This document shows, piece after piece, positions 1 through 64,000 of a DNA stretch of 64,000 nt. This stretch comes from Bacteroidales bacterium (GTDB lineage: Bacteria > Bacteroidota > Bacteroidia > Bacteroidales > VadinHA17), in the NCBI GenBank assembly GCA_022865305.1, contig JALHSP010000060.1, positions 39,515 to 103,514 of the forward strand. Direction: 5' to 3'. Position 1 is the first letter of the stretch; each line of letters opens with the position of its first letter. The notes below the pieces were generated by a model, which was not told where the DNA came from, made no database searches, and saw only the letters and a program-made list of their open reading frames with translations. Both the position numbers and the translations under genes were made by a program.

Positions 1-203
1 AAGTGCCCCATTTCAGCTTTTGTGGTATGCTTTTCCTTTTTTTCATCGAATCCAAGCTGCACAGCAAAGTAGCCATCCTTTTCTTTGGTTTTTATCTGGG
101 TGACAACGCAAGGGCCAGCCTGCAACACCGTACAAGAAACATTCTTCCCATCTTTATCAAAAATGGAGGTCATTCCTACTTTTATTCCAATTAATCCCTG
201 CAT
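1..203 (-). CDS. rplC: 50S ribosomal protein L3, N-terminal part (runs off window)
   Basis: Manual translation from ATG at 203: [39 protein letters not shown]; follows rpsJ. Not in the ORF track. Confidence 0.95.
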
Positions 204-224
204 CTTTCTTTTGATTTACTGGTT

Positions 225-530
225 TCACACTTTAATTTCTACTTCTACCCCGCTGGGAAGCTCAAGCTTCATAAGAGCGTCGATGGTCTTGGGAGTCGAG
301 CTGTAAATATCCAGAAGCCTTTTATAGGATGAAAGCTGAAATTGCTCCCTAGACTTTTTATTTACAAACGGCGAACGAAGAACCGTATAAATCTTTTTGT
401 GGGTAGGAAGCGGAATAGGACCGCTAACCACTGCACCAGTAGATTTTACTGTTTTTACAATCTTCTCTGCAGATTTATCTACGAGGTTATGATCGTAAGA
501 TTTCAGTTTAATACGAATTTTCTGACTCAT
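225..530 (-). CDS. rpsJ: 30S ribosomal protein S10
   Basis: [18 protein letters not shown]...GPIPLPT...KSREQF. Confidence 0.99.
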
Positions 531-532
531 CT

Positions 533-2635
533 TTAAAATATTTTTCCTTTTGTAATTTCAACTATTCTGTTTGCTATTTCCTCAGGAACCTCCTCGTAAT
601 GTGAGAACTCCATTGTCGAAGTTGCTCTTCCAGAGGTCAGTGTACGAAGAACTGTTACATAGCCAAACTTTTCGGCCAGAGGTACTTTTGCTCTTACTAC
701 TCTTGAACCTGCTTTAGATTCCATACCCTCTACCTTGCCCCTTCTCCTGTTGAAATCGCGTATTACATCCCCGACATATTCTTCAGGAGTAACAACTTCC
801 GTTGACATTATTGGCTCAAGAAGAACCGGATTGCATTTTCCGGCAAACCGTCTGAATGCCTGTTTGGCAGCAATTTCAAATGAAAGGGCATCGGAATCAA
901 CAGGATGGAATGAACCGTCTTTTAATATTACCTTAAGACTATCGAGGGGGAAACCTGCGAGAGGACCATTTGACATCGCTTCGCGGAATCCTTTTTCTAC
1001 TGAGGGAATGTATTCTTTCGGCACATTTCCCCTTTTTATTTCATTCACAAACTGTAAGCCCCTTATACCATTATCAGCTGGCATTAATTCTACTGTAATG
1101 TCAGCATATTTCCCTCTACCCCCGGTTTGTTTCTTAAATACCTCGCGGAACTCGGCAGAAATTGTAATAGCCTCTTTATATGCAACCTGGGGAGGACCCT
1201 GATTACATTCAACATTGAATTCTCTTTTCAGCCTGTCAATAAGGATTTCAAGATGCAACTCGCCCATGCCGTTAATTATTGTCTGTCCGCTGTCGGGATC
1301 AACTTTGACCTGGAATGTAGGATCTTCTTCGGACAGTTTACCTAGTGCCAGCGATAATTTGTCAAAGTCCGCCTGTGTCTTCGGTTCAATTGCTACACCG
1401 ATTACCGGTTCCGGGAAATCCATCGTTTCAAGTAAAATTGGCTTATGGATGGCACAAAGAGTATCTCCTGTTTTTAGTTCTTTAAATCCAACTCCGGCAC
1501 CTATATCACCGGCTGAAATATTATCTATAGGATTCTGCTTATTGGCATGCATCCGGAAAAGACGGTTGATTCTTTCCCTTTTCCCCGTACGTGCGTTGAG
1601 TACTGTGTCTCCGGCATGAAGTATTCCAGAATAAACCCGCAGAAAAACAAGTCTTCCGACAAATGGATCCGTTGCTATTTTAAAGGCAAGAGCCGCAAGT
1701 GGTGCTTCATCATCGGGTTCACGAGTAATCTCATTGTCATTCCTTGGATCAAATCCTTCGATGGTACCTTTATCAACAGGAGAAGGAAGAAATGCAACTA
1801 TCGAATCAAGAAGGCTCTGTATACCCTTATTTTTCAAAGCAGCTCCGCAAATTACCGGAACAGATGATCCGCTGACAGCAGATTTCCTCAAAGCTGTTAA
1901 TATTTCTTCTGCTGTAATTGATTCATGATCTTCAATGTATCTCTCCAGTAATGTATCGTCAACCTCAGCTAGAGCTTCAACCAGCTTTCCTCTCCATTCT
2001 TCGGCTTCATCAACCATGTCTGAAGGTACATCTTCGATTTCAAACCTTGTACCGGTCTCCTCATCGTTATAATATACAATTGCCTTCATTTTTACCAGAT
2101 CGATGACACCCGTAAAGTTTTCCTCTGCCCCTATTGGTATCTGAACAGGAACAGGATGGGCATCAAGTTTTTCTTTGATCTGGTAGATAACACTCAGGAA
2201 ATCAGCCCCTGTACGATCCATCTTATTAATAAAGGCAATTCTTGGTACACCATATTTATCAGCCTGTCGCCATACTGTTTCAGATTGTGGTTCAACCCCG
2301 CCTACGGCACAAAATACGGCAACTGCTCCATCGAGCACCCTCAGAGATCTTTCGACCTCAACAGTAAAATCAACATGCCCGGGAGTATCAATAATGTTAA
2401 TCTTAAAATCCTCACCGTTGTATTTCCAGTAAGTTGTTGTTGCAGCTGAAGTAATTGTAATACCCCTTTCCTGTTCCTGAATCATCCAGTCCATCTGGGC
2501 ATTACCATCATGCACTTCGCCCATGCGATGTGTACGACCCGTGTAAAACAGAATACGCTCTGTCGTTGTGGTCTTACCGGCATCGATGTGGGCCATGATT
2601 CCGATGTTTCTGGTATATTTCAGGTTCTTATCCAT
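533..2635 (-). CDS. fusA: Elongation factor G (canonical, str operon)
   Basis: [22 protein letters not shown] and NKMD motifs; between rpsG and rpsJ. Confidence 0.98.
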
Positions 2636-2669
2636 CTTTTAATTTTCCTGCAGCTGCCCTGATAATCAG

Positions 2670-3146
2670 TTAAAACCGGAAATGAGCAAAAGCTTTGTTT
2701 GCTTCCGCCATCCGGTGAGTATCTTCCTTCTTCTTGTATGCACCGCCCTCAAGTTTATAAGCAGCCATCAGTTCTGCAGCAAGTCTTTCAGCCATTGAGT
2801 GACCGGTCCTCTTGCGTGCAAAGGAGATCATGTTTTTCATGCTGATGCTTACTTTACGGTCAGACCGTATTTCCATCGGTACCTGAAAAGTGGCACCTCC
2901 CACCCGGCGTGCTTTGACTTCAACCTGGGGAGTAACATTTTCGAGAGCCTGCTTAAATATTTCAAGCGGGGTTTTCCCTTCGCTCTTAAATTTATCACTG
3001 ACAATTTCAAGGGAGTCGTAAAAAATTTTAAAAGCGAGGTTCTTCTTACCATTAAACATAAGATTATTAACAAACCTTGTTACATACGGATCATTAAATT
3101 TTGGATCCGGCAACAGAATCCTCTTCTTTGGTTTTGTTTTTCTCAT
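2670..3146 (-). CDS. rpsG: 30S ribosomal protein S7
   Basis: [26 protein letters not shown]. Confidence 0.99.
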
Positions 3147-3168
3147 TATCTTATTCCTTTAACTGTTG

Positions 3169-3543
3169 TTATTTCTTTGGTCTTTTTGCACCATATTTTG
3201 ATCGCCTCTGTGTACGGCCATCAACTCCTGAGGTATCAAGAGCACCACGTACAAGGTGGTAACGAACGCCAGGGAGATCTTTTACCCTTCCACCCCTGAT
3301 AAGCACGATAGAGTGCTCCTGGAGATTATGACCCTCTCCGGGAATATAAGCGTTAACTTCTTTCTGGTTTGTAAGTCTTACCCTGGCAACCTTCCTCATA
3401 GCTGAATTTGGCTTTTTCGGTGTTGTAGTATATACTCTTACACAAACACCTCTTCTTTGAGGACATGAATCGAGAGCAGGAGCCTTACTTTTATCAATCA
3501 GTCTCTTCCTTCCTTTTCTTACTAACTGCTGAATTGTTGGCAT
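3169..3543 (-). CDS. rpsL: 30S ribosomal protein S12
   Basis: [35 protein letters not shown]. Confidence 0.99.
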
Positions 3544-3589
3544 ATTTCCAATTATTTAAGCATTAAATTTTACTTGAAAAAATGGTTCG

Positions 3590-3622
3590 CAAAGGTATTA
3601 TTTTTATTTCATTATTAACAAA
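3590..3622 (-). promoter_or_regulatory. Bacteroidota primary-sigma promoter of the str operon
   Basis: Minus strand TTTG (3622-3619), 21 nt spacer, TACCTTTG (3597-3590); matches the -33/-7 consensus TTTG...TAnnTTTG. Confidence 0.7.
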
Positions 3623-3893
3623 CAAGTCTGCTGTTTTTTATATTACATTGTATATCATACATTTAAGACAACTGACTATTTTCAATAATCAGCTCTTAAA
3701 GCATTTTTAAAATATATAACTTAAAAAATGTAAGTTATTAACAGGTTCCTTCCCGACTTTTCCCGACGGAAAATATTTTATAAACTTACCTGTGAAAGAA
3801 AAACCGGTACTCCTGCATTTCAAAAAACTGGTGCAAAGAAAACAAAAAATCTGTAATTCTGCTCTCTTTCTTAAACTGTTTTTAAAAAATTAT

Positions 3894-3901
3894 TAATTTT
3901 G
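3894..3901 (+). promoter_or_regulatory. Putative -7 promoter element for EF-G2
   Basis: TAATTTTG about 60 nt upstream of the ATG. Confidence 0.5.
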
Positions 3902-3958
3902 TCCCCTCAAAATCATCCTAAATAATTAATAAATACTAAATAAAATATCCGGATAATT

Positions 3959-6115
3959 ATGAAAACATACCAGATAGACCAGATAAAGAACATTGCTATT
4001 ATAGGTAATTCCGGGTCAGGGAAGACAATCCTGGCCGAGGCGATGCTCTTTAACGGAGGAATTATTGAAAGACGGGGAACAATCGAGGGACAAAATACTG
4101 TTTCCGATTATCGTCCGATAGAACATGAGAACGGAAACTCAATCTTTTCAACGGTTCTTTATACTGAATTTCAGAATAAGAAAATAAATATTCTTGATAC
4201 TCCCGGTCTCGATGATTTCAGCGGTGGAGTTATTTCTTCGCTCTATGCAGCTGATACTGCTGTTATGACAATCAATGTTCAGAATGGTGTCGAAGTTGGA
4301 TCAGAAATACATTTCCGTCATGCAGAGAAAGTTCATAAGCCTCTTATTCTGGTGATTAATGGTCTGGATCATGAAAAATCACATTTCGAGAAAGCAGTTG
4401 AAATGATGAAGGAGAGGTTCGGAAATAATGTAACTCTTGTTCAGTATCCTGTAAACGAAGGTGTGGGATTCAATTCAATAATTGATGTTCTTGGGATGAA
4501 AATGCTCCAGTATCAGAAAGATGGAGGAGCAGCTAAAGTAGTTGATATACCTGCTGACCAGAAAAACAAAGCAGAGGAGTTGCACAATGCTCTTGTTGAA
4601 AAAGCAGCCGAGAGCGATGAATCTCTGATGGAGCTCTTTTTTGCAAACGATAAGCTTACCGAGGAAGAAATAAGAAAAGGAATTGCAAAAGGACTGTTAA
4701 CAAGGGCTATGTTCCCGGTTTTTTGTACTTCGGGCAAAAATAATATCGGTGTGGAACGCCTCATGGAATTCATTGTCAGCGAAGCACCATCAATAACTGA
4801 TATGCCTGTTCCAAAAAACAGCAAGGGAAACGAAGTTAAGCCTAATCCTGCCGGACCAGCATCTGTTTATGTATTCAAATCTTCCATTGAAGAGCATATC
4901 GGTGAAATCAACTACTACCGTGTCTATTCAGGAAAAATTACTGAAAACCTCGATGTCATTAACTATAATAACAGCACCAAGGAAAGGCTGTCACAACTGT
5001 TTGTATGTGCAGGTAAAAACAGGACAAGAGTGCCGGAACTTCATACAGGTGATATCGGTGCTATCGTGAAACTCAAAAACACAAAAACAGATCATACTTT
5101 AAATGTATCAGGCAATGACTGGAGATATGAAGGAGTAAGATTCCCTGACCCAAAATACCGTACAGCAATAAAGGCACAAAGTGAAAGTGATGATGAAAAG
5201 CTGGGAGAGGCTCTGAATAAGCTTCATCTTGAGGATCCCACAATTATAATTGAATATTCCAAAGAACTGAAACAAATTATTGTTCACGGACAGGGGGAAT
5301 ATCATTTAAATATAATGAAATGGCATCTTGATAATATCTATAAGATACCGACAAACTTTAATCCCCCAAAAATACCTTATCGTGAGACAATTACAAAAGC
5401 AGCCCAGGCTGATTACAGACATAAAAAACAATCAGGTGGTGCAGGCCAGTTCGGAGAAGTACATATGATTATTGAACCTTACGTGGAGGGATCACCAGAA
5501 CTGACTATGCAGAAGTTCGGAGGGAAAGAAATAAAACTCTCAGTAAGAAACAAGGATGAGATTGATCTTGATTGGGGGGGAAAGCTTATTTATTGTAACT
5601 GCATTGTAGGCGGGTCTATCGATGCCAGGTTCATGCCTGCAATACTTAAAGGGATCATGGAGAAAATGGAAGTTGGTCCGCTGACAGGATCATATGCTCG
5701 TGATATCAGGGTTTACGTTTATGACGGCAAAATGCACCCGGTCGATTCAAATGAAATATCTTTCAGGCTGGCAGGCCGAAATGCATTCAGCCAGGCATTC
5801 AAAAATGCAAATCCGAAAATTCTGGAGCCTGTATATGATGTTGAAATAATGGTTCCATCCGATCGTATGGGTGATGTCATCAGCGACCTGCAAGGCCGCC
5901 GTGGAATGGTGCTCGGTATGGCTAGCGAAAAGAGGTTCGAGGTAATCAAGGCAAGGGTGCCACTGGCAGAAATGAATAAGTACTCTACAGCCCTGAGCTC
6001 AATAACCGGCGGACGTGCCATGTACACAATGAAATTTGCAGAATATGTCCAGGTTCCTGGTGATGTCCAGGAGGCTGTTATAAAGGCTTATACTGAAGAA
6101 GAGGAAGAAGAATAG
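3959..6115 (+). CDS. fusA2: Elongation factor G paralog (EF-G2 type)
   Basis: EF-G architecture (HKKQSGGAGQFGEV, DGKMHPVDS) with degenerate G motifs (GNSGSGKT, DTPGLDDF, NGLD) and a domain IV insert. Confidence 0.92.
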   Translation: MKTYQIDQIKNIAIIGNSGSGKTILAEAMLFNGGIIERRGTIEGQNTVSDYRPIEHENGNSIFSTVLYTEFQNKKINILDTPGLDDFSGGVISSLYAADTAVMTINVQNGVEVGSEIHFRHAEKVHKPLILVINGLDHEKSHFEKAVEMMKERFGNNVTLVQYPVNEGVGFNSIIDVLGMKMLQYQKDGGAAKVVDIPADQKNKAEELHNALVEKAAESDESLMELFFANDKLTEEEIRKGIAKGLLTRAMFPVFCTSGKNNIGVERLMEFIVSEAPSITDMPVPKNSKGNEVKPNPAGPASVYVFKSSIEEHIGEINYYRVYSGKITENLDVINYNNSTKERLSQLFVCAGKNRTRVPELHTGDIGAIVKLKNTKTDHTLNVSGNDWRYEGVRFPDPKYRTAIKAQSESDDEKLGEALNKLHLEDPTIIIEYSKELKQIIVHGQGEYHLNIMKWHLDNIYKIPTNFNPPKIPYRETITKAAQADYRHKKQSGGAGQFGEVHMIIEPYVEGSPELTMQKFGGKEIKLSVRNKDEIDLDWGGKLIYCNCIVGGSIDARFMPAILKGIMEKMEVGPLTGSYARDIRVYVYDGKMHPVDSNEISFRLAGRNAFSQAFKNANPKILEPVYDVEIMVPSDRMGDVISDLQGRRGMVLGMASEKRFEVIKARVPLAEMNKYSTALSSITGGRAMYTMKFAEYVQVPGDVQEAVIKAYTEEEEEE

Positions 6116-6253
6116 CACGTACTCACCCCCTTCCTTCGCTCCGCTCGGTATTCCCCCTCTCTGCTCACGCAAAGAGGGGGAAACTGTTAATATTCAATCC
6201 ATTGCGCCCCCCTCTTTACGAAGTAGAGAGGGGGGCGGGGGGGTGAGTACATG
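6116..6253. repeat. G/C-rich inverted-repeat (REPIN/MITE-like) element
   Basis: Terminal IR cacgtactcaccccc / gggggtgagtacatg (14/15) enclosing two ccccctct...agaggggg hairpins; lies between convergent genes. Confidence 0.8.
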
Positions 6254-6257
6254 AGAA

Positions 6258-6557
6258 CTACACCGTCTTTACCACATCCCACACAAATGCCCTGATACCG
6301 ACATCCTCATTGATGGAGTCTATCTTTTTTACTTTATCAAGGACTTTATAAACGAGATTATCATCGATAATGGTCAGGACACTCTTATTGATTTCCGGCC
6401 AGGCATGTGTCCCCAGGTGAGGAACACCGGTATTGCTGCCCCTCCCCTGCACATTTTCCCATAATGTATAACCTTTAATACCCAATTTATCAAGCATATA
6501 CTCAACTTTCTCAGTATTCGCCTGGTTGTATATTATCATTATTGCTTTCATATTCAA
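6258..6557 (-). CDS. P-II-like transporter-associated protein (PG0541-like)
   Basis: 99 aa, GYTLWENVQGRGS...PHLGTHAWPEIN; last gene of the RND operon. Confidence 0.8.
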   Translation of the reverse strand: MNMKAIMIIYNQANTEKVEYMLDKLGIKGYTLWENVQGRGSNTGVPHLGTHAWPEINKSVLTIIDDNLVYKVLDKVKKIDSINEDVGIRAFVWDVVKTV

Positions 6558-6574
6558 TCATTTTTCTTTAAAAA

Positions 6575-9500
6575 CTACTTTGAAGCACCGTTATTGCCAT
6601 TCATGAAATCCATCTCGGAATATACGGCCAGGCTCTTATTCCGCTCACCATGCTTCGCAATAATCGAATAAACAACAGGTACAAGAACAAGAGTAACCAC
6701 GGTTGAAAATATAAGTCCTCCGATAACGGCCACGCCCATCGGGCTCCAGAGCTCGGAACCTGAACCCGTGCTCATTGCCAGCGGCAGCATACCAAGGATG
6801 GTTGTCGCAGAAGTCATGATCACAGGTCTCAGACGCGACCTGCCTGACAGTGCAATAGCTTCATAGAGTTCAAGACCTCTTTCACGCATGAGGTTTATAA
6901 AATCAACCAGCACAATTGCGTTCTTCACTACAATACCAATCAGCATCACAGCTCCGATTGCAGAAATTACGCTCAGGGTTGTATGCGTAATAAACAAAGC
7001 GATGGCGACACCCGAGAATGCAAATGGTATTGAGAACATTATTATAAAGGGCATCTTCAGCGATTCAAACTGGGACGCCATAACAAGATAAACAAGTACC
7101 AGGCTGACCATTAAAAGAAATGCAATATCCATAAAAGACTCCATCTGTTCCTTTATTGCTCCGGATATCTGTACAATAACGCCTGCAGGAATAGATGTTT
7201 CATTGATTGCTTTCTGAACTTCTAGCTGCAGTTCTGTAAGAGATCTCTTATAAGGAGTAAAAGATACATTTACAATCCTTTCCCTTCGTTTTCTTGCGAT
7301 ACTTGGCGGTGACCAGAACTCTTTAATGACTGCAATTTCACCAAGCCTTATTAACTGACCTATGGGATTTGATATACCTATATTTTCAATATCCGTCAGA
7401 GTACTTCTTGAGGTTTCTTTAAACCGTACAACAACATCATATTCATCACCCGACTGGCGAAGACGTGTCGCAGTCATACCTTCAACCCTGTTTTTGATTG
7501 CAGAAGATACCATTGCAGTATTCAGTCCGCTGGAGATCATTTTGTTCTGATCAAGAATGATCTGAAGTTCGGGTTTGGATTTATCGCGGCTTATTGTTAC
7601 ATCTTTTGCTCCCTCGATCTTCTTTATCTTGGTTGCAAGCTCCCCGGCAACTGCATTTGTTTCAGCAATATTATACCCGTAAATTTCCACATCAACGGTA
7701 CTGGAGCCAAAGCTTCCCATACTTTCAGAGGTGCTAACTGTAAAATCGACAATCTCAGGAAACTTTGCAAAATCAGATCTCATTTCTTCGGCCAGGACTG
7801 TTACACTTTTCTCACGTTCTTCAATTGGGACAAGTCTCAGAGTATAAGTGATCTTATGAGTTCCGGCTGCACCGAAAAGCGACTCAAATCCGGCCTGGTC
7901 GTCGGTACCGGTTGATGATGAGATCAGGTTGACTTCCGGATATTTTTCTTTTAACAATTTGTCGATTTTATCGGTTGTTTTTACGGTCTCATCCACTCTT
8001 GTGCCGGTCTGAAGTTCTATAGTTGCCGTAAGTCTTGATTGGTCAGCCTCTGGGAAAAATTCTGTATCAATTAGAGTAAACAGGCTCATTGATCCTGCAA
8101 ATACCACGATCGCGATTAAAGAGACAACTTTTTTATGATGAAGCGCCCACCGAAGGGTCTTCTCATAAAAATGGTCAAACCAGTCGAGTCCTTTCCGGAT
8201 ACTTCCGTCATAAGTCCAGAAAGGAGCATCTTTTCTGATCGGATACCATTTCAGGATCAGGGCACTCATTGTAGGGGTGAGTGTAATTGCTGCGAATACA
8301 GAAGTTACGATAGTAATTGAAACGAGCATTCCAAGCTGCTTGAAAAGAACTCCGGTAATACCTTTGACGAAAGTCAGAGGGAAAAATACAGCTACTACTG
8401 TTAATGTGGTAACAATAACTGCCAGCCAAACCTCATTTGTAGCATAAATGGCCGCTTCCCTTGGCCGGCTTCCCCTTTCAACATGTTTTGTGATGTTCTC
8501 CAGGACAACAATAGCATCATCCACCACCATACCGATTGCTATAGAAAGAGAGGTCAGTGAAATGATATTTATTGATTCTCCCGTTATAAACAGGTAGATA
8601 AATGCAACCACCAGGGAAACCGGGATTGTAACAATTATTATGACTGTTGCCCTCCATCGTCCAAGGAAGAAGAGCACCACAAGGACAACAAAAATTGCTG
8701 CATACAGAAGTGTCTCTGTCAGGTTGCTTATTGAATCTTTAATAAATGTTGCGCTATCGAAAAGTTTTTCGATTTTTACGTCAGCCGGCAGCTCTTTTGT
8801 TAAAGTTGCAAGTGTTTTTTCTATTTCTTTTGTCACTTTAACGGTATTGCCGCCCGATTGCTTCTGGACATACATGGTCATCCCCTGGAGACCATTGATT
8901 CTTGTGTCAAGCTTTGTTTCACGTATTGTATCCCGTACCGTCGCAACATCTTTAAGGTAGACATTGTTGCCGTTAAAGCTGCTTACCACAATGTTCTTCA
9001 TAACATCACTCTCGGGAAATTCACCCTGGATTCTAAGTGGATAATCGGTCTGACCCATTTCTAAGTAACCCGCCGGCATATTCATGTTTTCAGCCCGTAA
9101 AATATTACCAATCTGTTCTATGGTAAGATTGTATGCTTCCATTTTCCGGGGATCGACATCAATGTACACCTTACGGCCGGGAACACCTGCAAGGCTTACA
9201 GATCCGACTCCTTCTATCCTGTTCAGAGGATTTACTATTTTTTCATCAAGTATTTTTTCGAGCCCCCTGTAACTCTCTTTTGCAGTAATTGCATAGAAGA
9301 TGATAGGCATCATACTTGAATTGAATTTCATAATTGTCGGATTCTCACTGTCCTCAGGCAGGTAATTCTCTATAAAACTCAGGTTGCTTCTGATATCATT
9401 AGAGGCTTCATCGAGATTAGTACCATATTCAAAATTCATGAAGATGACTGATATACCGTCACTGGAGGTAGAGGTAATCTCTTTCAGATTACTTACAGCG

Positions 9501-9715
9501 TTCAGTACATCTTCAAGAGGTCTGGTTACATTGGTTTCAATATCAGATGCGCTGGCGCCCGGGTAGGTTGTTACCACTCCAATGAACGGGAGTTCCACCT
9601 CCGGGTAAAGATCCACTGGCAGTTGAGTAAGTGAATAAAGACCTATCACCATCAATGCAACGAAAATCAGGATCGTCGTTACCGGTCTCTTAACGGAAGT
9701 ACTGTATATACTCAT
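6575..9715 (-). CDS. RND efflux permease (AcrB/AcrD/AcrF family)
   Basis: 1046 aa; GMVVDDAIVVLENI, GIVVKNAIVLVDF, RLRPVIMT. Confidence 0.96.
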   Translation of the reverse strand: MSIYSTSVKRPVTTILIFVALMVIGLYSLTQLPVDLYPEVELPFIGVVTTYPGASASDIETNVTRPLEDVLNAVSNLKEITSTSSDGISVIFMNFEYGTNLDEASNDIRSNLSFIENYLPEDSENPTIMKFNSSMMPIIFYAITAKESYRGLEKILDEKIVNPLNRIEGVGSVSLAGVPGRKVYIDVDPRKMEAYNLTIEQIGNILRAENMNMPAGYLEMGQTDYPLRIQGEFPESDVMKNIVVSSFNGNNVYLKDVATVRDTIRETKLDTRINGLQGMTMYVQKQSGGNTVKVTKEIEKTLATLTKELPADVKIEKLFDSATFIKDSISNLTETLLYAAIFVVLVVLFFLGRWRATVIIIVTIPVSLVVAFIYLFITGESINIISLTSLSIAIGMVVDDAIVVLENITKHVERGSRPREAAIYATNEVWLAVIVTTLTVVAVFFPLTFVKGITGVLFKQLGMLVSITIVTSVFAAITLTPTMSALILKWYPIRKDAPFWTYDGSIRKGLDWFDHFYEKTLRWALHHKKVVSLIAIVVFAGSMSLFTLIDTEFFPEADQSRLTATIELQTGTRVDETVKTTDKIDKLLKEKYPEVNLISSSTGTDDQAGFESLFGAAGTHKITYTLRLVPIEEREKSVTVLAEEMRSDFAKFPEIVDFTVSTSESMGSFGSSTVDVEIYGYNIAETNAVAGELATKIKKIEGAKDVTISRDKSKPELQIILDQNKMISSGLNTAMVSSAIKNRVEGMTATRLRQSGDEYDVVVRFKETSRSTLTDIENIGISNPIGQLIRLGEIAVIKEFWSPPSIARKRRERIVNVSFTPYKRSLTELQLEVQKAINETSIPAGVIVQISGAIKEQMESFMDIAFLLMVSLVLVYLVMASQFESLKMPFIIMFSIPFAFSGVAIALFITHTTLSVISAIGAVMLIGIVVKNAIVLVDFINLMRERGLELYEAIALSGRSRLRPVIMTSATTILGMLPLAMSTGSGSELWSPMGVAVIGGLIFSTVVTLVLVPVVYSIIAKHGERNKSLAVYSEMDFMNGNNGASK

Positions 9716-9739
9716 TTTGATTCTGTTGTTATTCTGAAC

Positions 9740-10804
9740 TTACTTTACTATTTCAATCTTGTCATCATTAAGGAGTCTGGACTGCCCTTCTGAAACAAGC
9801 CTGTCTCCCTCCTTAATGTTTTCTGAAATGATCTCAAGGCGATCATCAAACCGTTTCCCTATCAATACTTCAATTCGTTTTGCAGTACCCTGGTTCTCAA
9901 TAAAAACATACCTGATATTAGTTCCTTCCTGCATCAGGACTGTACCCGCCGGAACAACGAAAGTCTCTACCTCCCCAAGGTCCATTGAAACCCTTACAAA
10001 CATTCCGGGTTTTAAAAGATCCTTCCTGTTAGGTACTTCAATCTCAGCAATAAAAGAGCGTGTGTCTGCATTTATCGTTGGAGCAACGCGGAAAATGAAA
10101 CCGGAGAATTTTTCACTACCATAGACATCGGTAGTGATTTCAGCTTTCATTCCCTTTTTTATCATGGGGTAATATTGTTCTGATATCCCGACATTTACCT
10201 TTAACGGGTTAACCTGCATCACAGTCACAATGGCTGATCTTCCTGATGTTGTTGTAGGAGTACCTGAATACATTTCTCCATCTTCGAAATATTTTCCTGT
10301 CACAACTCCATAGAATGGAGCTTTCAACAGTGTGTTCTGCTCCATGAATTCAACATTTGTTTTCAGAACATCGTATTGAGTCTTCATCTGGTCGTACTGC
10401 TGCTGTTTGGCGCTTCCTGCTCTTAAAAGAGTATCGAGTCTTGAAAGGTCTTTTGCCACGTTTGCGAGCTGCACTTTCTGCTGGTAAAGCTGTGTGCGGT
10501 CCATAAGAAAGAGGTCATTTCCTTTATTGACCCTGTCACCAACTTCTACATATATCTTATCTATTCTTCCCGGTGTTGAAGGGGCCATGTTCACCTCTTC
10601 AAAGGGAAGGATAGTAGCAGTATAATCTATTGTTCTGGCGATTTTTGTTTTTGCAAGGGTGGTAACCTGTACCGGGATAGCTGCTTTTTCTTCAGCTGTT
10701 GTATTGCTCTGTGAGGCTGCTGGCTGATTGGCATTCTTTGATGAACAGGCTGAAAGGATCAGGCTGCTTATCAGTATTGCCAAAATTGATTTTGTGTATT
10801 TCAT
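9740..10804 (-). CDS. RND periplasmic adaptor (membrane fusion lipoprotein)
   Basis: Lipobox LSAC, GRIDKIYVEVGDRV, LKAPFYGVV, LKPGMFV. Confidence 0.95.
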   Translation of the reverse strand: MKYTKSILAILISSLILSACSSKNANQPAASQSNTTAEEKAAIPVQVTTLAKTKIARTIDYTATILPFEEVNMAPSTPGRIDKIYVEVGDRVNKGNDLFLMDRTQLYQQKVQLANVAKDLSRLDTLLRAGSAKQQQYDQMKTQYDVLKTNVEFMEQNTLLKAPFYGVVTGKYFEDGEMYSGTPTTTSGRSAIVTVMQVNPLKVNVGISEQYYPMIKKGMKAEITTDVYGSEKFSGFIFRVAPTINADTRSFIAEIEVPNRKDLLKPGMFVRVSMDLGEVETFVVPAGTVLMQEGTNIRYVFIENQGTAKRIEVLIGKRFDDRLEIISENIKEGDRLVSEGQSRLLNDDKIEIVK

Positions 10805-10834
10805 TATCTTCTTTATTAAATATTCTTTAATTAA

Positions 10835-12178
10835 TTACATGTTACTCAATAGTTTGTCAAGTGCAAGCTTTGTCTGCAGAAGATTCATCAGGGCGGATAT
10901 GTAATTGTTTTCCGCCTGAAGGTAAAGTGAGTTCGCCTGTGTCAGATCGAGGCTGGAGGCCATTCCCTGCTTGAATTTGTTTTCGGTGCTGGTATAAACT
11001 CTTTTCGAAACATCAATGTTGGCCTTCTGTAAATTATATTGTTCACGGGCACTCACCAGGTTGTACCTTAACTGCTTTTCCTGCAGCAATAGCTGCTCCG
11101 TGACCATTTCCCTTCCAGTACGGGTCTTCTCAAGGTTTATCTGGGCTTGTTTTATCTTTGAATATCTGGTGCCAGTGGCAAATATCGGAACCGACAGCTG
11201 GAGCCCGATAATTGAGTTTGGGAACCAACTCATACTGTTGAGTTTGTTACCCATCCCGTTCTCAGAATAGGTATAAAAACCTGATAGCGAAGGCATTATC
11301 GTTGATTTTTGCATTTTTAACGATAGCTCTGACATCTGCTCCTGACTTGCAACCAGTTTGTAACTAAGGTTCCCCTTTACATCAAATCCAGTAGAAAGAA
11401 TCTGGGCAATATTAACCTTTTCCACTATCGACTCCAGCGATTCTGTAAGAATGATCCTGGTTTCAGGTGAAACGCCCAACAGAAACCTGAGCATGTTATA
11501 ATTCACCTCGAGGGTCCTCTCCATCGAGCTTTTGGTATTCTCCATCATCGAAACGTTTGATACCATCTGGTCAACATCGGTTGCTTCAGCCATTCCTGCA
11601 GAAAGCATGGAGCGGATCGACTTCAGTGTCTCATTCAGAACGGCAATATTACCGTCAAGTATTTTCATTGACTCGACCGATACCAGTATAAGATAATAAC
11701 TTATTATCACCGATTCCTTTGTATCCTGCTCTGCCCTTTCAACATTAAGGCCGGAAAGTTTCTTTGCCAGGGTTGCTGTCTGAATTCCTACAATATAAGG
11801 CGCATTAAAGATCGCTGTTGAGGCGGTTACTCCATACGATAAATCATACGTCGTCCCAAATTTGAATGCAGTTTGAACTCCATTCATGTCAATAATCCTG
11901 GTCATTATAATCAGGTTGTCATTTATGGAGGCGCTGGTGTTGACCTGTAAGAGGCCTGCAGAAATCGCTTCCCAGAGTCCATATCTTGATGCCTCAGCAT
12001 CATATTTGGCTGACTTTATGCTCTTATTGTATGCCAGGGCATAATCATGAGCCTCCTTGAGAGAAAGTTTCAGTTCACCGCTGTTTTCCTGTGCCAGTGA
12101 AATGGTTCCGGGGAAAAGCAGTAAAAATGAGGCTGCTATTAAAAATTTGCTTTTCATATAATCTGTTTTATTCTTCAT
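10835..12178 (-). CDS. TolC-family outer membrane efflux protein
   Basis: Signal peptide, LSLKEA, GLQLSVPIF, FKQGMASSLDL; operon context. Start may be 12157. Confidence 0.92.
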   Translation of the reverse strand: MKNKTDYMKSKFLIAASFLLLFPGTISLAQENSGELKLSLKEAHDYALAYNKSIKSAKYDAEASRYGLWEAISAGLLQVNTSASINDNLIIMTRIIDMNGVQTAFKFGTTYDLSYGVTASTAIFNAPYIVGIQTATLAKKLSGLNVERAEQDTKESVIISYYLILVSVESMKILDGNIAVLNETLKSIRSMLSAGMAEATDVDQMVSNVSMMENTKSSMERTLEVNYNMLRFLLGVSPETRIILTESLESIVEKVNIAQILSTGFDVKGNLSYKLVASQEQMSELSLKMQKSTIMPSLSGFYTYSENGMGNKLNSMSWFPNSIIGLQLSVPIFATGTRYSKIKQAQINLEKTRTGREMVTEQLLLQEKQLRYNLVSAREQYNLQKANIDVSKRVYTSTENKFKQGMASSLDLTQANSLYLQAENNYISALMNLLQTKLALDKLLSNM

Positions 12179-12208
12179 TCAATTTATGTTGCTTTATAAA
12201 GAGATTAA

Positions 12209-12814
12209 TTATTTTTTCTTTTCATGGAAGTTTATAAGATCAAGACCTTTTTGTGTCGATATCCCCCTCAGGTAGTTGAGATAAAAATTCCTGATAACAT
12301 CTTTATTAAGAAAATCATCGGGAGGGAAAACACTCTTATCATTTGACATGCGTGCCACCTCCAGCATGCATTTATTGATAATCTCGACATCAATGTCCTT
12401 CCTGAAAACGCCCTCTCTGATGCCTCGCTCTATGATTTCCGAATTATTATTGATATACGGAAGCTCATTCAGTTCATCGAGTTTTTTCATTACATCATGA
12501 TGATGACGTTTCATATCCATCTGAAAAGCCGGACTCATATTCTGAAAATGATCCCTCATCAGATCTAGCATTTTAAAAATGGCTTCAATTACATTTTCTG
12601 ACTCATTAAGTATTTTTGTCATTACCTCCCGTTGCCTGACAGCCATCCATCTGAGTACACCCCTGAGCAGTTCATCTTTATCTTTGAACACCTCGTAAAT
12701 TGTCCTTTTCGAGATACCCATATGATTTGCAAGCATATCCATCGTTACTGCCCTTAACCCATAAGTCCGGAACATCAATGCAGCATCTTCTATTATTCTT
12801 TGCCTGTAATCCAT
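12209..12814 (-). CDS. TetR/AcrR family regulator
   Basis: VTMDMLANHMGISKRTIYEVFKDKDEL helix-turn-helix. Confidence 0.95.
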   Translation of the reverse strand: MDYRQRIIEDAALMFRTYGLRAVTMDMLANHMGISKRTIYEVFKDKDELLRGVLRWMAVRQREVMTKILNESENVIEAIFKMLDLMRDHFQNMSPAFQMDMKRHHHDVMKKLDELNELPYINNNSEIIERGIREGVFRKDIDVEIINKCMLEVARMSNDKSVFPPDDFLNKDVIRNFYLNYLRGISTQKGLDLINFHEKKK

Positions 12815-12841
12815 CTTTAAAATTAAAACGCTGCAAAAATG

Positions 12842-12871
12842 AGAAAACTATTTTAGTTTACAAAGTTTTCT
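12842..12871. promoter_or_regulatory. Putative TetR operator
   Basis: Inverted repeat agaaaact-N14-agttttct plus overlapping aaacta-ttt-tagttt just upstream of tetR. Confidence 0.5.
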
Positions 12872-12930
12872 TAGCTAAATTCCGGTTATTTTCAGTAAAA
12901 AGCTGAAATTTACCGGTGAATGGAGGTACG

Positions 12931-12960
12931 GCCCCCCTATATAGGGGGGTTGGGGGGTTA
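12931..12960. repeat. Partial G/C-rich hairpin element
   Basis: cccccctatatagggggg followed by ttgggggtt; resembles the right half of the 6116 and 31110 elements. Confidence 0.55.
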
Positions 12961-12998
12961 GCTACTTGACCATAAAGCCGTTTTATAAACTAAATACT

Positions 12999-13799
12999 AT
13001 GACAAACTCCAGACTTATCTACCAGGTCGACGCATTCACCGACCAGCCGTTTAAAGGAAATCCTGCCGGTGTATGCATTCTTGAAAAAGAAATGCCGGAT
13101 GAATGGATGCAGAATGTCGCTGCAGAAATGAATTTATCAGAGACTGCATTTATTATCAGAGTAAAGAAGGAATACCTGATAAGGTTTTTTTCTCCCGAAG
13201 CTGAGATACCACTTTGCGGTCATGCGACTCTCTCTTCTGCCCATATTATGTTTGAGGCAGGTGTGGTGAGCAGAAAAGAAAAAATTACATTCCTGTCAAA
13301 ATCCGGCAAATTAATTATAGGTAATTCAGGCAGCTGGATAATAATGAATTTCCCTTCATATCCTCTTAAGCCAATTAAAATACCTGGGGGAATCAATAAA
13401 ATTATTGGCATAAAACCTGTAGAACTTTATCGGACAGGACACGGATGGACCTTTGCACTTTTAAAAAACGAATATGAAGTCAGGGATCTGAAACCTGATT
13501 TTAAGCTAATGAAAAACTCGGAATTCGGAGACCTTATCGTAACTGCACCTTCCGCAGACAGAAACTATGATTTCTGTGTACGGTGCTTTGCTCCTGCGCT
13601 TGGTATTGATGAAGATCCGGTGACAGGATCGGCACATTGCGCACTGGTTCCATTCTGGTATGATAAAACCGGGAAGAAGGAATTTGTTTCCCATCAGGTA
13701 TCAAGTAGAGGTGGCATTTTAAGAGTGAAAAAGAAGGGCGACAGGGTAGAAATTTCCGGGCAGGCAAGAACAATATTTAGGGCTGAGTTATTTGTGTAA
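12999..13799 (+). CDS. PhzF-family isomerase
   Basis: QVDAFT..FKGNPAGV, EMNLSETAF, LCGHATL, EDPVTGSAH; ATG 12999 preferred over TTG 12966. Confidence 0.93.
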   Translation: MTNSRLIYQVDAFTDQPFKGNPAGVCILEKEMPDEWMQNVAAEMNLSETAFIIRVKKEYLIRFFSPEAEIPLCGHATLSSAHIMFEAGVVSRKEKITFLSKSGKLIIGNSGSWIIMNFPSYPLKPIKIPGGINKIIGIKPVELYRTGHGWTFALLKNEYEVRDLKPDFKLMKNSEFGDLIVTAPSADRNYDFCVRCFAPALGIDEDPVTGSAHCALVPFWYDKTGKKEFVSHQVSSRGGILRVKKKGDRVEISGQARTIFRAELFV

Positions 13800-13826
13800 A
13801 AATGGTACGAAGGCTCAGAGGCGCCT

Positions 13827-15077
13827 TTATCTATACAGATAGACGAATCCCCGATGTTCCTTACTATCGTATATGACATCATCCCACCCGTAAGCACGTA
13901 TTATATAGAAATATACGCCGGGGCTGGCTTTTATTGAGGAGTTGTTGATATTCCCATCCCAGCCTGTCCACTCTTTAAGAATTTCCCCTTCACCATAGAA
14001 TCCATACACTTTAATGCCTGACCGGCTGAAGACCTCCACACTGATAAACCTTAGCGATTTTGAATCGACCATGAACAAGTCGTTATAGCCATCGCCGTCA
14101 GGAGTAAAAACATTAGGAATATTTAAAGATGACAGATCAACCACTATTTTATCGAACCTCAGTGAATCAATACAACGGAGTTCGCTTTCTATAGTCAGCA
14201 ATACAGAGTAATCGCCCGGCTTATAATAAATATGTGGCGGCGGATCCTGGAGGTAAGAAACAGAATCGTCACCAAACTCCCATTTATAAATATAACCCCG
14301 AATTGATTTGTTTGTAAAATTGACTTCCAGCGGTGCCTCTCCCTCAGTAGGATCAGGTGTAAAATCAGCCTTAACATGTATCGACTCATAAAAGAATGAT
14401 GATTCGCTGCTGCATCCAAGGCTGAATACCTGAAATTTATAAGTTACATCCTCCATGGGTAACCTGTAGATTTTATTTGGAGGTGGTGTATTCGTAATTA
14501 TCGGATCTAAGTAATAATCGGGAACCGGGATAAAAGATGAAGGTGATGAAGACCATAAAAATGTAATCTCGTTATCTAATGAAAGAGACGAACCATTATA
14601 AATATTCCTGTAAAAGAAATTATGGATTGCAGCAGCAGTATCTCCGTTCAAAGCAATCCTGTCACACAATCGTTGTTGTAAACCAGCTGCTGCAATTGGT
14701 GGTTCATCAAAAAAAATCCATCCTACAAGGCTTGTATCATAAAATCCGGCACTATCAATATTCACTTTATAACCGCCTTCAGTAAGGTTTTCAACTGAAG
14801 AATTAATTACACCGGATTCTGATTTCATAGATGTACTGAAACTATTGGTCCCGTTATTCCACTTGTACCATGAAAAATTAAATGGTCCTGCACCCTCTGG
14901 ACTGCTTGCAGTCAGTTTTCCTCTCTCAGTTCCTGTCTTATTGCAATAAAAAAAGGCAGGATCCTTTGGCGAGTACGAAGTATATCTTACTGTGTTCGAT
15001 CCGGGAGCAGTCAGCTGGGCCAGCAACGACAACGGCATTATCAGTATTACAAATAAAAGCCAAAAACGCACAGGCAA
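13827..15077 (-). CDS. T9SS type-B cargo: PKD domain plus gliding-motility-associated C-terminal domain
   Basis: PKD motif YKWEFGD...HIYYKPGDYSVLL; CTD IPNVFTPDGDGYND...WDG...GVYFY...GFVYLYR. Confidence 0.88.
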   Translation of the reverse strand: MPVRFWLLFVILIMPLSLLAQLTAPGSNTVRYTSYSPKDPAFFYCNKTGTERGKLTASSPEGAGPFNFSWYKWNNGTNSFSTSMKSESGVINSSVENLTEGGYKVNIDSAGFYDTSLVGWIFFDEPPIAAAGLQQRLCDRIALNGDTAAAIHNFFYRNIYNGSSLSLDNEITFLWSSSPSSFIPVPDYYLDPIITNTPPPNKIYRLPMEDVTYKFQVFSLGCSSESSFFYESIHVKADFTPDPTEGEAPLEVNFTNKSIRGYIYKWEFGDDSVSYLQDPPPHIYYKPGDYSVLLTIESELRCIDSLRFDKIVVDLSSLNIPNVFTPDGDGYNDLFMVDSKSLRFISVEVFSRSGIKVYGFYGEGEILKEWTGWDGNINNSSIKASPGVYFYIIRAYGWDDVIYDSKEHRGFVYLYR

Positions 15078-15163
15078 TCTGAAATTTAAATAATAACGGA
15101 TTATATATACCTATTTGTATAATCCCCTGCAATATTAATAAAATCCAATCATATTTTTATTAG

Positions 15164-15195
15164 CCGCAGCACCGTGATGCATCACCGTGCTACGG
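15164..15195. repeat. 32-bp imperfect palindrome (GTAG/CTAC-type REP-like)
   Basis: ccgcagcaccgtgatgcatcaccgtgctacgg, two mismatched pairs. Confidence 0.55.
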
Positions 15196-15304
15196 ATGGA
15201 TTCTTGTTAATAAATAATCCGATATTCATTCCGGATTTTCTGTTTCATTGATCGTGATATTGTTAAATTTGTTTCTTCCGGTATGCTGTAATTCTGAAAA
15301 ATAA

Positions 15305-17560
15305 ATGATCCATAACTATCTCAACGATCTGAATGATGCTCAGCAGAAAGCAGTTATAAATACTGAAGGCCCTGCACTTGTGATTGCAGGTGCCGGTGCC
15401 GGGAAAACACGGGTGCTTACTTACCGGATTGCTCATCTATTAAACAAAGGAGTCCCTGCCGGGAAAATACTTGCACTTACTTTTACAAACAAAGCTGCAG
15501 GCGAAATGAAGGGGAGAATAGCAGGGATTGCCGGTCCCGAGATTGCCCGGTACCTGTGGATGGGAACCTTTCACTCAATTTTTGCCAGGATTCTCAGGAT
15601 TGAAGGGGAGAGGCAGGGATACAAGCCAAATTATACAATTTATGATGCGTCTGACTCTAAAAGCCTTATCAGATCAATAATAAAAGAACTTAACCTGGAT
15701 GATAACATTTATAAACCAGGTGCAATTGCTGCAAGAATATCCACTGCAAAAAATAACCTGGTAACTGCAAGTATGTATTCGGCTGATCATGGTATGCGCG
15801 AATATGATAATGCAAGCCGTATGCACCTTATGGCTGATATTTACCGAATATATGCGATGCGCTGCTTTAAGGCTAATGCTATGGATTTTGACGACCTCCT
15901 CATGAATACAAATATACTGTTCAGGGATTTCCCTGAAGTACTCGCTGCTTATCAGGACAGATTCAGATATATTCTGGTGGATGAATACCAGGATACAAAC
16001 TATTCACAATATCTGATAGTTAAAAAGCTTGCAGCGGTGCACAGGAATTTATGCGTAGTGGGTGATGATGCACAAAGCATCTACTCCTTTCGTGGCGCCC
16101 GGATTGAGAATATCCTGGAATTCAGGAATGATTACACTGATTATCAGCTTTTCAAACTTGAACAAAATTACCGGTCAACCCAGACAATAGTCAATGCCGC
16201 CAATGAGATCATTGCAAATAACGATGGCCAGATACAGAAGGTAGTATATTCGAAAAATGAACCCGGAGAAAGGATCATGGTCTTGCAGGCGCTAACCGAT
16301 ATGGAGGAAGGATTTAATATTGCATCTGATATTTTTGATAAAAGATTTTCACAACAGTTGAACTGGTCAGATTTTGCTGTTCTCTACAGGACAAATGCCC
16401 AGAGCAGAATATTTGAGGAGACACTCCGCAGAAAAAATATTCCTTATAAAATTTATGGCGGTTTATCATTTTATGAACGAAAAGAGATAAAGGATATTCT
16501 TGCTTATTTCAGAATGGTCATAAATCATGAAGATGAAGAGGCACTGAAAAGATCAATCAACTATCCTAAAAGAGGTATTGGAGATACAACTGTGCAAAAG
16601 ATCTTTGAACTGTCGGCTGAACTGAATATTACACCATGGAGCATTATCGCGGAAAGCGGGAAATACATCGAACATTTTAATGCCGGAACTCTAAAGAAAC
16701 TGCTGGGTTATGTTGAAATGATAAATACTTTTTCGCTTAACTGTGGAACCCTGGATGCTTTTGTAAAAGCCAAAGAGATAGCATTCGGTTCCGGAATAAT
16801 GAAGGAACTGAGAGACGGGAAACTACCCGAGGAGATAAGCCGTATTGAAAATATCGAGGAGCTGCTGAATGGGATAAAGATATTCACTGAAGGTGCCGAA
16901 ACCAACGGTGAACCATCAACACTTGAAGCATATCTGGCCAATGTCGCATTGCTGACTGATCAGGATAATGAAAAAGATGAAGACCGTGATAAAGTCACCC
17001 TGATGACGATGCATTCAGCTAAAGGATTGGAATTCAAACATGTATACATTGTCGGAATGGAAGATACACTTTTCCCGTCCCCCTTGTCAGCCGGCAGTGC
17101 CCGCGAGCTCGAGGAAGAGAGACGCCTGTTCTATGTAGCTCTAACCCGTGCTGAAAAGCAGGCAACGCTGAGCTATGCGCTTAACAGGTATAAATGGGGA
17201 AATCTTGAAAGAAGTAATCCAAGCAGGTTCCTGCATGAAATTGATAAGAAATTCTTAAACTTTCCTCAGACAGGAGGTAAACCTTTCAGAACATCCTTTC
17301 TTCGCGAGGAGCCTCAGCCTTATCCTGCAAGAGCAAGGCTTAAAAAAGCCGGAAATTACCTTGCACAAAACTCCACATCCTTTAGTGGCAGTGATCCATC
17401 AGAGTTTTCAGAAGGCGATGCCGTACTTCATGACAGATTTGGTAACGGATTGATTGTTTCCATCGAAGGGGAACCTCCAAACACTACTGCCTCTGTAGAA
17501 TTCGAAACAAATGGCAGGAAAAAGCTTCTGCTCAGGTTTGCTAAGCTGAAGAAGATTTGA
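15305..17560 (+). CDS. pcrA: ATP-dependent DNA helicase PcrA/UvrD
   Basis: AGAGAGKT, LVDEYQDTN, VGDDAQSIYSFRGA, MTMHSAKGLEF, EERRLFYVALTRA; C-terminal Tudor-like domain. Confidence 0.93.
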   Translation: MIHNYLNDLNDAQQKAVINTEGPALVIAGAGAGKTRVLTYRIAHLLNKGVPAGKILALTFTNKAAGEMKGRIAGIAGPEIARYLWMGTFHSIFARILRIEGERQGYKPNYTIYDASDSKSLIRSIIKELNLDDNIYKPGAIAARISTAKNNLVTASMYSADHGMREYDNASRMHLMADIYRIYAMRCFKANAMDFDDLLMNTNILFRDFPEVLAAYQDRFRYILVDEYQDTNYSQYLIVKKLAAVHRNLCVVGDDAQSIYSFRGARIENILEFRNDYTDYQLFKLEQNYRSTQTIVNAANEIIANNDGQIQKVVYSKNEPGERIMVLQALTDMEEGFNIASDIFDKRFSQQLNWSDFAVLYRTNAQSRIFEETLRRKNIPYKIYGGLSFYERKEIKDILAYFRMVINHEDEEALKRSINYPKRGIGDTTVQKIFELSAELNITPWSIIAESGKYIEHFNAGTLKKLLGYVEMINTFSLNCGTLDAFVKAKEIAFGSGIMKELRDGKLPEEISRIENIEELLNGIKIFTEGAETNGEPSTLEAYLANVALLTDQDNEKDEDRDKVTLMTMHSAKGLEFKHVYIVGMEDTLFPSPLSAGSARELEEERRLFYVALTRAEKQATLSYALNRYKWGNLERSNPSRFLHEIDKKFLNFPQTGGKPFRTSFLREEPQPYPARARLKKAGNYLAQNSTSFSGSDPSEFSEGDAVLHDRFGNGLIVSIEGEPPNTTASVEFETNGRKKLLLRFAKLKKI

Positions 17561-17706
17561 CTCCCTAATCCCCCCTCTGTGTCCTCATGTACTCACCCCC
17601 CAAATCCCCTCACCTTTTATATTACCTCGCCCTAAATCCCTCTTTTTTCTTTCACCTCACCCCATACCCCTCTCCTTCAGGAGAAGGGGGTCAGGGGGAT
17701 GAGGTA
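17560..17706. repeat. Cluster of G/C-rich hairpin element halves
   Basis: Four tandem left-end-like motifs, one containing ctcatgtactcacccccc (exact reverse complement of the right end of the 6116 element), then cccctctccttcaggagaaggggtcagggggatgaggt. Confidence 0.7.
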
Positions 17707-17787
17707 AGTTAACCAGCAGAAAAAGAAAAAGCCTGCTTTAACGGCAGGCAGGAATGAGGAAAACTAAAGAAGAATGGGTGATTCTTT

Positions 17788-18540
17788 TTAAGCTGCAATC
17801 TGCTCAACTGGTTTCTCTTTCTCAAGAAGAACCGCCTGATAAAGTGATGCAAAGGAGCTTGATATCCAGATTAATGCAGGGAAAACGCCGACAAGAAACA
17901 GGATCAGGCCAAAAATGATGATGAAAAAAGATACAAAACCCATCAGGAATATGGTCCAGCCATGGCCCCTGGTAAGTCTCCAGCTCAACTCGACAGCTTC
18001 AATCGGATCAAGCTTCTTATCCATTACTATATATGGTACAAAAGCAAGTCTGCACGCAATTATTATGCCCGGTACAATGAGAGCAAATAAACCCAGGACC
18101 ACCAGGGCAATCACCAGAAGATTGGCAAGAATTATATTCAGATAGTTTTGCCAGAATCCCCTGATCAGTAATTCAAAATCAGGCTTAACTTTTCTGACTG
18201 CCTGGACAAAAATCATTTTACCGCCATACTTTACAACCGGTAATGCCAGAAAAACATAAAGTAAAGCAATCAAACCGATAAAAACTGCAAATACACCAAT
18301 CGATGCAAGCCCGAAAATCTGTTCCCAGTCACCTTCCCATTTCCACGGGAAATTGTGAAAATCCGAGCCATCGAAATGGAAATCTAAACCTTTCATCGGA
18401 CCTGTCAGTATGGCCAGGACGAAAACTACCAGGAATAACCTCAGGAAATTATCCGACATTACTCTCCATCCGGCACCAAAGCTGTCACCAAAGGTTGGAA
18501 TCAATTTGTATTCTTTATTTGTTTCCATAGTTACATTCAT
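17788..18540 (-). CDS. Integral membrane protein (DUF975-like)
   Basis: Hydrophobic; LIVPGIIIACRLAFVPYIVMD...EAVELSWRLTRGH. Confidence 0.7.
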   Translation of the reverse strand: MNVTMETNKEYKLIPTFGDSFGAGWRVMSDNFLRLFLVVFVLAILTGPMKGLDFHFDGSDFHNFPWKWEGDWEQIFGLASIGVFAVFIGLIALLYVFLALPVVKYGGKMIFVQAVRKVKPDFELLIRGFWQNYLNIILANLLVIALVVLGLFALIVPGIIIACRLAFVPYIVMDKKLDPIEAVELSWRLTRGHGWTIFLMGFVSFFIIIFGLILFLVGVFPALIWISSSFASLYQAVLLEKEKPVEQIAA

Positions 18541-18604
18541 TTTTAAATAATATTATTTGAGTATTTCAAAGCAAATGTAAACCCTGTTTTTCCAACAGAC
18601 TTAA

Positions 18605-18661
18605 TACTATAGTAGTGATTTTTCAGATTCCTACTTAAGTATGGGATGCAATACTTTAGTA
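18605..18661. promoter_or_regulatory. Three TACTnnAGTA palindromes, putative LuxR-type operators
   Basis: tactatagta 18605, tacttaagta 18632, tactttagta 18652 in the divergent intergenic region. Confidence 0.6.
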
Positions 18662-18711
18662 GTGCTTATTTTTTATTCAGGCATTTAAAGCGATTTTTAT
18701 ACCTTTATATT

Positions 18712-19644
18712 ATGTTAACCATTCTGGTGTACCTGATTTTTATTTTATCTGTTGCACTTTCTGCAGGCGGTATTATTCTGACATCAAGGTTAAGGAATAC
18801 CTATAAATCAGAAATTTTTTCCACTCTTCTGTACTACCAGGTCTTCATTTATACTTTCGGCTTTTATGGAATATGGGGGCAGGTTGTCATAAAGGCATTT
18901 CTCTCTTCCTATATATCAGCTGATCTTCTGGCAAGATTTTCAAATATTGCCTTGCTCCTTGGATTACCATTCCTGGTCTTCGCCTGGCTAATGCTTATTC
19001 AGTTTACATCCGGTCTTTCAGGAAAGAGAAACAATAAATGGTTTATCTTCTGGTTCCTGTTTATTAATTTTTCAATATTAGTTTCCCTGGGATATGTAAT
19101 AGCAAAGACAACTAAAATAAATCCTGGTTCGCTTATCAGGAATTACTTTATTGTAATGAACCTGATTTATACATTTCTGGCTTCATATCTGGTACATTTC
19201 CCATGGAAAGGTCGTTCAGTTATTCATGATTATGACCGAAGGATAGTTGCCCCTGCAATCTTTTTGATAATGTTAGTTCAATGTGTTCCTCTCCTGTTTT
19301 ATACTACTCAATTCTGGATTGCCTTTATCTTTATTTTTACATTTTTCATAGGAAATACATTCCTGCCGGTCTACTTCAATTACGGGACGCTGTTAACAGC
19401 TTTCAGTGGAGAAAGGGCGACAGACATTTCTTTCGAAGAATTCTGCAATAAATTCGAAGTTTCGCCCCGCGAGACTGACATCATACGGGAAATATGTAAT
19501 GGACTGAGTAACAAAGAGATATCAGACAAGTTGTTTATCAGCCTTCAGACTGTCAAAGATCATACACACCGGATTTATATCAAAACTAATGTTAAAAGCC
19601 GGGTTCAGCTGATAAACCTGGTAAAGGAATTAAAGATTCTATAA
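18712..19644 (+). CDS. Membrane-anchored LuxR-family regulator
   Basis: About 7 TM segments then SPRETDIIREICNGLSNKEISDKLFISLQTVKDH; ATG 18712 preferred. Confidence 0.9.
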   Translation: MLTILVYLIFILSVALSAGGIILTSRLRNTYKSEIFSTLLYYQVFIYTFGFYGIWGQVVIKAFLSSYISADLLARFSNIALLLGLPFLVFAWLMLIQFTSGLSGKRNNKWFIFWFLFINFSILVSLGYVIAKTTKINPGSLIRNYFIVMNLIYTFLASYLVHFPWKGRSVIHDYDRRIVAPAIFLIMLVQCVPLLFYTTQFWIAFIFIFTFFIGNTFLPVYFNYGTLLTAFSGERATDISFEEFCNKFEVSPRETDIIREICNGLSNKEISDKLFISLQTVKDHTHRIYIKTNVKSRVQLINLVKELKIL

Positions 19645-20271
19645 AACTTGCCCGGGAAATTCGAGGTAAACAATAACAGGACCGCCCTTAAATTCAAGGG
19701 AAAAACTTTTACCTACCGCCTCATTCAGCGTTGCCACCCACCAGTTTTCTATTTTCCTGTTTTTAAGTGGGAATTTTAATCCTTTTGAGGTTATTTCGTT
19801 TGCAGGGTCGATTGAAAATATTGAGACCTGTTGCCCCGGATATGATGATACTTTGCAGCTTTCGCGGAAAGGACGGATGATTCCGGTATCTGTTACCATA
19901 ACAACATCAGCGTCTTTAACATATTCCGCAAGTAATGAAATGTTTCCGACAGTATGATCTTCCCTTTTACCTGTTGCACCCAGAATAATGATCTCTTTGA
20001 ATCCCCTCATGACACACCATTTGACCGCTTTGGTCAGATCGTTGGTTTCCTGGCTCTTATCGCGATAGATACGGTCAGAAAACCTCTTTGCAATCCCCTT
20101 TTTAAGTGAATCCATATCACCCACAATGGCTTCAGGAATAATTCCTGTTTTTAAAAGATTTTCTGCACTTCCGTCGCAGCAGATAATTCTTTCCGCGTTA
20201 GTGAGATATCCAAGTGGAATTTCATGCTCAGGGAAACTGCCATCCGCAAGTATGATTGTATTTGAAGACAT
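19639..20271 (-). CDS. thiN: Thiamine diphosphokinase
   Basis: ICCDGSA, IVGDMDS, QETNDLTKA, LGATGKREDHTVGNI. Confidence 0.93.
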   Translation of the reverse strand: MSSNTIILADGSFPEHEIPLGYLTNAERIICCDGSAENLLKTGIIPEAIVGDMDSLKKGIAKRFSDRIYRDKSQETNDLTKAVKWCVMRGFKEIIILGATGKREDHTVGNISLLAEYVKDADVVMVTDTGIIRPFRESCKVSSYPGQQVSIFSIDPANEITSKGLKFPLKNRKIENWWVATLNEAVGKSFSLEFKGGPVIVYLEFPGQVL

Positions 20272-20340
20272 GGCAATAAAGATACATTATTTCTTTAAAA
20301 TTCATATTTATTATATTTTTGGTAATCGAAAAATATAATC

Positions 20341-20868
20341 ATGCGTACCATTTCAATATTTTTTATTATTGCAGGCTTCATAGTTGCCTGCTCACAAAAA
20401 GCCGGAACCGGCAAGACTGTTAATTCGCCGGAAGAGAATGTCAGAAGCCAGGTTATCAGTATCGCCACGGATTATGCATCGGCACAATTAAATAATGCAA
20501 AAAAATCAATTGATAAAGACGGGATCATCAGTATGTCAGGTAATGGATTCAGCTATCTTATCGATCCTTCGAAAATCATTATCAGTGAACTTGATGAAGA
20601 TTCGGAAAAAGATGCCATAGTTCCCCTGAACCTTTTCAGAGGAGTAACACCTGTTAAGACAGACCATTTGATACTGATCAATAAAGAAGGTAAACTGGTG
20701 ATTGCCAAAACGATATACAATGTTATCAAAATCCTGAAAATCGAAGACAGGATAATTGTGGCGGAGGTTACGAAAGTTTCAATGGATTCCCCGACATATG
20801 GCTGTTCTGAATGTATTGAGATAGCAAAATATCAATTCCGGGAAGGTGAACTGGTAAAAATAGAATAG
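20341..20868 (+). CDS. Hypothetical lipoprotein
   Basis: Lipobox IVAC; CSEC near the C-terminus. Confidence 0.7.
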   Translation: MRTISIFFIIAGFIVACSQKAGTGKTVNSPEENVRSQVISIATDYASAQLNNAKKSIDKDGIISMSGNGFSYLIDPSKIIISELDEDSEKDAIVPLNLFRGVTPVKTDHLILINKEGKLVIAKTIYNVIKILKIEDRIIVAEVTKVSMDSPTYGCSECIEIAKYQFREGELVKIE

Positions 20869-20911
20869 CAAAAAAAAGAGGCTGCCCTTTTCGGGAAGCC
20901 TCTTTATTTTT
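20869..20911. terminator. Bidirectional intrinsic terminator
   Basis: A-run, aaagaggct...agcctcttt, T-rich tail; between convergent genes. Confidence 0.8.
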
Positions 20912-20925
20912 ATAAATACAAGCTC

Positions 20926-22710
20926 CTAGTAACCCGTGTTCTGAACAAGAACGCCTGGTTGCAGGTCAATCTGAGCCTGAGGAATCGGAGCCCACTTGGC
21001 TTTGTCGGTAAAGACACAGTCCTTCATGAACTGACGTGTTCTAAGGTCTGCAATAGCGAAAGCGTCAAGGGTTTCTTTGATAATACCCCATCTTCTCAGG
21101 TCGAAGAAGCGTTGTCCTTCCATTGCGAATTCAAGACGAAGCTCCCACTGAACTGCTCTCAGGGCATTTGCCTGGCCTTGTGCAACAAAAGTACCTACCG
21201 GATATGGAGATACCTTATAGTTTGCTGCAGGCTGGTTCCAGTCAATCGTTACATTGAATGGATAAGCTGCCGGAGGTAGTTCATAAGTAGTTACTCTGCC
21301 CATTACAATCTCGTTGGCTGCACGGGTGCGTACCATGTTGACAAGTTGCTCGGCATAAGCTAAGCTGGCCGGAGTATTTTCGCTGACTGCAACTTCAGCT
21401 CTCCAAAGAAGAACATGGGCATACCGTATAGCTCTCCAGTTGTTTGCATTCACTCCTGACATCCACCCGCTGTTTGTTATAAGGGTAGCCTTTTCTGATT
21501 TTTTGGCAAACCACTTGGGAGCAGGCAGATAAGGTCCGCCATCCGGCTGGTTGCGGATCCAGTCGCGGCCTCTGTTTACTCCCCAGTCCATATAAGGAAT
21601 ACCCCTGCGGCTGACAGTGAGGTCCAGACGGGGATCAACCTCATCGGTAAAAGGAACAAATGTAGCTTCGGAAGGAACACCCTGGTCGTTCTTCAGGTCA
21701 ACATTGTTGAAGGTTGTAAACAATGGTAAACCGTTTGCATCAACTTTGTATGCGTTAACCAGGTTCTGTGATGACTGGTGAAAACCGCAGCAGAAGCCAA
21801 TATCTGAACCATGAGGCCAGTTGAGTCCTATACCCATTTCACCGGTATATGATCCATATCCTGAGCCGTTATTAACAGATGCTTCAATTTCAAAAATTGA
21901 TTCAGCATTGTGTTCTGTAGCGATCCTGTAATTGTCGAAGAATTTAGTAACCAGTGATTTTCCGCTATTGGTTATTATATCATCGAGCAAAGGTTTTGCT
22001 GCAGTATAATTTATGGGAGAACTGTTCAAATGTACCCTTGCAAGCAGCGCCTCTGCAGCCCATTTTGTCGGCCGCCCTTTTTGTGCCTGTGTTGCAGGCA
22101 GATTGGCCACAGCATATGTAAGGTCTGAAACAATAGCCGGTATGGCATCAACAGTATTGGGAACTGTTGTCGGATCTTCAGTATCCTCGGTAAGAATTAC
22201 AATATTCTTGAATACCAGATATGCTTCGAAATTGAACCATGCCCTCAGGAATTTTGCCTGGGCTTCAAAGCTGGTAGCAACCGGAGCAGTGAGTCCTTCC
22301 GTGCCTTTAAGAATTCTCAGCATCGTATTGATACGTGTTACTCCCAACATTTGCCATTTCCATTTCCCGGCTGGGTACTCGTTATTAGGCAATTGGTTCC
22401 AGCGTTCAACCTCATTTGCCGGCACCTGGTCGCCTTCATCTGATCCTTTATAGGCATCATCTGAAGCTGCGGAGCCAAAAGTCCAGTTAGTAGCAGAAGA
22501 GCCCCATCCGCTGCCGGATCCCGTAGTATTCTGTATACCTCCGCCAGCAACTGCATATACTCCTATCAACAGAGATTCGAGACCTTTTTCAGTATAGAAA
22601 ACAGTTTCTGATGTGGAACCGATGGGTTTCTTATCAAAAAAGCTTTCCGAACATGAAAAGGAAATGACTATTAATAGCGTAAAGGCTATAATATATTTTG
22701 CTTTTTTCAT
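20926..22710 (-). CDS. susD: SusD/RagB nutrient-binding lipoprotein
   Basis: Lipobox SFSC, AKFLRAWFNF, GRPTKWAAEALLARV, IRYAHVLLWRAE, ELRLEFAMEGQRFFDLRRWG. Confidence 0.95.
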   Translation of the reverse strand: MKKAKYIIAFTLLIVISFSCSESFFDKKPIGSTSETVFYTEKGLESLLIGVYAVAGGGIQNTTGSGSGWGSSATNWTFGSAASDDAYKGSDEGDQVPANEVERWNQLPNNEYPAGKWKWQMLGVTRINTMLRILKGTEGLTAPVATSFEAQAKFLRAWFNFEAYLVFKNIVILTEDTEDPTTVPNTVDAIPAIVSDLTYAVANLPATQAQKGRPTKWAAEALLARVHLNSSPINYTAAKPLLDDIITNSGKSLVTKFFDNYRIATEHNAESIFEIEASVNNGSGYGSYTGEMGIGLNWPHGSDIGFCCGFHQSSQNLVNAYKVDANGLPLFTTFNNVDLKNDQGVPSEATFVPFTDEVDPRLDLTVSRRGIPYMDWGVNRGRDWIRNQPDGGPYLPAPKWFAKKSEKATLITNSGWMSGVNANNWRAIRYAHVLLWRAEVAVSENTPASLAYAEQLVNMVRTRAANEIVMGRVTTYELPPAAYPFNVTIDWNQPAANYKVSPYPVGTFVAQGQANALRAVQWELRLEFAMEGQRFFDLRRWGIIKETLDAFAIADLRTRQFMKDCVFTDKAKWAPIPQAQIDLQPGVLVQNTGY

Positions 22711-22746
22711 ATTTTAAATATTAAAATTAGTTATACGATGAACCGC

Positions 22747-25700
22747 TTACAGGTTAAGAGTTAAACCTAACATTATCTGCCGCGGGGTTGGCCATGAACC
22801 CTGGTCAAATCCCAGGCTTGTTCCCGATGAATTAAGTTCGGGATCGAGGCCGCTGTATTTCGTCCAGGTGAAAAGATTTGTTACCTGGCCATAGATACGA
22901 ATACTCTGAAGCCCTATTTTACCGGCCAGCGATTGCGGCATAACATAACCTATCTGCAAGCTCTTCATCCTTAGGAACGATCCATCTTCAATAAAGTGGG
23001 TGGAAGGCCGTTCTGAATTAGCATCAAGATCTGCCATTGCCAGTGTAGCGTCAGCGTTGTCGTCGAGATACGGGCTCCCCCACGATTTGTACAACCTGTC
23101 TTTGCTCCTGTTGCCAAGGAACTGTGAATAGTCAATCCAGCGTCTTACATAGTTCGTCATCTCGTTCCCGTAACTTCCGTAGAATGACATGTTCACATAG
23201 AAGTTGGAATAAGCCAGGTCAACATTCAGACCTCCTGTGAAATCAGGATGAGGATTACCGATAAATGTTCTGTCGTAAGTATCGTTAACTATACCATCAG
23301 GAATCCCTTCCGGACCGCTGATATCGCGGTATTTGAAATGTCCCGGGATATTGTAAGTTCCGAAAGCTTTTGGATAGCCAGTAGTATCTGCCGCTGTCTG
23401 GAAGATGCCGTCAACAATTAATCCGTAGAATTCAGGGTATGCAGTACCTTCCGCGAACCTTGTATAAGTATACTGACGTGTGTTATACCCGTCCACAAGT
23501 GTGCCTGTAGGAAGACCGAGTTTTACTATTTCGTTTTTGTAATGCGAAATTTCGCCGCTTATATTATAAGTGAATTTTCCGCCAAATGCTTTGTTTTTGT
23601 ATCCGATTTCAATATCAAAGCCATTGTTAGCCATCTCACCAATATTTATATAAGGAGCAGTTACAACTCCTTGAGTCTGCGGTATGGGGAGCCTGTAAAG
23701 CATGTCAGTGGTTTTCCTCTGCCATACATCAACGCTTAAATTAATAGTATTCTTTAAGAGCTGGGCATCAACACCGACATTCCTTGTTTCAGTACTTTCC
23801 CAGGTTATATCCTCGTTTCCCAAACGATTGGGCTGGAATCCCTGAACTCTTGAAGTATTGGCACCATTAATGTCATAAGCTGACGCGTTACCGCTGGTAT
23901 TAAAAGTTGTAAATGTCTGGTATTCCCCGATACGGTCGTTTCCGGAAAGGCCCCATCCAAGACGAAGCTTAAGGAAGCTCAGCCAGCTGCTTGTACCTGA
24001 CATGAAATTCTCTTCGGAGATCACCCATGCAGCTGATGCTGCCGGGAACATACCATAACGGTTTGCCGGAGAAAAACGGGATGATCCGTCACGGCGTAAT
24101 GTTCCTTCGAACAGGTACTTGCCTTTCAGGGCATAGTTTACACGTCCGAATATTCCGAAGGATGAATTCTCTGAAGCCCCGCTACCAACTGTAAAGTTAG
24201 TTTCTCCTGTTCCCAGTGTCATATAAAGAGGATCCTGCGAAAAATACTGGCTTGCGCCACCGTTAAGGTTATCAGACCTGTAAGAAATTGCTTCAGTACC
24301 AATAACAGCGGAGACCCTGTGTATATCGGCAAAAGTCCTGTCAAAGTTAAGCGTGTTTGTCCAGTTCCACTGCAGACCGGCACCTCCGTATTCACTAAAG
24401 CTGTCTATTAATGTTCCCTCAGAAAATTCCGGATTTGCGATACCGTAAGAATAGCCCAGATATGGATTTACATCAAAACCAAACAGAGTTTTGACAGAGA
24501 GTCCCTGCATAATTCTTGCTTCAGCAAAAAAGTTGCCCAGCATACGATAGCTTTTGTCCCTGTTATTCCGGGCGCGTACCTGCCCGGCAACCGGATTTGC
24601 CCCATTACCAAGAGTAGGCGCTTTTGTACCTGCAAAATTACCCATAATATCATAGACCGGTATAATCGGCTGCATACGGTAACCCTGTGAAATAACAGTC
24701 CCTTCACCGTTGTCTCCCCTGTTACCTTTTCCTAATGTATATGAAACGCTCAGGGATTGACCTATTTTTAACCATTCCGTGAGTTTTACATCGGTATTAG
24801 ACCTTAAGGAGAATCTTTCAAAACCTGAATAAATAACAAAACCTTCTTCGTTAAGGTAACCGGCAGAGAAAGCATAGGATGTATTCTGTCCGCCACCCGT
24901 AACTGAAAGGTCATATTCCTGTATCACTCCATTCTGGTAAATCTCATCGTACCAGTCGGTACCTTCTTTATTAGCCCTTATAATTGTGTACGAAGGCCAT
25001 AAGTACAGTGCAGGATTGACTGCTGCAGAACCTTCGACCGCTGCTGCTGGAAGAATATAATCGGGAATTACCGGTGTTGCGCCGCTTCCATAAAGAGCGT
25101 TGGTTGGAGCTAATCCCCTGTTTTTTGCCTGCAACCATAATAATTCACCATACTCCTGTGTATTCAGCAGGTCGTATTTATTGACAGCTTTTGTGATACC
25201 GGTTCTGACATTTAAGGCTACTCTTGGTCTGTCCCCCATACGTCCACGTTTTGTGGTAATAAGGACAACACCATTTGCACCTCTTGCACCGTAAATAGCT
25301 GCCGACGAAGCATCTTTCAATACAGAAATGGATTCGATGTCGTTTGGATTCAAAGAGCTTCCCGGACCGGCAGGTACACCGTCAATAACTGTGAGAGGGC
25401 CTGTAGAAGCCTGGATCGTTCCAAGCCCGCGTACCAGGATGCTGGCACCGGAACCGGGAGCATTCCCGTCAATTATTGATACCCCTGAAATCTGGCCTTG
25501 TATACGGCCAATGGCACTTGGGGCTGTAGATATTGCCATCTGCTGGTTTGATACTGAGGAAACAGAACCGGTCAGTTCTTCACGTAAACGTGTTCCATAA
25601 CCAACAACAACTATCTCCTGCAAAGTAGATACACTTTCAACTAGAGTTACATCAATGTTAGCCACGGATCCAACAACTATTTCCTGTGTTGTATAACCGA

Positions 25701-26010
25701 TGAATGAAAATGCAAGCGTTGAATTTGCCGAAGCAACTGTGATGGAATATCTTCCGTCAGGATTTGTAATTACTCCGTTTGTAGTTCCTTTTTCAACAAC
25801 ATTCACTCCAGGTAAATTATTCCCGGCCGCATCAATTATACGCCCGGTTACAGTTTTTTGCTGCTCATTGTCTGAGGTTACAGTCCCGTATGCTGAAGCG
25901 GTGAACTGTATTGTCCCAAACAATAAAAGAAAAGTCATGAGTTTCATCACCAGCTTTATCCTGATAAAATGCCATGGTAATGAAACAGATTTTCCAAAGT
26001 TTTTTGTCAT
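22747..26010 (-). CDS. susC: SusC/RagA TonB-dependent transporter
   Basis: EIVVVGYG, DIESISVLKDASSAAIYGARGANGVVLITTKRG, EDGSFLRMK; ATG 26010 preferred. Confidence 0.96.
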   Translation of the reverse strand: MTKNFGKSVSLPWHFIRIKLVMKLMTFLLLFGTIQFTASAYGTVTSDNEQQKTVTGRIIDAAGNNLPGVNVVEKGTTNGVITNPDGRYSITVASANSTLAFSFIGYTTQEIVVGSVANIDVTLVESVSTLQEIVVVGYGTRLREELTGSVSSVSNQQMAISTAPSAIGRIQGQISGVSIIDGNAPGSGASILVRGLGTIQASTGPLTVIDGVPAGPGSSLNPNDIESISVLKDASSAAIYGARGANGVVLITTKRGRMGDRPRVALNVRTGITKAVNKYDLLNTQEYGELLWLQAKNRGLAPTNALYGSGATPVIPDYILPAAAVEGSAAVNPALYLWPSYTIIRANKEGTDWYDEIYQNGVIQEYDLSVTGGGQNTSYAFSAGYLNEEGFVIYSGFERFSLRSNTDVKLTEWLKIGQSLSVSYTLGKGNRGDNGEGTVISQGYRMQPIIPVYDIMGNFAGTKAPTLGNGANPVAGQVRARNNRDKSYRMLGNFFAEARIMQGLSVKTLFGFDVNPYLGYSYGIANPEFSEGTLIDSFSEYGGAGLQWNWTNTLNFDRTFADIHRVSAVIGTEAISYRSDNLNGGASQYFSQDPLYMTLGTGETNFTVGSGASENSSFGIFGRVNYALKGKYLFEGTLRRDGSSRFSPANRYGMFPAASAAWVISEENFMSGTSSWLSFLKLRLGWGLSGNDRIGEYQTFTTFNTSGNASAYDINGANTSRVQGFQPNRLGNEDITWESTETRNVGVDAQLLKNTINLSVDVWQRKTTDMLYRLPIPQTQGVVTAPYINIGEMANNGFDIEIGYKNKAFGGKFTYNISGEISHYKNEIVKLGLPTGTLVDGYNTRQYTYTRFAEGTAYPEFYGLIVDGIFQTAADTTGYPKAFGTYNIPGHFKYRDISGPEGIPDGIVNDTYDRTFIGNPHPDFTGGLNVDLAYSNFYVNMSFYGSYGNEMTNYVRRWIDYSQFLGNRSKDRLYKSWGSPYLDDNADATLAMADLDANSERPSTHFIEDGSFLRMKSLQIGYVMPQSLAGKIGLQSIRIYGQVTNLFTWTKYSGLDPELNSSGTSLGFDQGSWPTPRQIMLGLTLNL

Positions 26011-26365
26011 ACGTTTAAGATTTAAAGTTTTAAGATTTAAACATGATGTTTTGTACTCAGGTCTCACCTGAGTAAACGTCGCAGACAGAACTTGTAGTTA
26101 AGTCCTGTCTTTTCGTATTAGAGATTTAGGGATCAGGTAGTTTTGCATCATAGGCAATTCAGGTTAGTTTTAGTACATTATAGGTTAGTTCATTAATTTT
26201 ATCTTTTTTCAGTTAAAATCTGTTAAATACTTAACATTCATACCGAAAATTTTAAAAACAGCAATTTAGAATAAAAGTTCCAATCATGCAAGTAAATTCC
26301 CCAAATAAAGTCATGTTCTTGTTCTGTAACTATTTCCGGATGGCGTTTTTAATTTATACCCGGAT

Positions 26366-27043
26366 TTATCTTTCCTGAATTGTACGTTTCCATGCCCTCA
26401 ATCCGACAAACGACATGGAACAGTAAACAATATATAGTAATACAGTCGGATAAAGTCCCCTGGTTAAAAACAGTATTACTGAAGCCGCATTGACGACAAT
26501 CCATAAAAACCAGTGTTCATAAATTTTTCTTGCAAGCATCCATGTTGCAATTATCGAAAGCGAAGTAATAAATGAATCCCATCCCGGTACAGGCGAATCA
26601 GTCAGCCTGTCCAGAACAAGCCACATTACTGTAAACAGCAAAACAAAAATAACTGACAAAGCTATTCCGGTGTTGAGTTTTAGCCTGGACACTTCAAGTC
26701 TCTCAGTCCCTTCGTCCCTTAGTCTCTTCGTCCCTTCGTCTCTTAGTCCCTCCGTCTCTTCGTCTCCTTTCCCCCCCTTCTGCCCTGAGCCCTGAGCCCT
26801 GAGCCTTGTGCCTTTTACCCACCAGTACCACCCAAGTACGCTTATCACCAGGTAGTATCCCTGCAGGCTCATATCTGCATAAAGCTTCCCTGTGAAAAAG
26901 ACCCAGATATAAATCCCTGAGGTAATGATACCTACCGGCCAGAGCCAGATATTCTGCCTGATTTCAAGGATAACATACAGGATGCCCGTAACTGCCCCGA
27001 ATATTTCAATAAAATTATCTGAAAACCATCCGGATACTGTCAT
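26366..27043 (-). CDS. pnuC: PnuC-family transporter (probable thiamine transporter PnuT) with repeat-derived insert
   Basis: NIWLWPVGI, LYADMSLQ, DSFITSLSIIATWMLARKIYEHW; downstream of the TPP-regulated receptor. Confidence 0.92.
   Translation of the reverse strand: MTVSGWFSDNFIEIFGAVTGILYVILEIRQNIWLWPVGIITSGIYIWVFFTGKLYADMSLQGYYLVISVLGWYWWVKGTRLRAQGSGQKGGKGDEETEGLRDEGTKRLRDEGTERLEVSRLKLNTGIALSVIFVLLFTVMWLVLDRLTDSPVPGWDSFITSLSIIATWMLARKIYEHWFLWIVVNAASVILFLTRGLYPTVLLYIVYCSMSFVGLRAWKRTIQER
26697..26812. repeat. Short tandem repeat arrays inside pnuC
   Basis: Nine degenerate 8-mers (a/c)gtc(c/t)ct(t/c) at 26697-26768 and four 7-mers (t/a)gccctg from 26781. Confidence 0.85.
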
Positions 27044-27060
27044 TTCATAACAATTAACTA

Positions 27061-29490
27061 TCAGAACATTAAGCCAACCCTGAACATCAGATTAGTCCCT
27101 GCCTGAGGAAAATAATAAGACCAGCTTTTTTCTATGCCATCTTCATACCAGTTACCACCATAAGCATTGCTTTCATATTCGGCATTGAAAATGTTGTTGA
27201 TAAGAAGCTGGAATTCAACATCTCTGATTTTAGGGATCGCCGGATTGAAGTCGATCCTCAGGTTGTTAACGATGTAAGGATTTATCTTTCTTTCCGGATT
27301 CATGGTATTATCGAAATATTGCCTGCCGACGTACTTGCTGATAAAATGCATCCTCATCGTCCTGAGTATTTTTATATTTATGTCACTTGTTCCGACAACT
27401 GACGGGGAATACGCAATATCAACAGTTCCAAGATACTTGCTTATATACTCTTCTGACCAGTCAGAGGTATTATAATCTGTATAATGCTCGACAAAATCCC
27501 TGATCTTATTCCTGCTCAATGTAACGCTGAAATCCCAGTTTAACAAATCCAGGGGCTTAAGCCCTGCACTGATTTCAACTCCGCGACGGTGACTTTTTTC
27601 AACATTTGTCATTATTGAATATCCGGTGCTGCTCAGCTCTCCGGTAGGAACCAGCTGATCCAGATACATCATTCCATACATATTGACTGCCAGGGAATAT
27701 TTTTCTCCCCGAAGCTTGTATCCCATCTCGGTATCATAAAGTGTTTCGGCTTCCGGTGTGGCATTTATATCTCCTGCAGCTTCCTTAAAATCGGCCCGGG
27801 TTGGTTCACGGTTGGCAACCGAAAATGAAAGAAATGCATCCTGATTCGGGGTTATCGAAAAGAAAATTCCGGCTTTAGGATTAAAAAAGCCAAACCGGTG
27901 TTCCTGGTCGAGATCCTTCATATCATCATCATTACCGGTCATTCTGTAATGTATGTACCTGTATTGCAGGTCACCAAAAACAGATATTTTATCTGTTAAG
28001 GAATAATCTGCCTTGCCGAAAAAGCTTATCTCTCCTTTTGTCCCGTTGTTCAGGTACCACTGGTGATCTTTTTCCAGGGCTCCTGAATATCTCATCCAGA
28101 TAATCCTGCCATAATGATCTCCCGAATAATAATTTCCACCTCCACCGGCTGTTACTTCAATTTTATTCTTACTGAATTTAAGTGAAGTCACAAGACCATA
28201 GAAATCGTTCGACATCCATTTTCTTCTTATCAGGTCGGATTCAGTAATAAGTGTATCTCCTACACTTATTACAGGCAATCCATAATCCGGAAGGAATCTG
28301 TCTTCCTTATATTCCTCATAATATCCCTTACCTTTTGTATAATGAAGAGCGGTATTCAGACTTAAACTGCTACTGAGACTGTGGCTGTAAATCAGCTGAT
28401 AATGATTCTGCAGATAATTATCGCTCTCATTATCATAATATTGTTTTATTCCTGCCTCGTCAGTATATTCACCTGCCGGATTATATCTTCTGTTAATTGT
28501 CAGCATCTCTTTTGGCACACCCCACCAGCCTATTCCGGTATGTTCTTCTCCGAGAATTATATTAGCTTTTAATCTGACCTTTTCTGTCCTGTAAACGCCG
28601 CTGATGTAGCCCGATCTGTGGTTTGACCCCGTTCTTTCGATATAACCATTGCTGTTCAGTTCCGATAACCTTATCTGAAAAGCAAATCTTTCAGCCAGGA
28701 GTCCTGTTCCGGCAGCAATCATTTTCCTGGTTGTTTGGAAAGATCCCAACGAAGTGCTTATCCTGGCAAAAGGTTCATTTTCCGGACTTTTGGTCTGAAT
28801 ACTTATTGTAGCTCCGAAAGCTCCAGCCCCGTTTGATGATGTTCCCGCACCGCGCTGAACCTGGACATTATCAACAGAGGATGAAAGATCAGGAAGGTCA
28901 ACCCAGAAGACCTGCTGTGACTCCGGATCGTTAAGCGGAATCCCGTCGATAGTGACATTTATCCTGTTTGCGTCGGTACCACGTATCCGTAAGCTTGTAT
29001 ACCCTATTCCATTCCCGGCTTCCGAAGTCTCAACCAGTGAAGGAGTCAGACTCAGAAGAAAAGGGAAATCCTGTCCTGTGTTTTGTTCTTTTAGCTGTTC
29101 GTTGTCAATTGTCGAATATGCAAGAGGTGAATGGTTCCCAGCCCTTACAGCATTTACAATTACTTCCCCTGTTAACAGGGGTTTACCGGTCAGGCTGATA
29201 TTCAGAACTGATTTTCCGGTAAGATTCACTTCATGAATTTGCGGTTCATAGCCGATGAAAGAAAAATGAAGGCGGTAGGTGCCATCTTTAAGACCATAAA
29301 AGGAGTAACTGCCATCGCTGCGGCTATACACACCTAGGAATGTATCTTCAATCGTAATTCCGGCCCCTGCAAGCGGATTCCCGCTTGTATCTGTGACTCT
29401 CCCCTGGATTACAGATCCGCTTTCCTTAACTGCAGATACATCCATCAGAAAAATAAATCCGAAAAACAAGAGTACCAGCTTTTTCCTCAT
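27061..29490 (-). CDS. TonB-dependent receptor, probable thiamine transporter
   Basis: GIGYTSLRIRG...RINVTIDGIPLND plug, QVQRGAGTSSNGAGAFGA, C-terminal Phe; directly under a TPP riboswitch. Confidence 0.9.
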   Translation of the reverse strand: MRKKLVLLFFGFIFLMDVSAVKESGSVIQGRVTDTSGNPLAGAGITIEDTFLGVYSRSDGSYSFYGLKDGTYRLHFSFIGYEPQIHEVNLTGKSVLNISLTGKPLLTGEVIVNAVRAGNHSPLAYSTIDNEQLKEQNTGQDFPFLLSLTPSLVETSEAGNGIGYTSLRIRGTDANRINVTIDGIPLNDPESQQVFWVDLPDLSSSVDNVQVQRGAGTSSNGAGAFGATISIQTKSPENEPFARISTSLGSFQTTRKMIAAGTGLLAERFAFQIRLSELNSNGYIERTGSNHRSGYISGVYRTEKVRLKANIILGEEHTGIGWWGVPKEMLTINRRYNPAGEYTDEAGIKQYYDNESDNYLQNHYQLIYSHSLSSSLSLNTALHYTKGKGYYEEYKEDRFLPDYGLPVISVGDTLITESDLIRRKWMSNDFYGLVTSLKFSKNKIEVTAGGGGNYYSGDHYGRIIWMRYSGALEKDHQWYLNNGTKGEISFFGKADYSLTDKISVFGDLQYRYIHYRMTGNDDDMKDLDQEHRFGFFNPKAGIFFSITPNQDAFLSFSVANREPTRADFKEAAGDINATPEAETLYDTEMGYKLRGEKYSLAVNMYGMMYLDQLVPTGELSSTGYSIMTNVEKSHRRGVEISAGLKPLDLLNWDFSVTLSRNKIRDFVEHYTDYNTSDWSEEYISKYLGTVDIAYSPSVVGTSDINIKILRTMRMHFISKYVGRQYFDNTMNPERKINPYIVNNLRIDFNPAIPKIRDVEFQLLINNIFNAEYESNAYGGNWYEDGIEKSWSYYFPQAGTNLMFRVGLMF

Positions 29491-29547
29491 TTTACCTTTT
29501 AATTAACTATTTTAGAAAATGAGGCTCTTTAAATATTGTGCTGATTT

Positions 29548-29632
29548 ACAGAATCCCTCCGCCGGTATTATCCGGATCAGGTGTAAGGGTATGATCTCAG
29601 CCCGTAGTATTAAGGCACCCCATTTTCCGATA
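29548..29632 (-). ncRNA. TPP riboswitch
   Basis: Minus strand GGGGTGCC...GGGCTGAGATCATACCC..ACCTGATCCGGATAATACCGGCGGAGGGA matches the THI-box consensus. Confidence 0.95.
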
Positions 29633-29702
29633 ATTCAAAGATATAACTTTTTATCCTGTTTGTCAATTTTTTGTTAAATTAGCGATCATATCCTGCATAA
29701 AT

Positions 29703-30125
29703 ATGAAAAAACTGCTTGTCAAACTTAACTATAAGGGATATCTTAGAATCGCAGTTATAAATGCTGAAGACCATTTCTTCAAAGCAATCTCGAAGGAGCT
29801 TAAGGGTGTAATGACAGACAGGGAGATTGATCAACGCTGTCCTTACGAGTACATGATTTTCTTTGTCAGATCAGTTAAAGAAGTCGAACTCTTTGCTCCT
29901 ATTGCGCTTCATAACCTTACAGCTGATGGTACATTATGGTTCTGTTATCCTAAAAAAAGCTCAAAAAAATATTCTTCCGATCTTGAACGTGACCACGGCT
30001 GGAAAGCATTGAATGAATTTGGTTTTTATGGTACAAGGATGGTAGCAATTGATGATGACTGGTCAGCTTTGAGGTTCAGGAATATAAAGTATATTAAGTC
30101 AACCTCTGACAGGTATCCAAAATAA
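29703..30125 (+). CDS. Conserved hypothetical protein (DUF3052-like)
   Basis: LWFCYPKKSSK...RDHGW...VAIDDDWSALRFR. Confidence 0.7.
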   Translation: MKKLLVKLNYKGYLRIAVINAEDHFFKAISKELKGVMTDREIDQRCPYEYMIFFVRSVKEVELFAPIALHNLTADGTLWFCYPKKSSKKYSSDLERDHGWKALNEFGFYGTRMVAIDDDWSALRFRNIKYIKSTSDRYPK

Positions 30126-30127
30126 AA

Positions 30128-30183
30128 TTCCCCTCCCTGGAGAGCCTGTCCCGACCGAAGGGCGGGAGGTTAGGGGTGGGTTA
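30128..30183. repeat. G/C-rich hairpin element carrying a 25-bp palindromic insertion
   Basis: ttcccctccctggag[agcctgtcccgaccgaagggcggga]ggttaggggtggg. Confidence 0.7.
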
Positions 30184-30184
30184 A

Positions 30185-30715
30185 ATGATTAAGACTACAA
30201 ATATAGAAACCCCTCTTGGTGAAATGATTGCCGGAGCAACTGAAGACGGTGTTTGTCTTCTGGAATTTACCGACAGGAGGATGCTTTCATCTGAACTGAA
30301 GGACCTTGAAAGGCTTTTAGAAACAACCAGTGAAGAAGGAGATAGCAGGTATATTAAACTGCTGAGAAAACAGCTTGACGAGTATTTTGAAGGGAAAAGA
30401 AAAGAATTTTCAGTTCCCCTCGTAATACCCGGTACTGAATTTCAACGGATTGTATGGAAAGAACTGCTGAATATTCCATTCGGATCAACCAGGTCATACC
30501 AGGAACAGGCTGATATTCTGGATAAACCTGGTTCTGTCAGAGCTGTTGCAAACGCTAACGGAATGAACAGGATATCAATTGTTATCCCATGTCACCGGGT
30601 TATAGGATCCAACGGTCATCTTACGGGTTACGGGGGCGGACTGAAAAGGAAAAAATGGCTCCTCTATCATGAAAAAAAATATTCCGGGAAAGCAGTAGAT
30701 CTTGATCTCTTTTAA
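30185..30715 (+). CDS. ogt: Methylated-DNA--protein-cysteine methyltransferase
   Basis: GTEFQ..VW, RAVANA, IPCHRVIG, GYGGGL. Confidence 0.95.
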   Translation: MIKTTNIETPLGEMIAGATEDGVCLLEFTDRRMLSSELKDLERLLETTSEEGDSRYIKLLRKQLDEYFEGKRKEFSVPLVIPGTEFQRIVWKELLNIPFGSTRSYQEQADILDKPGSVRAVANANGMNRISIVIPCHRVIGSNGHLTGYGGGLKRKKWLLYHEKKYSGKAVDLDLF

Positions 30716-30754
30716 CCAGAACAGACAAAAATATAAATACATTTTTCAAGTATT

Positions 30755-31111
30755 ATGAAAACACTTTTTTCACAAAGAATTTTTCTTCTCCTGTCATTTG
30801 CACTTATTCTATTTGCAATAACAGGGTGTGCTCAGAATGAGGCTGTTGATCAATGCCTGACAGGCCATACCTACGGATTCTTCGGTGGTCTCTGGCATGG
30901 ATTTATTGCTCCTTTTGATTTTATAGGAATGCTTTTTAATGATAAAATCACAATGTATGCCCAGAATAATAACGGAGGCTTATATGCTCTCGGATTCCTT
31001 TTAGGCAGCGGCGGCTGGGGTTTCTTTGGAGGAAAAGGAGTGCGCAGGGTTCAGCATACAAGAGTCAACTTCCAGTCACAGAAGTTCGATAATGCTGAGA
31101 TTGTTGAATAA
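30755..31111 (+). CDS. Small membrane lipoprotein, hypothetical
   Basis: Lipobox ITGC; GFFGGLWHGFIAPF...NNNGGLYALGFLLG. Confidence 0.75.
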   Translation: MKTLFSQRIFLLLSFALILFAITGCAQNEAVDQCLTGHTYGFFGGLWHGFIAPFDFIGMLFNDKITMYAQNNNGGLYALGFLLGSGGWGFFGGKGVRRVQHTRVNFQSQKFDNAEIVE

Positions 31112-31232
31112 ACCTCTCCCCACCCCTCGGCGTTGCTCGGGGTTGCCCCTCCCCCGGGAGGGAGGGGCTTAAAGACATACGTGATTCAACCTCCCCCGCT
31201 CTCCTGGGAGCGGGGGATAAGAGGGGGTGAGG
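31110..31232. repeat. G/C-rich double-hairpin element
   Basis: acctctcccc...gcccctcccc/gggaggggc...cccccgctc/gagcggggg...gggggtgagg. Confidence 0.75.
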
Positions 31233-31673
31233 CAAAATGCTGCAAAATGGAAGCTCGATCCTGCAAAGATCGGCATTATGGGCTTTTCAGCAGGTGGAAG
31301 CCTCAGCGCCCGGGCCAGCACTCTCTCCGGTAAAAAAACATATCCGCCCGTTGACGCATCAGACAGTCTCTCATGCAGGCCGGACTTTGCATTACTTATT
31401 TATCCTGCATATCTCGACCTGGGTGAAAACAGGACTCTCACCCCTGAACTGCAGTTAACAAAAGATACCCCTCCGATATTCATATTCCAGACAGCAGATG
31501 ATACTTATGGTAACAGCGCGCTTGTTATGACAACTGCTTTAAGAGACGCAAAGCTACCTGTTGAGCTGCATTATTTACCAAAGGGAGGACATGGATATGG
31601 TCTCAGACAGGGTAGTTTTGCCGGTACGACATGGCCGACTCTTGCTGAAAACTGGCTTAAGAGGATCTTTTAA
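31227..31673 (+). pseudogene. 5'-truncated alpha/beta hydrolase (carbohydrate esterase-like)
   Basis: Starts at VRQNAAKWKLDPAKIGIMGFSAGG (GxSxG), with ADD and GGHGYG; the N-terminal half is missing and the repeat element lies directly upstream. Confidence 0.8.
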
Positions 31674-31743
31674 CATTAAAAGAAGGTTTAAACATTTTTA
31701 AAAAGATTTTGTAACTTACATAAAATTTAATATTCAATTTACC

Positions 31744-32235
31744 ATGCACGACACAGCTAAAGAACCTGAATGTTGCCCTGTTTTTGATCCGGCACCATGG
31801 GATTACAAGACACACGAATGGGTTGATAAATTATTTATCAAAAAAAACCTGCCCCAGTTTTTACACATGCCGCTGCCCTTTATGTATGCCAGGGTTCTTG
31901 GCGGGATGTGGAAAAAAGCCCAGGATGCAGGAGCTGCACCAGAAATAAAAGATTTTCTTCTTTTGGCCTATGACCCTTCACCCTGGAAAAGTGAGCTTTA
32001 CATGAATGTCACTAAAGAGGTTCCGGAAGCTGAGAATGTTAAGCTTACAGGCACTTTTGTCAGCAAAGTATTTGACGGACCTTATAATCAAGTCCCAAAG
32101 TATCTAAATGAATTCAGAAGATACCTGACATTACTGGAAAAAAAGGCGAAAAAGTATTTTTTCTATTACACGACCTGTCCGAAATGCGCTAAGAAATACG
32201 GACATAACTACATTGTTGCATTTGCGGAAGTCTAA
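31744..32235 (+). CDS. Conserved hypothetical protein with Cys motifs
   Basis: ECCPVFDPAPWD...SKVFDGPY...YTTCPKCAKKYGHNY. Confidence 0.75.
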   Translation: MHDTAKEPECCPVFDPAPWDYKTHEWVDKLFIKKNLPQFLHMPLPFMYARVLGGMWKKAQDAGAAPEIKDFLLLAYDPSPWKSELYMNVTKEVPEAENVKLTGTFVSKVFDGPYNQVPKYLNEFRRYLTLLEKKAKKYFFYYTTCPKCAKKYGHNYIVAFAEV

Positions 32236-32391
32236 TTTTCAATTCTTTTTTCTGAAGTACAGGCATTTATTAAGATTGTAAAGCAATCTCCTGACAAACT
32301 TTTACAAATGAAATAACCATCAGGTAAAGAACGCCGTTTGTAAAAAGATCTTTAATAAATTAGTGATATTCAACTATTAAATTTTTCAATT

Positions 32392-35300
32392 ATGACAGTT
32401 TTTACTGGAAGCAATAAAAAAAATTTAGTAAAAGTTTCTTCTCTTTTACTTTCGATGACATGTATTATTCTTTTAAATTGTTCCGGCCCTCTGAAAGATG
32501 CCGGAGTTAATCTTGAAGCCGGATTTCAGAATCCTCCCGAAAGTGCAAAGCCACGAGTATGGTGGCACTGGATGAATGGCAACATCAGCAAGGAAGGTAT
32601 AAGAGCTGATCTTGAGTGGATGAAACGAATTGGTATCGGCGGTTTTCAGAATTTTGATGCTGGCCTCGCTTCACCGCAAGTGGTGGAAAAAAGGTTAATT
32701 TATATGACACCGGAATGGAAAGATGCGTTCCTCTTTACAACAAGACTGGCTGATTCGCTGGGATTGGAAATGGCTATCGCCGGTTCCCCCGGATGGAGCG
32801 AGAGTGGTGGCCCCTGGGTTACTCCTGCACAGGCAATGAAAAAACTTGTATGGAGTGAAGTCAGGATAGAGGGAGGAAAACCTTTCACAGGAACTTTGCC
32901 CAGACCACCATCTACTACCGGGTCATTTCAAAATATTCCTGGCCAGAGCAGGAGAGATCCTTCTTCGCCACCCCAGGCTGAATATTATGCTGATGCCGCA
33001 GTCGTTGCCTATAAGATTCCCGTAAATGATTTGTCTCTCTCCGAACTGAATCCGAAGGTAACATCCAGCAATAGCAAGTTTGAACTCTCTACCCTTATTG
33101 ATGGTGATCTCACAAATTCAACCTTCCTGCCGGCAGCAAAACCAAATAAAACAGCATGGATTCAGTTTGAATTTTCCAAACCGGTTACTGTTCAATCATT
33201 AACACTTGTCAGCAACGAAACCGGTGTTAATTATTCCGGATTGGGTGGCTCCGGGAATAATAGAATTCTGGAGGCATCTGACAATGGCAGACAATTCAAA
33301 ACAGTTTTTGAGATTCCCGGAATCGGTAATATGCAACGGACTTTTTCATTTGCACCTGCGACAAACAGGTTTTTCCGGATCACATTCAAAACTCCGCCAC
33401 CCAGGGAAAGACCAGGATTATCTGCCATGTTCAGCGGTCCACCACCTCCAGGATCTTTACAGCCAGCAGGAATCCGAATCGCTGAAGTCATTCTTCATTC
33501 AGTAGTACATGTAAACCGTTTTGAGGATAAAGCAGGATTTTCAGCAGCTACCAGATTATATACAATGGCCACATCTCCAATCTCTGCTGCAGATGCTGTT
33601 AATAAATCTGAAATAATTGACCTGACATTAAAAATGCATCCGGATGGCACGCTTGACTGGACACCTCCGGAGGGACGCTGGGGAATAATTCGCTTTGGCT
33701 ATTCCCTGACAGGCCATCAGAATTCACCTGCTTCACCTGAAGCAACAGGACTCGAGGTTGATAAACTCAACGCAAATCATGTCAAAGCCTATTTCGATAA
33801 TTATCTTGATCAGTATAAAGATGCAACAGGCGGTCTTATGGGTAAGAGAGGCCTGCAGTACATAATTACCGATAGCTGGGAAGCAGGTGTACAAAACTGG
33901 ACTGATAGTATGATAGTTGAGTTCTCCAGGCATCGTGGTTATGATATGCTGCCATGGATGCCTGTTCTGACAGGACTTATAGTTGAAAGTGCTGAGGCAA
34001 GTGAACGATTCCTGTGGGATTTCAGGAAAACAATTGCAGATCTGACAGCAGAAAATCACTATGACCAGTTGACCACTATTCTGCACAATCGGGGGATGGG
34101 TCGTTACACTGAATCGCATGAAGGTGGTCGCGCCTTTATCGGTGACGGTATGGAAGTTAAACAGAAAGCCGACATTCCTATGAGTGCTACATGGACTCCG
34201 GGAGGCTTTGATGGTGATGAAAATGCAGGAGTAGCTACACGTTATAAAGCTGATGTACTCGAATCAGCCTCTGTAGCCCACATTTACGGGCAGAATCTTG
34301 TCGCAGCCGAATCAATGACAGCTATCGGCAATACCTGGGCTTTCTCACCTGAGAGGTTGAAACCCACAGCCGACATGGAACTGGCTATGGGACTGAATCG
34401 TTTTGTTATCCATACATCCGTACATCAGCCTGTTTCGGATAAAATACCCGGCCTGGGTCTGGGACCATTCGGTCAGTGGTTCACCAGGCATGAAACATGG
34501 GCTGAACTGGCAAAACCCTGGACAACTTACCTTGCCCGTAACTCATTTATGCTGCAACGGGGGAAATTCGTAGCCGATATCATATATTATTATGGGGAGG
34601 ACAATAACATCACAGCATTGTTCGGAGAAAAACTTCCGGATATACCTGAAGGGTTCAATTATGATTTTATTAATAGTGATGCTCTTTTGAATTCCCTTTC
34701 TGTGGAAAACGGGCTTATTGTAACTCCAGGTGGAATGAGTTACCGCCTCCTGGTTCTCGATCAAAACAGTCGTCATATGCCATTACCGGTCCTCCTTAAA
34801 ATCCGTGATATGGTGGAAGGAGGCGCTGTTGTTGCAGGTCCAAAACCAGTAGATTCACCAAGCCTAAGTGATGACCAAAGTGAATTTCAGGCAGTCGTAA
34901 GTCAGCTCTGGAAAACAGAAAATGGAGAGAACAGTATCGGTATGGGGAAAATATATACCGGAAAAACAGTGGCTGAAGTGCTGGCTGCAATGCAATTAAC
35001 TCCCGATTTTGATTATACAAAACCAGAAGATAATACAAGCCTTCTGTTTGTCCATCGTAAATTGTTAAAAGCCGATATTTATTGGGTCAATAACCGGCAT
35101 AACCGCGAGGAAAACCTGGAAGCCATTTTCAGAGTCAAAGGTAAAATTGCTGAGGTTTGGCATCCTGAAACAGGCAAAATAGAACAGGTCTCTTATGCTA
35201 TTGAAGGTGACCGTACCAGAGTACCATTGCGTCTTGCACCGAATGATGCAGTATTTGTTGTATTCTACAAAGCCGCCAGAAAAACTTCATTCAATGTACC

Positions 35301-35808
35301 GAAAACAACTGAAAATAACCTTATTACAATCAAAGGTGCCTGGGACGTAAGCTTTCAGCCAAACCGCGGAGCACCTTCTGAAATCACCCTCGATACTCTA
35401 GTTTCCTGGAGTGAAAACCCTGATACAGGAGTAAAATATTTCTCAGGAACCGGAATCTATACAAAGAATATTCAGGCTCCCGAAAACTGGTTTAAGGAAG
35501 GTGATCAACTTTGGCTGGATCTGGGAACAGTAAAAAATCTTGCAGAAGTCCTGGTCAACGGAAAATCCCTTGGAATTGTCTGGAAAAAACCTTTCCGCGT
35601 GGATATAACTGATGCAATAAAACCTGGTAAAAACACACTTGAAGTAAAGGTAACCAACCTGTGGGTAAACAGGCTTATAGGTGATCAGCAGCCAGATATT
35701 ACTAAGAAATATACATATACAACTCAGGCATTTTACAGGACTGATTCACCACTGTTGCCATCAGGATTACTGGGGCCTGTACAAATCGTGAGCTTGTCAG
35801 CAAAATAG
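32392..35808 (+). CDS. Glycoside hydrolase family 106 (alpha-L-rhamnosidase-like)
   Basis: FQNPPESAKPRVWWHWMNGNI, GWSESGGPWV, GLEVDKL, TDSWEAG, AAESMT, PSGLLGPV. Confidence 0.88.
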   Translation: MTVFTGSNKKNLVKVSSLLLSMTCIILLNCSGPLKDAGVNLEAGFQNPPESAKPRVWWHWMNGNISKEGIRADLEWMKRIGIGGFQNFDAGLASPQVVEKRLIYMTPEWKDAFLFTTRLADSLGLEMAIAGSPGWSESGGPWVTPAQAMKKLVWSEVRIEGGKPFTGTLPRPPSTTGSFQNIPGQSRRDPSSPPQAEYYADAAVVAYKIPVNDLSLSELNPKVTSSNSKFELSTLIDGDLTNSTFLPAAKPNKTAWIQFEFSKPVTVQSLTLVSNETGVNYSGLGGSGNNRILEASDNGRQFKTVFEIPGIGNMQRTFSFAPATNRFFRITFKTPPPRERPGLSAMFSGPPPPGSLQPAGIRIAEVILHSVVHVNRFEDKAGFSAATRLYTMATSPISAADAVNKSEIIDLTLKMHPDGTLDWTPPEGRWGIIRFGYSLTGHQNSPASPEATGLEVDKLNANHVKAYFDNYLDQYKDATGGLMGKRGLQYIITDSWEAGVQNWTDSMIVEFSRHRGYDMLPWMPVLTGLIVESAEASERFLWDFRKTIADLTAENHYDQLTTILHNRGMGRYTESHEGGRAFIGDGMEVKQKADIPMSATWTPGGFDGDENAGVATRYKADVLESASVAHIYGQNLVAAESMTAIGNTWAFSPERLKPTADMELAMGLNRFVIHTSVHQPVSDKIPGLGLGPFGQWFTRHETWAELAKPWTTYLARNSFMLQRGKFVADIIYYYGEDNNITALFGEKLPDIPEGFNYDFINSDALLNSLSVENGLIVTPGGMSYRLLVLDQNSRHMPLPVLLKIRDMVEGGAVVAGPKPVDSPSLSDDQSEFQAVVSQLWKTENGENSIGMGKIYTGKTVAEVLAAMQLTPDFDYTKPEDNTSLLFVHRKLLKADIYWVNNRHNREENLEAIFRVKGKIAEVWHPETGKIEQVSYAIEGDRTRVPLRLAPNDAVFVVFYKAARKTSFNVPKTTENNLITIKGAWDVSFQPNRGAPSEITLDTLVSWSENPDTGVKYFSGTGIYTKNIQAPENWFKEGDQLWLDLGTVKNLAEVLVNGKSLGIVWKKPFRVDITDAIKPGKNTLEVKVTNLWVNRLIGDQQPDITKKYTYTTQAFYRTDSPLLPSGLLGPVQIVSLSAK

Positions 35809-35835
35809 GTAAGATGGTTAAAATAATCCAAATAA

Positions 35836-36777
35836 ATGAGTGTACCCACTCCTGAAACTATAATTAAAATTACTGGTCTGAAAAAATCCTTCAAAGACCT
35901 TGCCGCTGTAGATAATATTTCATTTGAAGTCTGTAAAGGTGAAATATTTGGATTATTAGGCCCCAATGGCGCAGGTAAAACGACAACCATTAATATGATT
36001 TGCGGATTATTGCCTGCTTCCGATGGTAAAATCGATTTTCAATCCCGTGAATTAAAAGAAATCAAATCACTTATTGGTTATTGCCCGCAGGAAAATATTT
36101 ATTTCCCGAAGCTGACTTGTTTTGAGCAGCTTGTATTTATGGGTAATCTCTATGATATACCGTCTGACAGGTGCAGGGAAAGAGCCATGGGATTACTGGA
36201 GATGCTTGGATTAATCAACAAATCAAAAGTTTGTGCCAAAAATCTTTCTGGTGGAATGAAAAGACGTCTGAATATTGCCCTGGCGCTGATTCATGACCCC
36301 GGGATCCTGATACTGGATGAACCTGAAGCTGGTCTTGATCCGCAAAGCAGGGTCCTTGTCCGTAATTTTATTAAATCTCTTTCAAAAGAAAAAACCATTA
36401 TCCTTACCAGCCATAATATGGATGAAGTAGATCGGCTGGCTGACAGAGTAGCAATAATGGATTACGGGAAAATTATGCTGATTGATACACCATATAATCT
36501 TAAGAATTCAATTGGCGAAGGGGATGTTCTTGAAATTGAAATTATTGAAGAATCCGCAGATAAAACAGCCGCACTTATATCGGTTTTAAAACATGAATAT
36601 AATATTATTCAAAGTGGTAACTTATTGATAATAAAAGCTATACATCTAATTGACAAAATACATGGCATAACCTCATCTATAAAAGAGGCCGGATTTACAA
36701 TTAAAGAGACAAAGCTGAGGGAAAATACACTCGAGGATGTTTTTATACACCTGACCGGGAGAATGTTAAGACAATGA
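35836..36777 (+). CDS. ABC-2 exporter ATP-binding protein
   Basis: GPNGAGKTT, LSGGMKRR, ILDEP. Confidence 0.95.
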   Translation: MSVPTPETIIKITGLKKSFKDLAAVDNISFEVCKGEIFGLLGPNGAGKTTTINMICGLLPASDGKIDFQSRELKEIKSLIGYCPQENIYFPKLTCFEQLVFMGNLYDIPSDRCRERAMGLLEMLGLINKSKVCAKNLSGGMKRRLNIALALIHDPGILILDEPEAGLDPQSRVLVRNFIKSLSKEKTIILTSHNMDEVDRLADRVAIMDYGKIMLIDTPYNLKNSIGEGDVLEIEIIEESADKTAALISVLKHEYNIIQSGNLLIIKAIHLIDKIHGITSSIKEAGFTIKETKLRENTLEDVFIHLTGRMLRQ

Positions 36778-37940
36778 AACTGCTCAGTATAATAATAAAA
36801 AGTCTTAAGGAACAGTGGAGGAGCTTCTGGATCCTTATTCTGACCCTGTCCATGGGACCTTTCTTTATTTTTGTCTATTACCTTATTATTGAAACCTCAA
36901 AACCACATTATGACGTTGCAATTATAAACAACGACAAAGGATACATTCTCAGATCAGAGCCTCTTAATAAAGGAGAAGAGTTTATACTGTTTTTTACCGG
37001 CAGTGTAAAAGACTCTGTAAATATGCCGTTTTTCATAAAGAAAGCACATGATAAAACTGATGTACTTCAGTCTCTTAAAAACAAAAAGACAGATGCCCTG
37101 GTAATCATACCGGAAGATTTTTCGGAACATCTTGTAAAACAGCAAGATGGAGATAGCACCACACCGGCAGAAATCCAATTCTACGGAGATCTTACAAATG
37201 TAAACTATCTCTTAAGCGCTTTGTGGGCAAATGAAACAATGAACTCATTTATTAAAGTGTCCACAGGATCTGAAGATTTAATTAAAATATCTGAAACAGG
37301 GATAGGCACCTCTTCAAACATTTCCGATTTTGATATGATAGTACCGGGACTTCTTATATTATCAGTAATAATGCTGATGTTCACAGCAACCATTGCATTC
37401 ATTTCGGAAGTGGAAAATAAAACAATAATCAGGCTCAAACTTTCACGGATTTCAACATTTGAATTTATTACAGGAATAACAGCTGTCCAGATAATTGTAG
37501 GGATAATATCAATTCTCCTGACACTATTAACAGCTGTAATTCTGGGTTTTGAGTTCCACGGATCTGCTGCAGTATTTATCCTCATTGCCATTCTGACAAG
37601 CATTTCTATGATAGCTTTCAGTCTTATCATTGCAGCTCTTACCAAAACAGCTAATGAGGTACTGATTGTCGGTAACTTTCCCCTGTTCCTATTTATGTTT
37701 TTTACAGGTGCAGCATTTCCTTTCAGAAGCGAAGGCTTATTTTCTCTTTTCGGGTATCCCGTTACCCTTCAGGGATTAATGTCGCCGACACATGCAATCT
37801 CTGCCCTTAATAAGATCATGATAATGCAGATGAAACTTGGTGATATTATCCCGGAAATAATAGCTCTTATCATATTGACTGTCATTTATTTCCTGACTGG
37901 TATAATTTTATACCGGAAAAGGCATATGACATTAAAATAA
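36774..37940 (+). CDS. ABC-2 exporter permease
   Basis: N-terminal TM, extracytoplasmic domain, C-terminal TMs; ATGA overlap with the ATPase gene. Confidence 0.9.
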   Translation: MKLLSIIIKSLKEQWRSFWILILTLSMGPFFIFVYYLIIETSKPHYDVAIINNDKGYILRSEPLNKGEEFILFFTGSVKDSVNMPFFIKKAHDKTDVLQSLKNKKTDALVIIPEDFSEHLVKQQDGDSTTPAEIQFYGDLTNVNYLLSALWANETMNSFIKVSTGSEDLIKISETGIGTSSNISDFDMIVPGLLILSVIMLMFTATIAFISEVENKTIIRLKLSRISTFEFITGITAVQIIVGIISILLTLLTAVILGFEFHGSAAVFILIAILTSISMIAFSLIIAALTKTANEVLIVGNFPLFLFMFFTGAAFPFRSEGLFSLFGYPVTLQGLMSPTHAISALNKIMIMQMKLGDIIPEIIALIILTVIYFLTGIILYRKRHMTLK

Positions 37941-37972
37941 TTAATGAGGAAGTCTGAATAAGCCTGTCACCC

Positions 37973-38587
37973 TTAAAATGCGTTTCTCCGGTTTTTTATG
38001 GCTTTAATGATAAGATACAAAACAAAACCTACTCCCACGGCAAGCAGAATATATTTTAAATACGGGAATATCTGTTCCCTGATCTCAAACAAAAAATAAC
38101 CGATTATAGCCAGTATAATATTCCATAATCCTGCGCCGATAAAAGTATACAGTATGAAATCACGCAGATTCATTTTTGACAACCCGGCAGGTATTGAAAT
38201 AAGATGACGGAGACCCAGCACAAGACGTCCGATAAATGTTGATGATTTCCCATTCCTTTTAAAGTAATCCTCCGCATGAATTACTTTCTCTTTGGATAAA
38301 AGAAATACTCTCCCCAGCTTTGAATCGGCAAACTTATAAACCAGTGGACGCCCAAGGTAATATGCAAGAGAATAATTTATCAGTGAACCGCAGAGAGCAC
38401 CGATAGTTCCTGCCAGAATCACTATAAAAACATTCAGGTCGCCCTGGGCAGCCTTGTATGCTGCGAAAGGTATAACTACTTCAGATGGTAAAGGCAAAAA
38501 AGTACTTTCGATTGTCATCAGCAGGGCAATCGTAAAATAATTCAGGTTGGCCATGTACCAATCCAGCAGGGTTTGAATAAACTCCAT
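37973..38587 (-). CDS. DedA family membrane protein
   Basis: IESTFLPLPSEVVIP, FIGRLV.GLRHLISIPAG. Confidence 0.92.
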   Translation of the reverse strand: MEFIQTLLDWYMANLNYFTIALLMTIESTFLPLPSEVVIPFAAYKAAQGDLNVFIVILAGTIGALCGSLINYSLAYYLGRPLVYKFADSKLGRVFLLSKEKVIHAEDYFKRNGKSSTFIGRLVLGLRHLISIPAGLSKMNLRDFILYTFIGAGLWNIILAIIGYFLFEIREQIFPYLKYILLAVGVGFVLYLIIKAIKNRRNAF

Positions 38588-38641
38588 TATTTCAAAAACT
38601 TATTTGAGGCGTCAAAGATAATAATAAAGTATTCCCTTTCT

Positions 38642-40621
38642 TTATTTTTTATAACCCAGGGTCATCACGTTTACCGACCTTGGATCGAGATTTGTGCTGA
38701 TCTTTCTGCCGGCAACGGTTACAGTACTGAAAGCAGGGTATACGCGCTTTGGATTTACTATAGTATTATACTCATATAATTTCTTTGACTTCAGTGTTTC
38801 GATCTCCCCGTTTTTCAGGATTGAAAGCCCTTCGAGGTTTATCCTGATATTTTTTGATGAGGATGAAACATTTACAAGCTTAATATAAACTTTAGCATTG
38901 TTCTTATCGATCGAAGCACTGGCATACAGGCTGTCGGCACCAATGAGCGGCTTGCCTGCTTCCAGAACAGGTATTACCTGGGTACCCCTGTGGGTGGAGA
39001 ACATTTTCTGAACATAATAATTCGGGGTTCCAATAGTCTGAAGATTATCAAACCAGATAAGGTCAGGACGCCATTGCCACGCATCTACATGAGCCAGCAA
39101 AGGAGCATATGATGCCATATTTACCACCTCAGCATTTCTCTCAAGACCGGTCATGAATGCAGCTTCTGCCAGTGCGCTGAACCATGTATTGCGTGACTCG
39201 GATTCAGTTGTATCTCTGTCATGAGCTGCAAATTCACCGGCAAAAACTTTTATGCTTTTTCTGTCATAGTTGTCATAGCGGTTTGCATTCTTCAAAAACC
39301 ATTCCGGAGGCATATAATAGTGCTCATCAATAAGTGCCGGGCTGAGCTTTTTCAATTCTGACCATGCATATTCGAAATAGCGTCCTGCAGAGCTTGGCCC
39401 GGAACCTGAAACGATTTTAATGTCAGGGTGTTTTTGCTTTATCACCTTTTCAAACTCTTTGTATCGCTCAATGTATTGCTCTTCCCATTGTTCATTACCA
39501 ATGCCGATAAATTTAAGATTGAATGGTTCAGGGTGTCCCATTGAAGCTCTTAATTTACCCCATTTTGTTGTAACTGCCCCATTGGCAAATTCGATCAGAT
39601 CAAGTGCATCCTGAATATAGGGATCCAGCTCATTCAGAGGAACTACTTCACCGGCATTGTACTGGCACGACATTCCACAGTTCAGAATCGGAAGTGGTTC
39701 TGCTCCGAAATCTTCAGATAACTGGAAATATTCATAAAATCCGAGGCCGAATGTCTGGAAATAATCCGGAGCCTGACGGTCCCGTATCTCCATATTCCAG
39801 CGGTTTATGATCATTTTTCGTGCCTCAACAGGACCAACTGTAGTTTTCCATTGATAACGGTTTGTAAGATCCCTGCCCTCAACGATACATCCTCCGGGGA
39901 AACGGACAAATCCCGGTTTCAAATCGGCGATCATCTGAACAATATCTTTTCTTAAACCACCTGCTCTGTCTTTCCACGTATCTGACGGAAAAAGTGAAAC
40001 CATATCAAGATCAATTGATCCTGTTCCGGTAAATAGAAGGCGAAGAAGCGCTTCAGGCTCTGTCCCTGTAGCTTTAAATGAGGTCCGGTGATTTTCCCAT
40101 GTGGTGGTAAATCCTTCAAGTTCAGTCCCTCCAAGGATCTCACCTTTTGAATTCAGCAGTTCAACCTTCAGCTTAAGGTTTGAATTTGGTGATATCTTCG
40201 CTGATACAGAAAAGTTATATTGATTATCCTTTTTTATGCCCATTCCGCGGAATCCCTCGTTTGTTAAACCGAATGCTCCGTTTGGCGCATCAATAAAAAC
40301 AGTTATATAATGGGGATTGGCGCTGTTTGCCGGTGAATAAAATGTAGGGACAACCCTGCCATTACCGTTCTGACGAACCTGTCTCCAACCCATCATCGGC
40401 AATGAAAACTCAAATGATCTGTTCTTTACCAGCTCTGCATAAATTCCTCCGTCAGCTGCAAAATTTATGTCTTCAAAAAAAACACCCCACATTGTAGGCT
40501 GAATATCTGCCACAGGCTTATTGGCAAGAATCGATATTTCATTTAACTGCTGAGCAGATAATGTAACAAATAACATTACGGTTAAAAACAGACATAACCA
40601 GTGTTTAAGATATTTTCTCAT
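38642..40621 (-). CDS. GH51 alpha-L-arabinofuranosidase with CBM-like N-terminus
   Basis: FFEDINFAADGGIYAELVKNRSFE, RFPGGC, IGIGNEQW, DEHYY, FAGEFA. Confidence 0.92.
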   Translation of the reverse strand: MRKYLKHWLCLFLTVMLFVTLSAQQLNEISILANKPVADIQPTMWGVFFEDINFAADGGIYAELVKNRSFEFSLPMMGWRQVRQNGNGRVVPTFYSPANSANPHYITVFIDAPNGAFGLTNEGFRGMGIKKDNQYNFSVSAKISPNSNLKLKVELLNSKGEILGGTELEGFTTTWENHRTSFKATGTEPEALLRLLFTGTGSIDLDMVSLFPSDTWKDRAGGLRKDIVQMIADLKPGFVRFPGGCIVEGRDLTNRYQWKTTVGPVEARKMIINRWNMEIRDRQAPDYFQTFGLGFYEYFQLSEDFGAEPLPILNCGMSCQYNAGEVVPLNELDPYIQDALDLIEFANGAVTTKWGKLRASMGHPEPFNLKFIGIGNEQWEEQYIERYKEFEKVIKQKHPDIKIVSGSGPSSAGRYFEYAWSELKKLSPALIDEHYYMPPEWFLKNANRYDNYDRKSIKVFAGEFAAHDRDTTESESRNTWFSALAEAAFMTGLERNAEVVNMASYAPLLAHVDAWQWRPDLIWFDNLQTIGTPNYYVQKMFSTHRGTQVIPVLEAGKPLIGADSLYASASIDKNNAKVYIKLVNVSSSSKNIRINLEGLSILKNGEIETLKSKKLYEYNTIVNPKRVYPAFSTVTVAGRKISTNLDPRSVNVMTLGYKK

Positions 40622-40663
40622 TGTCGGGAAATATTTTGATTCAATTATATGTTTATCTGAAGT

Positions 40664-42283
40664 TTATTTGATAGTAAGCAAAACGACCGATTTCGAAGGT
40701 AGTACAACATTCAGCAGATCTCCCTGCTTTCTGGCTCCGTCAAATTTTGCAATTGCAACTGTGTTTGGTTTGTCAAACGTGTTGATGTCTGTAATTTTTG
40801 CAGAAGTCAGGACCTGGCCTGTAACTGCTGACCATTTGACCTGGTTTAAGGTTGTGCTTAAAGTAATTGACTTGTTGGGATCAATGTTGACAAGTGTAAT
40901 ATGTACAACACCAGTTGAATCCATAGAAGCTGAAACATTAAGCGCCGGAAGTTTCTGGTCTCCAAGGACATAATCAGGGCTTGTGAATTTTACAGGCAGC
41001 ATTTTAGCGTCCTGGTGCACTTTGTAAAGATCAAAAACATGATACGTGGGTGTAAGTATCATCTTTGAACCTTCAGTAAGTATCACTGCCTGAAGCACAT
41101 TGATTGTCTGTGCAAGCTGTGCCATTTTAACCCTGTCGCAATGATTATTGAATATGTTCAATGTAGAACCGGCAATGATAGCATCACGAAGGCTGTTCTG
41201 CTGATAAAGGAATCTGGGATTTGTTCCCGGTTCCTGGTCAGTCCAAATACCCCATTCACCGATAACCAGGGCTACCCTCTTCAGTGAATCATATTCTGTC
41301 ATTACCGCATCATGCCCTTTGATGATTTCATCAATGCGGAGAGCATTCTGCATAGTTCCGAAATAAGTCGCTTCTGTGAAATTGGTTGCCGAGCCCTGGC
41401 TCTGGACCGCGACAGGTGGTTGAGCAGGTGCTCCCTGTGCATTCACAGGCCTCGGACCCTGTCCCATTCTGCCTCTCGGCGGACGCGTGTAATAGTGCAC
41501 ATCCATTCCCCACATCATGCTTCTTCCTCCTCCTCCTGCCAGACCCTGCATCAAAACATCAGTCCACTGATAATTCGAAGAATTTGCTCCGCTGGCTATT
41601 TTTCTCAGCATTGTTCCCGGGTAGTTTTTTGCAAATGATGAATATTGCCTGAATTGCGTTACATAGTATTCAGCCGTCATGTTACCGCCGCAGCCCCAAT
41701 TCTCATTGCCAATACCCCAGAAGGAGACTCCCCATGGTTTTTCATGCCCATTTTGCTTTCTCATATTTGTCATCGGGCTTATCCCGTCGTAGTTGAGATA
41801 TTCAATCCACTTGCTCATCTCTTCGACTGAACCGCTTCCAAGGTTTCCGACAATGACAGGCTCTGTATTAAGCAGTTCACAAAGCTGGAGGAATTCATGC
41901 GTACCGAAGCTATTATCTTCGGTGACGTTCCCCCAGTTGGTATTTATCATTGTAGGACGCTGATTCCTCGGGCCAATGCCATCACGCCAGTGATATTCAT
42001 CGGCAAAGCATCCACCAGGCCATCTCAGGTTTGGTATCTGAATCTTTTTCAGCGCTTCAACAATATCAAGACGGATACGGTCCTGTTTCGGTACAGGCAT
42101 GCTTTCATTCACCCAGTAACCATCATATATACATCTCCCGAGATGTTCCGAGAAATGACCATAAATGTGACGGTTTATAGTATATTTCGACGCTCCTGCA
42201 TCAACAACCAGGGCCACAGACGACTGACCAAAAACACTAAAGTTAATGGCCAGTACAAATAAAATCAGTGCTGTTTTTTTCAT
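40664..42283 (-). CDS. GH51 alpha-L-arabinofuranosidase
   Basis: IYGHFSEHLG, LRWPGGCFADEYHW, WGIGNENWGCGG, AQTINVLQ. Confidence 0.93.
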   Translation of the reverse strand: MKKTALILFVLAINFSVFGQSSVALVVDAGASKYTINRHIYGHFSEHLGRCIYDGYWVNESMPVPKQDRIRLDIVEALKKIQIPNLRWPGGCFADEYHWRDGIGPRNQRPTMINTNWGNVTEDNSFGTHEFLQLCELLNTEPVIVGNLGSGSVEEMSKWIEYLNYDGISPMTNMRKQNGHEKPWGVSFWGIGNENWGCGGNMTAEYYVTQFRQYSSFAKNYPGTMLRKIASGANSSNYQWTDVLMQGLAGGGGRSMMWGMDVHYYTRPPRGRMGQGPRPVNAQGAPAQPPVAVQSQGSATNFTEATYFGTMQNALRIDEIIKGHDAVMTEYDSLKRVALVIGEWGIWTDQEPGTNPRFLYQQNSLRDAIIAGSTLNIFNNHCDRVKMAQLAQTINVLQAVILTEGSKMILTPTYHVFDLYKVHQDAKMLPVKFTSPDYVLGDQKLPALNVSASMDSTGVVHITLVNIDPNKSITLSTTLNQVKWSAVTGQVLTSAKITDINTFDKPNTVAIAKFDGARKQGDLLNVVLPSKSVVLLTIK

Positions 42284-42318
42284 ATTGAGAATCTTTTAAA
42301 GCTGAAAATGATTTGTAA

Positions 42319-44169
42319 TTATTTAAAAACTATTTTATTAGCAGCATCATACATTTTCTGGCTGGCAGCTTTTAATTGAGTTTCAGGAATTTTAATAACC
42401 TTCCTGTCATAAGTCATAAGACCATTACACTCAATTTCAACATCAGTTGTCTGGGTATATATGGCAGCTGACAAGCCTCTTTTTATAAACGGGACTATCT
42501 GGTTGAGATATCCTGAATAAGTTGTAAATAAAGTATCTGCGTCCTGGAATGTCCTGTACCCCCAGTTGTTCTTATCAAGCCAGGTATGCCCTTCGAGGGG
42601 AAGTCCCAGACCACCGAATTCGCCAAGGACCAGAGCCTGTTTTGAACCGAAGACTTCAGGTTTTGCCATAACCGGACCAGGATAATTATGCAGATCAAGT
42701 ATATGACCGACTTCATGGAAATTTCCTCCGCTTGCACTATTAACCAGCCGTGAGGGATCCTTTTGCATCGTCCATTTTGTGATTTCAACACTTTTAAACT
42801 GACCCCAGGCTTCATTAAATGGAACCCACACAACAATACACGGAGAATTGTGCAGGTAATTTATAATAGCATTCCATTCAGTCCTGTATATTCTTTCTGA
42901 TGTTTCTGTCCGGATCTTATCCGACCCGCCTTCCATACCCGGTCGTGTATTCCACTGACCTCCTCCAAGGTCTCCGCTTGGCATATCCTGCCATACCAGC
43001 ATACCTGTCATGTCACAATGATAATACCAGCGGGCAGGTTCAACCTTTACATGCTTTCTTATTGTATTGAAACCCATTTCTTTGGTTTTAACAATATCAA
43101 AGAGAAGGGCTTCATCAGTCGGTGCAGTGTACAAACCATCAGGCCACCATCCCTGGTCAAGAGGGCCGTACTGGAAAACAAATTTATTATTGAGCATCAT
43201 CCTCAGAACACCATTTTCATCAGGACTGACAGAGATCTTACGCATGGCAAAATAGCTTTTAACCTCATCCGTTATTTTGCCTTTTCGCATCACCGAAATC
43301 TTCAGATCGTACAGGAAAGGATTATCAGGAGACCATAATTTCGGATTATTTACAGGCAAAACAATTCCTGTTCCGATTGTAGCGTCCTTTTCAAGAACGG
43401 TTTTCTCACCTTCACGGACTGAAATATGTATTACGTCACCAGGTTCCTGATTCTCAACCCTGACATCCACAGAAAGAATCTGTCTGTCGATATCAGGAAC
43501 CATTTTTAATGAAGATACATAAGCTTCAGGAACTGCCTCCAACCAGACTGTCTGCCAGATACCGGTTACCGAGGTATACCAGATACTACCAGGTTTTGAT
43601 ACCTGTTTGCCGCGTGGTTGAGGACCTTTGTCAGCAGGATCGGTAACCCGAAGCTCCAGAAGCTGCTGTCCGTTTGATTTAAGCAGATCAGTTATATCGA
43701 AATAGAATGGATCATAACCACCCTGGTGAGATCCGGCCTTAGTGCCATTCACATAAATGTCTGATAACCAATCAACTGCCCCAAATTGTAACAATACATG
43801 TTTGTTTTTAAAGGATTTTGGAACTGTGAATCTTGTTCTGTACCATAATATATTTTCCTGACCTACAGGTTTATTTACCCCGGACAGAGCAGATTCCACT
43901 GCAAAAGGGACAAGTATTTTCCCATGAAAAACTTTTGGCATGGTTCCATTTGCAGGGGTAATAGCGTAATCCCATAAACCATTGAGACTTTTCCATTCAG
44001 TTCTGACCATCTGGGGCCGGGGGTACTCAGGAAGCGGATTCAGGGGATTCACATTTGCTGACCATGTGGTTGTGAATTTATTGCCGGCAATTTTCCAGCC
44101 GGAAACCTGCGCATGATTGATTCCTGGAAACAATACCATTACTAACAAAACAGATAATAACTTTTTCAT
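42319..44169 (-). CDS. GH2 glycoside hydrolase (beta-galactosidase-like)
   Basis: PEYPRPQ, LDQGWWPDGLYTAP, RKHVKVEP, WVPFNEAWGQ, GEFGG. Confidence 0.9.
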   Translation of the reverse strand: MKKLLSVLLVMVLFPGINHAQVSGWKIAGNKFTTTWSANVNPLNPLPEYPRPQMVRTEWKSLNGLWDYAITPANGTMPKVFHGKILVPFAVESALSGVNKPVGQENILWYRTRFTVPKSFKNKHVLLQFGAVDWLSDIYVNGTKAGSHQGGYDPFYFDITDLLKSNGQQLLELRVTDPADKGPQPRGKQVSKPGSIWYTSVTGIWQTVWLEAVPEAYVSSLKMVPDIDRQILSVDVRVENQEPGDVIHISVREGEKTVLEKDATIGTGIVLPVNNPKLWSPDNPFLYDLKISVMRKGKITDEVKSYFAMRKISVSPDENGVLRMMLNNKFVFQYGPLDQGWWPDGLYTAPTDEALLFDIVKTKEMGFNTIRKHVKVEPARWYYHCDMTGMLVWQDMPSGDLGGGQWNTRPGMEGGSDKIRTETSERIYRTEWNAIINYLHNSPCIVVWVPFNEAWGQFKSVEITKWTMQKDPSRLVNSASGGNFHEVGHILDLHNYPGPVMAKPEVFGSKQALVLGEFGGLGLPLEGHTWLDKNNWGYRTFQDADTLFTTYSGYLNQIVPFIKRGLSAAIYTQTTDVEIECNGLMTYDRKVIKIPETQLKAASQKMYDAANKIVFK

Positions 44170-44227
44170 AGTTGACTTTTAAGTGTCCTTTTTACACTTA
44201 TTATTTTAATTAACAAATTAGAAATTA

Positions 44228-46030
44228 TTAACCTTTTCTGATTGCCCTGAACCAGTTTGGTATGGCATTAAATATAATTATAATAACCGAAATTATGATA
44301 CTTAACGTCAGTATTAGATTGATCAGTCCCGGAATCATTGTTGCAGCTTCACCTACCTGGGGGATATAAATATTTTTTATGTTCAGGAATGCTGCAGTCA
44401 TAGTAGTTATGCCTACAAATGTCATTGGCAAAATTGTCACCCATGCATACTTTGTCCTGCCGCGGTTTATTATAAAAGAGGTCCCTATAGCCAGGGCAAT
44501 TGTGGCAAGTAGCTGATTGGCAGTACCGAACATTGGCCAGATTGTAGCTACTGTCCCGGTATAGATGAAATAACCCCAGGCAAAAACAATCAGGCCGCTG
44601 GTTATCAGGTTTCCCGGCAGCCAGTTGGTTTTCTGAAATGGCGGATAAATTTTACCAAATGCTTCCTGTAGTAGAAATCTGCCGATACGTGTTCCGGCAT
44701 CGATTGTTGTCAGAATAAATAATGCCTCAAACATTATGGCAAAATGGTACCAGTACGACATCAGGTGCTTCATGCCGGGAATAGATGAGAATATATATGC
44801 CATTCCGACTCCCAGAGAAACAGCTCCCCCTGTGCGTCCTGCAATTTTTTCACCAACGCTGGCAGAAAGCTGATCAATATTTGATTCTGTGAAACCCATT
44901 TCATACAGTTTCGGAAGTATTGCCTGGAGCTTTTCAACCGGAACATTTATCTGAAAATAATCTAACGGAAGGAGGCTGGTTGCAGCGATCAATGCCATAA
45001 TGCTGATAGCACCCTCAGTAAGCATTGAACCAACGGCAATAGGCTTTATATGAGACTCTTTCATCACCATTTTGGGAGTTGTTCCGGAACTTACCAGAGA
45101 GTGAAATCCGGAAATTGCACCACAGGCAATAGTAATGAAAAGGTAAGGGAATAATTTCCCCGGAATTATAGGCCCTCCCCCTTTACCGAACTCAGTAAAT
45201 GCCGGCATCTTTATTTCCGGTGCGACAATAATCAACCCTATTGCGAGTAATCCGATTACTGAAATTTTCATAATAGAACTCAGGTAATCGCGGGGGGAAA
45301 GTAAAAGCCATACCGGAAGAACTGATGCAAGAAATCCGTAAACGGCGATAATAATCGTCAGTGTCTTATGATTAAATGTAAACCAGGTTGAAAACTGGGA
45401 ATCAGGTACATATCGGCCAAATACAACTGCAAGTACCAGCATAATTACACCGAATAGTGTTGCTTCAAGTGTTTTGCCTTTCCTGATCTTAAACATCCAC
45501 AATCCCATAATAATTGCAATAGGAATGGTAGATGCAATGGTGAATGTTCCCCACGGGCTTTCAGCCAGAGCATTAACGACCACCAGACCTAATCCTGCCA
45601 GAGCAACAATTATAATCAGTATAATAGCAAAGGTTGTTGTAATACCGCTGACTTTATTGATTTCAGCTTTTGCTATAGCTGCGAGTGACTTACCATCGTG
45701 CTGGACTGAAGCAGTCAATATTACGAAATCGTGGACTGCACCTGCCATAACAGCGCCGATCAGCATCCATAAAAATCCGGGCATGAATCCAAACTGTGCT
45801 GCCAGAACAGGCCCGACAAGAGGGCCTGCCCCGGCAATTGCAGCAAAATGATGGCCGAATAATACCCATTTATTCATTGGATAATAATTCTGACCGTCAT
45901 ACAGCCTGTGTGCCGGGGTTAGCGCCAGATCGTTTGTTACCGCAACCTTTGCCGCAACAAAGCTGAAATAGAGCCTGTAAGCAATTGCAAAAAGGGCTAT
46001 GGAACCGATTACAAATGGCATTGCATTCAT
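44228..46030 (-). CDS. cstA: Carbon starvation protein A (peptide/pyruvate transporter)
   Basis: [33 protein letters not shown]; ATG 46030 preferred. Confidence 0.93.
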
Positions 46031-46097
46031 CTGGCTGATGAAATTAGAAACAATCACCTAAAATAGACATTTCCCCGAATACAAGAAATTCTAATTA

Positions 46098-48044
46098 TCA
46101 CAACCGGTTGATCCTTTTTTTAACCCGTTGATCAATAATTATTGGAACCTGCTCAATGATTGTGTTAGTGGAATCAAGATTAAGCGTCCTGATATCAGTA
46201 ATGCTGAGTTTCCTGAGAAGGCCATTAATGGCAAGGATGAAGTTTTCCCTGTTGGACAGGTTAGCATCACGTGACATAATCCTTTCAATCAGTATAAATT
46301 TGAAATCTGCCGGAATATCATGCTTCCGTAATGAATCAAAGCTGCTTTCAAGCTTTATCTCCCCAGATTTCACAAGGTCCTCAAGCACCTCCCTGAAATA
46401 AAGATTGATTTTTGGATCAACTTTAAATCCTAAATGGAAATCGATTCTGATGAGTATGCCCGGAATAATCTGGGTAACCTGGTAATTAAACCTGTTTGGT
46501 TCATTTACCCTGTCTACATGAAGCAGCCAGTATGTTTTTGCCCTTTTAGGCTGTTTTTGAAAAATAGAATAAATAACTTTCGATTCAACCTGGTCTTTTC
46601 TGTTGGCACGTATTATATATACAAGGTTTGTGGCAAGCATGGGGACAGATTCATCTTTGCTGAGATCCCTGAACAGATCAAGATACTTGTCGAGGTCCGC
46701 AAAAGTAATGTACCGGTTCTTTATTTTTCGTCCGAAATACCAGCCAAACATTATCAGGAAATAAATTGATGCGAGGAAGAGCGTAAACCATCCTCCATAC
46801 ATGAATTTGTGGAGGTTTGCAATCAGGAAGCTTCCCTCGACGGTGAGATAGATCATCAAAAACAACAAAATAAGCCGGTGGTTCAATCCTTTACTGTACA
46901 AATAATATGACAGAAGGAATGTGGTCATAATCATGGTGATCATAATAGCAAGACCATATGCGGCAGTCATATTTGATGATTCTTTGAAAAAGATTACAAC
47001 CAGACTACACGCTATCCAGAAAAACCAGTTAACAAATGGCATATAAACCTGTCCCCTGACATAAGTGGGATGCAATACCTTTATCTTTGGCCAAAAATTA
47101 AGTGAAACAGCCTCGCTTACAAGCGTAAATGATCCGCTGATGATTGCCTGACTGGCAATTATTGCAGCAACTGTTGCCAGAATTATACCGGGTATTAAAA
47201 ACCATTTCGGCATTATTTCAAAGAAAGGATTGATATCCGTACCTGACTCAAAATTGTTCATTAACCATGCTCCCTGCCCGAAGTAATTTAGAAGCAAAGT
47301 AATTTTAACAAATGCCCATGACACTTGGATATTTGTCCGTCCGCAATGCCCTAGGTCAGCATAAAGAGCCTCAGCACCGGTTGTACAGAGAAAAACAGCT
47401 CCCAAAAGAATAAAACCGCCGGGATATTCACTCAGAAACCGGTATGCATAAACCGGACTGATTGCCCGTAAAATATCGGGGTGTAAAAGCAACTGCGAAA
47501 ATCCCAGGATACCGAGTGTTGAAAACCATATAACCATTACTGGTCCAAAGGAGCTCCCGAGAAAATTGGTACCGAATTGCTGGATAAAGAAAAGAACCGC
47601 AAAAATAATAAGAACAATAGGGATAACCGGAATTGAGGGATTATACAGCTTTAATCCTTCAATGGACGAAGTAACGGTGATTGAAGGAGTGATAACACCA
47701 TCTGCGAGAAGAGCAGCCCCTCCTATCATTGTAAGGATGGCAGCCCACGCTGGTTTCTCCTTAATCAGGGCAAATAAGGAAAATATCCCTCCCTCCCCGT
47801 TATTATCAGCCCTTAATGTTATTAAAACATACTTAATTGTGGTAAACAGCGTCAGTGTCCAGAAAATGCACGATAAGCTGCCATAAACAAGTAATTCATT
47901 AAAATTGGCCGATCCTCCGACGATAATAGCCTTCATGGTATAGAGCGGGCTTGTTCCCAGATCACCAAAGACTATTCCCAGGGTTACTAACAGACCGGCA
48001 AGCGAAAGCTTCTTGATAACAGAACTTTGTTCAGTCTCTTTCAT
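46098..48044 (-). CDS. kup: KUP/HAK/KT potassium transporter
   Basis: GIVFGDLGTSPLY, ADNNGEGG, TGAEALYADLGH. Confidence 0.96.
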   Translation of the reverse strand: MKETEQSSVIKKLSLAGLLVTLGIVFGDLGTSPLYTMKAIIVGGSANFNELLVYGSLSCIFWTLTLFTTIKYVLITLRADNNGEGGIFSLFALIKEKPAWAAILTMIGGAALLADGVITPSITVTSSIEGLKLYNPSIPVIPIVLIIFAVLFFIQQFGTNFLGSSFGPVMVIWFSTLGILGFSQLLLHPDILRAISPVYAYRFLSEYPGGFILLGAVFLCTTGAEALYADLGHCGRTNIQVSWAFVKITLLLNYFGQGAWLMNNFESGTDINPFFEIMPKWFLIPGIILATVAAIIASQAIISGSFTLVSEAVSLNFWPKIKVLHPTYVRGQVYMPFVNWFFWIACSLVVIFFKESSNMTAAYGLAIMITMIMTTFLLSYYLYSKGLNHRLILLFLMIYLTVEGSFLIANLHKFMYGGWFTLFLASIYFLIMFGWYFGRKIKNRYITFADLDKYLDLFRDLSKDESVPMLATNLVYIIRANRKDQVESKVIYSIFQKQPKRAKTYWLLHVDRVNEPNRFNYQVTQIIPGILIRIDFHLGFKVDPKINLYFREVLEDLVKSGEIKLESSFDSLRKHDIPADFKFILIERIMSRDANLSNRENFILAINGLLRKLSITDIRTLNLDSTNTIIEQVPIIIDQRVKKRINRL

Positions 48045-48283
48045 GATTTTTCCCGCAATTAAACAGTACTATTTGCCAGAAAAGGAAGCAAAGTTAAAAA
48101 TTAATAAACTCTGCAAAAGGTTAAAGTGATATATTTTTGATGGCTTTCGGGTATGCAAAGTTATTCATTTGGCTATTTTATTGTTTTAAATCAAAGTCAG
48201 GAAAACTATCTTTGTGATCTTAAAGTTCAGAGAAATAAGCTGTCTGATCCGAAATTAAGTTGTGATTTAATTACAGACATAAC

Positions 48284-49405
48284 ATGTTAAGGCAATTGTT
48301 AATCAGCATATTCCTCACCTGTGTATCAGTGTCAGCCAAAGGACAGGACACAGTATCATCGCCCGCAAAGATTTCTCTTCTTTTTATCGGGGATATTATG
48401 GGTCATGATGAGCAGATATTGTCAGCCGAGAACAGGGACACCCGCACATACAGTTATGATGACGTTTTCAGGTATATCAAACCCGTTATTTCAGAAGCGG
48501 ACATTGCAATAGCTAATTTTGAGGTAACTCTTGCTGGTCCTCCCTATAAAGGATATCCCCTGTTCAGTTCTCCGGCATCCCTTGCTGCAGCCTGTAAAAA
48601 TGCCGGAATTGACTACCTGGTCACAGCTAATAATCATGCTGCCGACCGGGGTAAAACCGGGATAGCCGGTACTATAAACAGGCTTGACAGCATCGGAATG
48701 CCCCATACCGGAACATTTCCAGACCAGGCAGCAAGGGACAGTCTCTACCCTCTAATGATTAAGCAATCCGGGGTTTCACTGGCAATTCTTAACTATACAT
48801 ACGGAACTAATGGTCTCAAAGTTCCGGGACCAGTAATTGTCAATATGCTTGATAAAAACCTTATTATCAATGATATCGAGAAAGCCAGACATAAGAATCC
48901 CGATCTGATTATTTTGCTTCTGCACTGGGGAACAGAATATGATACCATTCCATCAAAGATCCAGACAGATCTTGCTGAGTATTTTTTCTCGCAGGGGGTT
49001 GATCTGATAATAGGTTCGCATCCGCATGTCCTTCAAAAAATGGTCTGGCACAAAAGAGATTCTGCTGATAAAGACAGAATTCTGGTTTATTCTCTCGGCA
49101 ATTTTATAACAAATCAGAGAAAGCCGAAAACTGACGGTGGCTCTATGGTAAGAATCGAACTGACCCGGAATGGAAATTCATTAGATGTCTCAGATGCCGG
49201 ATATTACCTTACGTGGGTTTATACACCTGTAGAAAAATACAGGAAAAAGTTTTATATTCTTCCCTGTTCCGAATATGAAAACAAACCTGAATTCTTCACC
49301 GATCCTTCCAGCTACGCAAAGATGAAGAAATTCATAACCGACTCAAGAGCACTGCTTTATGAACAAAACATAAATATACGGGAATTTACTTATATAGTTA
49401 ATTAA
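48284..49405 (+). CDS. CapA family metallophosphoesterase-fold protein
   Basis: FIGDIMGH, TANNHAAD, LHWGTEY, IGSHPHVLQ, YSLGNF. Confidence 0.92.
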   Translation: MLRQLLISIFLTCVSVSAKGQDTVSSPAKISLLFIGDIMGHDEQILSAENRDTRTYSYDDVFRYIKPVISEADIAIANFEVTLAGPPYKGYPLFSSPASLAAACKNAGIDYLVTANNHAADRGKTGIAGTINRLDSIGMPHTGTFPDQAARDSLYPLMIKQSGVSLAILNYTYGTNGLKVPGPVIVNMLDKNLIINDIEKARHKNPDLIILLLHWGTEYDTIPSKIQTDLAEYFFSQGVDLIIGSHPHVLQKMVWHKRDSADKDRILVYSLGNFITNQRKPKTDGGSMVRIELTRNGNSLDVSDAGYYLTWVYTPVEKYRKKFYILPCSEYENKPEFFTDPSSYAKMKKFITDSRALLYEQNINIREFTYIVN

Positions 49406-49414
49406 TTGATAATA

Positions 49415-49540
49415 AACGACGCCGGAGAGCCTGCCCCGCCCAGCGGGGCGTCCAATTCCATCCCGATAGCTATCGGGAGCCATGGTTACATCCATGGAAA
49501 ACATGGGGTTAAAGAATTCAACGCCGGAGGTGTTGAATAA
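49415..49540. repeat. REPIN-like unit (family B) with two palindromic insertions
   Basis: gacgcc-gga-[ins]-ggcgtc ... ccatggttacatccatgg ... ttcaacgccggaggtgttgaa; homologous to 62967-63055. Confidence 0.8.
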
Positions 49541-49642
49541 ATAAATATGATAAAATAAAATTCTTCAACCATTTAGTTTAATCCTGTTTTTATAAATATA
49601 ATTGCATAACAAAGATCAGATATTTACGGTTTGGATAATTTT

Positions 49643-50353
49643 ATGACCGATTCCATAACAATACTTACTGTCACAGCCATCTCCATCGGCTTCCTGCATA
49701 CTATCCTCGGACCTGATCATTATCTGCCATTTATTGTACTCAGCCAGGCGAAAAGATGGACGCTGAAGAAAACCATGTCTATAACATTTTTTTGTGGTCT
49801 TGGCCACGTTTTAAGCTCTGTGATACTTGGCCTCGTCGGTGTTGCTGTCGGAATATCTTTAAAAAAACTTGTCGCAGTTGAATCATTCAGGGGTAATATT
49901 GCTGCATGGCTGTTTATCGCTTTCGGGCTGGTTTATATGGTAATAAGTATAAGAAACCTTATCAAGGGAAGAAAACACAACCATTCACATTTTCATATCG
50001 GTGGAGAAAGCCATTCGCACGAACATGAGCACCACAAAGAGCATACACATATTCATGAGAATGATATAGTCAGAACTACACCATGGATTCTTTTCCTCAT
50101 ATTTGTTTTTGGACCGTGTTAACCTCTTATCCCTATTCTGATGTATCCTGCTGCTGAAAATAATATTCCGGGTGCAGTTCTTGTAACATTGCTATTTTCT
50201 GTAGTGACTATTGCAACAATGATGTCTGTAGTACTGGCATTTAAGCTGGGATTAAACAAAATCAACCTGAAACCGGTTGAAAAATTCAGTCATCTTATTG
50301 CCGGAACAATGATCTTCCTTTCATGTATGGCGATCCAGTTCCTTGGTCTTTAG
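49643..50353 (+). pseudogene. His-rich nickel/cobalt transporter-like membrane protein with one in-frame TAA
   Basis: HTILGPDHYLPF, His-rich loop, then FVFGPC*PLIPILMYPAA continuing in the same frame (TAA 50120-50122). Confidence 0.82.
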
Positions 50354-50435
50354 GCATTTCTTAATGATCCCTGGAGTTTGTGCCGTATCGAATTCACTTT
50401 AAATTATTAGCTTTACAAAAAATAAAAACCATAGG

Positions 50436-51080
50436 ATGAATTACGATTACAATACTCAGCGTAAAAGGATGGCATTGCCTGAATACGGCAGGAACGTTCA
50501 GAAAATGGTTGATCATATCAAAACCATTGAGGACAGGGATGAAAGGAACAGGGCAGCAAAGACAATAATCCAGATAATGGGTAACCTTAATCCTCATCTC
50601 CGCGATATAGGAGATTTCAAGCATAAACTATGGGATCATCTCGCATTAATAGCGGACTTTGAACTGGATATTGACACCCCATTTCCTCCTCCTGAAGCTT
50701 CAAAGTTCAATGAAAAACCGAAGCAGGTACCTTACAAGCAGGGGAATATCAGGTTCCTTCATTACGGAAGAATAATTGAATTACTGATTGACGCTGCTTC
50801 CGGGATGGATGAAGGTGAAGAGAAAGAGTACCTTACTACACTGATAGTGAACCAGATGAAGAAATCATATATTACCTGGAACAGAGGACAGGTTGCTGAT
50901 GAGGTAATAATCGGCGACATGAAGATGTTGTCGGGCGGTAAATTAAAAATGACAGAAGGTGTGAAAATTCTTGAAGTAAAAGAACTTATGCCTCCTGTCA
51001 GAAGAAAGCCGCAAAGAATAACACATGGTAAACAGCTGAATAAACAGTTCAACAAGAAAAAAGGGCATAGCCGTCACTGA
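50436..51080 (+). CDS. DUF4290 family protein
   Basis: YNTQR..MALPEYGRNVQKMV...HKLWDHL; usual neighbour of murA in Bacteroidota. Confidence 0.88.
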   Translation: MNYDYNTQRKRMALPEYGRNVQKMVDHIKTIEDRDERNRAAKTIIQIMGNLNPHLRDIGDFKHKLWDHLALIADFELDIDTPFPPPEASKFNEKPKQVPYKQGNIRFLHYGRIIELLIDAASGMDEGEEKEYLTTLIVNQMKKSYITWNRGQVADEVIIGDMKMLSGGKLKMTEGVKILEVKELMPPVRRKPQRITHGKQLNKQFNKKKGHSRH

Positions 51081-52384
51081 TGGGTACTTTTATTGTACAA
51101 GGCGGAAAATCACTCAAAGGAGAAATAACGCCGCAGGGAGCCAAGAATGAAGCTTTACAGGTTATCTGTGCCACCCTCCTTACCTCTGAAAAAATCACAA
51201 TAAAAAACATACCTGATATTAGCGATGTCAAAAAACTAATTGAACTTATTGGTTGTCTTGGCGTTAAGATAACCATGGAATCAGATTCAGTTACAAGTTT
51301 TGAAGCTGCAACTATCAATCTCGATTATCTTCAGACAAAAGAATTCATATCTCAGAGCTCCAGCTTAAGGGGATCGATTATGATTGTTGGTCCGCTTCTG
51401 GCACGTTTCGGAAAAGCATTTATTCCAAAACCTGGTGGTGATAAGATAGGACGACGCAAGGTCGACACCCATTTCATTGGATTCAGGAAATTGGGAGCTG
51501 AATTCAACTATGACTCTTCCGATTCCTTTTTTAAAGTCGAAGCCCCCTTTCTGACCGGGACCTATATACACCTTGATGAGGCATCAGTAACAGGAACAGC
51601 GAATATTATTATGGCTGCTGTTATGGCAAAAGGCCGTACAACAATTTATAACGCTGCATGTGAACCTTACGTGCAGCAGCTTTGCAGAATGCTTGTTAAA
51701 ATGGGAGCAAAAATTGAAGGTATTGGTTCTAACCTTCTGTATATCGACGGAGTAACCGGACTTAAAGGATGTATGCATACTATTCTGCCGGACATGATTG
51801 AAATCGGCTCATTCATCGGTCTTGCTGCAATGACTGAATCGGAAATCACAATTAAAAATGTATCATACGAAAATCTTGGCATTATTCCCGATTCATTCCG
51901 TAAACTAGGAATCAACTTTGAACGGAATGGCGATGACATTCATGTTCCTCACCAGGACCATTATGAAATAGAAACGTTTATTGATGGTTCGATTATGACT
52001 ATCGCTGATGCCATATGGCCGGGCTTAACACCTGATTTATTAAGTGTTCTGCTTGTTACTGCCACCCAGGCTAAAGGTGCTGTCCTGATCCATCAGAAAA
52101 TGTTCGAAAGCAGGCTTTTCTTCGTGGACAAACTGATTGATATGGGTGCTCAGATAATCCTTTGTGATCCTCACAGGGCAACCGTAATCGGCCTAGATAA
52201 AATGATAAAATTAAGGGGAACAGTGATGTCATCGCCTGATATCAGGGCAGGAGTTGCTCTTCTTATAGCTGCATTATCGGCAGAGGGGAAAAGCGTAATA
52301 CATAATATTGAACAGATTGACAGGGGCTACCAGGATATCGATACTCGGCTTAACGCTCTTGGTGCGGATATCAGGAGAATCTGA
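51080..52384 (+). CDS. murA: UDP-N-acetylglucosamine 1-carboxyvinyltransferase
   Basis: GAKNEAL, PGGDKIGRR (Asp at the fosfomycin-target Cys position), ASVTGTANI, DIRAG. Confidence 0.97.
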   Translation: MGTFIVQGGKSLKGEITPQGAKNEALQVICATLLTSEKITIKNIPDISDVKKLIELIGCLGVKITMESDSVTSFEAATINLDYLQTKEFISQSSSLRGSIMIVGPLLARFGKAFIPKPGGDKIGRRKVDTHFIGFRKLGAEFNYDSSDSFFKVEAPFLTGTYIHLDEASVTGTANIIMAAVMAKGRTTIYNAACEPYVQQLCRMLVKMGAKIEGIGSNLLYIDGVTGLKGCMHTILPDMIEIGSFIGLAAMTESEITIKNVSYENLGIIPDSFRKLGINFERNGDDIHVPHQDHYEIETFIDGSIMTIADAIWPGLTPDLLSVLLVTATQAKGAVLIHQKMFESRLFFVDKLIDMGAQIILCDPHRATVIGLDKMIKLRGTVMSSPDIRAGVALLIAALSAEGKSVIHNIEQIDRGYQDIDTRLNALGADIRRI

Positions 52385-52401
52385 AATTCCTTAAGTATTT
52401 T

Positions 52402-52530
52402 GGCACAAGGGCGCAGGGGCTCAGGGGCTCAAAGGCAAAAATTGCTTTTTAGTATTCATCCTGTTTCGCCTTTATGCCGTTACGCCTTTATACCTCTGTG
52501 CCTATATGCCTTTGCGCCTTTGTACCTTTA
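52402..52530. repeat. Oppositely oriented 8-bp tandem repeat arrays
   Basis: ggcacaag/ggcgcagg/ggctcagg/ggctcaaa/ggcaaaa (52402-52440), then eight cgccttta-like units (52467-52530). Confidence 0.8.
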
Positions 52531-52535
52531 TCTAC

Positions 52536-52576
52536 CTGCCAAATTGTCAAATATATCTCCATGGCAGACATTTTGT
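52536..52576 (+). promoter_or_regulatory. Putative sigma-54-like promoter and upstream dyad for grpE-dnaJ
   Basis: ctgccaaattgtca, then tGGcagacattttGT (GG-N10-GT). Confidence 0.4.
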
Positions 52577-52610
52577 TAATAATCAAATATTAATGAGAAA
52601 AATTTGAGTG

Positions 52611-53255
52611 ATGGTAAAGAAAAAAACACCTGAACAGGAGGAGCAGAAACACAAAAAGCAAACTGAAACAGCTGATAATAAAGAAAATAACAACACTCAG
52701 GAAATTAGCGACAAGGAAAAATCAGATATTCCGCCGGTGACTGATCAGGAATCGCTGGTAACAGAAACATCTGCGCCGGAGGGTATTGTATCTGACAAAG
52801 TTGTTGCTGAAGAGAAATCTGCCGAAGAAAAACTGGCAGAGATGCAGGATAAATATCTTCGTTTATCTGCAGAATTTGATAATTACAGGAAAAGAACACT
52901 GCGAGAGAAAATGGAGTTGTCAAAATATGCCAGTGAGGATATACTCCTTAAGATCCTGCCGGTTATGGACGATTTCGAAAGAGCCCTTTCACTTATGAAT
53001 ACTGTAACTGATTGTGTTGCAATGAAGAACGGGATTGATCTTATTTACGTGAAATTTAATGAATTCCTTAAACAAAACGGAGTTAAAGAGATTGAATCCC
53101 TTAATTGTGACTTTAATTTTAATCTTCATGACGCTGTGGCAAAAGTCACAGTGCAGGAAGATGAAAAGAAAGGAAAAATAATTGAGGTGATACAAAAGGG
53201 TTATTATCTCAAAGATAAGATTATCAGGCACTCAAAGGTAGTTGTTGGAGAATGA
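52611..53255 (+). CDS. grpE: Nucleotide exchange factor GrpE
   Basis: YLRLSAEFDNYRKR, LPVMDDFERA, QKGYYLKDKIIRHSKVVV. Confidence 0.97.
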   Translation: MVKKKTPEQEEQKHKKQTETADNKENNNTQEISDKEKSDIPPVTDQESLVTETSAPEGIVSDKVVAEEKSAEEKLAEMQDKYLRLSAEFDNYRKRTLREKMELSKYASEDILLKILPVMDDFERALSLMNTVTDCVAMKNGIDLIYVKFNEFLKQNGVKEIESLNCDFNFNLHDAVAKVTVQEDEKKGKIIEVIQKGYYLKDKIIRHSKVVVGE

Positions 53256-53308
53256 ATTTAACGCCCGGTTGCACATGAATGGGGTGACTGCAAAATAAAT
53301 TAAAGCGG

Positions 53309-54460
53309 ATGGGAAAAAGAGATTATTACGAAGTGCTCGGGGTATCCAAAAATGCCTCAAAGGAGGAGATCAAAAAAGCCTACAGGAAGCAGGCATTGAA
53401 ATATCATCCTGACAAGAATCCCGGGGATAAGAAAGCAGAGGAAAATTTCAAAGAAGCTGCTGAAGCGTACGAGGTTTTAAGTAATGATGAAAAGAAATCC
53501 AGGTACGATCGCTTTGGTCATGCCGGCATGGGTGGAGCGGGTAATGGATTCAGCGGTGGTGGGATGACCATGGAAGACATCTTTTCATCTTTCGGTGACA
53601 TTTTTGGTGATGCCTTCGGTGGATTTGGGGGGGCATTTGGAGCAAGCAGACGGTCAGGGCGGAGAACCAACAAAGGAAGCAATCTCAGGGTAAAAGTGAA
53701 GCTGACACTCCATGAGATCGCAACAGGTGCAGAGAAAAAAATAAAGGTTACAAAATACGATACCTGTAATTCTTGTGGCGGAACGGGAGCTGCTGATTCA
53801 AACAGCATGTCAACTTGCTCTACCTGCCGCGGATCCGGACATGTAACAAGAGTCACCAATACCATGCTTGGACAGATGCAGACTACTTCCGTATGCCCCT
53901 CATGCGGGGGAGAAGGCAAAACAATAACAAAAAAATGTCCTTCATGTTATGGAGAGGGTATAGTTCAGAAAGAAGATATAATAAAAATCAATATACCTGC
54001 AGGGGTTGGCAAAGGTATGCAGATGACTGTCAGCGGTAAAGGGAATGCACCAAGACGAGGCGGGGTTTACGGTGATCTGCTGGTAGTAATAGACGAGGAG
54101 GAGCATCCCGATCTTATCCGGGAGGGTAATGATCTGATATATAATCTGTTTATAAGCATCCCTGATGCTATTCTGGGTACTCATGTCGAAGTCCCCACAG
54201 TCGATAATAATGTGAAAATAAAGATAGAGCCGGGCACTCAGCCTGGTAAAATTCTCCGGTTGAGAGGTAAAGGATTACCTGAAGTGAACGGCTATGGCAG
54301 AGGCGATTTACTTGTTAATGTAAACGTATGGATCCCTAAAAGCATGACCCGGGAAGAAGCAAAAATCGTTGAAAAATTCAAAGAATCCGAATCTTTCACA
54401 CCAAAACCGGATAAAAGCGATAAAAACTTCTTTGAAAGAATGAGAGGATACTTCGAGTAG
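53309..54460 (+). CDS. dnaJ: Chaperone DnaJ
   Basis: J domain with HPD, G/F-rich region, four CxxCxGxG repeats. Confidence 0.98.
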
Positions 54461-54472
54461 ATTTTCTTCTTA

Positions 54473-54572
54473 CTCTGTGACCCTCTATGCCTTCTTCGGA
54501 TTTCCTCTGTGCAACTAAAAAAAATAAGAACTTACACAGTGTTGCACAGAGAAGACACAGAGATACACAGAG
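54473..54572. repeat. Inverted ctctgtg / cacagag short-repeat arrays
   Basis: ctctgtg, ctctatg, ctctgtgcaac on the left; cacagtg, gttgcacagag, cacagag, cacagag on the right. Confidence 0.7.
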
Positions 54573-54618
54573 TTTTTATATATTTACTCTTCATTTTAAA
54601 ATTAAATCAGAATTCTCT

Positions 54619-55527
54619 ATGTCACTTTTTGAAGCAAGGAACATTACCAAACAATTTGCCAGCACTGTAGCGCTCGATAAAGTCAGCATCTCAGTGCCTG
54701 AGCAATGCATTTACGGTCTCCTTGGTCCCAATGGGGCCGGTAAAACGACGCTTTTAAGGATAATCAACCAGATAACCGGACCTGATTCCGGTGAAATGTT
54801 CCTTAACGGTAAGAAACTGACACCGGATGATGTCCTCGGGATAGGTTATCTCCCTGAAGAACGCGGCCTGTATAAAAAGATGAAAGTGGGTGAGCAGGCT
54901 CTATACTTTGCTCAGCTGAAAGGACTTACAAAGGCCGAAGCTATGAAAAGGCTTAAATACTGGTTCAGAAAACTTGATATCGTGGACTGGTGGGGCAAGA
55001 AAGTTGAAGAGCTTTCAAAAGGAATGCAGCAAAAAGTACAATTCATAACTACTGTTCTTCATGAACCTAAACTGATCATTTTTGATGAACCATTCACAGG
55101 TTTTGACCCTGTAAATGCAAATACTATAAAAAATGAAATCCTGTTCCTCAGGGAAAGGGGAGCAACAATATTATTTTCAACTCATAACATGGGATCGGTT
55201 GAGGAATTATGTGATAATATCACCCTGATAAACAAGGCAAAGACAATACTTGAGGGCAGGGTTGATGAGATCCGCAAACAATGGGCAGCAAATGAATTTG
55301 ATCTTGTTTTCCAGGGAAATGTTAAAATTGAAGAAAACGGAAAATACAAAATTCTCAACCATAAGTTTGAAGATGATCAAAGTACCATCAGACTTAAAAC
55401 GGCAGGGGATATTGCTTCAAATGATATTCTGAAAACTGCTTTAAATGCAGGCAGAGTTGTTTCCTTCAATCCTGCACTTCCGTCAATGAATGAAATATTT
55501 ATTAGGATAGTTGAATCGCGCAATTAA
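54619..55527 (+). CDS. ABC transporter ATP-binding protein (NatA/YhaQ-like)
   Basis: GPNGAGKTT, GYLPEERGLY, LSKGMQQK; ATG 54619 preferred. Confidence 0.93.
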   Translation: MSLFEARNITKQFASTVALDKVSISVPEQCIYGLLGPNGAGKTTLLRIINQITGPDSGEMFLNGKKLTPDDVLGIGYLPEERGLYKKMKVGEQALYFAQLKGLTKAEAMKRLKYWFRKLDIVDWWGKKVEELSKGMQQKVQFITTVLHEPKLIIFDEPFTGFDPVNANTIKNEILFLRERGATILFSTHNMGSVEELCDNITLINKAKTILEGRVDEIRKQWAANEFDLVFQGNVKIEENGKYKILNHKFEDDQSTIRLKTAGDIASNDILKTALNAGRVVSFNPALPSMNEIFIRIVESRN

Positions 55528-55546
55528 GAAACTGAAACCTACGAAT

Positions 55547-56905
55547 ATGAATAAGATATCTGTAATAATTAAAAGAGAATACATGACAAGGGTCCGGAAA
55601 AAGTCATTCATAATAATGACTATTCTGGCTCCGCTATTAATGGCCGGTTTAATAGTAACTTCAATTCTACTGACTTTGAGTAAAGACAGGGATTTTAAGA
55701 AGATCGCTGTTATTGAGGATGGATCAGATCTTTTTAAGAATGTTGACCTGGACTCGGAAGATGCGGATTATGTGTACCTGGAAAATGTCAAGCTAGCCGA
55801 TCTTAAAGAGAATTTTGAGCAGGCCGGATACTATGGAATACTTTATATTTCACGGGAGATCATAAATACACCTAACGCTGTCGAGCTGATTTCAAAAAAA
55901 ACACCACCTTTCTTTGTTATTGATGATATTTCCAATAAGCTTGAAAAGGAAATAGAGAGGCAGAAGCTCCTTGCATATAACATCCAGAATCTCGATGAGA
56001 TAATGAAGAATATCAAAACAGATGTTTCTGTTAAAACAACCCTGATCAATGCTGCGGGCGAGGCAACAGAGACCAGCTCAATAATTGCAATGATCCTTGC
56101 CTATATCGGTGGTTTCTTAATGTATATGCTTGTTTTTATGTTCGGTTCCCAGGTAATGAGAGGTGTTATAGAAGAAAAGACAAGCAGGGTAGTCGAGGTG
56201 ATTGTTTCCTCGGTAAAACCGGTACAGCTGATGATGGGTAAAATTATCGGGATTGCCCTGGTCGGATTAACCCAGTTTTTAATTTGGATATTCCTTACAG
56301 CCGCAGTTGTAGGTGTTGTACAAGCCACGGTTCTTAAGAAAACCGATATGGCAGAGATCACTCAGAATCTGCCTCAAAATGTTATGGTAGAAAATCAGCT
56401 TACATCTTCTGCACCACAGGCTGGTGAGGTATCTCCTGACCTTGCTGAGTTTGCAAAGGTTTTTGAGAATGTAAAGAACCAGAATTGGCTGTTAATAATA
56501 ACCTCATTCATATTTTATTTTATTACAGGTTATCTTCTTTATGCCTCAATTTTTGCCGCAATAGGTTCGGCAGTCGATAATGAGACTGAAACACAGCAGT
56601 TTATGCTTCCTGTCACAATACCTATAATATTAGCATTGCTGGTAGCAATGGCAACTATGCAGAATCCAGAAAGTTCAGTATCATTCTGGTTTTCAATCAT
56701 TCCGCTCACCTCTCCTATTGTTATGGTAGCGAGGATTCCTTTTGGAGTACCTGGCTGGCAGATCGCTCTTTCAATGTTCCTGCTGGCAATAACCTTCTTA
56801 GGCTTTGTATGGATGGCAGCAAAAGTCTATCGCACAGGAATTCTTATGTATGGGAAGAAAACTTCATGGAAGGAAATATGGAAGTGGCTGAGGTATAGCG
56901 GGTAA
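55547..56905 (+). CDS. ABC transporter permease (NatB/YhaP-like)
   Basis: IIKREYMTRVRKKSF, GVIEEKTSRVVEVIVSSV, YRTGILMYGKK. Confidence 0.92.
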   Translation: MNKISVIIKREYMTRVRKKSFIIMTILAPLLMAGLIVTSILLTLSKDRDFKKIAVIEDGSDLFKNVDLDSEDADYVYLENVKLADLKENFEQAGYYGILYISREIINTPNAVELISKKTPPFFVIDDISNKLEKEIERQKLLAYNIQNLDEIMKNIKTDVSVKTTLINAAGEATETSSIIAMILAYIGGFLMYMLVFMFGSQVMRGVIEEKTSRVVEVIVSSVKPVQLMMGKIIGIALVGLTQFLIWIFLTAAVVGVVQATVLKKTDMAEITQNLPQNVMVENQLTSSAPQAGEVSPDLAEFAKVFENVKNQNWLLIITSFIFYFITGYLLYASIFAAIGSAVDNETETQQFMLPVTIPIILALLVAMATMQNPESSVSFWFSIIPLTSPIVMVARIPFGVPGWQIALSMFLLAITFLGFVWMAAKVYRTGILMYGKKTSWKEIWKWLRYSG

Positions 56906-56906
56906 A

Positions 56907-56958
56907 AGGCAGAAGGCAGTAGGCAGTAAAACCGTGTAACTCCGTGTTACCCCGTAGT
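56907..56958 (+). repeat. Short tandem repeats (7-mer and 10-mer)
   Basis: aaggcag aaggcag taggcag, then ccgtgtaact ccgtgttacc ccgtagt. Confidence 0.6.
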
Positions 56959-56984
56959 AAAAAAAGGATTTAAAAAATAATACC

Positions 56985-58160
56985 ATGTCAAAGATTCTGG
57001 TTATCGACGATGAAAAAGCCATCCGGAACACTCTGAAGGAAGTTCTGGAATATGAGAAACATGAGGTTGATCTTGCTGAAGACGGGCCATCAGGAATCGA
57101 ACTTTTCAATGCCAATACTTATGATATTGTCCTTTGTGACATTAAGATGGCCAAGATGGACGGAATCGAGGCCCTTCAGAAGATAAATGAAATTTCCTCA
57201 AACACACCTGTTGTAATGATCTCGGGCCACGGCAACATCGATACTGCCGTTGAAGCTATCAAGAAGGGGGCTTACGATTTTCTTGAAAAACCCCTCGACC
57301 TTAACAGGCTGCTGATAACTATCCGCAATGCGACAGATAAATCAACGCTTGTCAGCCAGACACAGGTTTTGAAAAACAAGGTCAGTAAAATGTATGAGAT
57401 TGTGGGAGAATCGGAAGCAATCAGGAAAGTTAAGGAGATGATAGACAGGATTGCTCCCACCGAAGCAAGAGTGCTGATAACAGGTGCCAACGGAACAGGA
57501 AAGGAACTTGTAGCTCGCCAGATCCATGAAAAAAGCAGCAGGGCAAAAGCCCCGTTTGTAGAGGTCAACTGCGCTGCCATACCTTCTGAACTTATTGAAA
57601 GTGAGCTTTTCGGTCATGAAAAAGGTTCGTTCACCTCGGCAATAAAACAGAGAATCGGTAAGTTTGAACAGGCTAACGGGGGAACCCTTTTCCTGGATGA
57701 AATTGGCGATATGAGCCTTTCCGCACAGGCTAAAGTCCTGAGAGCTCTCCAGGAAAACAAGATAACAAGGGTTGGTTCAGACAAGGATATTCATGTTAAC
57801 GTGAGAGTGGTCACAGCCACCAATAAAAACATAAAAAAGGAAATTGAAAACAATACCTTCCGCGAGGACCTCTACCACAGGCTGAGTGTAATTTTAATCC
57901 ATGTTCCCACACTTAATGAACGGCAGGAAGATATTCCTATTCTTGCTGAACATTTCAATACGGTGATATGTACTGAATACGGGATGAGTAAGAAGATAAT
58001 TAAAAAGGACGCAATAAAAGAGTTGCAGAAAATTGAATGGACCGGTAATATCCGTGAATTCCGGAATGTCCTTGAAAGGCTGATCATTCTATGCAAAGAT
58101 GAAATCACCGGTGCTGATGTAGTTGCGTACGCACGCCCGGTCTCAGGCGGTAATGTATAA
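56985..58160 (+). CDS. Sigma-54-dependent response regulator (NtrC/NtrX-like) without an obvious C-terminal HTH
   Basis: Receiver (VIDDE, CDIKM), GANGTGKE, ESELFGHEKGSFTSA, FLDEIG, WTGNIRE; ends soon after the AAA+ domain. Confidence 0.92.
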   Translation: MSKILVIDDEKAIRNTLKEVLEYEKHEVDLAEDGPSGIELFNANTYDIVLCDIKMAKMDGIEALQKINEISSNTPVVMISGHGNIDTAVEAIKKGAYDFLEKPLDLNRLLITIRNATDKSTLVSQTQVLKNKVSKMYEIVGESEAIRKVKEMIDRIAPTEARVLITGANGTGKELVARQIHEKSSRAKAPFVEVNCAAIPSELIESELFGHEKGSFTSAIKQRIGKFEQANGGTLFLDEIGDMSLSAQAKVLRALQENKITRVGSDKDIHVNVRVVTATNKNIKKEIENNTFREDLYHRLSVILIHVPTLNERQEDIPILAEHFNTVICTEYGMSKKIIKKDAIKELQKIEWTGNIREFRNVLERLIILCKDEITGADVVAYARPVSGGNV

Positions 58161-58174
58161 CTTTTTCAATTAAT

Positions 58175-59080
58175 TTATTTTCTCCTCCAGAATTTAATAT
58201 CATTCATCGGATACTCAAGCTTGTAAGATATTTCAATTTCTCCTGAAGAAATATCAATAAATAGTACCTCATTCTGAGGATGATTAACTAAAATATAACA
58301 ATCCGATTCAGCATCATATCCCGAGATGCAGGCATAATAATCATCACGTTGTTTAATTTCCACACTGCTTATCTGCGATCCGGTTTCCGGATCAAAAACC
58401 TCTATATAATTTCTGTCAGTATCCAGAGAATAAGTCAATCCTATAAGAGTCTTATTATCAGGATTATACACTATATTATTAAGGATTTTCCCGATGTAAA
58501 CCGTTTTGACAACAGTGCCGGTAAAAGTGTTAATTGTTATTAATTTGTAATCAGCGCGTAGCATGACATAACTTTTTTCCTCCTGCTCATAATAATTGGT
58601 GCAGACAATGACACCATCTCCAAGATCGACCTGGTTTTGAGAAACTATAGTTCCTGACTCCAGGTTGACCCTTATAACATAATTGGTGTAGATAACAGGA
58701 TTAGTCTCATAAGAAATGACAGTATATATTCCAATAAGCACATTATCGTTACTGTCGATGACAGCCTGGGAGAGGTATCCCGGGAGTTTAATAGATCTTA
58801 AAAGGTTACCTGTTTCGGGATTAACCAGCCTGAATACTGAATCGCAATCAACATACCCGTATCCCCTGCTTGTTGGATCGAACACTGTCGAGCCCAGCAC
58901 ATAGCATTCAACCGGGGTGGTATTGACGACACCCGAATCAAGTTTGATAGTTACCATCTCGGAACCTTTGGATCCCTGTATTCCGGTAAGCATCAGTGAA
59001 TTGATGCTGTTATCGTTTTGTTTTGTGCACGACACGATTATCAGAAACAAAATCCCAACAAGCAAGTTTTTCATTTTCAT
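58175..59080 (-). CDS. Hypothetical lipoprotein, probable beta-propeller
   Basis: Lipobox IVSC; repeated (V/I)(N/D)xxTG blade-like motifs. Confidence 0.65.
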   Translation of the reverse strand: MKMKNLLVGILFLIIVSCTKQNDNSINSLMLTGIQGSKGSEMVTIKLDSGVVNTTPVECYVLGSTVFDPTSRGYGYVDCDSVFRLVNPETGNLLRSIKLPGYLSQAVIDSNDNVLIGIYTVISYETNPVIYTNYVIRVNLESGTIVSQNQVDLGDGVIVCTNYYEQEEKSYVMLRADYKLITINTFTGTVVKTVYIGKILNNIVYNPDNKTLIGLTYSLDTDRNYIEVFDPETGSQISSVEIKQRDDYYACISGYDAESDCYILVNHPQNEVLFIDISSGEIEISYKLEYPMNDIKFWRRK

Positions 59081-59131
59081 ATAGATCTTATTTTAACTTA
59101 CTCTTTCGCAATAGAACAAAGGTACAAATAA

Positions 59132-59163
59132 AAGGAACAGAAGACTTACGGCTTCTGTTCCTT
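59132..59163 (-). terminator. Intrinsic terminator-like hairpin
   Basis: aaggaacagaag-N8-cttctgttcctt with T-rich tail on the minus strand. Confidence 0.7.
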
Positions 59164-59226
59164 AATAAATAACTAAATGAATTATCCATCATCTAATTAG
59201 AGATAGATTCTGTGTTTGTCAATTGG

Positions 59227-59835
59227 TCAGAATTGTATGGTCAGCGGAATAACAAAACCATAGAATAAAAATGAAGCACCATTCCCTCCTGAAAAGATTA
59301 CCTGGGCTTGCGGATGTATACCAACCGGACCGATTTTACCGTAAACACCTATTGAGCTCATGGCACCTAATCCAAAGGAGGATTTCTTTTCATAGATATC
59401 TACAACAGGAAGTGGAGATTCACGGTAAAAAGCGAAGTATTCTTTATAGCTGAATACACCTATAGATAGTAAACTAGTAACACCGAAGAATTTACCCTTG
59501 AATTTTGGGCTTATTCCTGCATAGACTCCACCTCCGTTCATTTTATAGTCAGTTGTAGCATCATACTCATCCCAGCATTTTTCAACTAATGTGCCGAATG
59601 TAAAATCGATAAAATTTAGTTTAGAGGGCATTATGAATCTAAGGTCTACTCCAGCCATTAGCCTATCACTACTTAGCCCCCAGGGACTCTTATTATTTAA
59701 GTAGTTATCTTCATTAAGGTTATTCTTATGATAAATTAATCCGACCTCAACCTGGATTTTAGAATCTTTTTGAGTTTCCTGTCCAAACGTCGGAATAGAG
59801 ATTAGAAAGATTAAAAGAAAATTGATCTGTTTCAT
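59227..59835 (-). CDS. Hypothetical outer-membrane beta-barrel protein
   Basis: Signal peptide, alternating amphipathic strands, C-terminal Phe. Confidence 0.6.
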   Translation of the reverse strand: MKQINFLLIFLISIPTFGQETQKDSKIQVEVGLIYHKNNLNEDNYLNNKSPWGLSSDRLMAGVDLRFIMPSKLNFIDFTFGTLVEKCWDEYDATTDYKMNGGGVYAGISPKFKGKFFGVTSLLSIGVFSYKEYFAFYRESPLPVVDIYEKKSSFGLGAMSSIGVYGKIGPVGIHPQAQVIFSGGNGASFLFYGFVIPLTIQF

Positions 59836-59846
59836 ATAGCTTAGTT

Positions 59847-61592
59847 TTAAATATCGGATTCACTTACAAGTATCTGAACGCCATAATTTGGGAATATGAG
59901 CCATGATTCCGGATTATCGAAGTAGTCAAAATATGAACTTCCGCATTTCTCCCCTTTATTCTGGAATTCAATTTCATAATCAACTCCAGCAGTACCCTGG
60001 AGAAATCCTAGTTTTAAAGTATCTTTTGCATTGAATCCTACACCAATCTTAACCGTTAATTTGCCAGATGGCCTATCGTATTCTTCGGCTGTAAAAGTCA
60101 ACATATCATACCAGAATCCGGGTTGCCAGTCAAGCACCTTAACTCCAGTGAATACTTGTGATACTTTTGACCGTTTTGAAAACATGCAGTTTATCTGATC
60201 CTGAACTTTAAAAGGATTCTTATTTACAGGCTCGACATTTGTTACAGTTATATAAAATTCAGGCTTCCCCGCAATCCAGCTTTCAATTTTCCAGTCCGTA
60301 AATTTTATTTGTTTAATATAAACAGGAGAATCCTGGGATATATCTCTGTAAGGAGCCTGGATAAAGTCATATTTTGGATTCGATTCTCCAAGGGGAGTTA
60401 CATGAACAACTTTGTAAATTGTTTTCTTACCAATAGCAATATCCGTATCAAAATAATCATACTGCCCTGATGTAAAGGTCTTATATAAAACATAATCAGG
60501 ATTAACACCAACAACATTTTTATAAACTCTTGTCTCCATTATGTACTGGGTGTTATCATTCTGCCAGCGAAGTTCTACAATACTTTTAGCATGCTGTATC
60601 GCATCAAACGACAGAACAGGCTTCGGGAGCGGGGGAGCTGAAATTGTCAGGTAATTAGTAGGTGATGAAATTTCGCTTTCGTAATAAGCTAATACATAGT
60701 ATGAATAAGACTTTTGAGACACAACATTATTGTCATCATAACTCCTGTTATTTACCCCGATTACTGTGGACATCAGGGCAAAATATGAATCACTTGATGA
60801 TTTACGATAAACATAGTAACCTGTTGTATTATTCACGTTTGCTGTATCCGGCATTACCCAGTTAAGTCTTATCCCTGATTCAGTAAGCACTCCTGTAAGA
60901 TTATATGGAGCTGGTGGCAATACAGGCCCCTTGGGTTCTTCAATAATCTCAATGCGTTCATTCATACTGATCACTATTACAGGATCCTCAGGAGGATTAA
61001 CTGCATCAAGTACAACTGTACTCCCATCCGAAGTATACCCAACAACCTCTTCTGTTGTAGCCTCATCAAACTCAAGCGGTATAAACGTCACAACCGGGAC
61101 ATAGGTTTCGTTAACCCATTTCTCGGCATTAACAGGAACAGAAATCTGTAAATAGGGATACTTCGAGATCAGATCATCTATAACTGATCCTGAAGACTTT
61201 TTTTCTGCCGGACCCAAAGAACTTTTAAAGTGACTCTGTAAGAGATCCCTGACACAAAAGTTTTCTCCGGCTGATTTTACTGAGGACTGGGCCGGATCTA
61301 CCCTGTAATTGACAATGTTTGACAGTAACACATCATAATCTCCGTCGAACATTTTCAAAGCTTCTTCCTTTACAAGGTTTCTGAAGCTTTTGTTCTCTTT
61401 AATTGCGGAAGTGACAGCCAGTGAGAAATCCTGCATATCCAGGTTGTATCCATTCTTTTCAAATAATCCTCCAGTTTTTTGGGAATTATCTGATCTGAGC
61501 TCAGTTCTTTCGCAGCCAGCTGGTATCGTTACAATATAAAGTACTAAAATGATACCTGTCAAAAACAAGTTTATATTTATGGTCCTTTTCAT
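59847..61592 (-). CDS. Hypothetical lipoprotein with fibronectin type III domains
   Basis: PAGC lipobox-like; PPAPYNLTG...IRLNW...GYYVYRK...SYDDNNV...YSYYVLAY; a second VELRW...YRV-like repeat. Confidence 0.75.
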   Translation of the reverse strand: MKRTININLFLTGIILVLYIVTIPAGCERTELRSDNSQKTGGLFEKNGYNLDMQDFSLAVTSAIKENKSFRNLVKEEALKMFDGDYDVLLSNIVNYRVDPAQSSVKSAGENFCVRDLLQSHFKSSLGPAEKKSSGSVIDDLISKYPYLQISVPVNAEKWVNETYVPVVTFIPLEFDEATTEEVVGYTSDGSTVVLDAVNPPEDPVIVISMNERIEIIEEPKGPVLPPAPYNLTGVLTESGIRLNWVMPDTANVNNTTGYYVYRKSSSDSYFALMSTVIGVNNRSYDDNNVVSQKSYSYYVLAYYESEISSPTNYLTISAPPLPKPVLSFDAIQHAKSIVELRWQNDNTQYIMETRVYKNVVGVNPDYVLYKTFTSGQYDYFDTDIAIGKKTIYKVVHVTPLGESNPKYDFIQAPYRDISQDSPVYIKQIKFTDWKIESWIAGKPEFYITVTNVEPVNKNPFKVQDQINCMFSKRSKVSQVFTGVKVLDWQPGFWYDMLTFTAEEYDRPSGKLTVKIGVGFNAKDTLKLGFLQGTAGVDYEIEFQNKGEKCGSSYFDYFDNPESWLIFPNYGVQILVSESDI

Positions 61593-62013
61593 TTCATTGT
61601 TTTTTAATTTGCACCTTTAAAAAATTGCTCTCTCAAGCAAAGTTTATCCCCGGCATAATTTCGGGACCCGGGGACTTCACTTCTCCCGTATTTTCTGAAT
61701 TACTGTACTTCATTCAGAAAATAATGATGCAATAGCACTTTTTACAGCAGCGAGATATATTTTTAAAGGTTATACTTCAAGTTATTCCACAATACTTTAA
61801 TAAACCATAAATAACCAGCACAAATATCAAAACGTCTTAAACCCGTTAAATTCCGTGATTAACCTTCACAAACTCACATTAAATAAAATAATCTTTCGAT
61901 TGCAGATCGAATTGTACTATAAAATTAAAGCTAAATTTTATCAAATTCAAATTTTTTTGTCAGAATTTTAAAAATATTATTTCAACTGCCGTATGCGGTT
62001 GAAACATGTGTTA

Positions 62014-62137
62014 ATCTGCAAACAGACCGCCACAACGTGGCTCAGTCTCGTAGTGACTACCTGCTTGTAGAAAACAACCAATCAATCATGTTCAAGTTCC
62101 GTAGAGCCTGCCCCGCATTAGCGGGGAGCGGCCTGTT
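62014..62137. repeat. REP-like family A copies downstream of tnpA
   Basis: Forward copy 62014-62042, reverse copy 62044-62072, interrupted reverse copy 62095-62137. Confidence 0.75.
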
Positions 62138-62140
62138 CGA

Positions 62141-62599
62141 TCAAATCCATTCAAACAAGTATTTTGGATCATATTCTACATCAAATTTTTCAAGTAATTT
62201 AAGGTATTCATTCTTGAATGTGGCTTTTCTGTGATGCTCTTCCTGTGAATTTATATATTGAATTACTTCATTGATCTGGGAATGGCTATATGAAAATGCG
62301 CCGTATCCTTCCTGCCATTGGAATTTACCAGGCAGCCATCTCTTGTCGTTTATAAATTTAGATGCGTTTGCCTTGATATCCCTTAATAAATCTGGTAATG
62401 CCTGTGAAGGTTCATATCCGATAAAAATGTGAACATGATCAGGCATATAATTTATTGCCAGCAATTTATGTTTCCGATTTTGAATTATCCCAGTGGTATA
62501 TTTTTGCAACTCCTCTTTATGTTTTATGGGAATTACATTTTCGCGTCCTATTGGAGAGAAAACCAGATGAAGGTAAATTCGGGTATAGGTATTTGCCAT
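62141..62599 (-). CDS. tnpA: IS200/IS605-family HUH (Y1) transposase, REP-associated type
   Basis: YLHLVFS, HUH motif DHVH, FQWQEGYGAFS, catalytic Tyr in QYINSQEEHH; no tnpB. Confidence 0.93.
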   Translation of the reverse strand: MANTYTRIYLHLVFSPIGRENVIPIKHKEELQKYTTGIIQNRKHKLLAINYMPDHVHIFIGYEPSQALPDLLRDIKANASKFINDKRWLPGKFQWQEGYGAFSYSHSQINEVIQYINSQEEHHRKATFKNEYLKLLEKFDVEYDPKYLFEWI

Positions 62600-62658
62600 A
62601 CTAGTAAGTATTTAGTTATTATGTTCAAAATACAATTTAAACAGCGAAACATATAAAT

Positions 62659-62940
62659 ATGACCATTCAGGTACCCACCGCGTGGTTTAAATGTAAAAAT
62701 ACATATTTTTTCTACAAACAGACCACTGCTATGCGGTTCAAAAACATCATCACATGCATTATTCTACAAACAGATCACCGCTACGCGGCTAAAAAACATC
62801 ATCACATGCATTATTCTACAAACAGGCCGCCACCACGCGGCTCAGTAATAACTTAGTTGATTTTGAAGAGTCCCGTAGTGACGACCTGTTTGTAGAAAAA
62901 AGATCGGAGATTGATTTCCAAGCTCCACAGGCACTGTCTA
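62659..62940. repeat. REP-like family A array upstream of tnpA (52-bp period)
   Basis: ttctacaaacag plus hairpin at 62710, 62762 and 62814 (degenerate copy near 62659); reverse copy 62869-62897. Confidence 0.85.
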
Positions 62941-62966
62941 ATGGCATTATTACCATTATGAGGTCA

Positions 62967-63178
62967 GAAGATGCCGGAGGCATCTAAGTATAATATCCAT
63001 GGTTACATCCATGGTTAATTGCAGGTAGTATCAGACAACACCGGCGGTGTTGAAGAATTATAATAATAAACATCCATCTTTAAATAAACAACTTCAACCC
63101 ACTCCGGGATTGAGAAGAAACACTCCTCCTACCCCGTATGTAACCGGGGCTATTAGACTTTAAAGCCTCCGGCTTTAG
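62967..63178. repeat. Inverted pair of about 90-bp REPIN-like units (family B)
   Basis: gatgccggagggcatc...ccatggttacatccatgg...caacaccggcggtgttgaa and its diverged reverse complement at 63094-63178. Confidence 0.7.
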
Positions 63179-63215
63179 AAAATCAAAAAACCGGTTAGAT
63201 GAAGATGTGTAATGA

Positions 63216-63861
63216 ATCGAGTAGGAAGTGAGTGATTAATTCACTCACTGTCCTCTCACACCACCGTACGTGCCGTTCGGCATACGGCGGTTCGTCAGAG
63301 ATAGCTGCGAAAACAGCTTGTGAATGTTACACTTCTCTATGTAGGTTGTTAGCTCAGCATATCTTTGGTAGGTTCAGCTTCCGGCATACTTCCACACAAA
63401 AGATTACGTCCATTTAGACCAACTGCTTTCAACGCGACGCAACACTAATATCAAAGTACTATCACCTCTAACGTTCAGCCCTTCTCTCGCTTTTGCGAGA
63501 CACTATGGCATCTGCTGACTCCTGACCATTCAGCCGTACATCGCTGTACGGGTTGTCGGGTTTGTAATCTATCCCCAACTTATTGGTCAGGTCTCCCCGG
63601 GTAAGAACGATAATTTTCATCCCATATACCTGCTGCATTTACTCCAAGGGGTTCGGGCAGTATTGGACTTCACTTTGTTATGCAAGCTCATCCGCCCCTC
63701 ATAAGCCTTATATGCAGTTCTTGTTCATCAGGCCGGAACTTTGCCTCCGGCTTCCTTCAGATTCCACCTCACGGTGGACACCCTTGCCTTTAGCTAACAC
63801 TTCCTACTGCCAGGTGTGTTCGGGTCTTTCACCCTATAGTTATCGCCCATGCCGGGCGCAC
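63216..63861 (-). mobile_element. Group IIC intron lacking an intron-encoded protein ORF
   Basis: 5' GTGCGCCCGGCATGGGCG; DIII agtcagcagatgccatagt...gaagggctgaac; DV GAACCGCCGTATGCCGAACGGCACGTACGGTGGTGT (CGC triad); DVI ending CCTACTCGAT; follows a terminator. Confidence 0.93.
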
Positions 63862-63897
63862 ATAAAAAAAAGCCCCCGGAGCTGATTTCCGGGGGCC
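63862..63897 (-). terminator. Intrinsic terminator forming the 5' exon target of the intron
   Basis: Minus strand gcccccggaaatcagctccgggggc-tttttttt-at immediately before GTGCG. Confidence 0.9.
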
Positions 63898-63918
63898 ATT
63901 TCATTGAATTGTTACTTT

Positions 63919-64000
63919 TTATTTATCGTTTCCGGGGCAGACACATTCACCATACGTAATTTCTCCAGTTTCAAGATCCATTGTAAAGGTCATAATATAA
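63919..64000 (-). CDS. 3' end of an unknown CDS entering from outside the window
   Basis: Open frame ...YIMTFTMDLETGEITYGECVCPGNDK* ending just before the terminator. Confidence 0.5.
   Translation of the reverse strand, partial: YIMTFTMDLETGEITYGECVCPGNDK

Follow-up and report, generated by a model that had tools for sequence, protein, structure and literature searches.

The window, the whole stretch of 64,000 nucleotides that was analysed, lies on contig C23 of a 4.98-Mb assembly (39% G+C, 176 contigs), and the homologues of a protein encoded in the neighbourhood all come from metagenome bins labelled Bacteroidales, Bacteroidia or Rikenellaceae. A short palindromic unit with the consensus AGCCTG-YCCCG-loop-CGGGR can be read directly at three intergenic sites (beginning at 30143, 49428 and 62105; Table 1). 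Its 11-base core, AGCCTGYCCCG, matches the window at these three positions, all on the + strand, and gave no match in 100 dinucleotide-preserving shuffles of the window. The original prediction had described this module at three places as a minimal mobile element inserted into the hairpins of other repeats, and all three sites were confirmed with the letters it had given.

Table 1. Positions of the unit, its hosts and associated features in the window
Feature	Position	Strand	Reading
Unit, site 3	30143..30167	+	AGCCTG + TCCCG-ACCGAAGGG-CGGGA, T..A type
Host of site 3, family A	30130..30182	+	CCCCTCC-loop-GGAG/unit/GG-TTA-GGGGTGGGTT
Unit, site 1	49428..49448	+	AGCCTG + CCCCGC-CCA-GCGGGG; 20 bases + closing G, perhaps the host's
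Host hairpin 'a' of site 1	49418..49452	+	GACGCC-GGA-G..GCGTC, split by the unit
REP doublet, Y1-associated family	62016..62075	+	CTGCAAACAG..GTAGTGACTACCTGCTTGTAGAAAAC
Host of site 2	62096..62137	+	degenerate REP of the Y1-flanking family, GTTCC-GTA-G/unit/GAGC GGCCTGTT; compare GTCCCGTAGTGACGACCTGTTTGTAG at 62870
Unit, site 2	62105..62126	+	AGCCTG + CCCCGC-ATTA-GCGGGG
Y1 (HUH) transposase gene	62141..62599	-	152 aa; PF01797, 84 bits
Three tandem REPs and inverted partner, upstream of the Y1 gene	62710..62899	+	TTCTACAAACAG + hairpin
Empty paralog of hairpin 'a'	62970..62984	+	GATGCCGGAGGCATC, followed by hairpins CCATGGTTACATCCATGG and CAACRCCGGNGGTGTTG as in the site-1 composite

Site 1, which is preceded by a gene of the PGA_cap family, reads GACGCCGGAG-AGCCTGCCCCGCCCAGCGGGG-CGTCC in full and occupies the first of three hairpins in a composite repeat (49418-49535) found only twice in the genome, the other copy being located at 62955-63075. 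Alignment of the filled hairpin with its empty counterpart in the second copy left a gap of 20 columns exactly at the unit. Deletion of 49428-49447 in silico gave GACGCC-GGA-GGCGTC, the hairpin named in the original prediction, with a DNA folding energy of -6.0 kcal; the empty paralog had been overlooked there. Another hairpin module, TCCCGA-loop-TCGGGA, stands beside site 1 at 49461-49478; it has no AGCCTG head, is missing from the paralog at 62955-63075, is present in some and absent from other copies of a MITE of genome G033 (L396, L406-L410) and has matches of 89-100% in several genomes of the genus.

Site 3 (full reading CCCCTCCCTGGAG-AGCCTGTCCCGACCGAAGGGCGGGA-GGTTAGGGGTGGGTT) lies in an element of family A that fills the 59-base gap before a gene resembling O6-methylguanine methyltransferase. 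Here, too, removal of the unit (30143-30166) leaves a host hairpin, CCCCT..AGGGG/CCT..AGG, with -5.7 kcal (DNA fold), as had been proposed. Far from being a rarity, this host is where the unit is most often found in this genome (G000): 13 of the 25 genomic copies reside in family-A hairpins (CCCCTCC-loop-GGAG/unit/GG-N3-GGGGTGGG and close variants), five stand behind a second hairpin module, ACTTGTTCCGCGAAGCGGA, mostly within family-A-like elements, three belong to family B (CCCCCTCT..AGAGAG/unit/GGG..GGGGTGAG), one occupies hairpin 'a' (site 1), another a REP (site 2), and two are solitary. Family A comprises at least 13 empty elements of 26-27 bases and about 15 filled ones of 42-52 bases. 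When the unit was removed in silico, 13 of the 25 joined flanks fell at or below the 5th percentile of folding energy of 2000 random intergenic controls from this genome (median -4.6 versus -1.1 kcal for the controls); many of these copies share one host family and are not independent. Since ACTTGTTCCGCGAAGCGGA directly precedes the unit in five copies (C96, C128, C66, C77 and C157), modules of this kind can stack in tandem. Loops of the CGAAG type recur in the ACTTGTTCCGCGAAGCGGA module, in family B and in many units; mini-hairpins with a GAA loop are unusually stable in DNA.

Site 2 (GTTCCGTAG-AGCCTGCCCCGCATTAGCGGGG-AGCGGCCTGTT) lies 15 bases past the stop codon of the Y1 transposase gene. 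Deletion of 62105-62125 restores a hairpin, in line with the original prediction, but a weak one (GTTCC-GTA-GGAGC, -2.4 kcal, DNA fold). The original prediction had not recognised this gene as encoding a transposase. The Y1 protein scores 68.6 bits with the IS200 model (cut-off 55) and 29 bits with the REP-transposase model (cut-off 80), and its stretch YINSQEEHH fits the signature Y---Q--HH, which Quentin et al. give as that of subclass 1.2 (PMC6006769). The gene has REPs on either side, each consisting of CTACAAACAG followed by a hairpin, and arrays of this REP also surround its orthologs (73-83% identity) in nine other genomes of the genus. The segment 62016-62900, with a Y1 gene and its REPs, resembles a REPtron.

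A search with the pattern AGCCTGYCCCG-N3-14-CGGGR yielded 25 copies in this genome, 290 matches in 43 of the 61 genomes of the genus (0-28 per genome) and 415 matches in 76 of the 251 genomes of the order, representing 66 of 183 genera, while the reversed pattern, used as a control, matched twice in the genus and six times in the order. Further copies of the module, for which a genome-wide search had been suggested, thus occur in the genome, the genus and the order. All genomes compared are metagenome bins, from which repeats and transposase genes are often missing. The head AGCCTG, present in every copy by definition of the search, and the stem base are constant in the comparisons across genus and order, and the loops are lineage-specific; the dominant loop differs from genome to genome (CTCAAG in G020, CTTCGG in G051, TACCGTAGGT in G033, TTCTAAA in G285), which points to lineage-specific bursts. 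On the basis of crude ORF-based genes, 33 of 36 copies were intergenic, two intragenic and one at a contig edge, and 22 of the 33 intergenic copies lay downstream of the preceding gene and in its sense. The orientation bias within tandem gene pairs was weak (15 versus 7). Hairpins of family B were found in 12 convergent and two divergent gaps. A bias with respect to the replication strand was considered for the complete genome G062, where the strand of the units seemed to alternate blockwise, and rejected: sampled GC skew switches near 1.35 and 2.9 Mb, and the orientation of the unit ignores the arms, one of which carries about six copies on the minus and five on the plus strand. AGCCTG followed by a perfect 6-bp stem occurred at 37 sites, 17 of which were the unit and the remainder random-looking, and a role of AGCCTG as a general partner of hairpins was rejected, the hexamer being absent from the top hexamers.

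The make-up of the unit and its flanks was tallied for 136 distinct copies from eight genomes, many of which share a host family, so that the counts are not independent. The unit measures 21-28 bases including the closing base. Its closing pair is T..A in 78 copies, C..G in 48, T..G in seven and C..A in three; 126 copies thus have a Watson-Crick pair and seven a wobble, consistent with the co-variation of the stem end noted earlier from three copies. The rule that the unit always follows (G/T)AG did not hold: the base directly before it is G in 59, A in 42, T in 28 and C in seven copies, and the preceding triplets include GAG (35), CAA (21), GAT (13), GAA (13), CAT (12) and others. The base at position -2 is A in 118 copies and the base following the unit is G in 91, the preferred target being A-N^G. 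At the 3' junction an uncertainty of one base remains, as the last stem base may be the unit's own (replacing one G of the host) or the host's. The unit has no terminal inverted repeats, and no target-site duplication was seen at its junctions in the MITEs H1 (genome G020) and G033 or in the pair within the window.

Similar tenancy was observed in other genomes, and the hosts belong to unrelated repeat families, as the original prediction had stated: GC-rich hairpins, the REP beside the Y1 transposase gene and AT-rich MITEs. G020 harbours the unit in the AT-rich MITE H1, in a host of the form GCTCCGAAG..AGCG that resembles the host of site 2, and in A-like hairpins; G051 and G062 in hairpins of the CCTTCCCCC type; G285 and G249, from different families of the order, in a homologous MITE with terminal inverted repeats; G033 in a MITE of 165 bases; and G153 in A-like hairpins and as solitary copies. 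The boundaries of the unit were identical in at least five unrelated hosts, and those originally chosen from the window held across all hosts examined. By eye, the host hairpins (30130-30182 in the window, family A of this genome, L054-L070 of G051 and G062, and L270-L298 of G153) have one layout in common, a pyrimidine arm followed by the complementary purine arm and, after a short linker, by a G-rich tail, which is the mirror image of the purine arm and neither a direct nor an inverted repeat of it (CCTTTCCCC..GGGG..GGGAAAGGGGG; CCTCCCC..GGGGAG..GGAGGGG; CCCCTCC..GGAGGGG..GGGGTGG) and appears to change together with the arm across four host families. A hairpin with such a mirror tail would correspond, in layout only, to a fold-back purine-motif triple helix. 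In L265 (G285:C524), two MITE copies stand head to head with one hairpin in common, and AGCCTG pairs with CAGGCT within the resulting perfect palindrome.

Three of these hosts gave exact pairs of filled and empty copies that differ by the unit alone, and on these pairs the case chiefly depends: H1, the G033 MITE and the hairpin pair of the window (49418-49452 versus 62970-62984). Among 31 aligned copies of H1 in G020, 29 were occupied (13 by an exact unit, 16 by a degenerate or variant one) and two were empty, the filled form being ..GGTATGAT/AGCCTGCCCCGCTCAAGCGGG/GGAACC.. and the empty form ..GGTATGAT/GGAACC... The H1 junctions showed neither microhomology nor even a one-base repeat. Over the flanks, the two empty copies share 96.8% and 95.7% identity with their nearest relatives, which are filled, and only 90.4% with each other, which indicates two separate events at the same position; the unit was likely lost twice, although the H1 tree is too short for good resolution, with strong support for 2 of its 28 inner branches. 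In five of the 16 degenerate or variant H1 copies (L315, L318, L319, L326 and L329), GCCTG at the position of the unit is joined to another hairpin, CCTGTC-GGCA-GACAGG, with the head kept and the hairpin exchanged. The G033 MITE has 25 copies, 12 filled and 13 empty. One filled copy (L391) and one empty copy (L398) are identical apart from 26 bases that replace a single G, and identity is about 99% among the filled copies, the empty ones being diverse, which points to a single gain of the unit followed by a burst as the probable history. For the G285 MITE no empty copy was apparent among 40 matches, which, judged by match span, cover about the full length of the query. In H1, the G033 MITE and the window paralog, the A at position -2 is already there in the empty copies. 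Because all these filled/empty pairs are paralogs, they do not distinguish gain from loss.

Empty alleles at the same locus in close relatives had also been anticipated. Contigs of four public sequencing runs (X2, X5, X6 and X7) were compared with positions 44500-63200 of the window and differed from it by whole blocks; no allele lacking the unit alone was seen, which is the chief weakness of the case. X2 gave short pieces only. In X5-X7, three independent sediment runs whose relatives are about 90-93% identical to the window, 44 other letters join 49385 to 49557 and replace the 171-base hairpin cluster around site 1 (49386-49556), and therefore this composite of three hairpins (a, b and c) and two guest modules is itself an insertion or a variable segment. 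Likewise, 61974 is joined to 62970, skipping 995 bases (61975-62969) with site 2, the REPs and the Y1 gene; a further joint, of 62077 to 62868, is supported by short sides of 32-60 bases and may stem from other REP loci. These block differences around sites 1 and 2 show that the region turns over; they do not demonstrate that the unit moves. In other species of the genus the flanking genes are about 65-76% identical, and consequently their intergenic DNA cannot be aligned with that of this genome. The gap orthologous to site 3 was identified at 30 loci, of which 14 besides that of this genome were read (14 on the opposite strand and one without the upstream gene were left out); these gaps measured 0-246 bases and were not alignable, and a candidate empty allele in G021 (..GGAGAGGGGTTAGGGGTGGGTT at the position of site 3) was rejected as too diverged.

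The position of site 2 next to a Y1 gene raises the question whether the unit is the cognate REP of this transposase, a reading to which its REP-like architecture, in which a hairpin comes after a short conserved head (as set out in PMC8266576), and a degenerate unit seen by eye in the REP beside the ortholog in G054 would lend support. We consider it highly improbable and largely refuted. The site-2 unit is lodged as a guest inside a REP of the CTACAAACAG type, and it is arrays of the latter that surround the orthologs in nine genomes, with no intact unit within 1.5 kb. None of 58 other Y1 loci (29 in the genus and 29 in nine unit-rich genomes) had a unit within this distance. Two genomes (G010 and G064) have the ortholog and no units, and G020, at 97% completeness, has 28 units and no match to PF01797, an observation that makes a role of Y1 somewhat less likely, given that bins often lose transposase genes. 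Nor did the numbers of units and Y1 genes correlate across 61 genomes (Spearman rho -0.10, p 0.44), a relation that the original prediction had proposed to check for HUH genes; genomes with a Y1 ortholog had a median of four units versus two in the others (61 genomes, p 0.37). An HUH enzyme as the mover, which had been suggested as a possibility, thus finds no backing in these data, and action of the adjoining Y1 gene on the unit is without support. Between pairs of units in this genome (C96 and C52) and in G153 (C15) lie genes for a DAHP-synthase family protein, a LolA-like protein, OMP decarboxylase, a release factor, a DUF2851 protein and a TPR-SpoIIE protein; these are housekeeping genes, and no nuclease or transposase was among them.

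The unit is discrete, has exact boundaries, resides in many unrelated hosts, forms filled/empty pairs and is distributed across the order. Of the idea of a mobile parasite of hairpins, the discrete and nested nature of the unit and its filled/empty pairs have held up, but not its movement by an HUH enzyme. On balance we lean towards the view that the unit is a very small non-autonomous mobile element that enters as a block at A-N^G and is moved in trans. Such an element, 21-26 bases long, would carry the invariant head AGCCTG; in the hairpin after it, the stem base YCCCG..CGGGR would be conserved apart from a closing pair that co-varies, and the outer stem and the loop would be free to change. 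It would enter in one piece without target duplication, replacing or pairing with one G, its later absence being equally exact, and its usual landing places would be MITEs and the 3' arms of hairpins already present. Having settled in a repeat, the unit is multiplied together with it. Since amplification of host repeats explains most copies, independent insertions are few, roughly one per host family, or about 12-15 families in eight genomes. A trans-acting protein might recognise the head and the stem base on folded single-stranded DNA, and might cut and rejoin both sides as Y1/HUH enzymes do with REPs and the ends of IS200/IS605. The one-base ambiguity at the 3' junction does not fit cleanly with any known cut-and-paste scheme. 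A bolder version, which we put forward only tentatively and hold to be doubtful, is that the unit represents a new class of ultra-small transposable elements specific to Bacteroidales, parasitic on REPs, MITEs and hairpin elements and served by an order-wide enzyme, other than the Y1 transposases found here, that would excise and insert the unit exactly at A-N^G on folded single-stranded DNA, with the first stem base matched to the target nucleotide.

Rather unlikely, in our estimate, is a scenario without any dedicated enzyme, in which template switching or short-patch gene conversion in the course of replication or repair transfers the block from one hairpin-forming repeat to the next, eased by the purine-rich surroundings GAG..GG of many hosts, and hairpin bypass removes it again. 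The sequence GAG/../GG indeed surrounds the unit in many hosts, no transposase is linked to it, and other hairpin modules behave alike, as seen from the polymorphism of TCCCGA..TCGGGA in the G033 MITE, the tandem position of ACTTGTTCCGCGAAGCGGA before the unit and the different hairpin after GCCTG in the five H1 copies. However, the junctions in AT-rich MITEs (GAT/../GGAACC and CAT/../TAGC) are without microhomology, the same boundaries recur in at least five unrelated hosts, and passive copying does not predict that the non-palindromic AGCCTG should always accompany the hairpin across 66 genera. Less likely still is a mainly functional role, in which the unit would serve as a DNA hairpin that binds a protein or as an RNA hairpin (AGCCUG plus stem) for stability or processing, which selection keeps and host repeats carry, insertions then being recruitment and not self-propagation. 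Such a function would agree with the order-wide conservation of the head and the stem base with free loops, several dominant ones of the TTCG or GAAA kind, with the mostly intergenic location downstream and in the sense of the preceding gene (22 of 33, crude ORF-based genes), and with the distribution of family-B hairpins between convergent and divergent gaps. It is opposed by the lack of a trailing T-run after the hairpin, by the weak orientation bias within tandem gene pairs and by copy numbers of 0-28 among species of one genus, unlike those of a housekeeping site. Moreover, no Rfam family reached its gathering score at the three sites, and a search up to E 10 around site 3 gave nothing beyond a chance match (E 8.9). 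A functional site would in any case be compatible with mobility.

The statement in the original prediction that no named class exists for such an element was too strong, as REPs inserted in small palindromes are already in print. According to PMC3733652, REPs are nested in small palindromes in Thermomicrobium roseum (GTAG-23) and REP dimers in longer palindromes in Anabaena variabilis and Halothiobacillus neapolitanus, and 'CGTC' REPs occur without a dedicated transposase. REPs are described as palindromes of 20-50 bases headed by a short conserved motif; they occur in multiple copies, mostly between genes and downstream of them, and are presumed to move on single-stranded DNA (PMC8266576; PMC3733652). 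The unit resembles them as a short, mainly intergenic palindrome present in multiple copies (25 in this genome). It differs in its head, which is AGCCTG and not GTAG or CGTC (the GTAG at site 2 belongs to the host REP), in its low copy number (0-28 per genome) and mostly single copies instead of inverted doublets as in REPINs, and, with respect to REP/RAYT (TnpA-REP) systems, in that no Y1 gene is flanked by it and the counts are uncorrelated. The ends of IS200/IS605 elements carry a hairpin and a short 5' foot sequence, insert strand-specifically without target duplication and are excised exactly (PMC8266576; PMC6006769). Miniatures derived from such elements would share with the unit the absence of target duplication and the exact filled/empty junctions, whereas the unit is a single hairpin without distinct left and right ends, each with a subterminal hairpin, has a loose target (A-N^G) in place of a fixed tetranucleotide, shows the one-base 3' ambiguity and has no transposase in G020. 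Unlike MITEs, in which it is a guest, it has neither terminal inverted repeats nor a target-site duplication.

Small dispersed repeats (SDR) of heterocyst-forming cyanobacteria, attributed to Elhai et al. (2008), are said to measure 21-27 bases, several of them forming hairpins, and reportedly lie dispersed and nested in other repeats and show signs of mobility, no enzyme being known for them. In size, hairpin, nesting and the lack of a known mover the unit would be close to these SDR as reported, and they appear to be its nearest match in behaviour, although it occurs in a different phylum and apparently has a different sequence. The unit also recalls the organelle genomes of fungi and algae, whose AT-rich spacers harbour mobile, nested GC-rich palindromic clusters and double-hairpin elements of unknown mechanism; in contrast to these, it is bacterial, and the sequences are unrelated. 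Literature searches with the letters of the motif (by title) and with words for nested palindromic repeats in Bacteroid* genomes (by title and start of abstract) returned no related paper among the matches listed. Our best reading is that the kind is already known, small nested palindromic repeats having been described in print, and that the unit is a variant spread through Bacteroidales.

The mobility of repeats of some 20 bases has been an open question from their first description onwards, and PMC8266576 still terms the dissemination of REPs unresolved. What is gained here is a sharply defined unit for which at least three unrelated hosts provide clean filled/empty pairs, together with a target preference and a distribution over 66 genera, data sufficient for the design of oligonucleotide substrates and for phylogenetic profiling in search of a protein that acts on the unit. 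The data also show layering of small repeats, with a hairpin inside a REP or a MITE, and such layering bears on the annotation of intergenic regions and on the assembly and binning of Bacteroidales metagenomes.

Two further features of the window were recorded. Group II intron RNA domains were found at 63216-63778 on the - strand (RF02001, 152.6 bits; RF01998, 69.7 bits; RF00029, 50.1 bits), with about 186 bases between the matches to domains 1-4 and domains 5-6; as this leaves no room for a reverse-transcriptase ORF, the intron is ORF-less or cut down. A TPP riboswitch (59.8 bits, gathering score 54.3) lies at 29537-29632 on the - strand, upstream of an ORF of 809 aa (27061-29490).

Follow-up and report, generated by a model that had tools for sequence, protein, structure and literature searches.

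An ORF-less group IIC intron behind an intrinsic terminator in a Bacteroidales genome, probably a non-autonomous retroelement with sibling copies at other hairpin-adjacent sites

The genome of a Bacteroidales bacterium carries, just behind an intrinsic terminator, a group IIC intron of 646 nt that encodes no protein. This element is probably a non-autonomous retroelement, descended from an ORF-less founder that spread to hairpin-adjacent sites with the help of an RT/maturase acting in trans. The window, i.e. the whole stretch of DNA that was analysed, comprises 64,000 nt (G000:C23:39515-103514), and its contig runs on for 666 bases past it; unless a contig or locus is named, all positions below are those of the window.

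IIC introns are characterized by a small ribozyme, insertion by terminators, a short IBS1 and a single-base IBS3 (PMC4424553, PMC8643678). ORF-less introns are rare in bacteria and nearly always occur beside a related IEP-encoding intron, with C.te.I1 of Clostridium tetani as the sole exception (PMC4424553, PMC3245105). The ORF-less IIB introns of Thermosynechococcus elongatus go back to one deletion followed by proliferation, with 'driver' IEPs acting in trans (PMC2882425). A large survey catalogues ORF-less introns, in its available sections without class detail (PMC8919778). The literature searched contained no account of natural ORF-less introns that form a IIC family; the ORF-less set of that survey (Miura et al. 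2022) may include such introns.

Bounds, domains and class of the intron

A cmscan search of positions 60000-64000 against Rfam 15 gave exactly three matches, all of them on the minus strand, over the full model and above the gathering score. RF02001 (group-II-D1D4-3) matched at 63606-63778 (152.6 bits, E 3.6e-33), RF01998 (group-II-D1D4-1) at 63478-63555 (69.7 bits, E 1.2e-11) and RF00029 (DV/DVI) at 63216-63292 (50.1 bits, E 4.7e-08). The RF02001 score is on par with those of RT-encoding relatives (149.4-153.6 bits). RNAalifold, applied to four copies of the element (see below), returned a DI-DVI fold of 202 pairs, and the six domains expected of a group II intron were thus recovered from the Rfam matches and the fold together. 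The termini also follow the group II rule (5' GUGYG, 3' AY), with GTGCG at 63861 and ...GAT at 63216. A first-pass annotation, made by a model from the letters of the sequence, had described a 646-nt element on the minus strand with a GTGCG 5' end, interpreted as a structurally intact, ORF-less IIC intron after a terminator, and had named the Infernal search and the DI-DVI fold as the way to check it. The exact bounds agree with that description (from the G of GTGCG at 63861 to the T of ...CTCGAT at 63216), and the interpretation is borne out by the three full-length matches, the six-domain fold, the lack of an ORF and the hairpin upstream. The parts of the intron are as follows:

63216..63861, minus strand: whole ORF-less group IIC intron, GTGCG to CTCGAT (sequence, cmscan, RNAalifold)
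63596..63861, minus strand: domain I (DI), intron positions 1-266, contains the RF02001 match (cmscan, RNAalifold)
63517..63595, minus strand: domain II (DII), intron positions 267-345, partly under RF01998 (RNAalifold)
63474..63516, minus strand: J2/3 and domain III (DIII), intron positions 346-388 (cmscan, RNAalifold)
63293..63473, minus strand: domain IV (DIV), intron positions 389-569, 181 nt, closing stem of 8-10 bp (RNAalifold)
63351..63426, minus strand: DIV core, intron positions 436-511, long hairpin, DIVa-like (conservation, fold; putative function)
63259..63292, minus strand: domain V (DV), intron positions 570-603, CGC triad, 2-nt bulge, GAAC-type loop (cmscan, RNAalifold)
63216..63258, minus strand: domain VI (DVI), intron positions 604-646, bulged branch-point A, 3' end ...CTCGAT (cmscan, RNAalifold)

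A short DV with a CGC rather than an AGC triad is a mark of IIC introns. The DV of the element is of this kind: counting the closing A and U, it is 32 nt long and forms 13 pairs, with CGC at the base, and among the ORF-less copies only one of its 34 columns varies. The bulged A of DVI (63222, alignment column 640) lies seven bases from the 3' end and is invariant in all four copies. Both the RF00029 match and the consensus fold agree with the earlier reading of a short DV with a CGC triad and of a DVI at the 3' end.

The one class C feature that we did not find is the IEP, an RT without endonuclease domain, as DIV contains neither an ORF nor an RT remnant. The IIC class is set by the RNA independently of the IEP (PMC4424553), and therefore still applies when the IEP is missing. 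By RNA criteria the element is a IIC intron, and the missing IEP is its only departure from the class. All six domains needed for catalysis are kept in the RNA, which may be competent for splicing.

Domain IV contains no ORF but a conserved core

DIV is free of minus-strand ORFs of ≥30 aa; in the element as a whole, the longest one on that strand (56 aa) lies within DI-DIII. A 19-codon frame starting with ATG is present in DIV; each of the three sibling copies has a TGA inside it. Permissive tblastn of the element with two class C RTs gave nothing better than E 0.28. The absence of an RT ORF from DIV, already noted in the first-pass annotation, is thus upheld. In a search for ORF remnants flanking a deletion, blastn-short comparison of DIV with 12 relatives produced only chance words of 10-11 nt. 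DIV thus shows no deletion bordered by RT remnants that would account for its origin.

In the consensus fold, DIV is closed by the very stem that had been proposed from the sequence (gttagag...gatag with ctatctctgac). An unusually stable fold was ruled out, since DIV alone folds no better than shuffles (z -0.69). The DIV core (436-511) is the second most conserved part of the intron, with a mean pairwise identity of 96.1% over the four copies, and has a short GCAG...AAUC-hairpin motif, but no alignable homology, in common with the beginning of DIV in relatives that encode an RT. The resemblance to the DIVa maturase-binding region that had been claimed earlier therefore stands as far as the conserved core and the shared motif are concerned, whereas homology and special stability found no support. 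We regard the core as a candidate DIVa-like binding site for a maturase/RT.

The insertion site and the predicted exon pairings

The intron is surrounded by the following features, which include the sequence elements that may have guided its insertion:

63919..64000, minus strand: 3' end of the upstream gene, which encodes a 153-aa protein of no Pfam family and leaves the window (ORF, Pfam)
63871..63897, minus strand: intrinsic-terminator hairpin, 10 pairs (8 G-C), 7-nt loop (terminator scan; -22.8 kcal/mol, z -3.97)
63862..63871, minus strand: T8 tract and AT, of which the last four bases (UUAU, 63862-63865) are the proposed IBS1 (sequence; predicted pairing)
63678..63681, minus strand: proposed EBS1, AUAA, in the terminal loop of a DI hairpin (RF02001 loop, covariation in copy L055; predicted)
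63215..63215, minus strand: first 3'-exon base, U, proposed IBS3, the same in all four copies (predicted)

The intron starts 10 nt past the terminator stem and 2 nt past the T-run. The earlier placement, 2 nt after the U-tract of a GC-rich terminator, proved accurate: eight of the ten stem pairs are G-C, and the T8 tract is followed by AT and then by the intron. Since the upstream gene and the intron lie on the same strand, read-through transcription would reach the intron. IIC introns typically insert just past a stem-loop, either of an intrinsic terminator or of an attC site. Each of the four copies sits behind a hairpin, with fold z values of -3.97 in the window and of -2.80, -7.14 and -5.64 in the metagenome copies L054, L055 and L056, respectively; a simple terminator scan called the window's site only and not those of L054 or L055.

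IIC introns pair with their exons through a short EBS1-IBS1 and through EBS3-IBS3, and have no EBS2. The proposed EBS1 lies in an eight-base DI hairpin loop, which is also modelled as a loop by RF02001. Complementarity between AUAA and UUAU is complete (4/4) in the window's copy and in L054, while L055 has two Watson-Crick pairs and one G-U pair and the tandem L056 has two pairs out of four. In L055, the first base of EBS1 changes from A to U and exon position -1 from U to G (loop UUAA, exon ending in UUUG), and this co-change turns a would-be G-A mismatch into a G-U pair. Another AUAA, in DII (intron positions 279-282), was considered as EBS1 and dropped in favour of the one in the DI loop, which is a modelled loop and co-varies with the L055 exon.

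Hairpins near-identical to the terminator of the window (about 30 nt, 90-100% identity) occur in many genomes of the same genus. In its own genome the hairpin is found at three loci only, and a high-copy repeat was therefore ruled out. Downstream of the intron lies an ORF for an IS200/RAYT-like Y1 transposase (62141-62599, minus strand; PF01797, E 9e-24). The stretch between this ORF and the intron (62969-63177) is a member of a repeat family (about 85-200 nt) that is frequent in other genomes of the genus, sometimes in tandem, and may be REP-like.

A single copy in its own genome

The element is present once in its own genome, where both RF02001 and a DVI 20-mer match the window's copy only. 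A search for other short copies was thus negative, and the term MITE-like, used in the first-pass annotation, does not apply within this genome. RF00029 matched at 26 places, and the other 25 score 61-64 bits, above the window's copy. Most of those places are situated ~60-140 bases from contig ends (e.g. G000:C87:19822-19898, C3:1994-2071 and C21:2299-2373). As these intron repeats end many contigs, they rank among the main reasons why the assembly is fragmented. Three examined copies (C3, C21 and C87) have an AGC-type, longer DV (34 nt), and the RTs of the other introns (RVT_1 and GIIM) are 25-35% identical to class C RTs. The about 25 other group II introns of the genome are of non-IIC classes and unrelated to the element. 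At least two of the heterologous RT ORFs, on C21 and C87, are apparently open.

A cognate RT was sought in the assembly by tblastn with five class C RT queries, which returned only a remnant on contig C131 besides the RTs at 25-35% identity; marker genes put the completeness of the assembly at 99.46%, but as it is split into 176 contigs, a cognate RT may have escaped it. The remnant occupies the start of C131 (G000:C131:1-215, minus strand, locus L002), where the contig end truncates it. It combines a DV start 91% identical to the DV of the window with the decayed C-terminus of a class C RT (~60 aa, about 50% identical). It lies behind an ABC-ATPase gene and adjoins a dapA-like gene fragment, as judged by eye. 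In addition, one 92-aa stretch at the end of C47 is 42-49% identical to the class C RT queries. The first-pass annotation had recommended looking for a full-length RT-encoding relative, and the decayed C131 remnant is all that the assembly of its own genome offers in this respect.

ORF-less copies in other environmental DNA

We used a DIV-specific 24-mer as an exact-word probe in reference-genome and metagenome collections. It had no locus in the reference genomes and matched three metagenome contigs, all of which (3/3) carry a full ORF-less copy of 645-646 nt. These copies are 90-92% identical to that of the window over their whole length, including DIV. Short repeats aside, the flanks of the three copies resemble neither one another nor the genome of the window, and no RT was detected on the three contigs (0 hits). 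L056 (L056:1-743) is a head-to-tail tandem, in which the hairpin upstream is the DVI of the other copy; the tandem junction is one base short, so that the downstream copy lacks G1. Tandem insertion of ORF-deleted introns has been obtained experimentally with a IIB1 intron (PMC12584367). A contig from a soil run of another study contains the same DIV (7 differences in 217 nt), with 118 nt of DI/DII missing. One ORF-less architecture is thus shared, at different sites across environmental DNA, by four complete copies, a partial one in the tandem and the soil variant.

BLAST of the 181-nt DIV against 400 other genomes of the order revealed no copy; the single match, of 23 nt, was attributed to chance since it lies in an acidic coding repeat and has no Rfam hit. 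The DVI 20-mer gave 0 hits in viral contigs. On two of the three contigs (L055:1-735 and L056:1954-2601), the ORF-less copies are located near ORFs that resemble, by eye, a replicative helicase and a P-loop ATPase, and the L055 and L056 contigs may be phage or other mobile DNA. A tRNA suspected by eye upstream of the L055 copy was discarded, as ARAGORN found none.

The empty allele that the first-pass annotation had proposed to look for in relatives was not found: 604 nt upstream and 601 nt downstream of the intron had no orthologous locus in 120 other genomes of the same genus (best hit 75% over 222 nt). The hits obtained are explained by a paralogous gene family, by similar terminator hairpins and by the downstream repeat family. 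For the flanks of the metagenome copies, no syntenic empty site was present in the genome of the window.

Conservation of the fold

Standard base pairs occupy 97.2% of the 808 pair cells of the four-copy alignment, compared with 38-41% when the partners are slid. Compensatory double changes affect six pairs (shuffled mean 3.0; six reached in 1 of 500 shuffles), a statistic that is weak because it is drawn from four sequences and from a structure derived from the same alignment. By domain, the mean pairwise identity is highest in DV (98.5%), followed by the DIV core, DVI (95.3%), DI (92.9%), DIV overall (91.8%), DIII (87.6%) and DII (87.3%). Among the 202 predicted pairs, non-standard cells number six in the window's copy, one in L054, two in L056 and 14 in L055. 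The six of the window are split evenly between DI-DIII and DIV (three each), and none falls in DV or DVI. A divergence of 8-10% that is accompanied by compensatory changes and by a conserved DV and DIV core suggests that function was maintained in the ORF-less form during its diversification. In the RNA run X15, the only contigs that aligned were those of relatives, over conserved parts and mostly 90-95% alike, and no spliced joint was seen.

RT-encoding relatives and deletion derivatives

The search for relatives in the same genus covered 60 genomes. Two of them (G014 and G011) contain full-length relatives of about 1.9 kb, with RF02001 scores of 153.6 and 149.4 bits, respectively. Their RTs (405-475 aa) comprise RVT_1 and GIIM and no endonuclease domain, and their DI is 80-82% identical to that of the window's copy.

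In reference genomes, the DVI 20-mer matched 21 loci, mainly in Bacteroidales MAGs. These loci lie mainly at contig ends, which indicates multi-copy elements. The identity of DV/DVI is 95-98% at most loci, 100% at L075 and 82.5-93% at L062 and L073. At L066, L072 and L074, a class C-type RT C-terminus leads into DV; a contig end of G062 is 93% identical to the first 132 nt of the element; in G061, DI-DIII are 85% identical to it; and L077 is frameshifted. From these sequence similarities, the Bacteroidales MAG introns with a near-identical DV/DVI are likely to be autonomous kin of the element.

Rearranged forms were also encountered. A derivative in G033 (L051:269-790, G033:C73) lacks both the ORF and DV, and at L075 (L075:1336-2023) 108 nt of DI are joined to the C-terminal half of the RT and to DV-DVI. 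In G061 (G061:C16:12919-16718; L074, L078), a stretch of 3.8 kb that includes the RT of another intron separates the 5' part of a related IIC intron from its 3' part, an arrangement that may be a nested, twintron-like insertion.

Comparison with known introns

With class C introns such as B.h.I1, O.i.I1 and GsI-IIC, the element has in common the small six-domain ribozyme with a CGC-type short DV, the site a few bases past the hairpin of an intrinsic terminator, on the same strand as the gene that ends there, the predicted use of a short IBS1 and a single-base IBS3, and relatives that encode an RT/maturase without endonuclease domain. Its RNA may be comparable to the O. iheyensis ribozyme. Unlike these introns, it has no IEP of any kind, and its DIV is a 181-nt non-coding insert with no ORF remnant.

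The TeI3 introns of T. elongatus offer a parallel in several respects (PMC2882425): a single ORF-less founder form is common to all copies, the copies occupy different sites with matching exon pairings, RT-encoding relatives exist, and the DIVa region is retained (in the element, a region that is DIVa-like by conservation). However, the element is a IIC and not a IIB intron and is found at hairpins, whereas TeI3 uses sequence-specific homing sites. Moreover, its copies are spread over environmental genomes instead of being amplified in one, with a single copy in the genome studied here. Neither a related IEP-encoding intron in the same genome nor ORF remnants on both sides of a deletion, two hallmarks of the TeI3 type, were found: the assembly is without a cognate IEP, and the remnants visible in TeI3 have no counterpart in the element.

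C.te.I1 is likewise ORF-less, and no related IEP gene is present in its genome (PMC4424553); it resembles the element in both these points. It differs in lying within genes, where alternative splicing yields mRNAs (PMC4024640), while the element is intergenic behind a terminator and its genome is an incomplete assembly that holds a decayed class C remnant.

A model for the spread of the element, and its alternatives

In the model that we consider probable, an ancestor would have lost its RT/maturase ORF before the spread. By reverse splicing and reverse transcription, the ORF-less form would then have colonised a number of sites next to hairpins in various environmental Bacteroidota; the RT/maturase for these steps would have come from a related autonomous IIC intron and would have bound the DIVa-like hairpin. 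Entry at the present site would have taken place by reverse splicing just 3' of the terminator stem-loop, guided by the EBS1-IBS1 (AUAA/UUAU) and one-base EBS3-IBS3 pairings.

Mobilisation in trans had already been put forward in the first-pass annotation. It is favoured indirectly by the presence of the same ORF-less form at at least four hairpin-adjacent sites, by the compensatory changes, by one EBS1/IBS1 co-change and by RT-encoding relatives with a DV/DVI 95-98% identical. The genome of the window, with its single copy and without a cognate RT in the assembly, speaks against it, as do the missing RT remnants and ordinary stability of DIV, the mispairs of the window's copy, the metagenome contigs that combine no ORF-less copy with an RT, and the lack of an empty site. 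With no other copy and no cognate RT assembled, the window's copy is probably stranded in its own genome. Self-splicing from read-through transcripts is the most that it may still achieve there, and its location in non-coding DNA means that self-splicing would be without consequence for the host.

The same observations could be taken to mean that the window's copy is a dead relic, a decaying and immobile class C leftover that neither splices nor moves and owes its good preservation to recent inactivation. We find this unlikely, even if the copy is alone in its genome, the only trace of a cognate RT is the pseudo-remnant in the decayed class C 3' fragment of C131, deletion derivatives are common in this intron group (G033, L075 and the soil variant), and six mispairs were counted where L054 and L056 have one or two. 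A relic does not account for an ORF-less architecture that recurs at at least four sites, 8-10% diverged, with compensatory changes and with DV and the DIV core conserved; moreover, the catalytic landmarks of the window's copy are all intact and its IBS1 matches EBS1 at 4/4 positions. The relic reading concerns the present state of one copy, and is compatible with the family history of the model given above.

It is highly improbable, in our view, that the element is a ribozyme independent of proteins or kept by the host, for instance for 3'-end processing or for stabilisation of the upstream transcript, or that it is served by the maturases of the ~25 non-IIC introns. A non-coding site behind a terminator holds nothing that needs splicing, and no orthologous locus exists in the 120 other genomes of the genus that were searched. 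The other copies stand behind unrelated genes, a pattern that points to selfish spread more than to a role for the host, and the heterologous introns have a different DV type. In favour of such a role are the intact domains in an assembly without a cognate RT, the open-looking heterologous RT ORFs on C21 and C87, the precedent of C.te.I1 as an independent ORF-less bacterial intron (PMC4424553), and the self-splicing of IIC introns in vitro, which is reported to be mostly hydrolytic (PMC4748821, PMC7161350). An assembly artefact, be it a collapsed full-length intron or a chimeric join in the MAG, is barely credible, since positions 62900-63894 recur with 0 differences in an independent Logan contig from what is probably the source run, which rules out the collapse of a longer DIV, and since three JGI metagenome contigs of other metagenomes share the short DIV within the same 645-646-nt architecture, although the genome is in 176 contigs and many of these end in intron repeats.

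Implications

The non-autonomous IIC retroelement that we favour would be a naturally minimal IIC ribozyme of 646 nt, equipped with a target hairpin and with predicted exon pairings that match. Its small family kept the fold while moving to new terminator sites. Elements of this ORF-less type are overlooked by gene-based annotation. The intron constitutes a compact natural substrate for studying how class C RTs recognize an intron in trans, and it could help to establish whether binding takes place at the conserved DIV hairpin and whether the loss of the ORF aids the spread of IIC introns, as it does for IIB introns. A further reading, which we hold to be rather improbable, is that the ORF-less IIC lineage moves between Bacteroidota with no resident cognate RT, using RTs that phages or other mobile DNA bring in for a time, or RTs of relaxed specificity from unrelated intron classes such as the about 25 introns of this genome; the phage- or mobile-element-like genes beside two of the three metagenome copies would fit this reading. 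If it were true, RNA alone would make up the heritable part of the element, which could then be called a natural 'minimal' group II retroelement.
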